Part shown: in pieces, positions 1 through 64,000 of the stretch
Layout of the letters: each line of letters starts with the position of its first letter
Position numbering within the stretch: the first letter of the stretch is position 1
NCBI RefSeq assembly: GCF_000315625.1
Contig: NW_005434666.1
Coordinates: 259,781-323,780, forward strand
Source of the DNA: Guillardia theta CCMP2712
Taxonomy: Eukaryota; Protista; Cryptophyta
DNA length: 64,000 bases
Direction: 5' to 3'
Notes under the pieces: model-generated
What the model was told of the DNA's origin: nothing
Database searches by the model: none
Seen by the model: the letters and a program-made list of their open reading frames with translations, nothing else
Position numbers and translations under genes: made by a program

Positions 1-627
1 CTCATGGTAGTTTTGCTTGTCCAAACGGGAGGAGGATTTCACTGTCGACTGTTCTCTGTTTGATATCCGACATTTCAAGTCACGCATGATGCATTGAGGG
101 AACAGAGGACCAGTGTTGTCTAAGATCTTGTGCTCAAAAGCATAAGGGTTGAGTCCACAAATAAACATGGTTTGTGAACTGAAAAATTGGCTTTATTGGT
201 ACAGGGAGTTTGGTGGGAAAGGGCACAGCAGGAGAAGGGGAAGGGACAAGTGGTGATCAGAAAGCTCGTACAGCAAAGGGGAAGCAGACGATTTCGGTGA
301 AGGAACAGGGAAGGAGAGCTGCGACGGGAAGCGTGGTCGCAGAGGAGGACAAGTAGAGGGTTCAGCCTGTAATAGAACTTTGAGGTGTAACCAGTGAGTA
401 GCCTCGGAGGTTCAGTATCTTGAAGGGGTGGTTGGCCGGACCAGAGTCAGTTTGTGGATGTTTATCACTTAGACTAGGCTCTGTGTATAAATCACGCAAC
501 TCAACGGAGCTCGTTTGAAGATCGCTTCTTCCAAGTTGGAGCTTGCTCGAGCCTCGCGGCCTTGAGCGAGACATTCCGTGGGGACAAGTTGTGTCAATCC
601 GATGATCGGGTGTCGGTGATCCCAACA
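1..627 (-). mobile_element. 5' end of probable Ty1/Copia LTR retrotransposon (LTR ~395-627, PBS-like TGG, start of gag running off the window)
   Basis: Minus strand reads TGTTGGGATCACCG...TACTCA (TG...CA, ~233 bp), then C-TGGTTAC. The window edge encodes ...SRLDKQNYHE, resembling the Copia gag N-terminal L-x-x-x-NY-x-x-W motif. Confidence 0.55.
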
Positions 628-1098
628 GCTGCTACCATGGTACTACCGCACGCATCGGAACCCAAGTTTCCATCATCTAGATATCTGTCACGACTATCCC
701 TAGAATCTTGTATCAAGAGTCAGGAAGGACTTTGTTATGTGGCAAGCATTGATCGCCGGACAAGGATTTGAAGTTGCCAGACCCCTCTTGAGGAGATCAA
801 ACACAACTCACGATGATGATCGAAAGTGGCATCCTCCCCTGCGCCATGGAACGGAGATACAACCTTTGCATGGACCGCATACAACGTCAAGGAAGTACCC
901 TTATCCTCAAACTCAACCTCCTCAGCCTCCGGGAATCAGCTTCCTGGGCATCCGACCGTGTCGGACGAGCCGCGAAGAACCGGTGAAATCAGTACCCTCC
1001 CGCACTCGGCAAGGTCCAATGGAGGCAGCCTTCTCGTCCCAAACACAAACAAGTCACACCGTGACACCACGATCACATACATATGATTTACGGGACTA

Positions 1099-1137
1099 GT
1101 GTCAATCGGGCCCGGGGTATCCGACGGTGATCCCAAC
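1099..1137 (-). repeat. Diverged second copy of the LTR 5' terminus
   Basis: gtgtcaatc...cggtgatcccaac matches 591-626. Confidence 0.55.
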
Positions 1138-1166
1138 GGCTCTGCTAGCCGCAGTGTGCTAGCCGC

Positions 1167-1219
1167 CTCTCCAGTGATTGCGACCTCGTACTAATTTTAA
1201 CTTAACTTTGAGTAAAGAG
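1167..1219. repeat. Dispersed repeat terminus, copy 1
   Basis: ctctcc..tgattg..cctcgYactRatYtttaacttaactttgagtaaagag. The 24-bp core is identical to 27516-27539. Confidence 0.8.
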
Positions 1220-1379
1220 CTCCAACCCGGCCCGGCGGGCCCGTCTACCGTAGTACCGCCTCCCGGCCGCGGGTGCCTTTTCGAAGGTCACTGAACTGTA
1301 GACTCATCAGAGCTGTCAAGGGGGTGAAAACCGGCTCATATAACAATTTAAAATAAAATGTATTTAAACTTATTCTTAC

Positions 1380-1880
1380 CACCAACCGTGACAAAAATGG
1401 TTTGAACACCCTACCCCTGGAACAATTCAACATCCCGATGTTCCTCACCCTACCCCCTACTTTCAGTCGCTGATGTGACCGCGGGTCACTGCCTTTATGC
1501 ATCAAGATCCTGAATCTACCACCCCCTCCTCCAACTTCGAAAAATATCCCCAGTTAAGGACCCCCACCTTCCATTTTGAAAGATTTCATGTCACCCCTAC
1601 CCCTAAAATAATGGAAAAGTACCCTACATTTTTCCCTTTCATTATTTCTGTCTGTACCCTCATCAAAGTCATAGTTTTTTTTCAACAACCCACCCCATCA
1701 ACGCCTGATTCGACATTGAAAACTACCCCACCAAGGTGGCGGTTCCGTTTTGAAAAAGAGTCCTTTGAATGTAGATTTCCTTTCTATGACAGATGTATGT
1801 TTTAAATAAGTTTTAAATAAAACAAGTATTTTGAAATTCAGAACAATCCTAGTTTGGTATCTTTCTGTCGGTATCCCCCA
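1380..1880. promoter_or_regulatory. TACCC/ACCCC-rich upstream region
   Basis: Dense TACCC/CACCCC words in an AT-richer tract upstream of a gene start. The pattern recurs at other 5' ends. Confidence 0.4.
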
Positions 1881-2460
1881 CAACAAGATCGCACATTTAA
1901 AAGAATATGATTTGAAAATAATACTTATCGCAAAAGTACTTTTTTTAAGTATCTGGAGGTTTCAGAGGATCCGTCGCCGTATGGCAGTGCGCGATACAGG
2001 AGGTGGAGGGCACGTGGCAAGAGGAGAGAAGAGAGGAGGAGAGAGGTGAAGAGAAGAAAAGTAGAGGAGAAATCTTGGGAAAGGCAGGAAAATGACGAAT
2101 GAGTGTTACAAGTGTAGACTGAGACCCAAGGGTGGTATTGAGAGACAGGAGAGATTTTGATCGAGGAGGATCCGGATTAGTCGAGGGTTAGTCGTCAAGA
2201 TGGCCAGCAGGTTTGTTATGGTTTCTATCCCTGCGTACGTGCTGTATGCAAGTAGGTACTGCACAAATTGCATGAGGAAACACTAACAAGAAAGGCAAGT
2301 ATGTCAAAACGATGATCTAACAAGATCGTTGATGATTACAGCTGCGACTTTTGAACGACGCAGATATCACGCTTGTACAGGAGTGAAACTAACCTTTCCT
2401 TGCAAACCTATTTCAACATTGTCCCACCATAAGATATTGAAACGGACTTTCAGGTCTCAA

Positions 2461-3700
2461 ATGGCGAAGAAGAAAAGTAAGGCGCAGCAGCAAACTGGAT
2501 CGCCAGCAATCTTCGATCGCAGACATTCGATCAGTGCAGCCGGTGAAGATGAGAGCCTTTCTGGTTCGATGCCATGACAGACCATGCAGGAGTACCCTCT
2601 CCTAAATCCCTCCCAGGCACCTTTGGGACAGGGGCGAGGGTGGGCGGGAAGAACGCGACGGACAGGCAGTCTGGCAAAGATTTGTCAAATCACAACAAGT
2701 AACGCTGAGTGGGAAGGAGGAGAGGGTTGACATGCTTGCTTCAGGTACTGCCACTTCTGTCAACATGTCAAGGTTCGATCAAGCAGCATGCTTGCCTGCG
2801 GGAACTACGAGTGTAGCCGCAGATACTGCGAGCAATGCCTGTTGATCCACCTCAACGAGAACGCAACCGAGCAGCCGAGCGAGGGTTGGTCGATCGTTGC
2901 TGGCAAGGTGAGTGAGAGCTTGTTTGTCAAAAGAGTTGAGATTGTTTGTGATGATGGTGGACCTTCTCGAGTGTTGTTGGTCTGCAGTACTGACTTGATG
3001 GCAGTTGCGTTGGTTCTGCCCGATCTGCCGGAACAAGTGCTGCTGCGCCAAGTCAGAATGCTTCTCCAATCATCGCCATTGCAAGGCTTTCCGCTACCGC
3101 CTCTGCCGCGCACAGAAGGCGCAGAAGCGCCTGTCCTCTCAGGGCGGCCCCTCGCGCAAAGCAAGGGCTGCCGACGGGAAACACAAGATGCCCTTTGCTG
3201 TGAGCGTGGAGAGGTTGGGGACGGCGTCGAGCACTGAGAGGGAGGAAGAAGTGCGAGAAGAATTGTGTGCAGCGAATCCGTTCTTTGGACAGGAGCACGA
3301 GGAACCGTTGGACGAGGCCCTGGACTTCACCAGCAGCCTGTGCGGGGATGGGATGGCGAGGCCGAGCGATACCCTGGATGAGGGAAGTGAACTTAGGTTG
3401 TGGCAGGCGGGAGAAATGAAGGAGGAGACTTGTCAATCAGACATCCTTAGCCTGGAGCATGTGCTGCCAGGGGCGCTGGAGGGAACCGAGGCTGACGAGG
3501 ACTTCGAGGAGGCAAGGTGGCTCAAGAGCACGTTGGAGGGGCTGGGAAGCTCGCCGTCCTGTTTCTTGGAGGATGAGGGACTGAAGGAGGAGGCGGTGGA
3601 GGAGCCGGGGATGAAGGAGCTGGGAAGTAGCTTCCTCGAGAGGTTCCAGAGCGAGCTGAAGCCTCGCAGAGGGTGTACGGTGATCTACGATTATGTGTGA
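2461..3700 (+). CDS. zf-4CXXC_R1 (CDCA7/JPO-type) zinc-finger protein, multi-exon; start uncertain (may begin ~2200)
   Basis: Spliced: YCHFCQHVK...LACGNYECSRRYCEQCL...|LRWFCPICRNKCCCAKSEC..HRHCK, then an acidic C-terminus. Confidence 0.75.
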
Positions 3701-3941
3701 AGGAGGATACGGGGTGAGTTCGTCTGTTTGTAGATTAGCAATCAGTTTCTTCCTATACACTATGTACATCTCTAATAGTACTGTACTTTCTCCCTCCCCC
3801 TTCCCCTCCTCTCTCTCCCTCCTATATACATCCCCCCTCTCAGCCTTGTTATCTTACATTCCTCCTCCCGGCCATGATAGCCTGAGATCCGCATACCTTC
3901 TTTGCTACCACAGCTCAGTACTCTTGGACGCTCGAGCCCCT

Positions 3942-10640
<6,699 letters not shown>

Positions 10641-10659
10641 GTCGGAGAGCCTGATGAGG

Positions 10660-10880
10660 GCGACCTTAGCGTTCAACTGGGCTGGGGTGATAAAAGTTAG
10701 AAATAGGGGGTGGGGTCATAAATTTGTGGGGTCATGAATTGGGTCATGGGTGATATTCTCTAGCAACACAGTATCAAAGTACCCTACATTTGAAAACATC
10801 TAGGGTCATCAGTTTTCGGGGTGGGTGATGGGAAGGGGGTTGTGATGTATTTCGGAACGGGGATGGTAGGTGGTACTGCC
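10660..10880. promoter_or_regulatory. Divergent promoter, GGGT (ACCC on minus)-rich
   Basis: Lies between the 5' ends of the WD40 and methyltransferase genes; repeated GGGGT/GGGTCAT. Confidence 0.45.
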
Positions 10881-10906
10881 ATGGGCGGCATGGTGAAGAT
10901 GACGGT

Positions 10907-12125
10907 ATGAGGAAGGCTGGAAGAGAGTCACGCATGCAGAGTCGCGCGGCCATGCAGGGTCTGACGATGGGAGGCTCTTTCATGGCAGGGTTCGTCTTCT
11001 GCTACCTGCTCGTGGCTCTGCTGTCTCCCGGGGAGAGGCTGATGAAGAGGGAAGAACGAAGAACCTACCATTCCTCCGTGGAGCCAGAGATTCGGTTCTG
11101 CAATTCGTCCTTGCTGACTTCCTCCTTCAACAAGGAAGAGATACAGGCATCCTTTGAGAAGAGCTGGCGGCATACACTCGGACTTCACTCGAAGCTGTCG
11201 AGGATGCTCGACAAGGAAGTTTTCACGCTGCAATCCCCGTGGGCACACTTCAACCTGCTGCCTCCTGTTGGCCCGAAATGCAGAGCAGGCATGATGACGA
11301 TGGGATCAGCAGGAGGGCAGGACAACGAGAAGCGATTCTGTGGCCCTCGTGCGCTGAAACGCCGTGACTGTGTTGTGATCAGCGTGGGGAGCCATGGCGA
11401 ATGGGGATTCGAGATCGGGGTGTTCGAGTCGACTAATTGTGTTGTACACACCTTCGACTGCAACGGGAACTACTCTGTTCCCCCCAATCTCCAATCGAGG
11501 GTGTTCTTTCACAAGATCTGCCTTGGCCCTGTCGACGATGGGGACTACAGGTCATGGCCTTCCATCCTGAAGATGCTCGGTTACTCCAGGCCCCCCACGT
11601 TCCTCAAGATGGACATCGAGGGCTGGGAATACTCGGTCCTTACCTCGATCATCAACACGGGCTACATGCTCCCTCACCAGATCGCCGTCGAGCTGCACTG
11701 GTACACAGGAGGAGTTGGGGGGGTGTACTGGAGGGGGCCCTTGCCCACCATGATGGAGAACGCGCATCGGTTCTACATGACCAAGGACTACGTGGCTGCT
11801 GGGTACATGCCGGCAGACAAAGACCCTCCAACGTACTCCTACAAGACGCCAGGAGAGATCGCCCTCTTCGGAGCGTTCCTCTTCCTCAAGGGGGGGTACA
11901 TGATCGGTGAGTGACAGCCGTGCTACTCTCGCAGCCTCAGGCTCGCAGTCTGCTGACTTGCTGCTGCTCAGTGGACCGCAAGGACAACCCAGACTGCAAG
12001 CACTGGTGAGGATATGAGTCGTGTGCTGAGTGCATGCCCTGATGCCTTGACTGTGCAGTACCGAGCTCCTCCTGGCGCGTTTGATCTGCTCTCCGCGGTC
12101 TTTCCACGGCGAGTTCACCCTGTGA
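10907..12125 (+). CDS. Type II membrane SAM methyltransferase, Methyltransf_22/METTL24 (FkbM-like) family
   Basis: N-terminal TM; CVVISVGSHGEWGFE, VHTFDC, FLKMDIEGWEY, PHQIAVELH; spliced end DRKDNPDCKHC|TELLLARL...FTL*. Confidence 0.85.
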
Positions 12126-12491
12126 TCGGTTTCGAGCCCCTGCAGCATCTTCACTTGTCTTTTACTGAATCTCCTTGGTGGCATGTTCATAGCATACCCC
12201 AGCTGCCACTCGGCTAAAGTTCACCGTTGGCGCCGAGGCTCTGGGGCCGGGAGAGTCTTTGAGGGTAACGATTCGACTGAGTTGCCGCCGGGTGCCGCAT
12301 CTTCACTGTGGCCGGGCCGAGGCCGGCAGTGCAGGACTGCCAGCCAACGGACTCGAACTCAAGGCTGCAATCATTGAAGCCTGGGGGCTGATGACAGTAA
12401 TTATCTTCAGTTAATATGCTCGCCTTTAGTCTTTCACTGCAACCCGCGGATACTCATCGAAGATGTGCCGCCTCCTCTCCCTTCTGTTCCG

Positions 12492-14035
12492 TTACCTGAC
12501 TCCTTCCTGCTCCCGCCCTCTCCTTCCATCGTTCATTGTTGCTACCGCTGAGAGCAGGTCACTGTGAGGTCCAGCAACCTTCAGGCCCCCGGGCATCTTC
12601 TCCAGCAGGATCTTCTCTGCATGCTCTACAAACGGCTGGTACATTCGCTCCAACTCCCTCCCAAGCTCCTCCAGACGCTCCATCCCCTGCTTCGACTTCT
12701 GCATCCCCAAGATTGTCTCCCCCTGCCCCCTCGCAGCGTCAGCCTACAGCAGGCCGCCAGCTCGTCATGCTCACCGCGAACACGTCGGACTCGAAATCGT
12801 TCATCCACGTGTCGTAGTCCCTTCCACCACTGATGTGATGGTTGAAAGTCGAGAATGGATCATGCGGATTCTCCAGCAATGACTCGTAACTTTTCTTGTC
12901 AAGCTGCAGCAGCACAGTCAGCTCCTCCATATTCCTTCTCCATCCTCCCCCTTCATCCTCTTCTTCCTCCGCCTTCCCCACGCCACCACCACCTCCTCCT
13001 CGAGTCCTTCCTCTCAGTCTCCTCTCTTCTTCTTTCAGCTACTCTTACTTCCCGCCATGCTGCTGCTGCTGCTGCTCTTGAGACTGCCTTCCCCAAATTC
13101 ATTGTTCTCTCCTCCTCCCATCCTCCCCACTTTCTCTTCTCTCTACTCTCTTCCCTACCGGAAACATGAAAGTCTTCATCGACCTCAACCGCCCGTGACA
13201 GTCGAACTCCGGCTGCTGTACATATCTTGCCATCACGCCACCTTTCTCTCCCTTGCTCCCAAGATCTCGGATACAGCCAACTAGACTCAGCGGACGTCCA
13301 GGTCTCGTCGCAAAGAACCAGGTCCCGAACATCACGTAGCAGAAGGAGTTAAACTCTGTGGTAACCAGTGACAGCTCCCTGCTCGCTAACCTCGCTAGAG
13401 CCTCTTCCGCATGCAGCCCTAGTATCCTGCATGTCGCGTCCGATACGTACAGATGCGCCCGCTGCCCAGTAGAAGGTCGCAGGTAGTGATTGACCATCCC
13501 AAAGTTCTCATTCCCGTACAAGGCCCTCTCCAGCTCCAGGTCGTACTCCGATACTGTCTCGTTCTCCATCAGCAGCCGCGCTGGGACAGCCCGAGCTTGC
13601 TTCTCCGAGACGAAGATGTTCATGAGATCCTTTGAGTTGTAGCCAAACTCCCTGCTCGCGCAGCACGGACGGCTTGTCGAAGGAGAGGTTGCGAATACAG
13701 AAGTCGAGCGGCCTTTCAACCTGCAGCTCCAGCATCGAAGCGAGTTCATCGGAGTGTGTTAGAGGGGCCTGGACAAGTTCTGTCCCACTCCCACTGTCCC
13801 ATCCTTGCTCTTGCTCTTGCTCTTGCTCTTGATCCTGTTCTTTGAATCGTGCCTTCTGTCTGGCGATAATCTGAACTTCGTACACACAGTACTCTTGCTT
13901 TTGTTTCTGCTTACAACGCGAGCATGGGCGACCTTCGTCGCATTTGACCTTCGATTGCTTGCAAAGGACACACGAGTTTGATCCCCTCTTCCTACACTCC
14001 TTCTCTTCTCTTTCTCTGATACAGCTCCCTTCCAT
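12492..14035 (-). CDS. Zn2Cys6 (GAL4-like) transcription factor with PAS-like C-terminal region; frame break near 13660
   Basis: SCVLCKQSKVKCDEGRPCSRCKQKQKQEYC; HLYVSDATCRILG. GT-AG joins TFMFP|LDKKSYE and DVFA|GETILGMQK link the ORFs. Confidence 0.8.
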
Positions 14036-14630
14036 GCTCAGCCGAGTGCATCTGAGTAAAACCCTCAGAAATTTCAGGCTCACGCCCGCCCAAGACAGAG
14101 AGGCGAGATGATGCACGTGTAATGCGTCAGGCTCATCCTCTCCATCCCCTTCTATCCCTTTCTCCCTCAGACTCACCGCGCGCATGGCTGGAAGTTGTCG
14201 CACTTGAGCTCTGCATCCTTGCACGGCTGGCAGGCTAAGCGGGTTCTCTTCATCGACCTGGCAGTCAACATGGAGTTACTCGCTGCTGAAGCACGTTGAG
14301 GATGAGTATGTCAGAGATGGATGGAGCTGGCCGTGTATACTGCTTCTCCTGTTCTTCCCTCCTCTGCCCCCACCCCTGATTTTGCTCCTCACAATGCTGC
14401 TGATCCTGCTTGCTGCTGCTTCTGCTCCCTCCGCTCCTCGCTCCCTGCACCTCGCTCGCTCCGTCAGCTAGGTTTAGTTAGGACCTGTTGCTAAAATGAC
14501 CTTGCAAAAATCAAAAAAAATTCTCCGAATGAGTATCGTAACTTTTAGTCAAAACGGTTTCAAACCGTTTAAGATCAGTTATTAACGGCCTGAGGCGCAC
14601 TTGAAGCTGATGGAAATTTTCTTTTCCACC

Positions 14631-15778
14631 ATGAAGGCGCTGGCGGGAGCTTTGTTTCTTGCTGCCATGAGCAGCGGGGGTGCTGAGAGAGGGACTGGAG
14701 TAGGAAGAAGCTTCAGCCCTAGGGAGGTCTGTAAGAGCTCCTGCTTCGTTGGCTATCGTGGGATTCCCCGGATACGCAGTGAGAGGGGCCAAGTGAGAAC
14801 AGGAATGTGTAGTTCCACGGGTGGGTGGAGCACGAAACAAGCAAGCAGCCCAGAGAAGATCGGGATTGGAAAGCTTGTGAAGGACGCATATTCAAAGGAA
14901 TCCTCGAGTGATTTCTGGAATCTGCGCGACATCTCTTCTTCGTATCAAGACAGGAACAACTTCTTCATCAAATCGCAGGACTTGACGTATGGAGAGTTTG
15001 ACATTGAATTCTTCCTTCAATTACTTGATGCAGCGGAAATACGGTGCAAGCCTGCCGGTTGCATGATTGTTGTTTGACGGCAGTGTAGGGATGGCGAGAC
15101 CTTTTGCGACATTGGATCAGGAAGCGGCCGATTGGTGTTCGCGGCTGCCCTCAGGTTCCTAACTTCTCTCCATCGCGTGATTTGCGTGATATTATTCCCT
15201 TCTTTCATCGCTCCTCTATTCACAGCTACATCCACGTGAAGTGACTCGTTCCAGATACTCCAACGTGCTCAAGAGGTCCAAGGGCATCGAAATCATTCCG
15301 GAGTACATCGAGGTTGCCAAGAGGGTCAGCCTACACGTTCAAGAGATGAGGTTTGCACCCTCTGACCAGTGTTCTCTTTGCGTGCTGTGATGGCTTCTGT
15401 TCGAATAGCATTTCGAATGGAAAGGATCTATGCCCTGTCTTGTTCTTGGAAGGAGACGTGCACTCTGATACAGAGCTTCTCAACGACATTGATGTGTGCT
15501 TCTGCTACAGCACAGCATTTTCGACTTTCGGGGGACCATATCTTGCTCAGCTGTCCTACACGCTGGGTAAGCAACTGGACCTGCTTGTGCTAAAGTAACC
15601 ACGAGGTCATGCAGGTCACAGTTTGAAACCGGGTTCAAGGGTCATCACAGTCGACAAGATGTTGGTCAGCGATGGTCCATGGGAATTCCAACTACTGCAC
15701 AGCATAGACGGCAAGAACGAAGAAGTTGGGGGGAGCACGGGATACATCTGGAAGGTGGTAAAGAGCGCTGTGGTATAG
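14631..15778 (+). CDS. DOT1-like class I SAM-dependent methyltransferase with signal-peptide-like N-terminus
   Basis: LTYGEF, FCDIGSGSGRLVFAAAL, SKGIEII, FLEGDV, DVCFCYSTAF, LKPGSRVITVDK across introns. Confidence 0.75.
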
Positions 15779-15812
15779 GATTCCAGCATCTGCCATCTAC
15801 TCTCTCCGGCGG

Positions 15813-16550
15813 TTACTGAAGAGTGTTAAGAGTTTTCGTGTAACTCTCCTCAGAGCGGAAAGAGTTCCGAGTGCTGCGGCTATCGGCTGTTGATCGCACA
15901 TAGACTGGGACAATTCTGTGCAGCCATGTGCTGCTCTTGTAAAATATTTGACTTGTCAGAAGAATGAAATTTTTTTTATTGTCGCGGTTATCGTCGTCGT
16001 AAACATGAAGGAAAAGCCTGGTCGCTGTTAGAAGGCTGCACAATCGAACGAATGCACATCTACTTCCAGTCAAACTATGAAGCAAGAGTGACACTGCTCT
16101 TGCAACCTGAGCAGCTGAGCTCCATCTTCGTTTTGCGCTAAAGGGCTTTTGTAGATTTGCAGCAGCGTGGCATAGCACTATCTGGAAAGCAGCTGCTACA
16201 TACAGAGAACTAGCATCGATGGAATGCATGTCAGCATTTCAGAAGATGGAGCAGTGGTCTTGAGAAAGCGACATATTTAGAGTGTTGCATACACAAAACA
16301 GAGATTGAAAAATCTAGCAGCAGGACAAGACAAATGTTAACATCAAGAATCCGTCGGAGTATCTGTGAAACACACTACAGAGATCCTTTTGGAACTGTAC
16401 AGAGATCTGATCAAGTTCTGTACCACACAACCTCAAAGGCCGAGACACAGCACACAGAAAACCAGGAGCATGAAGAAACGCAAGAGGCAAGAAGCGACGT
16501 CAGTGCCCTAAAGGTGCTTGAGAGATGTTCGAGCGCAGCGACATGTCATT
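15813..16550 (-). CDS. Possible small hypothetical protein
   Basis: ORF fragments with intron-like spacing between a promoter-like tract and a convergent gene; no motif recognised. Confidence 0.2.
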
Positions 16551-16559
16551 TCATAGAGG

Positions 16560-17060
16560 AGGTACCCCCCTCCTCTAAGTTGCATCACCACCCCACCCAC
16601 CGGAAACCGGCGGACAAAAAAGATCAACAATATTGAAATTTATACTGCGTTTGTGGTAGTATCTAATGTACTGCAGTACGAACCTGTCCTCTTGAAGTAC
16701 ATTATTTATATACAATTTTACCAGAGTCGGTAGTGTTGATATTCTTTACTACTATTACTATTAATATAGTATTTCTTTAGTTAGTACCTCCCCACCCCTC
16801 TTCATACCCGTTTCCAGAATTTGTACTACCCTACCATACCCTTAAGATTATTTAGAATCTCTCCGAAGGAGTCCCAGCCAGGTCGTATATTTTAAAAAAG
16901 GTATTTTCAGAAGTACCCACCCGTACACCCAATCTATATCTTTGTAAACCACCCTACCCTTTAGAGAGTCCGACGAACATGATTTTAATATTGGTCCACC
17001 GCACACACGTCCGCTACCCCTATCCAGGAGCAGCCACTACCCTACCCCTAGCACCTCCCC
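16560..17060. promoter_or_regulatory. TACCC-rich AT-rich upstream region
   Basis: Repeated TACCC/TACC words. Confidence 0.4.
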
Positions 17061-17776
17061 TCGGCTGTCTACACCAGAGCTGGAGCGTTTCCTCCAGTGG
17101 TAGCAGCAACTCCTCCGCTCCTCCTCCTCTTTACACAGCTCCTCCTCTCCTGCTTGCTCTTTCGGTCTCATCTCTTTCACCTTGCAATGCATCTTTCTAT
17201 GATCTCCCTTCTCCGCCATGTCCGCCAACCCGTTGTGAAACTCACTGTTGCCCCAGTTTCATGCATGCTCAATGTCACTGTTCCTGCGACACTGCCTGAG
17301 ACCTTGCTTTCATTTTCCTTGAGATCGCACGAGTATGCTCATGGTAGCTCTGATATTGTGCTCATCCCCTCTCGCACAGACGTGCACATCCTCATTTCGC
17401 TGCCCCACTGTGGCTGCTCTCCCCATTCTTGCAACCGCAACCAACGTTTCTCCTAACAAATCGGGCTCATTCCGCAACCCCCCTCCCTGCCAAAGCCGCC
17501 ATATCGATTCATAGCTTCATCAATTTGTTTTGATGTTTCTGTCTACATTCTCCCTCTCTATGCTGCGAATTTCATCTCGACTTTGAAGTTGCCTGGTTCA
17601 TTTTGTGAACGCTTGCGGTTCGTTGCCTGTTGTGACTTGGGCCTTCCCAAACTCGTCTGAATTTGTTTTGAACTCAGGCGATTGCTTTCAACTCAGGCAA
17701 TTATACTCTTTGAATACAAGCAAGCGGGCGTGAGCCCAGATCTTTCTGTCCTTCTGGAGCCTTGCGATCAGGAGCG

Positions 17777-20700
17777 ATGACCCTTTCAAACCAGGAGAAG
17801 GAGAAGAAGAAAGTCGAGAACAAATGCAGGCATGATCCGTCACAATGGCGCTCGTCGAACCAGCTGACTCCAACAATCTGCACGGTGATGCTGGGAAGGA
17901 GAACAGAAAACGAAGTAAGCCAGGCGATCGAACACTTCAGTCAAGTGGGCCAATGCCAATGTGGCAAGAGGGTGATTCTATGCAAGTACTGCCCCTTGTC
18001 GGGCGACAAGTTGGCCGAGAAGCTTCCAAAGAATTGTGGACAAAGAACTCCCAATCCTATCATTTTCGACAACAGAGCTACTAAGAATGCGGTTGACTCC
18101 CATTCAAATGGAGCTTATCACAGGTATTGGAAATCTCTACATGACAGGATGGTTTCTGGACGAGGGCTGGACATTGCTGAGGCCATTGATGACTTTCCTG
18201 ACTACTCGTTTGGGTCACCATCAGTGCTTGACTCAGAGACATCGTTTTCCACACCTAACAGTGAACTGTTCCTGAGTAAGTCGAATGGACAACAGATGTT
18301 CAGCCAATCGCCGATTGAAGGGATCATGAACGATGATCTTTCATCGAAATGTGATCAGGTCGGCTCGACGGGATCAAGCCTTTCTAATGTGAGCCAGTCC
18401 ATGGATGGGAGCGTGATTGAGAGCAAGAACCCTACCCCAAACTCAGAAGCGGGGATGAGTGAAGATGCATGGTTCGAGATGCAAGCAAGGTGTCTCAGAG
18501 AAAGAAACATGCAAACAGTTGCAGACAACTCTTGGAAACCGTTTCCGACTGAAGTTTTGAATGAGAGAGCAAGACCATCGTTCTCCAACACTGCAAATGG
18601 ACATTCTTCAGATCCCACTAAGATTTTGCCGGCGATTAACCTCGAAACTGATTACATGTCATTTGTCAAATTTCACGGACTTACAAATGGCTGGCCAGAT
18701 TTTGTGTTTCAAGAAGACTTCATCAAGCCATCCTTAAACGAAGTGGTGGCGTACGCCAAGAAACACAAACACCTTCCAGGCGTGATACCAGAGAAAAATG
18801 TCAACGAGGGTGATTTTTCTTGTCAAAGGGAGATCGCAAGCGTGCTTCAGTATGTAGAAATGCTGGTCCTGTGGGCGAAAGAGCTGAGTGACTGTAATAA
18901 GCTGTTGGAAGAGCAGGTTGGTGAATTTAAGAAAGCTCATTCGACTGGTGATGAAAGAGAACTGATGATGAAAATCTCAAAGTTACTCAGCAACATTGTG
19001 ACCAAGAGGTGCATTCAGCAACTTCAACTTTCTAGGCCGCAGGGAGCTGAACTTCTTCAGTGGATGAGAGAGAATGGTTTGATTTGCTTCGCTCGCGTGT
19101 TTGCTAAGAACGGCTTACATTCCTTGGAGCACGTTGCGAACCTAGACCAACAAGATTGTGAGAACTTAACAGTGTCGTTGGAGAACCTGGGTTCTGTTGG
19201 AAAGCGTATTGAATTGCAAATAGCCGTCCAGAATCTGCAAGGGGATATAAGAGCGAAAGACATGAACTACAGACTGCAGCGATTCTCCGACTGTCAAATA
19301 CCCTTTTGGTCGGCCTGGTCTAGCGCAGGTGCGGTCGAGGTCCTTTTAACGAAGAGCTACGTGCAACTGCTGAGCTTCGTTCTCGGCATGTCGCTGATTG
19401 TGAGCACCCTCTACTCCCTTGCTTCGGTGTGCATGCCTGACTCCTTGGGAATCGCCCGGTCGACAGCGCCTCCGACTCTAGTAAGGCTGACCAGGTGGCC
19501 GCTCAATCTGTTTGAAGGGTTGCTGTGGCTCAAGACTGTATATGACGCGAGGATGAAGTGCCCCATGGCAGCTTGTGGGGTTGCGACTTTCAACCTCAGG
19601 CTGATGACAATCAACTTATACATCCAAGTGCTGCTGGAAGTCAAGAACAGCCTCAGCGGCGACTCCTCGCAGTCATGCCCTGGGAGCATCTGGCAGGGAG
19701 TTCTGCTGCAGGATACTCTGGCCCTCCCAGTCATGACTCTGATATCCTACGGTTGTTCGAATCGTCAAAGACAGCTCTTGTCGTTCTTGTGGATCATTGG
19801 ATGTTACCTACTGTTGGTCGCCGTGCCCATCTACTGGAATCAGCACATGTTCAAGGCCCTGGTGGGTGCGGTCCTTGGGGCTGGTCTTGTGATCTTGTAT
19901 CTAGCTTGTAAATGTATCGGATGGGTTGTGCTGAAGAATCAGCTGTGGAAGGAAGAGCAGGACGCGAAAGAGTACAGACGGGAATGGGAGTCGCAACTAC
20001 AGCAGGAGGGAAACAATGAGTTGATAGCAAGACTCAAATCTGATGTGGACAGGATCGATAAAGTGATCAAGGAGCAGTTTCAACGCTGCTTTGCTGCCGC
20101 TTCCAAGACAGGGAATTGGCGCCTTCGAAGTTTGTTCGCAGAGCCGGTGGGAAGGTTTTCCTGCGTGGGCAAAGTCCGTCAATGCACCAACGACTTTGGC
20201 CACCTCTTCTCAGAGGCCTCGAGCATTAACGACCACTTCCACGAGTTCATGTCGGAGCTGCTGCAGAACAAGTTCTGTGGAGGCGTCAACTTCAACAAGG
20301 CAGCCATGGCGGGCGATGACCAGGTCAGGGAGAAGCTCTCCTTCTTGCAATCAGCTTCGATGCTGGGCGAGGTGAAGGTAGACCTTTGCGACAAGCTCAT
20401 CTTTGTCCGAGGGCCCATCAAACAGCCCGAGCGAGCGATCCAGAAGTGCGTGAGGGCGTATGGGAGAGACCCGGCCTGCTTGACCGACCTTGTACGTGCA
20501 AGTGTTGTCGTGGAGACCCTCGAGCAAGTTGGAGAAGTGATGCGCTTCCTTGAGAGGAGCTCCGTCGTGGGAGCAGACAGCTACGTGAAGGAGGCATGCC
20601 AGGGGGATGCTGATTCAGAGGGCGCTGAGGAAACAGTCTACTTCCGGATGACGCGCGTGAAGAACACTTTCGATGATACGAGGGAGGACACCAGCGCCGG

Positions 20701-21015
20701 CCTCACTCTCAAGACTCTCTCGATCAACCTGGAGGTCGGTTGGATCTTTGAGAATGACAAGTGCAAAATTCTGCCTGTGGATGATTGGGTTCTCAAGACA
20801 GCAGAAACTCACATCTGTGAGCTACAGGTATGGCAAGATGTAACGCGTTGCTCTCGATGTTGTAGTAGTTGTTTTTGTCAGTGTTGCCAACGCATCCCTT
20901 GTGCGGAGGGGTTCTTTTCTAACGCCATTGGCAGATCCATCTTCTTCCTCTCTTCCAGAAGCATCACGAGATGATGAAACATTTCGTTCAGAATCGTAAC
21001 GTCTTAGCTCGATGA
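17777..21015 (+). CDS. Multidomain membrane protein: Cys/His Zn-finger-like N-terminus, Bacteroidetes tail-fibre/peptidase-S74-like domain plus coiled coil, SAM domain, multi-TM region, RelA/SpoT-like nucleotidyltransferase
   Basis: GWPDFVFQEDF..PSLNEV....KHKHLPGV; LLQWMRENGL..FARVFAKNGL (SAM); hydrophobic helices; GPIKQPERAIQK..TDLVRASVV..RVKNTF..ICELQ|IH. Intron 20828-20934. Confidence 0.8.
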
Positions 21016-21122
21016 CGCGCCTGGATCCGCCTTTGTACATGCGTTTGTGCAGTAGTTAACCCTGATAAAGTGTTTGTTTCTCTCATATTACAGTGTCGTC
21101 AAGACAAGGTCAACACAGGAGG

Positions 21123-22455
21123 TTAGACATCCCCCCAGCACTGCCGCTCGCGGCTGATCTTCTGCTCCATCGCCATCCCTGTCACCTTCTGTCAGAGAGC
21201 AAGCGCGGCCGATGCGAGGAGGACGACGAGGAGGAAAACTCACTCAAAAATGCGCTGACGATGTGTGCCTCGGAGCAAGCGGCTTCCATGGCAGCCAAGT
21301 AACTCTTCTCCTGCACGAACCCTATCGAGGAAACGAGATGAGAAGCAGGAGGAGAACTGGGCCAGAGAAGAGTGGGGGGGGGGGAGCGGTGGAGCTTGGG
21401 GGGGGGGGGTCAACGAAATCAGGAGGCAGGCAGGCAGGAAGGCAGGCAGGACAGAACGAGACCTGACGGTATAGAGCTGACAATCTCCTCGTTCGGAATC
21501 CTCACGACGAACGTGCAAGTCCCTACAGCCTTGGTCTCTTGCTCCCTGCCAGGCCTCCATGGTGAGAGATCGGAGGCGAGCAGAGGGCAACCGTCACCTG
21601 CTGGGATCGGAGACGATTGTTCCATCTTCCATCACAGCACAGCAGACAGCAGCGGCTGCATCACTTCAGCCCCTAACTCAAGTGACAGGACAACAGCTTC
21701 ACCTGCAAACCGTAGAGGGACCCCAGCATCGATGAGAGCGGCGATCTGCCGACTTGCTCAACAACCTCACGTGGGGAAGGGAGCTCCATTTGCTCACCGC
21801 TGCGTTGATACTCGCCGCCATGCTGCTTCCGTCGTCGGAGAGAGGCTGCGGGCCAGTCACGCGAGGTCTCTTGGTCCTCTGCTCGAGTGAGACTACCTGG
21901 ATGGTGACATCGATCACGCACATCGGGTTGTATGAGCGCATGATAAGAGCCTGTCACATGTCAATTTCAACCAGCCAAGACTTTTCTCAACAAGCTGGGC
22001 TCTTCTTCACCTCTAGAGTTTGACGTACAACTTCCTCTGTATCTCTCCGCCATCCTCCTCCACCTTGCGCGCTCACATGTACCACCACCCGGCTCTCGTC
22101 GCTGTCCCTGCTCGACGCTTTTGCCTCTCGGGGCCCCACGATCCCTGCTATGCTGGTTGTTCTATGGAGGAATCATCAACGAAGAACATGAGGCAAGGGG
22201 AATGATGCGTGCAAGGAGATCTGAAAGAGCCTTTGGTTCGTTATGAGCTCTTGTGCACACGTTTCATATCAACAAGAGAAAAAGAAGAAAAGTTCATACA
22301 AGACATTCATGATTGTCATCAGTATCATCATCATCATCATCACTATCATCATCACCATCACAATCGTCATCATCATCGCCTTACCCTCCATGGCTCAATC
22401 GCGCAGCTCCATCGCATCCTCCCAACCCTCCTGCCTCGCACGCCATTCCTCGCAT
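21123..22455 (-). CDS. RRP46: Exosome complex RNase PH-like subunit Rrp46 (EXOSC5)
   Basis: MRGMACEAGGLGGCDGAARLSHG, VWGPRE, IDVTIQ|PLSDDGSSMAASINAA|IAALIDAGVPL, DP..EQE. Confidence 0.8.
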
Positions 22456-22459
22456 CCTC

Positions 22460-22620
22460 ACGTGCCCCCACCCCCCTCCAAGACTACCCCCTAATGCGGG
22501 TTGGGGTGCCATTTAGCATCATTACACCCTACCCGTACCATACAAATATTACCCCCATCTTTCATAACTTTTTGCCATTCATACTACCCCTGATCTATAA
22601 CCCCTACCCCATACTTCAAT
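22460..22620. promoter_or_regulatory. Divergent promoter, TACCC-rich
   Basis: Between the RRP46 and Asn-synthase-like starts; many TACCC words. Confidence 0.45.
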
Positions 22621-22838
22621 TGCTTGATGCGACTTCCTAGAGATGGGAAAGGCAGGGCAGGGGAGGGCAGGGGCTAGAAATAGAGCACGAGAACACTGTG
22701 AATCTTCGAACTATGAGAGTATGAGAAGACGAACTTGTCGATCATGAAAGATACAGAATCAAAGTCTTTCCCGAAACGCTGGGGACATGTTCGTATACCC
22801 CAGATCGTGTGAAGTTCTTGACCCAGGAGTTGCTTGCC

Positions 22839-23776
22839 ATGGACGAAAAATCGCGCGCTTGCAAGGCCCAGCTTGAACAGGTAGGATTGCTCTTTCCCTC
22901 CGCGACCGGCTCAATTTGCTCCCATGTCAGTCGTTGCAATCCCTGGAAGAGGGAGCTAGTCAGGCAGGACAGAAGCGATGCATCATCCTGAGTGGAGGAG
23001 TAGACACCTGCGCCATCGTCATGGCTTGCAGGGACCTTGGGCTCCACCTAGACCTCGCAGTCTCTGTGTCAGTTTCCAACGAGAGTGGAAACTTTGAAGG
23101 AACGGACGAGGAGTTCGTGAAGGAGCTTGCAGCAGCATGCGGTCTAGAGCTACACTACTTGCACACGAGCGCGATGGAGCTGGTGTCCAACATGCTGCCC
23201 TTCTGCGTGAAGACCCTCGAGACCTATGATCCTATGGACCTCCGGAACTCCATGGTGGTTGCTCTTGCCCTCCACAAGGCGAAGGAGCTCGGGTGTACTC
23301 AGGTAGGAGGGAGGAAGAGACGAAGAGACGAGGAACGATGAGAGGGAGGTGGGGGAGAGAGAGGTATATTGAGTTGTGGCATGGCAGGTCATCACCGGGG
23401 ATGGAGCTGACGAGTTGCTGGGGGGATACAGCTTCACGTGGAAGGGTGAGGAGCCGACATGGAGTCAGAAGCGGCAGGAAATGTGCTCTGCCTGGAAGTT
23501 TAGCGCTATGGTGCGACTCTTGGGCCGCTTGGTTGATCTCACGGTTGCACAGAAAATGGCAGTAGCACTTGGAATGAAGTACTTCAGCCCTTACGTTCAG
23601 GTTTGATAGCCAACAGATGTTGTAATCGTGGACTCTGCAATCGGTCAAGCTCATGGATGCCATCACCATCATCATTACCATTATCATTATCATTATCATT
23701 ATCATTATCATTATCATTATCATTATCATTATCATTATCATTATCATTATCATTATCATCGTCGTCGTCGTCGTCG

Positions 23777-23820
<44 letters not shown>

Positions 23821-24698
23821 GTCATCATCATCATCACCACCACCACCACCACCACCACCACCACCACTGCCATCTTCGTTTTCGGTCTTTGATCTGGCAT
23901 TGACGGTATTCCAGCCTTCCTTCAAGGAGTGGGCGCTGAAGGAAACCGACAAGTCAGACTGTATCGGCTCGGCTCGCATCCACATCAAGGTCATGCTCTC
24001 GTTCGCAGACGGTGACGTCATCACACATTGTTTGACAGCTGGGCGATGAGAAGGTCGATCACGTCACTGGGAAACTCCCTCTCCGACGAGCTTACCCCGA
24101 TGCCATCAGCGCTTGGCGCAGGTAGGGAAGGAGATGAGAGGTGATGAGGGTCAAGCCGCTGCCTTCAGGAAGGACCCGATAGAAGTCGGCAGCGGTAGCA
24201 CTTGCTTGTCAAGGAAGGACTTTTGGGGACCACCGCCCGATCCGGAAGTCGTTGACAAGCTGAGAAAGGAGGTACTTGGAAGAAGGAGAGAGGGGCTGAG
24301 GGGGGAAGAGATGGAGAGCCAAGGCAACAGAGATGAAGAGGAGCAAGAGGAATGCATGGAGGAGTAGAACACGGTGGAGGAGGACGAGGAGAACATGAAG
24401 GAGGAGAACATTGAGGAGCTTCTCTTGAGCTGTTCTTGATTCGACTTCTTCTTTCTTGCAGGACCACGTTGTGATCAGAGACGCCGAGCACCTGACCTAC
24501 TACAAGCACTTCGCTCAGACGTTCCCTGATGGTCTGCCGAGTCGCCGTCGGCAGGAGGGGCATTGTTGCAAAGACTGCGGCTACGAGCTTGAGTACAGAA
24601 GGAGGAGGGGGAGGAGAACAAACTGCTGATACGTGTCCAGTCGTCCTACTGCGACTTTCTGCTTGGTTTGCGGCTGCTTTCCAGGCATGAGAACTTAA
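22839..24698 (+). CDS. Asparagine synthase C-terminal (PP-loop ATP pyrophosphatase) domain protein lacking the glutaminase domain, with C-terminal Zn ribbon
   Basis: ILSGGVDT, TGDGADELLGGY, GKLPLRRAY, WR|RKDPIEVGSG, CKDCG...FCLVCG. Confidence 0.8.
23660..23872. repeat. Compound intronic microsatellite (ATCATT)n-(GTC)n-(ATC)n-(ACC)n
   Basis: Seen directly. Confidence 0.95.
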
Positions 24699-24949
24699 GT
24701 CTACAGAGAGATTGTTGACTTGTATTCAGCGCAAGATTTGGCGTAAGGGGACCTGTAAATCAAAGTACTCCGTCGTGCACGGAGAAGTTGACATTGGTTC
24801 ATATTTATTTCAGGCAAAATGTAGCTATGTTATAGAAATTACGAATAGGAAAAAAATACTGGTAGGGGAGGAGAGAAATACAAGCAAGGGGGGATCTCAG
24901 TTGAGAGAGATCTCAGTTGAGATATTCCTCACGTGCGCTGCTGTAAACC

Positions 24950-26688
24950 TCATGCGCTCGAAGACGTCTGTGTGTCCCTCCAATAGGCCATGGCCGGCAC
25001 GTATCGGGTCAACAGCGGCCGTTTCTCGTCCTCCTCCCTCAGCAGACGAACGTCGCTGGTGTAGAGGAGGAGAGGCATCCCCAGAGTCTCTCTTGTGTGC
25101 AGGACCGAAGCGAGCATGGCGCTCAGGGCGACCAGAGAAAAGATGTAGTAGACCGCGTTGACTCCTGCGTGAATGGCGGAGGTTGCTATGAGGGGAGACA
25201 GCATGGCAGCGATACGCCCGAAGCTGTTGCTGAAGGCGATGCTGGAAGCCCTCAGAGTGGAGGGGAAAAGCTCACCGGAGTAGATGTAGATGACGGTGAA
25301 GGGACCCGCGACCATGGCACGTGCGACGGCGTTGAGAGCCATGAAGTAGTGGATCTGAGTGGTCTCCACGCTTGCGAAGAGGCAGCAGACAGAGACGAGG
25401 AAGAAGCCAGTGATCATCGCTCCTCGCCTCCCAATGTACGATGAGTCCATGTAGAAGATGTTGGCGAAGATGACCAGGCACTCCACCCCGCTGTTGATCA
25501 TGACGGCCTCGTAGGCTTCCTTGAGCTCCAGGTTAAAGAGTTGCTCGAGCATGACGGGATAGATGAAGATGTGACCATAGTAGATGAAGCCGCAGGAGGT
25601 GAAGGCAATGGTGAGATACAGGGTAGAGCCCAACAAGTCGCTGCCAAACATCTCCAGGAACCTCCAAGTGTTATCGTTGTCCTCGCTGATCGCGGGGTCG
25701 TGTGAGTGGCAGACCTCTCCACCCGCCTGCATCTCTGTCCCATTGACCTCGTTGAGAGTCGTCAACAGCGCCTTGATCTCCTCCTTGCGATCGTGGACGA
25801 AGAGGTAATGGGGTGACTCTGGGATGAACAAGAACATGAGCGGGAGGGAGATGAGACCCGGGACGATGCAGATGAAGAGCATATACCTCCACCATAGCTG
25901 GTCACCGGGCATGCTCTCATGGACTACGATTCCAACGACGCAAGCAAAGAAGGTCCCGAACGCAAACGCAACCCCGATCAGAGTCATGGCGAACCGAGCC
26001 CTCCACCGCGTCGGCGACCACTCGAGCAGCAGCGCGTCTGCCACGGGGATCATGGAGCCCACTCCCACCCCCGTGAAGAATCTCGCGACAGAGAAGGAGA
26101 TGATATCGGTGGCAACAGCGGAGAGGGAGCCGAAGATGCAGAAGAGGACGGCCATCCCCAACAGTGTGTTCCTCCTTCCGAAAATATCTGCGAGGATCCC
26201 TCCGCAGAGGTTCCCCGTGAGCAAACCGGCAAAGATGGCTGACAAGATATGTCAGGAGCCTCCCATTGATAGCACATGACAAAGACTCACTGCTTCCGAT
26301 GGCGGCAAAGGTCATCTCGCCCAGCCCCCACTCCTCAGAAAGCGGCTTCCTCAGCATGGAAATCACTGTCATCTCCATTCCATCCGCCATGACCAGGAGA
26401 GCGAGGATGAAGAACAATCGGAACTGATACCACCCCACCCCTGCATGATCTATATGCTCGTCCACGGTCGGAGCATCCTTTATGCCCGTCATCTGCATCA
26501 AATGCACGTTCAGTCCCCGAACCAAACGTCTGGCCCTCCTCCCTCTCAAAGCTTTCTTGGTTCCTCGACTGTCTATCTGGATTTTCACTTCTGATCCTTA
26601 CTCTTGTGCCGCATACTTCAGGTCTTTCTACAACCACTCTCCTTTCTCCCACTCTCGACGGATCAGTCCCAAACAACAATACTTCCAT
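24950..26688 (-). CDS. MFS transporter, SV2/SVOP-like
   Basis: GVGWYQFRLF..LALLVMADGMEM, GILADIFGRR, ARFFTGVGVG, PESP, IGRR, YSGELFPSTLRAS, ETLG. Confidence 0.9.
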
Positions 26689-26839
26689 TCCATCTGAGAT
26701 CAAACCACATTCAGGTTCTAACCATCGAAATTCTATCCTTGTTCGCTCATATCTGCCTTCGTTCCTTCTCCCTCTCTTCTGAATCCGTCGCTCTCGAGCC
26801 ACTGCCTACAACATGTTCCCTGTGTATGATGCCTGTTCG

Positions 26840-27110
26840 CCAACAACCCCACCCCCCACCCATTATTTTACCCGTCGGATCCACCCTCCAATGAATGGAC
26901 CCACCTCCAGATCGCTTCTACCCACACCAGGTCATCCCTTAGATGGACCACCCCAGCAAATTCCATATCAATCATTTTCACCCCCTGAGTTTTAGATAAA
27001 AATACCCCTGTTTATCGACTAGTGATACCACCCACCAGGGATCAAATTCCAAGTCTAATATCCCCCGTACCCCTTTTGGGCCCTCACCCACCCCCACCTC
27101 TTCTCCTCCA
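26840..27110. promoter_or_regulatory. ACCC/TACCC-rich region upstream of the MFS gene
   Basis: Motif cluster at a gene 5' end. Confidence 0.4.
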
Positions 27111-27489
27111 TCTGTCTAACCTTGAACTGCACCTGTTTGGGCTGTCCGTTATTCATCTTATGGTACGTTACTCTGCTGCAGGATGATGGAGTTCTATTCT
27201 TGTTGGTGACCCGGCGTACCGTCACTGAGCCGGGCGGGCTTGATTTAGGGCTCGGCCCGAGTCCGGGTCACCGCCGGAGTCCGGGGAGTCCGGTGATCGG
27301 ACCGGCCGCTCCGGGGCGGCCCCCGCGGGCACCGCCGGTACCGCGTCACCAGGAGAGACTGGACTGTATACTGTACGTGAAGGTATCACGGTTAAGTTTG
27401 GGGGACAGCAGTCTGCGGCTGTCTTTTCTCTTCAAGGCTTCTCGCTGTTTGGCCAGTGCGACATTGTCAGGGTCAAGCCTCCTCGACTA

Positions 27490-27539
27490 CTCTCCTGATT
27501 GTCCTCGCACTGATCTTTAACTTAACTTTGAGTAAAGAG
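27490..27539. repeat. Dispersed repeat terminus, copy 2 (matches 1167-1219), within GC-rich island 27200-27780
   Basis: tttaacttaactttgagtaaagag is identical to copy 1. Confidence 0.8.
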
Positions 27540-28186
27540 GGTACTAGCGGTGCCCCAGTGGTGACCGGGCCCTCAGCGGACCGTCGGACCGTCAGAATTG
27601 AGGCCCTTACTAAGTCCCCTAGCGGCGGCGGCGGCGAAGCCCGCCTGGCGCGGCCGTGGCCTGCCGCCGCCCGGCCGCCCGGGCCGCCGATCAGGCCCGG
27701 GTGACCGTCACTGGCCGGGCAGTACCGTGGCTGGACGGTCCGAACACCCGGTCGGCTTGCCGGGCAGTCCACAAACAACTTTGACTCAGTCAAAGTCTGA
27801 ACTTTGAAACAAGGGTAGGTAGCACTACCCACCCCTGACGTCCCGGAGTCACCAGCCATGAACCCTCCTTCCTTCTCACTCCCCCCATACCTATGTATGC
27901 CTGTAGAAAGATCGCATCTCACTGGTCTCAAACCTGCCCTCCCTCCTTCCCACCCTCTATCAGCTCCCTACCCCGGGTCTTTCCCTACCCCTCTACCCGT
28001 ACTAGTTCCCTCACCCTACCCCGCAGCACCTCCCAGTTCTTACCAAAATCCCCGATCCCCCACGAATCTGCTTCCCGCGCGAGGCTCAGCTACCTTGCAG
28101 CGTCGTCCCTGCAGACCTCCTGTAGGCACTCGTACTTGCGTTTCATCGGAATCGTAGACAAGGCTTCGAGGCGCTGTGGAGTAGAC

Positions 28187-30798
<2,612 letters not shown>

Positions 30799-30807
30799 CC
30801 GCGCGGT

Positions 30808-30900
<93 letters not shown>
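30808..30900. repeat. (AGGAGC)n microsatellite just after the RBR stop
   Basis: Seen directly. Confidence 0.95.
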
Positions 30901-30903
<3 letters not shown>

Positions 30904-31989
30904 AGAGTCAAGACTTTCGATTATACTGTCGCTGACGTCCATTGCTGTCCCGTACCGCTCAGCAATACTAGTTCAAGCTGGCCCCCTCCGCCGGCCCCGC
31001 CAGGCTAACTTGCCGCAGTGCCTTGCCGCAGTCACTGAGCCACTAGTGGTGCCGCCGATCGGACCACGGTCCTATTGTATTTTATTTGCGTGCAGCGCCG
31101 GTTCACACAGCAAGTATTCCGTACAATGGCGCAGTCCTGTAAGGTGAAGTGATCCCTTTTTGGCGCTATGACAGGGGATGGGAATGTGTATGGTCAATAG
31201 GAGAAGAGAGAATGGTGATAATTAAAGAATGCCCATTCATTCCAGATTGAGAAAAATGTTCTTGAGTGTGTTCAACACAACTGCACTGTTGTTGTCACGA
31301 CGTGAAGATTCATCTTTGTCCTCGCGATGCACACGTGTGCTAGATCACCATGTAGAACATAGATATCCGTCTCATTGTTGTTCTTGCTACTGGGGCTTGT
31401 TACAGGATGTGCCGATTTCTTTGCCAGCCACCTTATTGACTTATTTCCCATCGGGCAGGCAAAGTAGTAACTGACAGTCGTCATGGAGGTATTTGAACCC
31501 TCTTTTAATGAGAGTCCGAGTCACATCAAACTTGCAGCTTTCTATCAGCTTTTGGGCCAGATGTCTGATCTGTATCTTGCTCATGCCAACCGAGATTGCA
31601 AGCTTCGCTGTCACCAAAAGCGTGTTGCACCCCATGAGGAGTAGAGAGTGTTTGTTCAAAGGGACGTTTGCTTCGAGAAAGATTACGAGCGGAATCAAGG
31701 TAGGGGTTGAAGGGCTTGTCTATGTCATGCAGATTTCAATGAAGTATTGAATGTTCTTGCAGTCGTTAAGGTGCCAGGACGAACTGGAATATATTCCAAT
31801 TGAAGTGTTTGGAGACGTAATTTTTGTTGCGATTTGCTGCTGCTCTTCAAGTGCAAATGTTTTCGATCATGATATCTCCTACAGAGAAGCGACTCTCTCG
31901 TGAAGACAGTCGCTTCGTGGTGGAAACATCATGAGATGCACAGGAGCAAGGTGGTTTTGATTGCAAACAATGGCCAAGTAGCTCAATAT

Positions 31990-34380
31990 CTTGGCAGGTC
32001 AGGTCCCAAGATGTTACTGTCCTGTATGAGAAGAGACTCGGCGATGGAACCTACGGAGAGGTTGGATAATACTCAGATGTGGCATTTGCCATCATCTCAA
32101 ATATGCCGTATTCGTAGGTGTTTCTTGCCAGAGTTCACTCTGAATCTCAAGGCGAGATCCTCGGGGTAAACATGTTATTACTGTTTAGCGACTGTGTTGT
32201 GCTATCAACATGTTTGTGCTCCAGATTGAAAGTGGCTGATTCTGAGATGTATAGGTCGCCAAGAAGGCAAAAGATGGGCTCAAGGACACTGATGAACCTG
32301 AGGGGTAGACATGCTGACACTGAACAAGCCGATCCGATGATTGTGCCCAGGACTGAAAAGGTTCGCGCGCTAGACGACGTGGAGCAGCAAGACCTTGCCA
32401 AAGGTTTGTTTTCTACTCTTGGACTTCGTTGCCTCTCTCCCTCGCTTGCCCGATGTTTGAGTATGGACGTCAACTTGTGCATGCTGTCAAGAAATTTGAA
32501 GTCTCAAGTGCGAAGACCTGACGTGGAATCATAGAATACTTGCAAGTGGAAGCATACGTCAATGACCTCGTCAAGGAAAATTGTCCCGAGGTCAACCTAT
32601 TTCCAAAAGGAAATGTGTGAATTGAATCGAAGTTGCAGGTCGCCGCGCCATACCTCGGAAAGATGTACAAGGGCGGAAAGGTTTTGAAATTGCGTCTAGA
32701 CCCTGAAAGGATGATGATCTTTGACCAGAACTGGCTCATATGGAAATATCTTCAAGGAGAAACATTGGAGGACATTCTCATTCGATGCGATGAAATTTAC
32801 AGGTGAAGTGATGATTGCTGTCACAGAGAATTTGGAGGACAAGAAAGGTGATTGTACTCATTCTCTTCCAGCCTTCGTCCCCTAGCAAGCGCGCTTGGTA
32901 TTGAAGATTTTGAGGACAGAAGCATACTATCGCTGAGGTTCGCCTGCTTCTTGAACTCTCCTACATGTCGGCCCCTGACGTTCCTCGCACTTTCAGACAA
33001 TTGGTCAACGCTGTTGCTGCGCAACTCCTCCAATGCTGCTATGTGAGGAAGAGAGAGATCTCAATATGATAGACCCGTGTATCACATTGAAACTGGAACA
33101 GAAACTCGAGAAGGCTGGTGTTGCCCACAGAGACATCAAACCCTTCAACATCATGGTCACCAACTCCAGGTAACCCCTTTGCCCGCGGAAGAAGCAGGTG
33201 TCGAGTATCGCCAGATGACAATGATGCAGGTTGATACTCATCGATTTCGGATCTGCTGCAGCGATGGGAGTGAGGTATGTGGCAGCGCCAGTGGGGTCTA
33301 ACGTGGATACTTGAATGATCCTCGTCCAACCCAGGGAGCGAGTCGGCTACGACTACAACAAGTCGCCGTGTGATCCACGATATGCTCCCCCGGAGCAATT
33401 CATCGACGAACAGGTGTGGCTGAGAACACTCGCAGGCCTGTCTGACCCTGCGCGTCCCAGGAATGGGCCAAGTATGACGTGTATTGTGTCGGGCTGATAC
33501 TAGTGAGGATTCTTTTCCCTCCCCTCTGGGACGGCCAGGTGAGAACGAATCGCACTCAATCGCTCCTTTGACGCTCCCTGCTCTCGTTCGAACTGGCAGC
33601 ACTTTGATGAATTCTCTGATTCGTACCATGCGGCAAAGGTTGACCCGTTGGTTGTACATGTGCATGGCTGACAGTCACGCAGTACGACCTCGACGCCTGG
33701 CTCACTAGAATCATCTTGGCAGACAGTATGAATCCTGCCGCAAGGATGAAGTCACCAAGGGTTTGTCGTGACTTGGCTGTGCAGGCGCCCTGGGAAAGGG
33801 CTATGAGAAGCCGAGGTGGAAGTTTCCGATCCTGAGGTCGAGGGAGGAGGAGAGAGACGAGGTTGGCTTGCCTGCTGCCTCCAGCCCCCCTCACGTGGTC
33901 TACAGGAATATGTTGCGCTTGCAGAGATGAGCTGCAACTTTCCCGACGATGGATCTCTGCTGAACATGTGCAGCATCAAGGTAACAACCCATGCTTGACG
34001 GGCCGTGGCCTCACCCTTGTACAGGAAGGTCTGGAGGTTCTTAACGTGAAGGACGGGGGAGTCTGCTGGGAAACCTTGTGAGCAAGTCTTCGCTCCCTCT
34101 TCTCCCTACTCGCTCAACCTTGTACAGGCGACAAATCCTTGCCAAGAAGCCTGCCAAGAGGATGTCATCAGGAGTCGCGTGAGTTTCTGACTCCGTCATG
34201 CCACTGCCATGCTGAAACTGCAAACTTGGTCAGGTTGGATCGTGTGCTCAAGGCTGGGCAGAGGGGCGGGCAAGGAGTGAAGGGTGTCATCGACAAAATC
34301 ATCCGCAACGGTGAGTGATGATGTGGACAAGTAGCCGCCCCTCACGTTGCTGGAACAGCGCAAAAGGAAGGATGATAGTG
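31990..34380 (+). CDS. STN7/STN8(Stt7)-like Ser/Thr protein kinase, many introns; N-terminal exons may extend to ~31230
   Basis: RLGDGTYGE|VF, VAKK, WLIWKY, AHRDIKPFNI, LIDFGSAAAM, GYDY..SPCDPRYAPPEQF, YDVYCVGLIL..ILFP, YDLDAW. Confidence 0.8.
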
Positions 34381-34399
34381 ATCCCCTCCCCTTGAAAAA

Positions 34400-34950
34400 T
34401 CTTCACGTCTGATTCCCCACGGATACGTCGACACCTGCAGCTTGCAAGCTTTGCACCCTCGAGGACTGCCAAACCTCAGAACTCCTTAACTTGGACGAGA
34501 GACAATTAATAGGACGTGTATTTGTTTGTGTGTACGAAAGCAAAAAAATCATCGAGTCTGCTCACTGTTGACGGTAGTCGCAATACGTGTGCGATCTCCC
34601 TCCATCGCAATGGTTGTCAAAATAGCCGCCCGAATGCTGCGAGAAGAGCATGTGAGAAGTGAACTAGCAACAGTCTTCAGGAGTACCTGGCCGTCCCAGT
34701 CACCGAAGCCATAGCAGATGTAACCGCATGGCTGGTTGGTGGACGTGTACGACTGCAAGTACACAAAGATGAGGTTCTGTTCGCGAGGAGGGGATGAGGC
34801 TAAATACAATCAGCTGACCTGAGGCTGCAATCCGTTTGATCCGGAGTATCCGATGTCGCCACTGCCAGCTCCGGCAAGCAGCTTTGTGCATCTTAGTCAG
34901 TATCCCTCTTCTTTATGATTCTCAGCTTTCACGAGCACATGGCATGAAAC
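34400..34950 (-). CDS. Possible small Cys/Gly/Tyr-rich orphan protein
   Basis: GT-AG bounded exons SYTSTNQPCGYICYGFGDWDGQ|HSGGYFDNHCDGGRSHTYCDYRQ. Confidence 0.35.
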
Positions 34951-35188
34951 CATTTCTTCTATCTCTCATCTCTCATCTCATTCCCCCAATCGTCTCGCTC
35001 ACCGCAAACATGTCGGGCAAAGAACCTACTACCCCTACCCATGTCATATCCACGTACCCACCTACCTGAAAGTCTAGAAAATGATAGGAATGACCCCTCC
35101 TTCACCAGTAGGACCCTATGATCGTCATACCCCGGCACATAGGGCACTCTTTGGGTCCGCCTCGGAGAGCTATTTCGGGTTGGTGAGC

Positions 35189-36291
35189 CATGGCTGCGCC
35201 GCCGCTAGAGGAATTCCATGCCGTGAGGCCGCAGGCTGCGGGGAGAAGACAGCGAGCAAGGTGAGAGAAGAGACAAGAGACAACGGCGGTTGCTTCTTCC
35301 CTGCTTCGCTGCCATCGTTTCTTCCTGCTCTCTGCATCTAGCCCTCTTCCCCATGTTCAGTGTTCTTCTGGTTTTGCGTCGCCAGCCACGTGTCGTACCT
35401 TCAAACTGATCCTTTCCTCTCACACGAGGAAGCATCGCGTTTGGCAGTATACCATATAGCTACTTAACACTTTCACTTGACTGAATCGTATGTGTTTCCA
35501 TCTTGTATGACGCGTGATGGCCTGCGGATCAATTTGTACCGCAGTACCAACGGATATCCATCTGCTTCAATTGAACCTTGTTTCCCAACTGTCTTCCTCT
35601 GCACGTGTTGAACTTGTTTGATTGTGTGTTTCACTGTTGCCGCATTCTATTTAGAGCACAACTAGTTGGTGGATGCTGACGTTGTGGAACAGGGTCGTCT
35701 TCCTTGCGGGATCATTTGTGTTGGGACTCATTGCCGTCATGGCGCTCGTTGCTCCTGGCAAGAGTCACCCCGAGTCTCGTTCCGTCTCCAAGTTGTTTTC
35801 GATGCCTTCCATCTCTCTTGGCATCAGGTGCCTCTCACGCCGCCCTCATCACCTTCTCCTGACGGTCTGCGTGTCACAGGGAGCACGAGGGAGTCCCTGC
35901 TCCGATCGCCCCTGCCGATCGTGATCCCACCAGCAAGATCGCCAAGGGAACGAACCCCACTAGCCCCATGCAGCTTGACACGCAGGCTACCGCGTAAGAG
36001 GAGGCGCCGAGGAGCCGCTCGTGCTTACGTCTTGACGCAGGCGGTATAACTATCAGATGGGCAACGACCTGACATGGCCGCCACACGACACCGACTACAT
36101 TCCCACCGGCGCATACTCTGCTGGGTACAAGGGACCGTATGACAACGACTACAACTGGCCGGACGACACCCAGGTAACATCCCGAGGTATTGCTCGTGCT
36201 GGTGATTGACTTTACCTTGCAGGTTCTCCGCAATGATGAGTGGGTGCAAGCTGGTGGCGTCGGCTGTGGAATGACAGGAAACAATTGCTGA
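35189..36291 (+). CDS. Small single-TM/secreted orphan protein; start uncertain
   Basis: RVVFLAGSFVLGLIAVMALVAP, then spliced ...YNYQMGNDLTWPPHDTDYIPTGAYSAGYKGPYDNDYNWPDDTQ|VLRNDEWVQAGGVGCGMTGNNC*. Confidence 0.5.
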
Positions 36292-36826
36292 TGTTGTCAT
36301 CAAGTTATTTTAAGCTCGGAAAGGGTTTCTTTTTTCCAACCTCGTGTCTCTTTGCTTCGCCGAGGGTTGTTGTTGGAGCTCTCTTAAAGTCGCTAGAAAA
36401 CTCTCGTGTGGAGAATGCGGTGCGGTCGCTGTTTATTGATTGAAAAAGCCTTGTGTAGTATCTACGCCTCTCTCCCTCCCTGCTTCCCTCTTGTTCTCTC
36501 CTCCCGCCTCCCTACCCATTCTGCGGTTTGACCCCATGACCCACCATCGCACTCGTTTATGTCCTCTAGATTCACAGCCTGAAGTAAATGCTGCTGCTGC
36601 TGCTGTACACCAGCACCATCATGGCATGTGCGAGGAGTCTCTCAAGAAAGACAAGAATGTTACGAGATAATGACGGTTGTTGCTTTATGCCTTCATCTCG
36701 CAAGGAGCAGCACTTTTACGTTATCAGGATACGTTCGTGCTTTACTTTTACGTACAAAGATATCTTGTATAGGTACATGAATCAAACATCTGCAACTTTG
36801 CTAGCGCGTCTGACTGTGTAAACTCT

Positions 36827-37799
36827 TCATTTTTTATGAGTAGCAGGCTGAGAAGGAGCCAGTAAATCTTCGAGCTTCTTCTTGAACTCCGCATTTGACT
36901 TGGTCAAGCTCTGAACTTCATCCGCATGTTTCTTCTCGTCCAACTTTTCACGGCACATGGTCAGACACAACGCGCAGAACTTGCAAGCAATCCTCACCGT
37001 CCGTCTCTCGAGCTCTTTCCTCTCTGTAGCTTCGCACAGTTCCTTCAACTCTTGAACTTGCCTCTCGAGATCCGAGTTCTCAGTGACAAGTCTGTTTACA
37101 TTCTCTTCCATCTCCATCTTTCTTTGCTCAGAGAGCAGTGCCTTGCGCATTCCAAATGCAATACTGGACAAAGGAGAAGGGAAAGGGTCAGGAGGAAGGG
37201 GATCGGTTCTCCTGTGGTTGTCTCTTACCAGCTCTCGTAAAGTGTCTGATACGCTGCTATCCTCATCCTGATCTCGTCGCGCACCCGGAGCAGCAGCAAC
37301 CCTCGCTCCGCACAGTTGATCGTGACCTCCATCAGCATGTCAGCACCACTCAAGGGCGGCCAAGAGGAGCCACCTGTCTGATCACTTCGTCGAATGTCTG
37401 ACGGAAGAGCTCTTCTCGGACCGGGCAGATGCCCGTCTCCCTCGCCTGCCTCGTCTGAAGCTTCGAGTCCAGCTCCTCCTGCATCATACTCATCACCAGC
37501 TGCCATCGCGTCTGCAAGCTCGGGGGACCTGTAGATTGATGACATCCAGCCTTGTCGCCGGCGTGCTGGACACAAACTGCACCCACAACTGTCCGTCCTC
37601 CGTCCATTCCCTGCAGGAGGCGCAACCGGCGTTATTCATGGATGAGCGCAACGTGAGGTGGAAGGTACCTGGGAGGAAGGATGGAGTTGAGGACGTCTGC
37701 TGTCTGACTTGCAACCGTTGGAGCCTTCAACTTGCCCTTGGACGATGCCACGAGCACGGGGATATCATAGCGAACCAGCGAGACGATGGGAGGAAGCAT
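36827..37799 (-). CDS. DNALI1: Axonemal inner-arm dynein light intermediate chain p28 (IDA4/DNALI1)
   Basis: LNSILPPR|EWTEDGQLWVQFVSSTPATRLDVINLQ|EELD..RQARETGICPVREEL..FDEVIRQ|VTINCAERGLLLLRVRDE..AYQTLYES|SIAFGMRKAL. Confidence 0.95.
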
Positions 37800-38296
37800 T
37801 TCTATCGAGCCCCTTACACCACCTGAAGCTTTAAGTCACATTCCCAGGATTCGTTCAATGTCTCAGGTCGTTCTCAATGGGCGAGCGTGTAAGTTTCCAT
37901 CTTGTATGATGGCATGTTGGAAGTTGACCGTGGCAACCCAGCTACTCAGTTGCATCAACCTTTGAAACGCGTTCCCTTCCTCACAATGACACCCGTCATA
38001 GAATAATTCACTGCCTCCCTTACTTCCTCTCATCTAACCTGGGACTACCACTGCCGCAAGTTGCCATAACCAGGAGCGCACTGGTGGCCCAGAAACTCCG
38101 TCTGAGCAGGCCCACTGCAATGATCTCTTTCGAAGGTGGCGCCGGCGCGGCGCGCTCCTCCTCCATGTCCTCTTCCCCACCTCGTTCCTCCATGTCTCCT
38201 CCTCCTCGTTCCTCCATGTCTCCTCCTCCTCCTCTCGTGTGCGACTGTCTTGACAGCCCGCCCAGTGGCTGCACCGCCGCCACCCAGTCATCACCA

Positions 38297-38915
38297 TGAG
38301 GCTACCAGCACAACGGCCGTACACCGTTACGTTTTCAGTTTCAACTATAACCGTTCAAGTTTTTAGTCAATTGCGTTTTTCCAAGATTTGTCCAGAAATA
38401 GTCCATATTAGCGCTCCATGCCGGTGCCTGTGCTGGCGGTAGGCTGCCTGCTCATGGTGAAGGGAGGGATGGTGAGCATCAGCATCCTTGCATGAGCATA
38501 CCTCAGCTTGTGTCGCGCTTGCTGTCCAAGAGCTGTGTCGATGTTGTGGATTGGCTCCTTACTTTTCTGACTCCTGATTCTGCTTGCGCTCACTCCCACC
38601 CCTGTTGTTTCATAGTCGTCCCCCCCTTCGCCCTCCCCATTTGTTTGTTCTTGGTAGCCCCGAATGGATTGGGCAGTGATCTGTACTTCCTTCACATCCT
38701 TGAAGCCACCTGCAAGATCTGTTGACATTCATCTCATGTCATGTTTGTTATAGGTGATGGGTCATTACTCCGCAAAGAACTACGATCCGAACCCTAAGTC
38801 AGCCTGGGAGCGCGAGAATTCACTTCCGGGAACAGATGGTGTCCCAGTGAGTCAAAAGAAGAAAAAGACAGGAGAGGTCAAGTACAGCGCTGATGGGACT
38901 GCATACAAGACATAA
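38297..38915 (+). CDS. Possible small hypothetical protein
   Basis: Terminal exon after AG: VMGHYSAKNYDPNPKSAWERENSLPGTDG...AYKT*; upstream exons unclear. Confidence 0.35.
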
Positions 38916-39284
38916 TTCGGCATGATGTGATACTGGCTTTCCCATCCATCCTCAATGTTTGGGGAGCAACTCGACCTCTGCATTCTTTGGCTAGGACTCC
39001 TTTCTGTTCAATGTTTCAAGCGAACATCTTGCGTCACGAGCATGACGATTTTTGCCACGGAATGACAAGATGATGTCCCGTGTATGGTGTCGCGAGGAAT
39101 GTCTACAGGATAGGAGGTGGGTTGCTCTCTTATGCCATGTTATGCGAAACTTGTAATACAACACTTGCACGATTTTTGTATTCCCAACAACATGCATATC
39201 TTCTTGCAACACATCACAGTGTCACAGCTACATCACTACAAGTACGAACATGGGAGGGAAAATAACAAGACATAGGTGTAGCTA

Positions 39285-40415
39285 TCAATCTTGACGGAGT
39301 AATTGTGATGCTGCTGGCACACACAGTGAACGACCTCCATCAAGACCAACGCACTGAAAGAGAATTAGAATTCAGTGACCGCAGCAACTATCTCAAGGTA
39401 CCTGTCCGGTCATCCAGCTTGCGCCATCGCTGGCTATGAAAGTGATCATTGCCTGTTGGTGGGAGCAAACCATTACTCCCTATCAGACCACACAGGTATC
39501 TGTTGGAAGGTCTACCGCACAATCCTCCGGCTGCCCCACCCGTCCGAGGGGATGGAGCTTCGCGTTCTCCTTGACATAACTGTCGCACATCTCCTGGAGT
39601 TTCAAGTCATCTGAGTATACGGAATTGAAAATCATCGCGTACGTCTGACATCCCCGAGCGCTTGAAGATCTCCGTCATCACCGTCGCTGGGTTGATGCTG
39701 TTCACCCGGATGCCCCGATCGGCGAGTTCCAAGGCGGCGCATTTCGTCAAGGACTGTCGAAGTAGCGATCAGCTCTCTTCCTCGTCAAGTCAGGACAAAA
39801 CAAGGACAGGGCCCACCTCTAGCGCTGCCTTGCTGACGCTGTAGCTCGTGAGGTTGGGGATGGTTCTTCAAGGAGTCAGAGAGACGATTCAGGACTGGTC
39901 AATGAACCTCGTTCCAGCCAAGCTCCCGACGTTGACGATCACAGATCCTCTTTGCATTCTTTTCGCTGCAGACTGGATGAGGAAGAAAGGCGCGCGCAAG
40001 TTGGTATTCATGGTTTGCTCGAACTCATCCACCGTCGTCGTTAGAACATTTTTCCCACGAGCGATCAAAATCCCCGCGTTGTTCACAAGAATGTCGAGCC
40101 CCCCCATCTTGTCGAAAGCCTCACTGACGGAAGTGTCGCAGGCTTCGACTCGAGAGAGATCAGCAACAGTAGTGAATACTCGACCAGTATGCTTGTGCTG
40201 CTCGAAAATCTGCTCCAGCACTTCCTTGTTTCGTCCAAGAAAGGTGACCTGAACCTTGAATCAGCCACCACAGTACCGTCATGTGAGTCAAACTTCACCT
40301 TCGCCCCGAGCTCCAGGAATCTGAGACCCGTGGCTTTTCCGATTCCGCTGGTGGCTCCAGTGACAAGGACATTCTTACCGGAAAAAGTGTTGGGCATCAG
40401 AACGTTGGTCGACAT
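39285..40415 (-). CDS. Classical short-chain dehydrogenase/reductase (FabG-like)
   Basis: VLVTGATSGIG, DILVNNAG, IVNVGS, YSVSKAAL, GIRVNSINP, PLGRVGQPED, WMTGQ|CVGLDGG. Confidence 0.93.
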
Positions 40416-40716
40416 CGAAACTACGAGGTACGAACTTCACCGACGAACAACTGCAGAGGGAAGAAGGAGGAAGAGGAGAGGAGGGGAAGAGGGAGAGGAG
40501 TAAGAGGACGGAAGATCTTCAACCTGGAGCAATCGATGCATGGCAAGCTGATGCCCCCAGCAGCATCGACACCGCAAGCACAATGTACGACATATCCCCC
40601 TCCTTATATCCTCCTTGCAAACCAAACTAAACATTACCGTCCAATCGGTTTGAATCGGTTTCAATCGGGTTAGCTCTAGCAAGCCTTGAAGCTAAATCAC
40701 ATAAGGGGCCGGCTTA

Positions 40717-43640
40717 ATGCTGCGAGGTGAGCGGAGGAGGAGGAGGAGGAAGGGCGAGGAGGAGGAGGAGGAGGAAGGGCGAAGAGGAGGAGATGAAGAC
40801 GACGAATCCGATCATTCTGATGAGAATCATAGTTAGCATGGTATGAGAGTCAGAAGGAGCTGAAGGAGTGGAGGAGAGGAGGAAGGGCGAAGAGGAGGAG
40901 ATGAAGACGACGAATCCGATCATTCTGATGAGAATCATAGTTAGCATGGTATGAGAGTCAGAAGGAGCTGAAGGAGTGGAGGAGAGGAATGAGCTTGGAG
41001 GGAGCAGACGATGAAGAGAAACTGAGTAGAAGCATTGACGACAATCCTTCGTGTTTGATCTGCTGCGATTGATACTACGACAGGAACGCTGAGGAGCCTT
41101 GCCTGGTCACTCCTGTCAGCATCCGTCTTTGTTGGTAGCTCCTCCCCTTACAACCCCTCGAGGTTCATCTCCTTGCTGCAGATCTTGCTCTTGCCTTCCA
41201 AGTTCATCCCATGAGGTTGTTGCGACCGAGTTTCGTCGTCAAGAATGCTGCCGTGTCCTTCCGCGCCCGATCAAGGCGCCTCGGATCCAGGTTGTTCCGA
41301 TGTAGTAGTGCCATATCGTGACGTCGAGAAGGATGTTGGCGTCGGTCGCTCCATCCGACGTGGAGAAACCGATCCTGGAGGAGGAGCTCATCACGAGCTT
41401 CGACGGGAAGTCAAAGTTCATCAAGGTCATGATGGAACGCGGGTTTCTGCACTCGTGGTAAGGGGATGAGGATGGAGGGAGGGCGAGGGTTGAGGTTGTT
41501 TTGACAGCACCAACATCGAAGCTCTTGATGAGAAGATGACAAGCGAGACTGTCAAGGCCTACCTCGGCTTCGACGCGACGGCCAAGTCCCTCCATGTCGG
41601 CAGTCTACTGCAGATCATGATACTCCGGCACTTGCAGCAGTGCGGGCACAAGCCCATCGTCCTGCTAGGTGGAGGAACCACCAAGGTGACAGGGGAGCAA
41701 GTCGGGCGAGCAGCTCCTGACTCATCCTGGTAGGTAGGAGATCCGACAGGTAAGGATCAGAGCAGGAAGATGCTCTCAGACCAAGACATCCAGGACAACG
41801 TCAACGGCATCAAGACCGTCTTTGAGAAGGTTCCGGCAGCCTCTTCTGCTGACTTCTGACCGCTCGCCTGCTCCTTCAGTTCTTGAAGTTTGGCGATGGA
41901 CCCACGGATGCACTGCTGGTCAACAACGACGAGTGGCTGTCCAGCATCCGCTACCTCGACTTCCTCCGGGAGTACGGTCCGCTGTTCACCATCAACCGCA
42001 TGCTCAACTTCGAGAGCGTGAAGCTGAGGCTCGAGAGAGAGTCTCCCCTCACCTTCCTCGAGTTCAACTACATGATCCTCCAAGCCTATGACTTCCTCGA
42101 GCTCAACCGCCGCTACGGCTGCTCGTTGCAGGTTCCTCCTCCCCATCACCTCGTGATCCCCACCTCACTCTCCTCTCCTCTCCTCTCCTCTCCTCTCCTC
42201 TCCTCTCCTCTCCTCTCCTCTCCTCTCCTCTCCTCTCCTCTCCTCTCCTCTCCTCTCCTCTCTGCTCTGTTCTGCTCTCAACAATGTTGTCACCCCGATT
42301 CATCTCGCCTCTCTAATCTCTCTTCATGCTAACTTGACCGAGACAGCTCGGAGGGTCAGACCAGTGGGGGAACATGGTGAACGGAGTGGAGCTGACAAGG
42401 CGAGCGAACAGCAAGCAGGTGTTCGCCATGACGGCCCCGCTGATCACCACCTCCGACGGGAAGAAGATGGGGAAGAGCGAGGGAGGAGCCGTGTGGCTCA
42501 ACGCCGACATGCTGCCTCCCTACGACTACTGGCAGTTCTGGAGGAACACCCAGGACGCGGACGTTGTGAGGTTCTTGAAGCTCTTCACTGAGCTCCCGAT
42601 GGAGAAGATTGAGGAGCTTTCTAAGCTTGAAGGGGCAGCAATCAATGATGCCAAGAAGGTAAGGCTGCTCCTACCGCTGCCGCTGCCGCTCTTGCCTGCT
42701 TCTCACTCGCCCTCCACTTCTCGAGATTTTTCCTTCGACTTGCAGCCCTCCTTCTCTCTGACTCGGTTCGTCCGTCTTTCTTGACCCTCCTGCAGATCCT
42801 TGCAGACGAATGCACGCGCATGCTGCACGGGGAGGAGGTTCTTCCTTCGATCCACGAGACTGCCTCTGCTCTCTTCGCCGGTCAGCGCCTCCTCCCCTCG
42901 CTGCTGCTCCCCTTCCCTCTGCTCCTGCTCCTCCCTCTGCTGTTGCTTCTCATCTGCTGGGCAGGAAAGAGCGGAAACCTCGACGACCTCCCCAAGGTGT
43001 CGATCTCAAAGGAGGATGTCGATAAGGTGAAGAAGTGGAGGGGAGGGGCGGTTGGGAGGGACGATGGTGAGGAAGGATGGGAGGAAAGGAAGAGGCGGGA
43101 GGTCGTGGAAGGAGAAGAGGAGAGCGGAGGAGGAGCGAGGGGAAGGAGGGCCGGGCCCGGCAGGTCACTAAGTCAGATGTTGCATACAGGGCATTCCCCT
43201 CATCGACCTCTTCCTTCAGCTTGGCTTCGCCTCCTCCAAGAACGAAATCAGGAAGCTCATCCAAGGTGACGCGTTTACTTTCACCCCCTCCTCCTTGCAT
43301 GCTCCTCCCACAACCTTGCTCTCCGCTCATCGCCTCCACTTCCTTCGTCTCGCTCCCTTCGTCGCCTCCTCCCTACCCCTCTCTTGCCCCCTCCCTCTTC
43401 CTCGTCTCAGTCGTCGAGCAGGAGGAGGCGTTCGCCTCAACGACGAGAAAGTGCAGGACGTCAACATGATGCTCACCGCAGACGCGCTCAACAACAATCA
43501 GGTCAAGTTTCTTTCCTGCTCGCGTTCTCTCTTCCACTCCTCCCCCTCTTCCTTCCCCTTCCTGCTTCTCTGACTTTGCCGGCCCTCAGGCCAAGCTCTC
43601 GGTAGGAAAGAAGAAGCACGGGCTCGTCGTCCTCGAGTGA
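40717..43640 (+). CDS. tyrS: Bacterial-type (organellar) tyrosyl-tRNA synthetase with N-terminal targeting extension
   Basis: [15 protein letters not shown] (HIGH), [32 protein letters not shown] (KMSKS), S4-like end KLSVGKKKH. Confidence 0.95.
40771..40988. repeat. 108-bp tandem duplication in the first TyrRS intron
   Basis: 40771-40878 is repeated at 40879-40986. Confidence 0.9.
42170..42262. repeat. (CTCCT)n intronic microsatellite
   Basis: Seen directly. Confidence 0.95.
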
Positions 43641-46600
43641 TCAGACAGTCGGGCGCTGCGGGTAGTTGGGGTTGGGCTGCTTGGAGGGCAGTCCCCCTAC
43701 AAGAGAATAAGAGGCGGGAGGGAGGGAGGGGAGGGTCAAGAGAGAGGAGGAATGGAGGGGAAACTCACTTGGATCAGAGAAGTTGATAACCTCCCAGTTG
43801 TAAGGGTTGTCCCAGTAGTCCGGAGGGATGTACTGCAAAATAACATCACAACAGACGTCTCCTGCCCTCTTCACATCCTTTCCTCTTCATCCCTCCCTCC
43901 CTGCCCCCTCCTTCCTCTTTCCTCTTCTTCCCCCTCCCTCCCTCCCTCCCTCCCTCCCTCCCTCCCTCCCAGTCGTCTCTGTGCTTAGTCTCCTCCTCCC
44001 TCACCTGCTGGTCCAGTGGCTCCCACGTGCTCGACTGAAATTTGATTGAGGCGCAGAGGAGGACGAGCAAGAGTTTCACCTTAGGTTGAGGAGGACAAGC
44101 ATCGTACGCTGACAGACTTGGGAAAATGCAGATGATGTCTCCTGCACGAATATAGTGAGGAGGTGCTGAGCAAGATGAACAGCGATGAGAAGGAGGAAGA
44201 GGAAGTTGGAGAGGGAGCAGGGGTTCAAGATATGAGGTAGCTCGACAGGGAAGAGCAGGGAAGAGATGAAAGGTGGAAGGTGAGAGGAGCAAGGGGACGA
44301 GAGAGTGTATGGGAGAAGAGAGCGGAGCAGGAGGAAGGGATACCAGGAGAGATAGAGGTGGCGGCAAGTTGAGGGTTTGCGCTGATCACTTGCGACATGT
44401 TCATACTGAACTTATGGCTGAGAGACTCGACCGTATCCTCGCCGCTTGCTGTGTAGAGAATTCCGATCTGCTCAAGGTTAGACAAGCAAGAAGGCTCCTC
44501 CCTTCACTCCTCCTCCCCCCCCCTCCCTCCGCCGCTTCCTCCCCTGCCACCACCACAAACACCACCACAAACACCACCGCAAACACCACAATTACCACGT
44601 CCTCTTCCTCCTACTCTTCTCGCTCCTCCTCCGCCTCCCTCTTGTCCTCACCTTCAGTGCTTGTCCAGTAGGAACGACGTCAAAGTTTCGCAACGTCGGG
44701 TTGATGCTCCAGAGTAGCTGCAGGTCGTCTCAGTCTTTATCGCCACCTCCGTCCCTTCCCCTCCTCCGCCTTCCACTGCCTCCTTCTCCTCCAGTTCTCC
44801 TTCCTCCTTCCCTCCCCTCCTTCTCCTTCCTTTTTCGTCTTACCTGCCACTCTATTGACAATGCAGTCGCGATGCTGTTCAGCGAGTCGTCCGTCACAGT
44901 GCAAGTGAAGCAAAGCTGCACGAGGAATCGGAAACATCTTTCAAGAAACATGTCAGCCAGAAGCCAGTTGGCAATGGTACCCTCCCTCCTCCTCCTCCTC
45001 CTCCTCCTCCTCCTCCTCCTCCTCCTCCTCCTCGTCATCGTGGTCATCACCACTGCCACTACCATAGTCCTCGTCCTCGTGGTCTGCATCGTCCCACCAT
45101 GGGACGGGAGCGTGCAAGGGAGAGCGAGGAGTCTCACCTCTGGGAGCTGATAGTTGCGCCATGCACCTCCATCATTGCGAAGCATTGAACCAGCTCGAAG
45201 CCGCGGTGGGAGCGCGTGGGTGTCCACGTGAAGGTAGAGGAGACGACGGAGATCTGGGAGGAGGTGGAGCAGCCCCTGGAAGGAGGACACTGGTCCCCTT
45301 CGCACAGCTTCCTCGCCCCGTAGCTCATGGGCTGGATGTTTCCTCCTGGCACTAGCTTGCCTTGCGGAGGGAGGGAGGAGAGGACAGTGACATCCATCCA
45401 GTTGCTGGAGCTCGTCTCGGGAATGAGCCAGAAGGCAGAGGGGACGAAGACGATGGTGAAGTTGCTGCCCTCCGACGCGACGAGCGGGACGTCGACATGG
45501 CACAGCTCAGCGGTCTTGAAGAGGGAGGCGTCAGGAGGAGAGGGACTGATGAACTGCGGGCTGGGAGCTGGGAAGGAGCACACGACGAGCTGGGAGGGGA
45601 GGGAGTCGGAGTACTCGATGTGAAGGAGCCCGCCGTCTGTGATGACCAGCTGACCCAAAGTCCCACTCCTGAGGTCGGAGATCGGGAGGAGGGAAGAGAA
45701 TCTGCCTGGCTGCTCCGACTTCGTCAGCTGCAGCAGCTGCTGGAAGTTTGCACTTGTCAAAGTGACGCTGACGGCCTCTCCCTCGGCGTCTCTGTCGAGC
45801 AGCAGCACCAGCAGGCAGGTTGCGTTGGTCTGCGGGTTGGTGGTGATGGAGATTGAAAGCAGTCCCAAGTTGTGTGCGGTGGAGTTGGAGGAGAGCAGTC
45901 GTGGTGGGTTGTCTTCCTTGTAGGATATGACGACAGTTGACAGCAGCGGCATGCCGATAGCTGAGAGCTGGTTCTGTTGCTCGAGCACGACGGTGCCATT
46001 CTCCGCCGTTGTCAAAGTCGTCGTGAAGATGCCGCTAGAGGTGTCGGTCTCCCTGAGTGACAGGACCAGCTCGACGCCTCCGACTCTTGCGCTAGTCAAG
46101 TTGGGCCAGACGTCAACCTGCATGTCGTTCACGTCAAGATCAGCGTCGATGACTGTAATAGAGATCGAGCCGTTGAGGGCGAACATGGCCGGAACCTCAA
46201 GGCGAGCAGGATAGAAGATGAACTTGGATATCGAGACAGACTGCGAGGCATCCATGGAGATGTACGAGATGTTGAAAAGCTCTCCCCTCCTGTACTGGAT
46301 CAATCCATCGTTGCTCAACACCACAGACGAAGGGTCGAGCTGCGTGTAGGACGAGAACTGTCCTGGAACAGTCAAGGCCGGAAACATCTTGACATCTTCG
46401 ATCTGTTTGCCATTGGAAGACGTGATTGTGACGTAGAAATCTTCGTTGGCCTGCAGCGGCGAATTAACAAAGAAGTTCTGCGCAACAACTTCCAGGACAG
46501 GCAGGTTGTCTTGCTCGATCAAGTTGGCCCTGAGGAAAAAGACGCTGGCAACTTTCACAGTGGCCTGTACGGTCTTGAATGGGCTGTTGTCGTAGTAACT

Positions 46601-49600
46601 GATGATGATGTTTTGCCCTGGTTCAACCTCTAGGATATTGTCTCCACTGACAGAGACATCTCCTGTATGGAGTTTCGTCTGCAACCTCCCCTCATACACG
46701 CCAAAGTTGCTGATCTTCACCATCATACCATTCGCAAACCCCGCGTTGTTGGTCTCAACTACCAACTCCTTGGTGTCGAAGTTGTACGAGGTGATCCTGA
46801 ACGACTGGGTGTTGACCTGCATCAGCCCGTTGATGTACGACCCGCTCCCTCCCGTCAAGTTAGCAGGTGAAAGAATGACAGTGTTCACTCTCAGGATCTG
46901 CAGGACTGTAGCATACACCACTTGCTGGTACAAAGTCACCTAGAGCCAAAGTCGTCAGCGCAAGGGCAGCGATGAGTTTTCAAAATTTCACCTCCTCCGT
47001 CTCAGCATCACTGGAAGGATACTTGGTGACCTCCAACACCAGAGCGTTCATGGTCAGCCTCGTCTCAGGGTTGTACATGAAGATCTCCAGGGATGCGTTG
47101 GGGAAGATCGATCGCTCTGACGTAGAGATCTGAGCGAGTGCTGAAACCTCCAACGTCTGTGAAGCGTCAGGGGCAAAAGGGATGCATGAAGTGACTAGCC
47201 TGCGTCGGCTGCGTTGAAGTGGCGAAGGGCATGTTCTTGTCTACATACTGGAGATTCAGCTTTCCTCCGTAGGCGACAAGGACTGAGTTGAGCTGAGATC
47301 TGCAGCTGACGCATGTTTGAAGGATCCCAGTGAAATGATTGCTGTCTGCGCTGTTCTCCGTGAGTTTCAGCGTCTTGACCTCAACATCGATCGAGGTGAT
47401 CAAGACGTCTACTGTCTCCACCACGTTCGGATTCGTGTTTGCGTCATCATCGACGACTGGAGCAAGCAGAGACAATTCAGCATCTGGTGATGTATCACAT
47501 GCTTGCACTCACCCAAGAAGGAGATGTTGTTTCCGGGGAAGATTTCAGATGTCGGCCTGATCGACATGATTCCAGCTTTTGCAACCTGTCATCACCAGAC
47601 ATCAGTTGTCATCGACCGGCAGCAGAACAACCTTTATGCTCCCCGTTCGATCCCCGACAGGCATCGCGTCGGAGTAGGTGACCTTAAATTGATGACGTCA
47701 TCATAGCAGCACACAAGAAGTCTTCTAGTCTCACCGTAAGTTGGTCTCCCGGCCTCACCGTCATGATCCCGTTGTCCGTAACTCCCTGTACGTTGGGGTC
47801 ACACTTTCCACAGGACGACAGACTGCAGATCCCATCCCCCATGCCTGCAGAGCCAAGTCAGGGAGAGAGGTCGAGTGCGAGCACTGTGGGAGAGCAGAGA
47901 GACTCGTTACGGTAACTGAGAGGAGGAAGGGCTAAGGGAGAGACTGACATGTGTCGAGAACTCCTGTGTACACGGCGCTATTGGGGCTCGTCGGGTACAA
48001 GTTCACGTGTTCAAGCTCCCCGTCTTTGTTTGTTGAGACAACAACAGTGAAGTTCTCGACATGCAAGAAGGCATTGTCCGGGTCTACGACGCTGATGAAT
48101 AGCTTGTCCTGGGCCTTCAACACATTCCCAACATCTCCGTTGCTCCTGATCGACGACATGGCAGCCTGCCCGGTCACTCCGATCGTCACGTTGACATGCA
48201 CATCGTTTGAGGCATCTTGGAGGACTTGCAACCTGCAACGAGGCAGCAGCGTCAGGAGGAGAAGCAAGCATCTTCATTGCCGCAGCATGTCACCGGCTCA
48301 TGTCAGTGTATGTCATAGTGAGCATGTCTCCTTCACGGACATGGACGACTTGTAGGTTCGCGAGCGGCTCCTGGCACTCAGGGTCCCCGCAGAGCTCGGG
48401 AGAGTGAGTGCCGCTGAGGATGATGCGGATGAAGCCGGTGAAGGTGCTCGAGGACGGACCAGTCTCCGTCAGCACAACAGACTCTTGACCTTCACCGACC
48501 CAGCTTGACGTCACCATGACAGCTGCGTTCTCCACCAGCAGTGGGTTCGTGTTGAGATCCTCGTCCGTTAGCTGAGGGCGAGCGAGTAAGAAGGGAGGCA
48601 TGCGGAGGACAGACAACTTACTGTGATGTTGATCCTCCGGTCAAGTCCTCCGACCCTGGGAAAGGCGGCAAGAACTCCACGGGCACTGACAACGCTGATC
48701 TGTTGAGGTGTTAGGGTGCTTGAAATGTTTGAGCTGGATCCTTACGATTTCGTGAGATAGTACAGGGAGACTATCAAGATAGGTTGCCGATACGATATCT
48801 CCCACTTTCAAGTTCCATACGGAATACGTTGCGTTGCCAGTGAAAGTGATTCCAGTCTGGTTGAGATCATTCTTGAGATAGAAACAAGCACGATGATATC
48901 TGTCTGTTGCCGAGGCGTTGAACATCACCAAATCAACTTGGTGCGCTTGTTGGACATTAAGGGTTGACCAAGACAAAGAGACCTGTCGTCATTCTCTTTC
49001 ACAACAAACAAACAAACAAGCAAACATGTAGAAGTGTACCTGTACAGTCTGTTGATTGTTTACAATGAGATCATTGTCGTAGACGTTGAGGCAAAACCAA
49101 CCATCCTGCATGATAATTCTTGGCTGAAACGAGATCGACCCAATGCTCCCCCCAGCTCCTACAGTCTTCTGGCTCACGTGCAACAACGATTCTCCTCTGA
49201 AGTTCGAGAGCTCACGGTAGGAGAACGACAATGTTTCCCCCTCGTTCACAAACATCACCCCGTCATTGTTCGCGCTGTATCCGGTGTTCTGTCTTGTTGC
49301 GATCACTCCAGTGAAAACCCCCTGCCCATTGGAGCCTGTCAGGTTGGTAGAGACTTGGACCATTTCTCTCAGGACAATCTCCTCCGCCCCTTCAAGTGTT
49401 CTGCTGCTCTGCACAACGACGCTGACTGTGTCTGCATGCTCAAAGTCCGTGTCTGCGTCAGAGTCTACCACTGTGACTGTGACTGTTGCCCCGGCTCCGA
49501 CATGCTCGGGGAGCACGTGCGGGCAGTCTGAGGACTGCGGGCAGGCATCGGATGCGAATCTAGTTTCGTTCCTAGGAAGAGAGGAGGAGGAGAGACGGAC

Positions 49601-52600
49601 GTCCTCTACCGTGAGAATTATCCTGCGAGGTGACTCAGAAAAGGAAGAGAGAAGAGAAGAGAGAAAAAGCAACAAACAAGCAGGCTGAGGGAGACGACGA
49701 GACAAACAGAACTAGAGACAAAGAAAAAGAACATGAAAGAGTGACTTGCCTGGAATTCAACTGGACGAACAGGAAGGAATCTAGAGTCTGGTTAGAGCAG
49801 TTGATCGCACCATAGAAGACGCTGTTGGCCTCGTCTGAACGACATTTCATGTCAGCTTCTCATCATTCACATTCGCTTTTGCCTGTCTGATTCAAGTAAA
49901 CTTGCAACCGACTCTCCACGTAGTGCAAATCTGAACCAACGTTTGACAGAGCTTCTGCCGTAACCTATGGAGGAGTATGCAAATTACAACACGACTATGA
50001 TGGAGATGGAGATGGAGGTGGAGATGGAGGTGGAGATGGAGATGGAGATGGAGATGGAGATGGAGATGATGATGATGATGATGATGAAGAGGAGGAGGAG
50101 AAGGAGGAGGATGAAAACAAAAGAAGAGATGAATTCGTTGCTAGTGAATATACCAAGACTTGACTGAGCTTCAAACCTGTACCCCCATAGAAGGTAACGG
50201 AGATTTCCTGAGATTGGTTTGAGTCTCAACGCAATGGAAACACAGCAGAACCCCACCTTCTTGCTGATGACGTCATTCCATACCAACGGCTTCTTCTCGA
50301 ATCGGAGGATACCAAGTTGCTGCAGCTTTACACTCCTCGTGACCTGTCACGGAAACATGACTGGAAGCTCGCAAGTCGAGCAAGGAAAGGACCAGGGACG
50401 AGGGGTACATGTCGTGGTATTCGATACTGACGTTGAATGGGTCCAGAAAGTCCATCGACTCTCCGTTACTCTCCACGATCCTTCTGAAAAGCCCGCCTGA
50501 GTCGACCACGATGGTGAAATTTCCCTGCTGGCCCGTGGGATTCAGCTGGAGTCTTTCTGCATACGAGCGGCAGCGGAGGGTCAGGACGGCAGTAGTCGTT
50601 GTTGCATCGAAGTCGAGCAGCACGATTGTGACTTGTTCTCCAGCTAGAATGACGTCTTGATCTTGGCCAGCACCAGTCGACCAGTTCAGCTCAGCGAAGG
50701 TTGCGATGGGAACAAGCTTGTCAACAGGGCCGTAGGCGCTGTCGGTGTATTCCACCTTGAGTTGGCAACGGCTGGTACCAGTGCAGGAGTACACCAGGCA
50801 GTCCGAGCGGTTGCAAGATGTATCCGATACAACAAGAGAAGAGAGGAAGACGTTCGAGTTCGTGCCGTTCTCAACAAGGTCTAGTACCACAGTATCCCCC
50901 GAGAGCAAGGTGGTGACTCGAAGGAGGTTCGGCCAGACTTGAGAGGAGGACACGTTGCTGTTGAGATCAGCGTCAACAACTTCCAGGGTCAGCTGGGCTC
51001 CCGGCTGGACAGGAGCGAAACTGGGAGCGACGATCTGACCGATCTGGATGCCATGGAGCGACAGGTTGACAACGTTATGACATTCATCTTGAGATGTCAA
51101 CAAGAGGCGATCAGATGACTGGGCAGGTCCTAGGACATGGTCGTAGTGAGCGAAGGGTACCCCGGAGCCGAGGACGATACTTCCAGTGAACGTTCCTTCA
51201 GCTGCATTACTCACTTTCACGTTCACCAGCTCGCGATCAGTCCCCATGGCGCCTTCAAGTGTCAACTCGACCACCCGAGGGGTGAAGACCTGACTTGCCT
51301 TTGCTGTCTTGTCTATGATCTGGATGTTCAACAGCCCCGAGGGAGAGAACTTTTCGTTGACTATCGTCCTCCCCTCCACCTCGTTGCTGGCATTGAGCTG
51401 TATCCCCGCACAGATGAAGGTCCGGGTGACTCGAGAGACGTTGGAAGGAGGAGAGCTGGTGAGGAGGTCGACGTACGTGCTGGTGATCACCTCGGTCTGG
51501 TTGGAAGCGAAAAGCAAGTGACTTGCTGACGAGGCATTGGGAGCATCTGACAACTGTATCGAGCCCGTGAAGATTCCTTGAAGAGAAGATGAAGATGCAG
51601 TTTCCCGTAGGGTCAACACCTTGGAGTCCATCACAGTCTGCTGCTGATCGTACGACCTGACAACCACATCGATGGTGTCCACGTTGACTGTTGTGTCCAC
51701 ATCACAATCTTGCACTGAGATGTCCAGGAAGGAGTTGAGGTTGAGGCTACTTGGTTGGGTGACGATGGCGTTGCAGTAGAGGTACACGAAGTAGCTGACA
51801 CGACCCGACGGGATCACATCGTCGTAGGAGACTTCTATCCGATCCCGGGGCAGGAGCTTGCAGGTAGGATCAGTGAGAATCTTTTGAACGTCAACAAGAG
51901 CGTTGAAGGTTCCCGACACGCTATCCACTTCCAAGAGTTGGACTGTAGAGTTGCAGAACGGCTGATAGAAGCCGTAGTGATAGTAGCTGAGCAGCAGCGA
52001 GAGAGTCCTCACTGACGGAACTTTATCAGCGTCGACATCCTGGAGGATTATGTTGAAGTTGTTCACCCTCCCGATGAACGGGTCAGTTCTGAGAGTTCCT
52101 CTCTCCGCAATGTACGTCGCTAGACTCTCCACCGTGTCACTTGCAGTGCAGCGCAAACTGCAAGCACCTGCTCAGCCAGTCATGTCAGCAACAGACAGAC
52201 AGCAACCAAGATCGTCGATGCCTACCTAGAGCATCGCAAATCTCTGAACACAAATTCACCGCGTTGAGAGAGCTCGTGTAGGAAGCGACGACCTTCCTCA
52301 CGTGCGAATGCCCCACGTTCAGACTCCCAGCTGAGCTGGAGCAGTCAGCGCAAAGTGAGATCGAGCCTGTGTATGTCGTCGAGCAAGAAGAGGTTGACGT
52401 CAGTTCCAGAACAGCCTCTGAGAACAAACTCGCGCTCGAGTTGTGCATGACTTTGACTGAAACATTCAACTTCGGCTGGCTCGTCTCTTTCATGTCTAAG
52501 AGCGTGATGGTCAAGGTGTCGTTCTCTCTCGCCAAAAAGGTTGAGATAGAGATCTTGCTGTCGAACGTGTAAGGGATACTCTTGGTGATAGTTCCCTGCG

Positions 52601-55600
52601 TCCCGTCAACCGTCCTCATGTCCTGCAACTCCCAGATCAATTCCACCCTTGCTGCTGTCAAACACAAAGTTGCACCTGATACTTGACATCCAACGTAGCT
52701 GCCTCGGCACAAGACAACGGAAATCTAACCTGAAGTACCTGCACGAATCTCTCAATACTTTGCCTTCACCTTCACGGACCAAAAGTCTACCTGATCCTGC
52801 TTGGCCTGAGTCCCTTGGGTCGTGTTAAGAACACCTGTGAAGACTCCACTGTCCAAATCATTCTCCAGCAGCGTCACTGACTCTGGTGAGCTAGTCTCGA
52901 CATTAGAGGAGACGAGGACGGTAACTGTCTCAGCTCTGTCGGCGTCCAGGTTCGCATCCCAATCTGCAACCATGAGGTAGAGAGGGTTACCAATCTTGAC
53001 CGTGGAGACAGAGTCAACCAAAGAGATCACTCCTGTCGTGGCCTTTCTGGCCAGCCTTGTTATGGTACCCATCGATGGATCTGTGTACTTGACTGCGATG
53101 GACACCTTGCTCTGATCCACCAAGTTGACGATGTAGTCGGCCAAGGTGAAGGTCTGCGAGAACTCGATTTGCTGGGTCACAGTCGAAAGCGTTATCTTGG
53201 TGTCCGCAAAGTACGGCGACGAGACTTGCACAGCTGGGAAGGTGCTGGAGCCGCTGTAGTCCGCATCAATCAGGGTGATTCCGAAAGAGGTCTCGAAGAT
53301 CACGATGGGGTCGATTTTTCCCTGGACAAGTAAAGCGCCAGCTGTTTTGACACTGACGGAAAGATTGTGCGGGGTGTAACACCTGCTATCACATTCATCG
53401 CCAACACCAGGAAGAAAAGGAGGAGGGAGAGGAGGAGGAGGGAGAGGAGGAGGAGATGAGAAGGATGAAGAGGAGGAGCGCAAGGAGGGGAGATGCGCAA
53501 GGAGGAGAAGGAAGAAGGAAAGGAGGAGGAGAGAAGAGTAGGGCACCTTCCCACGCATATGGACTCGTTGAGAGTGCATTGGGTCTGCTGGTTGATGTCA
53601 ATCAGATTTTCTTGGCACAACTTTAGATTCGGAAGCGACGGGCAATTGTCGTTGTAGAAGATCTGCCATGGTGGAAAAAGAAGAAAGAAGCAGTCGATTC
53701 AGCAACACATCAGGAGAAGGAGACAACTTTTCACATTCAGCGTATCTCCCTCAAGCACGTTGACAACGCCGTCGTCAGCAAGCCCCAGCGTCGAGGACCG
53801 AAACGTGTTCAGGACTCCGGTGAAATTTCCTGCAGTTGATTTGCTCAGCTTGGTTGGAGGCAGGGCCAAGACGAAATACCTGTAGACACGCCGACTTCAA
53901 CCAAGTTCAAGTGCTCCACTCCCTCCCCGTATCTACTGGACGTCACTAGCACTTGTACCATGTCCTTCTGGAGCTGGAGACGTGGCTTGTCAAACAGGAA
54001 CGTGAAACTCCTCGTTGTCAATCCTCACCGGGTCTGCGTTCCTGTCCGCGTCGACGACAGTGATGGTGAAGGATGTCCCTGCTGCGACCGACTGATACGC
54101 CGATGACAAGTTGCCGATGGTGCATGAAGTTAGGAAGACGCTCATGTTTGCTCTGGGTGCAAAGTCTACAGGAAAAGGCAGCACAGTTACGAGAAGAACC
54201 ACAGTGTTGACTGTTACCGTAATACTGTACCGTAGCCTTGTAGCTAGGAACAAATGGCTCGATGATACCGTTGAAAGGAATCTGAGATGTCCACCAATCA
54301 GTGCTCTATCTTGCCAAAGACAGGATTCGACCGCTAAGGAGCCAGTTCCCGTGATCACAAGGCCGGTGAACACTCCTGTGTTGACCCCTGTCTCGGTAGC
54401 ATACAGGTACTCCTTGTCTCCCGGCAAGGGATAGTCCGTGGACACCCAGAGGATCTCTGACGTGTTTGAAATCACATCAACCTGGTCGGCGTTGTGGTTC
54501 ATGTCCGCGTCCAGGACTGTGATGACGGCCGTCTGGCCCCTGACTATCCTGTTGGGCAGCATGAGCGACAACGCAGAGCACAAGGAAACCTTACGCGCTC
54601 GATGACAGGACCAGTCTGGCCCTCGTGTAGAGGGTGACCGTTTGCACGATCGTGTCGGATGGGATGTCATCTTTGTAGGTGACCTGACGGGTAAAGGAGT
54701 TAGGAGCTCAACGTTGAGGTCATGAGGTGTCGAGAAGAGCTCAACGTTCAGTGTCAAGAAGCCAAGAGAACAGAAGGATCACACAACACTCTGACTCGAG
54801 GAAGACGAGGAGATCAAAACTCACAGTCACTGTATCTCCTGCCTGGCAACCAGACAGCGCATTTGGCGTGTTTGTGTCAGAGAGAAGGAGAGACCCTGTG
54901 AAGATTCCAGCCGACAACCCGATCTCCTTCAAGGTCACTGTGATAGCGTCTGAAACAGGCACCTTGTCCACGAAGATCAGCACAGTGTCTGCAAGGTTGG
55001 GGTTGCGATCAAGGTCAGAATCTTGAAGGGTGATGGAGAGGTAGTCATTCAGAGCAGGAAGGGCTGGTGCCAGGCTCAGCTTTCCTCTGGTTGCAACGCG
55101 AATCTTCTTCATCCTCGTCTTTCTTGGCCGCTGGTCTTGATACTCCACTGTGAGAATATCTCCTTCCAGCACGTTCAAGACGCCGTCGTAGCTCCTCCCT
55201 CTGCTCGCATCCAGCACGGTGTTGATGTATCCCACGAATGTCCCAGCTGTTGTGCAACTAGTGCACTTCTGCAGTGTTGCCGACTCCTGCTCCGAGTCCT
55301 TGCTCGTGCTCAAGGAGACTGCGAGCGTGTTGGCCGTGACATCCTTGTCCATCAGGGAGATCGACAGGGTGGATCCAGCGAGCAATATCGGGTAGGTAGG
55401 ATCCAGACTTCCGGCATCGCTTGCGGTGGACTGAGTCTCCTGCACCAAGCGAGCTGTCAAGGGATATGGAGAGGAGGAGCGACGGGTGTTGGAGGACGAG
55501 GAAGGGAAATTTGGAGGAGGAAGGGAAGTTACCTTGGCAGCGCTGGGATAGCTGGCTACAAGGACATCGGAGTAAGAGGTCAGGGTAACGATGTTGTTGT

Positions 55601-58600
55601 ACTTGACCACGTCAGCCAGCCCTGCGATCCTTGTGGAGATGGTACCGGTGAAGAGCGAAGAGTCGTGGCTGGTTTCCAGAAGGCTGACATTCTCGACGTC
55701 AACTTGATTCAGCACCCTGATATTGACAAGGACGACGTCGGAGATGCAGCTGTCTGTGTTGGCGGACGCATCAAAGACTGTTATCGAGACGTTCTCTCCC
55801 GCAGAAAAGAACTGTACATCTCTATCGGCCCCGAACGCACTCACATTGGGCTGGTCGATCATTCTGACGTAGGCCTCTGCCAGGCCTCCCCCAGCATGAT
55901 TGACCGGTCCCTTGTAGGAGAAGCGATAGAGGGAGGGGGTAGAGAAGCTGGTGGTATCTAAGACCGACGTGAACTGAGAAGAGTTGTAGTTGGTCTCAGT
56001 TAGGCGCAGCTCTTGTACCGCTCCTCCTGTACATGTTGTTGAATCTGCAGAAGAGCAGAAGTAATATGAGCTGCCATCCGCCATGATCGATTGGTTGCAG
56101 TGCGGAAACTGAGAGGGAGAACAAAGGTACATGTCACGGTAGGCATACAGTCGGCCCCCAAGATTGCTCTGAACGGTGAATGGGTTGTCATTCAGATCCG
56201 CATCAACAACTGTGATCGTTATGGCATTCTGAACCCTAGAGACTTGAGGAGCGAGGTCCTGGCAGGGGAAACGCGTCATAGCCTGACAACAGAAAGAGGG
56301 ATACCGTTACCTTGAAGTAGCCCGTCTGTTCCGTCAAGGTCAAACTGTCTCTGACGGCGTTGGGCCCGAATGATGTCTTGTATGATGCTGACACAATGTC
56401 GCCCACTTGCAGACTTCCAAGGAACTGAGTGACATGGGGGCAGAACGGGCTGACTTTGTCGTATGGATAGAGCGATGGAGCAATCGCCCTTATAGACCCT
56501 GCGAAGTGACCTGAACTTGCGCTGGTCTGGTTCAGGTAGACTTGAAGGCTCTGCAAAGGAGGTCTCAGAAGCTCGAAAGGATGTGGCAGTGTCATCACCT
56601 GGTGCGCAGACGAGACGTTTACTCTTATACGAGTCGCCGCTGGATCTTGAACGAGAATGTCCGCGTCGACAACTGCAAGACGTTTGACCCACAACATCTT
56701 GACTGATCAGACGAGCAAGTTTACCTGTGATAGCGACCGTTCCTCCGATAGTCACCAGCTCCTTATTGACGACAAGACTTGCTGCTTGAGAGATGCTGAC
56801 TCTCTGCTGTACTGTCCTCACCATCGTCTGATCGATGTACGTCACGATGATCTGCCCATGTTCCGGCACGTCGAACAACGTGCCAGTCTGTGTGAACACT
56901 TGTGGCCAGTGCCACATCTCCATCGTCCCCGTGAAGACTCCTCCGGTGTTTGCGTTCTCCTTCAGGGTCAGGTACGTGTGGGTGTCAGATTCGATGCAGA
57001 TGGAGCTGGTGTAGTTGTGGAGGAGACGACAGGAAGACAGCCGGACAGCCGTGGAGGATGTTGACGTCCAGGTTGACACGAAGTCCGGAGACTGTGAAGT
57101 GTCGAGATCGGGGTCTGTCAGGGTGATAGTGAGAGGGTCGTTGATAGAAACCAGTAGGGAAGGGCTGATGCTGAGGACCCCGCGGAACTGCAAAGCGTTG
57201 GGAGGCTGGGCAGTGACGGTCATGAAGGGAGAGGCGTCTTGATACTGCGCTATGAGGGAATAGCCCTTGCTGACTTCGATCACACCGTTCCCACGAGAGT
57301 AACTTGCATCCAACGACGCCACCGAGTTGATGGCGGCCCTGAACTGCTGCGATGCAGGATCGTACTGCAGGGTGACTTGCTCCTGATCCTTGATCGTCGT
57401 CCCTTGCAGACTCTGAAGGGTTACCGACACTGAAGTAAGCTTTGAAAGCACTAGGTCCGTATCCTTGACGATCAAGGTAAAAGGGTTCCCAACCACGTAG
57501 GAGTCCGAGCTGAAGGAGATGGTTCCATTCGTGGGGATGTTGAAGGAGGCGCTGGTGGCCTGCTGGGGAGAAGCGTCAAAGTAGACCGCTTGGATGAGGC
57601 TACCCTGCGCCACGAACAAGGTCCCATCGTTGGAAGTCGCGCAGCAGTCGGCTACGCTGCAGGGTAAGCAATTGCGACAGTTACAATCGGGGACGTCCAA
57701 CACCTTGAGGCGGATGGTGCCTGTAAAGGTCTGCTGGTTGACTGAGATCTCAGTCAAAGTGACCGACTCCATCTCCGAGCTGCCGGACTTGTATGCGAAG
57801 ACCCGGCCCGTGACTGTCTCTGCTACCTGCGGCTGTGCGTTGAGGTCTTGGTCATAGACGGTGATGGTGCAGTAGCCGGAGAGGAAGGAGGCGCAGTTGA
57901 GGTTGATCAGCCCGACGTGGCTGACATTGACGCTGGAGCTCAAGTTCCTTGATGGGAGGGGGCGCGAGTCGAGATAGCTGATTGTGAGCCTCGACCCCTC
58001 GGGCGCATAGAAAGACCCGGCGACCTGCGTCTTGCTCGTCTTGATGGTGGCCGTGAAAACGTTTGAGTTCAGCGACGTCTCCTTGATCTGTACCAAGGAG
58101 GAGGGCAAGAAGGAGCCATCAAGGGTGACGAAGGCGACCTCGATCGCAAGAGGATCCTTGTTAAGATCAGCATCCGTGACCAGCACCGACAGGTCGGCGC
58201 TGGGGGGGAGGATGGACGGCGCCACAGTGAGGGTAGCAGCACTGGATACCCTAAATCTGAGTGAGCTGACGACATTAGGGGGCGCGGTATCCTCGTAGAC
58301 AGCTGTCAAGTACGCTCCGGGCTCTGCCGCAGCGACAAAGGACTTATCGGCTACGATGGGCACGAGGCTCCTGGTTTGGACGGAGCCGGTGAAAGTGCCT
58401 GTGTTGCCTCCGGTCTCCGTCAGAGTGAACTGATCTCCCGTGGACAGCCACTCAATCACTCGCGCGCCGCTGGAGTTCTGGGATGGGCCGATGACGTTGA
58501 CGATGACGTAGTCTGTGCCAGGAGAGATGTCCTTGTCGGAGTCTACCAGCGTCAGAGCCAGAGCTGCGTTCTCGTTGATCTGCAGGTCGCTGGTGTAAAG

Positions 58601-61600
58601 GAAGCCAGAGCTGTTTACGTACGTTCCAACTTTCCGCACGACGCTGGGGAGCGGGAAGGCGTCGAAGTAGTCGATCTCGACCCTTGAGCCCTGCGGGGCC
58701 CAGAGTCGGTTGTCAGCATGCGAGTCGACTGTCTGTGTGAGCAGGAGGCCGGTGAAGGCTCCGATGTTATCGCTGATCTCCTTCAGTTGGAGGGAGACTC
58801 GGTCGGAGGCGTTGTTCAGCAACATGACTGAGTTCCAGTCCTTATCGCACCTTTCGCTGCCGTCGTGCGCCGTGAACTGCAAGTAGCAGAAAGATGAGAC
58901 GTTCACGTAGGCGAAGTCTGGAGCAGTGGCGTTGACGTTGAGGTCCTTGTCGACCACGGTGATGGACACGGTCGAGTTGGGAAGGATGTTTGTCGGGCTG
59001 AAGAAAAGCGTGCCCTTCACCGCAACTCGCGCGTCTGCCCTGACCGTCGCCGGAGGGTACTGATCCTGGTAGGTTGCAGTCACCGTGGAGTCTTGGGTGA
59101 GACCGACCAGTTGCATGCTGCCTGTGAAGATGCTGCTGTTGACTCCTGTCTCTGTCAAGGTGACGGGGGTGGAGCCAAGTGAAGACTGGAGGACGGCTGA
59201 GCCGAAGTCAATCCCTGTCATGTTGATGTTCAGGTCAAAGTCCGACAGGATCAGCGTTGCGGTTTCATTGGTGCTGAGGATAGACGGGAGGAGTGAGAGC
59301 GTTCCGAGCGTTGCTACCTTGATGTCTACCACCAGGTCCCGAGCAGGCGCGTCCTCGTTGTAGACCATCTTGATGAGATCCCCGGACTTGATGTCCAGCA
59401 CGCCGTTGTTGTCTTCAGAGTTAAGATCGCCGTACTTGGTAAGGAGGAGCCCAGTGAAAGTTCCTTGCGAGCTGTTCAGTGAGGTCTCGAGGAGCACAAC
59501 GTGCTCCTTCTCTCCCGTGTGCGCGTTCATGACCGTCACCGTGACGTTCTCCTGCAGGAACGGCGAGCTGTTCATGTCTGCATCGGTAACAGTGATCCAT
59601 AAGGAATCCGCGAGATTCATCCTCAGGGAGCAGTTGGACGTCAGTGCCCCCGGGGTTGACTGGGTGACTTTGACAACCTGCTCGACGACACGGTAGGGAG
59701 TCGGATCCGTGTACGTCACTTGTACCACGTCCCCTAGCTTGATCGAAGGGATGAGGCTGGTGGAGAGGATTGAGTCCGAGGTGCTGGTGTAGACTACACC
59801 AGTGAAGGTGGGAGAACTGGTGCTGGTCTCCGCGAGAGAGACAGATCTCGATTGGTTGCTTCTGACGTTGCGGAGGGTGACGTTAATGGTGTCAACCGCT
59901 TGCATGTTGGAGTCGCGGTCCCTGTCAGTGACAGTGATTCCCAGCAGGCCATCCGTCTTCAACGGGCTCAGTGACAGCAATCCTTGCGTCACTACAGAGA
60001 CAGGGAGTTGGACTGTCTGCAGAGGCTTCAGGTCGGCATAAGTCAGAGTGAGAACATCTCCATAGTCGGCGGGGATGAAGGCCTTGAGGGTACCGATGCT
60101 GAGTGACCGGTTCTGCCTCATCATGTTGTACTCGCTCGTGCTGATTGCGGTGATTACACCGACAAATTGATAGCTGCTGGCATCGTTCTTGACAAGGTCA
60201 ACCTCTCCGAGAATGCCATTCTGCACGAAACTTGCATCGAAGGCGGGGCCTGAGATTGAGGCTTTGGTGCTCAAGGCCATATTGTCTTTGTCCACGAGGT
60301 AGATGAGGGTTTCCTTCCCAAGCTCGATGTACGTCGGTGACGTGTACAGTGTTCCTAACGATGACTGAACCACTTGAACTTGTACCGTCCTCACACCATA
60401 TGGAGCTAGATCCTGAGACCGTGGTATCAGCGGTGATAGCAAGTCAAGCAAACAAACAACATAATCACCGTATAAGAGAGTGTAAACGAGTTGATTCCGG
60501 TCACGTCGATCACAGGGAACTCGCTCGCTACAGATTGTGAGGTTGCGATGTAAACATTGCCAGTGAAGACATCGCTACTTGCCGAAGTCTCTGTAAGTGT
60601 AACGGGATAGTCGCGCTGCTGTAAGGTCATCTTGACGGTTGCTCGATCGACAACGAGGGCATCCAAGTTGAGATCAGCGTCTACCACAGCGATATACATG
60701 CTCGTGTTCAGACCCACGGGGTTGGGGAATGACGAGATTTGCCCCACGACAGACTGGAGAACGTCCACCTCCTGCTGATGCTCGATCCTCGGAGCGAGGT
60801 CTTGATACCTGAACAGCAGCCTCGAGCCTGCTGACATCAAAGTCGACGAGCAGGCAAACTGCCCAGTAAAGAATCCTGGAGACGTCGAGTCCAGCTGGAG
60901 GGTGAGGAGGAAGCTTACAGTGCTGCCAGCGAGTATGCTCACATCGACAGGCGCATGGACGTCTTGCTTCAAGTCAAAGTCTTGCAACGAGACCTGCACG
61001 ATCCCATCCAGCCCGACAGTCCTGGAAGAAACATCGAGAGTTGCGTTCGATGATGGTACCACGTATACGCTTTCAATAGCCTCCTGATGAGGAGCAGAAT
61101 CGACGTACTGGCAGCTGATTGAGCTTCCGACTGAAGTACACTCATAGAAGCCCTGAGTGTTCAGAGTGGAGGTGAAGACTCCGGAGTTGACAGATGTCTC
61201 AAGCAGCGTCACGATCAGCACCCTGTTCTCACTGCAAGTACACTCACACAGAGTTGTGTCAATTGCAAGAGGGTTCGAGTTGACATCCGCGTCAGCTACC
61301 GTGATCTCCAGAGAACTTCCAGCTTGAAGTATTTTTGGTTGCAACAGCAACGATCCAACGATGAAGACTGTAGCTTCTGAGAAGATGTACTGACAGGGAC
61401 ACGGATCTTCATAAGTGACTCTCACGATGTCTCCGAGCTCTGCCTCAAAGGACGGTTCTATCGAGGAGTTTCCAGTCGAGATGATGTTGAGAGTCCCATG
61501 AAACGAGAAGTTGTCTTGCCTTGCGAGCAACAACTCCTTCAAAGCGCCGGTCCTGAGGTTTCTGACTTTGACAAGCAGGAGCTGTGCATCTAGAGCGTCC

Positions 61601-64000
61601 GTATCGTTGAGTTGGATGTACAAGGGCTGACCGATTCCTACTGCTGAAGGAAACACCTGGAGGTTCCCTGTCTGACAGGACCGGAGGCTGCTGGAGATCA
61701 GCTCATAAGGAGCATGATCGCGGTACGTGAAAGTCACAGCCTGCAGATCCTCCAGCGGCGGGACTATCACAGACGCTGCCGTCTGGTTTTCGCAAGGCGA
61801 GACTTTCATCGAGTCAATGGTCCTCCGGCCAACTGACAACTCCAGCAGGAAGCGCCCAGGGTCTGCTAGACAGTCAGGAACAGGTTCAGGAACAGGTCAG
61901 CTGACCTGATACACTGCGGAGAGCCCGATACTGGTATGTAGCTGAAGCGGTCTGCATCAAGATAACGACATTTTCAAATTGTTCAAACGCGTCCATGTCG
62001 ACAACTGTCACGGTAAAGTTCGGCCCGTAGCCGATGAAGCTGGAGGACAAGAGCAGGTTGCCTCGTTGCGACGGCAGGACTTTGACAAGCTGCTGGACTG
62101 CCATGAACGGAGCGAGATCGTCGTAGACAAGGACCAGAGTGTCTGTGTCATTCACCATCAGCATCTGCGAGAGGTTCTGATTCGGATCTGGGGTGAAACC
62201 TTCAACCATGCTGTACAATTCACCGTGGAACTGGCCGGAGTTCACATCATCTTCAAGGAGGTACAAGATGGTGGACTTGTTTGCATTCAGGCTGGAAACC
62301 TTGACAGAGAGAATGTCCCTGTATCTATAATAAGCACAACATGCGCAACAGAGCAGGCGGTGACCTCTGAGTCGCGTCAAGATTCTGGTCATAGTCGATC
62401 AACTGGACTGAGAGGATCGACCCCGCGTACATCTGAGCCGAACAAGAGATCTGCCCCAAGAAGGCATTCATGACCTGAACAGACACGTCAGAGGAGGAGG
62501 ATGAGGAGGAAGAGAAGAATCATGAGAAGGAGGAGGCAGGAGGAGCAGCAGACAGGAGGAGCAGGAGCAGGAGCAGGAGCAGGAGTAGGAGCGGGAGGAG
62601 AGGGCCTGACATTAGCACTATTGCGAGTGACGGCAGGGGGGAACCGATCCAAGTAAGTCCAAGTCAGCAAGTCCCCAGCTGAGACGCCCCCAGAGAAGAA
62701 GGTGTTTGCGGGAAATGCCAAAGTCCCGGCGGAGTAGGAGGAGTCGCCAAGGAACAGGAAGCAGGAGAATTCTCCGGCGCGGGTCAGGTCCCTCAGCAAG
62801 TTCAGGCCGAGAGATCTCTCGGCGACTGTTGTCTTGATGGTCAAATTGACGGCGATAGAGCCCTCGACAACATCAAGGTCACGCACTCCAACCCTGAGCA
62901 GGGAGCAAGTGTAAAGTCAGAGAGACAAGGCAAGGAGGAGCAATGAGGAGCCGAGATCAAGGAGGGATGTTATGAAACTACCTCAGTACTCCTTCCGTTC
63001 TCAACCGCCTCTGGTCGATGGAAAACTTGCCAATGTCCGCAACCTTTACGGACAGGCTCGTCGAAGGGACGGTGATCATGGTTACCAACAGTGTGTCTCC
63101 TTGCACGGCAGCGATCGACTCGTACGCGTATGCTGTGCTGACGTCACCGCCGACCTTCTCGAGCACGAAAAATGAACCTGTCAAACCCTCAACCTACAGC
63201 TCCCAGCAGACTCCCAGCAGACTTACCCGTGTAGACAGTTTGGTTCGATGCGTTCTTGACAAGCTTGATCGTGACAGCAGAAGGGTCGTCATTGACAAAC
63301 ACGTTCGCTCTCAGCTGGGCTTGCGACGAGTAAACGGAGTTGATGTCAACGATTAGCGAAAGGAAGATTCTGTTGCCAAGCAGTGCTGTGGAGTTGTCGC
63401 TCACCAGCCGCGGCATCGCCCTCAGCATCGTTGTTTGGGCCCTTTGCTGGATTCCAGCTGGGGTGACATCGTCATATAGGAAGGTCAGAGAAGACGAGGA
63501 GATGTTCAACGACGAGTTCGACTCTACCAGACAGCACAAGTCAGACTACAGTCCGGGATCGTTATAGACGTTACCGATGATCCAGTCGCTGCATGTTGAG
63601 CCAAGACAGTCTGAATCTTGCTTGCACAATACTACCATGTCCACGTTGGAGCAGGAGCGAAGACCCGCATTCCCCTCATTCCCACCCTGAGCGCTGATTT
63701 TTGAAGTGAAAATTCCGGTCTGGTTGCCGGTCTCTTGGAGGACCAGGAAGTATCTCCCTCCCGCGCTGCTGTTGCTGATGTTTGCTACTTCCACCTTAAC
63801 GGTGTCAACAGCAGGAGACAGGTCGCTGTCGGAGTCAAAGACGGAGACTTCGAGAGGCTGGAGCCAGTCTGCCACAGGAGGAGCAACGAGGACGCCGGGG
63901 ACGGACTCGCGAGCATACAAGAAGTCTTTTATCACCGTCCCACTTTCGTCGAGGTAGACCAGCTCGACTGATGAGCCTGGAAGGACATCGAGAAAACCTG
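43641..64000 (-). CDS. Giant (>5000 aa, 5' end outside window) extracellular-type protein with ~40 tandem beta-rich repeats and two C-terminal LysM domains
   Basis: Recurrent ITVxDxDxN...V.V.S...E.VxLxETxxxSGxFTG...GDxxxxxYxD in nearly all exons. C-terminal DDSLNSIA..W|LLWSINP and EDTVESLSHKF..VISANP..AGDIICI. Many NxS/T sites. Confidence 0.85.

Follow-up and report, generated by a model that had tools for sequence, protein, structure and literature searches.

The 64,000-nt window of Guillardia theta genomic DNA analysed here contains, at 17777–21015 on the forward strand, one two-exon gene, GUITHDRAFT_101652, whose features are listed in Table 1. The list of open reading frames (ORFs) holds a 1070-codon ORF at 17762–20974 (+) with its first ATG at 17777. 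This ORF is no chance event, because at an assumed ~3 stops per 64 codons the probability of 1070 stop-free codons is (61/64)^1070, or ~1e-22. Close homologues of the encoded protein begin at the same Met. A public transcript contig (L067) showed 100% identity to positions 17682–20827 (contig bases 1–3146) and 20932–21178, and the 1043-aa protein called on it (P0193) was identical to exon 1 at 1017 of 1017 residues and to exon 2 at 26 of 26. The intron is missing from this transcript of the gene itself and from the transcript contigs of relatives (L002 and L003), and the read-through of the ORF past 20827 is intron and not protein. Exon 2 encodes the last helix of the C-terminal RSH-like domain (H..F-V..RN.L), which is kept across the family. 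GUITHDRAFT_101652 is a real, transcribed gene encoding a single 1043-aa chain. A sequence-only reading of this DNA had described one chain of ~1040 aa ending at 21015, which coincides exactly with the stop of the spliced exon 2; a split into separate genes was not seen.

The 3' UTR reaches up to or into the 3' end of a convergent RNase PH gene, and L067 continues beyond 21178 in small blocks at 21243–22462. The RNase PH neighbour is broken into at least eight small blocks within 1.2 kb, whereas GUITHDRAFT_101652 has one intron in 3.2 kb, so that its earlier description as almost intronless was right for this gene. The public NCBI gene model (P0001) has an erroneous 3' end that deletes the catalytic-type E.Q motif discussed below.

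Table 1. Features of GUITHDRAFT_101652 in window coordinates
Feature	Position	Strand	Basis
5' UTR, minimum transcribed extent	17682–17776	+	L067 mapping; ATG at 17777
Coding exon 1, 1017 codons (aa 1–1017), ending ...ICELQ	17777–20827	+	ORF list and P0193
Cys/His-rich N-terminal domain, candidate metal-binding (aa 15–105)	17819–18091	+	Conservation in four homologues
Ser/Asp/Asn-rich linker (aa 111–279)	18107–18613	+	Low conservation, pLDDT <50
WPDFVF...KHKHLPG domain and helical (coiled-coil-like) tail (aa 304–400)	18686–18976	+	Bacteroidota homology
SAM domain, five helices (aa 421–488)	19037–19240	+	Foldseek, profile vs PDB
Membrane region, six predicted helices	19355–19945	+	Hydropathy and AF2
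Juxtamembrane helical hairpin (aa 725–794)	19949–20158	+	AF2 and family profile
RSH (Tas1-like) synthetase-fold domain, exon-1 part (aa 795–1017)	20159–20827	+	Profile, AF2, Foldseek
K882	20420–20422	+	
D904	20486–20488	+	
E1015	20819–20821	+	
Q1017	20825–20827	+	
Intron, 107 nt, GT..AG	20828–20934	+	Sequence; missing from transcript contigs
Coding exon 2, 26 codons and TGA	20935–21012, stop 21013–21015	+	Sequence and P0193 C-terminus
3' UTR, minimum extent	21016–21178	+	L067 colinear to 21178

Searching PDB sequences with a family profile (A4) detected Tas1 (6ox6_A) with E = 5.3e-8 (35.9 bits), compared with E = 0.016 for a profile built from only four close homologues. Tas1 was the sole solved RSH protein detected in this way; among PDB sequences the family profile gave no match to Rel, RelA, SpoT, or RelP/Q, and no toxSAS chain at E ≤ 10. 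The alignment to Tas1 covers the first half of the domain only, and in its first two motifs the residues K, R, K, D, and R are identical in both proteins. For the corresponding domain of the Hanusia phi orthologue (71% identical), AF2 gave a model with a pLDDT of 88.6 and a pTM of 0.88. The best 50 Foldseek matches of this model in the PDB were all RSH synthetases (prob ~1.0), with modest E values (~1e-3) and low TM-scores (0.34–0.52 by target); the fold matches included RelP, RelQ, Tas1, Rel, RelA, SpoT, FaRel2, and an exported small alarmone synthetase (SAS). Structure matches in BFVD were phage RelA/SpoT and Tas1 proteins. Pfam RelA_SpoT (PF04607) did not match the window protein or three close homologues at E ≤ 10, and it matched one of 67 relatives (E 8.6e-4).

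The basic cluster of RSH synthetases is followed by D..R, KN.F...GYR, E.Q, and H..Y, and the motifs of the window protein, IKQPERAIQK (aa 881–890), DLVR (904–907), RVKN (960–963), and ELQ (1015–1017), agree with this order. Eight residues (K882, R886, K890, R893, D904, R907, E1015, and Q1017) were invariant in all 66 relatives, and the first six of them align with identical residues of Tas1. E.Q is assigned to the putative ATP/Mg site by its place in the model and by the known RSH motifs. By profile, motif, and model comparison, the C-terminal domain is an RSH synthetase fold with conserved catalytic-type residues and a distant relative of the alarmone synthetases, as the sequence-only reading had proposed from RelA/SpoT-type motifs.

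One loop deviates from the family pattern. T977-L978-K979 (L978 at 20708–20710) stands in place of G-[Y/F]-R. At the Leu978 site the residue is Tyr or Phe in 63 of 66 relatives, and at the Lys979 site it is Arg in 63 of 66; Leu978 and Lys979 are common to the window protein and the Hanusia phi orthologue. Because the motif order agrees, we infer that this loop is equivalent to the acceptor-binding G-loop of RSH enzymes, in which the corresponding Tyr stacks on the acceptor base. Activity or substrate may differ in the G. theta copy because Leu978 and Lys979 replace the conserved Tyr/Phe and Arg.

The acceptor could also be RNA, in which case an active domain would block translation by pyrophosphorylating tRNA at its 3' CCA end, in the manner of CapRel, FaRel2, and PhRel2. 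RSH toxins have been reported to pyrophosphorylate tRNA (10.1101/2021.04.30.441581). FaRel2 structures (8pu4 and 8pu3) were among the Foldseek matches, and the aromatic loop residue for free-base stacking is lost here (L978); however, FaRel2 ranked 39th or lower by fold, Tas1 and no toxSAS chain was detected by sequence, and the aromatic residue is retained in most relatives, its loss being peculiar to the G. theta/Hanusia sub-clade. We regard an RNA target as unlikely. A lower probability still attaches to an ordinary stringent-response (p)ppGpp synthetase, for example one serving the plastid like RSH1–4 of plants and algae. The fold superfamily is identical, and nuclear-encoded RSH enzymes are described in algae and plants (PMC3153485; PMC10107265). 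However, HD, TGS, and ACT domains were not found, PF04607 did not match, the N-terminus is a charged Cys/His domain with no signal or transit peptide, and the only solved relative at the sequence level is Tas1 and not Rel, RelA, SpoT, or RelP/Q. The combination of SAM domain and membrane region is moreover unlike every RSH class of Atkinson et al. (PMC3153485).

Foldseek analysis of the SAM region, for which AF2 pLDDT was 73–85 (aa 420–500), revealed local matches to more than 15 SAM structures, including those of Eph, tankyrase, BICC1, and p73 (prob 0.87–1.0, TMt 0.6–0.83, rmsd 2–3 Å over ~65 residues), and a profile search against the PDB returned mostly SAM chains (best E 1.7e-4). Pfam SAM_1/SAM_2 scores of the window protein were sub-threshold (15.6–15.9 bits against a 23-bit cut-off; 14.7 against 20.5), while among relatives at E ≤ 0.1 SAM_2 matched 13 of 29 and SAM_1 12 of 29 (best 3.3e-5). 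UniRef labels the protein "SAM domain-containing". The SAM domain expected at ~19050–19240 was recovered as a fold by both structure and profile; of the Pfam models suggested along with it, PF00536 stayed below threshold and PF04607 and PF13884 had no match at E ≤ 10.

The membrane region, for which five to six helices had been anticipated at ~19360–19930, comprises six predicted helices at aa 527–552, 575–594, 596–626, 643–661, 664–689, and 691–723, with three strong and three weaker segments by hydropathy and AF2 pLDDT of 60–90. Hydrophobic segments lie upstream of the enzyme region in 49 of the 52 relatives that have upstream sequence. The hairpin that follows was modelled by AF2 as two helices (2–18 and 22–52) with pLDDT above 90, and the corresponding profile positions 1–70 match many family members. 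We infer that both ends of the protein are cytosolic from the even helix count, the lack of a signal peptide, the positive charge of the flanks, and the need of the enzyme for ATP.

The WPDFVF (aa 306–311) and HLPG (aa 332–335) motifs lie where the sequence-only reading had put them, and BLASTP of this domain against a Bacteroidota protein (P0192) showed 41% identity over 87 aa (E 5e-19 pairwise, 1.1e-8 database-wide). The window peptide directly matched all 60 recovered Bacteroidota loci (at least 60 genomes; best E 3e-14), with aa ~304–390 being 33–45% identical to the bacterial C-terminal domain across all of them. These bacterial proteins are small (220–310 aa), uncurated, and tail-fibre-like, with signal peptides and a neck motif (GNVGIGT..P..KL.V.G) followed by the terminal domain; they end in GWPDFVF...NKHLPGIPSA...coiled coil (e.g., L005 2380–3306 and L008 2623–3294). 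By sequence comparison, the algal domain is homologous to the C-terminal domain of these secreted proteins and is either acquired from, or common to, them; in contrast to its bacterial counterparts, it sits within the chain, presumably in the cytosol, and is joined to modules unrelated to it. An uncurated domain of Bacteroidota proteins is hereby recognised. The tail-fibre part of its earlier description as "tail-fibre/S74-like" stands, whereas the S74 part does not: Peptidase_S74 was rejected as an identity for the domain, PF13884 giving no match at E ≤ 10 with either the whole chain or the isolated domain. The domain had no match among PDB sequences, and its AF2 model (pLDDT <50) was unusable for fold assessment.

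The N-terminal domain has nine Cys/His residues invariant in four homologues (C17, H19, C35, H53, C60, C62, C69, C72, and C87), including the pattern C60-x-C62...C69-xx-C72, within the Cys/His-rich segment previously noted at ~17820–18140. For aa 1–115 no Pfam or PDB match above chance level was found, the chance-level matches being REV, TAF1C, and CO dehydrogenase (E 0.02–1); AF2 pLDDT was 54–70. The zinc finger of the sequence-only reading is a candidate identity suggested by this conserved Cys/His pattern. The Cys/His domain is confined to the cryptophyte clade. The linker that follows is probably disordered and shows 36–57% identity to relatives, against 87–94% in the flanking domains.

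With Cys/His and WPDF/coiled-coil parts placed upstream of membrane helices, the protein could be viewed as a MYRF-like regulator, in which the tail-fibre-derived domain would trimerise and self-cleave, freeing the Cys/His part to enter the nucleus, with the RSH tail secondary or inactive. The bacterial WPDF domain is C-terminal, after the neck motif, and phage tail spikes carry the S74 chaperone at the C-terminal position after the neck. The WPDF and SAM domains are also the best conserved parts of the protein, being 87–94% identical between paralogues and to the Hanusia orthologue, compared with 53–71% for the RSH region among the same relatives. However, every catalytic-type residue is retained in that region, which speaks against a decayed tail. 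Neither PF13884 nor an Ndt80-type DNA-binding domain matched at E ≤ 10 (for Ndt80, no Pfam or PDB match over aa 1–115), the WPDF domain lacked a PDB sequence match, and the bacterial domain is simply the C-terminal end of its protein, with no recognisable Ser-Lys cleavage motif seen. The analogy with MYRF drawn earlier is unsupported, and we consider such a regulator highly improbable.

The SAM–membrane–RSH family comprises at least 269 protein clusters at 50% identity, 107 of them with E ≤ 1e-10, and appears to be protist in distribution. Neither Pfam nor NCBIfam has a curated model that matches it, and a literature search found no published description of it. Comparison of the sequences indicates that SAM–membrane–RSH is the conserved core of the family and that the N-termini are swapped among its members: relatives carry TIR, kinase, discoidin, or HEPN (HEPN_DZIP3) domains there, as in the TIR_2–SAM–F5/8C...RSH protein P0051 and the TIR_2–SAM...RSH protein P0068. 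TIR and HEPN partners occur in a few relatives only and are absent from the window protein. The full-length architecture is shared by the Hanusia phi orthologue and the G. theta paralogues, as transcript-length contigs and named cluster members show. Despite the faulty 3' end of the NCBI model and the L978/K979 deviation, an annotation or assembly artefact fusing separate genes, or a pseudoenzyme scaffold, is the least probable account, since the identical transcript L067 encodes the complete chain, the orthologue and paralogues share its architecture, and all eight invariant catalytic-type residues are intact.

We favour, at slightly better than even confidence, the reading of the protein as a membrane-bound, SAM-scaffolded RSH enzyme that makes an alarmone-type signal or drains ATP. 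In the proposed mechanism, the SAM domain and the coiled-coil/WPDF module would keep the protein oligomeric at the membrane, and a cue sensed by the variable N-terminal or membrane part would switch on the RSH domain. The domain would then move the beta,gamma-pyrophosphate of ATP onto the 3'-OH of a purine nucleotide, an adenine nucleotide being the likeliest acceptor by similarity to Tas1, and the outcome would be an alarmone-type signal and/or an ATP drain. The role of such a protein could be that of an effector in stress, immunity, or cell fate, following a SARM1-like logic of sensor, SAM scaffold, and nucleotide-consuming enzyme. The TIR, HEPN, and kinase partners in relatives make an oligomerisation-activated alarmone or immune module plausible. 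A broader proposal, which we put forward tentatively and consider rather unlikely as a whole, is that cryptophytes and other protists built membrane-anchored, SAM-scaffolded enzymes from a Tas1-like bacterial toxin domain that, once activated, produce cytosolic (p)ppApp-type nucleotides and/or cause ATP collapse; these would be hitherto unrecognised eukaryotic alarmone or abortive-infection-type immune effectors. Their parts would come from bacterial conflict systems, namely an RSH toxin domain and the terminal domain of Bacteroidota tail-fibre-like proteins, and their sensor heads (TIR, kinase, discoidin, HEPN, and Cys/His) would be exchangeable.

Among known systems, the nearest solved relative is Tas1/Apk1, the (p)ppApp synthetase toxin of Pseudomonas aeruginosa type VI secretion (6ox6). 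The basic cluster and D..R align with it residue for residue, and in both cases the domain is C-terminal in a larger protein. Tas1 makes pApp, ppApp, and pppApp and depletes ATP; its delivery domain is an N-terminal PAAR, and Tis1 is its cognate immunity protein. In the Tas1/Apk family, delivery is by a PAAR or MuF domain, and the toxin is paired with its own immunity protein or hydrolase (PMC10083569). The algal protein differs in being membrane-anchored with a SAM domain. No PAAR or MuF delivery domain was found in the chain, and next to its gene lies the RNase PH gene, with no cognate immunity protein or hydrolase visible. RelP/RelQ (SAS1/SAS2) and the synthetase domain of Rel/RelA/SpoT share the fold (Foldseek prob ~1.0; 6fgx, 6ex0, 5ded, 2be3, 6yxa, and 5iqr) and have the conserved motifs in the same order, although the algal domain has extra insertions between strands, modelled as low-confidence AF2 loops. 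Unlike these synthetases, the algal protein is eukaryotic and membrane-bound and has no hydrolase, TGS, or ACT domain.

Fungal NLRs that carry RelA_SpoT domains as N-terminal effectors provide a eukaryotic precedent for an RSH-type domain in an oligomerising receptor of the immune or cell-death type (PMC4986451). These proteins match PF04607 and are soluble NACHT/NB-ARC proteins with the domain at the N-terminus, whereas the algal RSH domain is C-terminal, comes after the SAM domain and the membrane region, and has diverged too far to match PF04607. SARM1 is an ARM–SAM–SAM–TIR NADase and not a polytopic membrane protein. It offers an analogy of logic only, a SAM scaffold joined to a nucleotide-consuming enzyme, as its catalytic domain and chemistry differ; P0051 and P0068, which combine TIR, SAM, and an RSH-like domain, recall it.

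The current view is that eukaryotes are without alarmone synthetases outside plastids, apart from scattered SAS in Dictyostelium and Ascomycota (PMC3153485) and the uncharacterised RelA_SpoT domains of fungal NLRs (PMC4986451). Our analysis adds a gene that is expressed and well conserved, with every catalytic-type residue present, and with it a sizeable undescribed family in which the SAM–membrane–RSH core is constant and the heads vary. If the domain proves active, eukaryotic cytosolic signalling or immunity would involve 3'-pyrophosphorylated nucleotides or a deliberate depletion of ATP, and the family would offer a tractable system for the domestication of a bacterial toxin domain. By making or consuming nucleotides, members of this family may signal in stress or immunity.

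The gene at window 17777-21015 (+), GUITHDRAFT_101652, is nuclear and comes from Guillardia theta CCMP2712, a cryptophyte; its protein was 100% identical to the window ORF product and carries the UniRef label 'SAM domain-containing'. The ORF (17762-20974) comprised 1070 codons and had its first ATG at 17777, and its final 48 codons were intron read-through: in the homologue alignment, homologues continued as ...CELQ-V-HLLPLF... where the window ORF read ...CELQVWQDV..., and the homologue-matching C-terminal peptide, IHLLPLFQKHHEMMKHFVQNRNVLAR followed by a stop, was found downstream in a different frame. The 107 nt of this intron were absent from the transcript-length contigs of relatives. JGI transcript contig L067 (3983 nt) matched the window at 100% identity over 17682-20827 and 20932-21178, and its 1043-aa product, P0193, which belongs to the same cluster as the NCBI protein, was identical to both exons. 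These matches show that the gene is expressed as RNA with the inferred splice and codes for one chain (the window protein, whose residue numbers are used below); the sequence-only reading had likewise proposed one chain, and no transcript splitting the ORF was seen. Comparison with window 20828-21015 showed that the NCBI model P0001 (XP_005839461.1, 1026 aa) differs in its 3' splice and ends in ...ETHI-LLPTHPLCGGVLF, so that the invariant E.Q motif is missing from it, as is the terminal helix; the correct 3' end of GUITHDRAFT_101652 is that of P0193. Beyond the studied gene, L067 aligned to window 21243-22462 in eight blocks of 44-153 nt with gaps of ~45-220 nt. The gene called there, on the minus strand, bears Pfam RNase_PH and is convergent and intron-rich, and its 3' end meets or overlaps the studied gene's 3' UTR.

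Coordinates of the studied gene, the repeat-gene ORFs and paired bacterial segments (window positions unless a locus is named)
Feature	Coordinates	Strand	Source
Exon 1	17777-20827	+	Window sequence; 1017/1017 identical to P0193
Intron, 107 nt, GT..AG	20828-20934	+	Window sequence; transcript contigs
Exon 2	20935-21012, stop 21013-21015	+	Window sequence; 26/26 identical to P0193
Repeat-gene ORFs	45134-46939, 50273-52156, 54741-56279, 56276-60451, 60427-61839	-	ORF reading
Neighbouring WPDF segments, Bacteroidota locus L014	1740-1982, 3034-3264		tblastn
Neighbouring WPDF segments, Bacteroidota locus L009	3637-3858, 4930-5181		tblastn

Very long ORFs at 45134-61839 (-) code for a highly repetitive protein in which units of ~100 aa and motifs of the 'I(T/S)V.DAD(L/M)N...' and 'L.ETS..SG.FTG' types recur. 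Judged by sequence, this region resembles a single giant gene of the repeat or adhesin type, divided into a few large exons, so the studied gene would not be unique in having long exons. In the ORF at 27893-30798 (+), Cys/His-rich stretches resembling RING and IBR domains come after a long (HE)n/(EQ)n microsatellite repeat; by eye, the ORF is a putative RBR-type E3 ligase gene. Inspection by eye also revealed a Zn2Cys6-like Cys cluster (C..C......C......C..C) at 13508-14224 (-) and a 431-aa ORF at 24950-26245 (-) with putative likeness to major-facilitator transporters.

The whole window protein had no significant match in Pfam or NCBIfam. A profile of four close homologues had Tas1 (PDB 6ox6) as its top PDB match (E=0.016) and, searched against 1.84 billion representative proteins, retrieved 269 relatives with E<=1e-3, of which 107 had E<=1e-10; the family analysis below covers 150 of the 269. 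The relatives were 90-1443 aa long, most with the conserved core (profile positions ~150-318) at their C-terminal end. With the 66-sequence family alignment A4, the Tas1 match strengthened to E=5.3e-8, GPVK.P.RAIQK...TDLVR of A4 being paired with APIKSRERAMQK...KDLAR of Tas1. AlphaFold2 modeling on A4, with the RelA/SpoT homologue (RSH)-like domain of the Hanusia phi orthologue (71% identical to the window protein) as query, yielded a pLDDT of 88.6 and a pTM of 0.88. Searches and folding used the two exons separately and natural homologues, among them P0002, the uninterrupted Hanusia phi orthologue. The best 50 Foldseek matches in the PDB were all RSH synthetase domains, including RelP/SAS2, Tas1, RelQ/SAS1, Rel, RelA, SpoT, FaRel2, and an exported small alarmone synthetase (SAS), with probabilities of ~1.0, yet E-values of only ~1e-3 and TM-scores (by target) of 0.34-0.52. 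Among viral models, the top matches were phage 'RelA/SpoT' and 'Tas1' proteins.

Residues K882, R886, K890, R893, D904, R907, E1015, and Q1017 were invariant in 66/66 sequences. The conserved blocks followed the order basic cluster, D..R, KNRF...GYRD.S.N.EVGW, HICE.Q, and H..YV..RN, which is also the motif order of RSH synthetases; the last block is encoded by exon 2. The Tas1 profile match, the model, the Foldseek matches and the invariant residues together show that the C-terminal domain has the RelA/SpoT fold, as had been read from its sequence motifs, with no mismatch to that fold found; by sequence, no (p)ppGpp synthetase is as close to it as Tas1, a (p)ppApp synthetase. The candidate acceptor loop is G-[Y/F]-R in the family, with an aromatic residue in 63/66 sequences and Arg likewise in 63/66. 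T977-L978-K979 replaces it in both the window protein and the Hanusia orthologue; the G. theta paralogues for which P0003 and P0004 stand keep Tyr-Arg. Should this loop be the RSH acceptor-base loop, substrate or activity may be different in the window copy. The window contained a single copy of the domain, and a scan of viral contigs with the close-homologue alignment revealed no relatives.

The SAM-like and membrane regions of the window protein aligned with many long relatives, and hydrophobic segments lay upstream of the enzyme region in 49/52 relatives having at least 60 upstream residues. The unit conserved across these sequences is therefore SAM–membrane–stalk–RSH; short members have just membrane–RSH. 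Among the matches listed, a TIR_2 N-terminus occurred in two members (TIR–SAM–F5/8C...RSH and TIR–SAM...RSH), F5/8 type C in four, and a protein kinase N-terminus and HEPN_DZIP3 in one each. Named sources of the family were G. theta, Hanusia phi, and MMETSP transcriptomes; one 30-kb metagenomic contig with a relative also points to a eukaryote, because its UCH and PQ-loop neighbours are eukaryotic genes. Within G. theta, the full window architecture was found in at least four genes (101652, 116750, 116751, and 122765), of which 116750 and 116751 are a neighbouring pair with consecutive accessions on the same scaffold, and at least one further gene, 113953, has only the core in common. Relative to the near-identical P0003/P0196 (GUITHDRAFT_116750), P0004 (GUITHDRAFT_122765) lacks ~80 linker and ~46 membrane-region residues; these gaps probably reflect a gene-model or assembly defect (the scaffold is 9.6 kb) and not biology.

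Upstream of the RSH region, Pfam SAM_1 and SAM_2 fell below threshold on the window protein (E ~0.02-0.04), and among 29 relatives at E<=0.1, SAM_2 matched 13 and SAM_1 12. Nearly all PDB matches of the SAM family profile were SAM chains (best E 1.7e-4). The AlphaFold2 model of aa 1-724, built from 13 sequences with a mean pLDDT of 52, was good enough to interpret only at the SAM domain and membrane helices; aa 420-500 (pLDDT 73-85) superposed on the SAM domains of Eph, tankyrase, BICC1, and p73 (Foldseek probability 0.9-1.0, rmsd 2-3 Å), supporting the SAM domain proposed earlier. The model contained six helices within aa 527-723 and hydropathy showed six hydrophobic segments, three of them strong and three weaker, in agreement with the ~5-6 transmembrane helices counted by the sequence-only reading. 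XPR1, MATE, and rhodopsin were set aside as Foldseek matches of the membrane part (probability <0.2). The even helix count, the charged N-terminus without a signal peptide, the basic flanks and the enzyme's ATP requirement make N-in/C-in the parsimonious topology.

The WPDF domain, a GWPDFVFQEDF...YAKKHKHLPGVIPEK... block with a helical tail at aa ~304-400, was limited to the cryptophyte clade among the relatives in the matches listed. It had no Pfam, PHROG, or PDB match and no Peptidase_S74 match at E<=10, and PHROG scans of the separate window-protein domains gave none. DUF6706 matched weakly (E 0.0048) and was dropped, being absent in the paralogue; an alpha-actinin match in the PDB profile search (E 0.2) was at chance level. 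A word-index search of the region against 586-1864-aa proteins returned close homologues only, and tblastn against 50,697 phage records gave no match. A length-adjusted word search identified P0192, a 265-aa protein with 41% identity over 87 residues, and scanning bacterial genomes with the resulting alignment revealed 60 loci with titles that were nearly all Bacteroidota (genera including Chitinophaga, Pedobacter, Flavobacterium, Mucilaginibacter, and Dysgonomonas). The window WPDF peptide alone matched 60/60 of these loci at 33-45% identity (best E 3e-14). The domain was often multicopy per locus (130 tblastn segments in the 60 loci), and the loci often had at least two adjacent genes ending in the WPDFVF-HLPG-coiled-coil domain.

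The three bacterial ORFs looked at were 223-308 aa long. Both of those fully translated had a signal-peptide-like N-terminus and a 'G.VGIGT...L.VNG' neck and terminated in the WPDF domain and a coiled-coil-like tail. The neck gave weak PHROG tail-fibre matches in two of three bacterial proteins and in P0192, the third having no PHROG match; none of these four proteins belonged to a Pfam or NCBIfam family. The occurrence of WPDF homologues in tail-fibre-like bacterial proteins bears out the earlier recognition of a tail-fibre-associated motif, and the S74 assignment made with it was not supported.

Nine invariant Cys/His residues, including C-x-C...C-xx-C, were found at aa 15-105. This N-terminus had no significant family or structure match, with low AlphaFold2 confidence, and 'Zn finger' is a guess from the residue pattern; a CO dehydrogenase match in the PDB profile search (E about 1) was at chance level. 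Identity between the paralogues and the orthologue was 87-91% for WPDF, 86-94% for SAM, and 53-71% for the RSH region. By this comparison, WPDF and SAM are the most constrained parts and the RSH region less so, and the two may form an assembly or partner-binding module. GC3 of the gene was 0.60, at the low end relative to neighbouring ORFs (0.61-0.82), which is suggestive at most of recent transfer. By domain (17777-20827), GC3 was 0.47 in the linker, 0.50 in WPDF, 0.54 in SAM, 0.69 in the membrane part, and 0.69 in RSH; this unevenness may mean that the parts differ in age or origin, or may follow simply from amino-acid composition.

The catalytic fold and SAM are already known. The divergent eukaryotic subfamily, the SAM–membrane–RSH core and the fusion with a Bacteroidota domain were absent from Pfam 2025, NCBIfam 2026, and PHROGs. 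The survey by Atkinson et al. (PMC3153485) has no eukaryotic RSHs other than those of plants, Mesh1, and small alarmone synthetases/hydrolases of scattered occurrence. No description of the family was found in full-text literature covering few subscription journals, and an earlier description is possible.

Architecture, transcript, fold, and residue conservation form the established part of the mechanism we propose. The window protein would be an oligomeric membrane-bound enzyme whose N-terminal or membrane parts switch on the RSH domain, which would then use ATP to pyrophosphorylate the 3'-OH of a purine nucleotide. Since Tas1 is the nearest relative, adenine nucleotides are our best guess for the acceptor; Tas1 makes pApp, ppApp, and pppApp and depletes ATP (PMC10083569). 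A tRNA-modifying activity survives best among the alternatives and is unlikely. That the protein is an ordinary (p)ppGpp synthetase, a reading set against its greater closeness to Tas1, is distinctly improbable. A MYRF-like tethered regulator, an analogy drawn from the proposed S74 domain and left unsupported by the S74 search, is marginally less probable still, and a pseudoenzyme or artefact is the least credible reading of all.

Under the preferred reading of a membrane-bound, Tas1-like enzyme, parallels exist in other organisms. RSH toxins serve bacterial phage defence, as in CapRel. RelA_SpoT effector domains are present in fungal NLRs (PMC4986451). By analogy with these systems, and given the TIR and HEPN partners in its relatives, a stress or immune effector role of the window protein is plausible.
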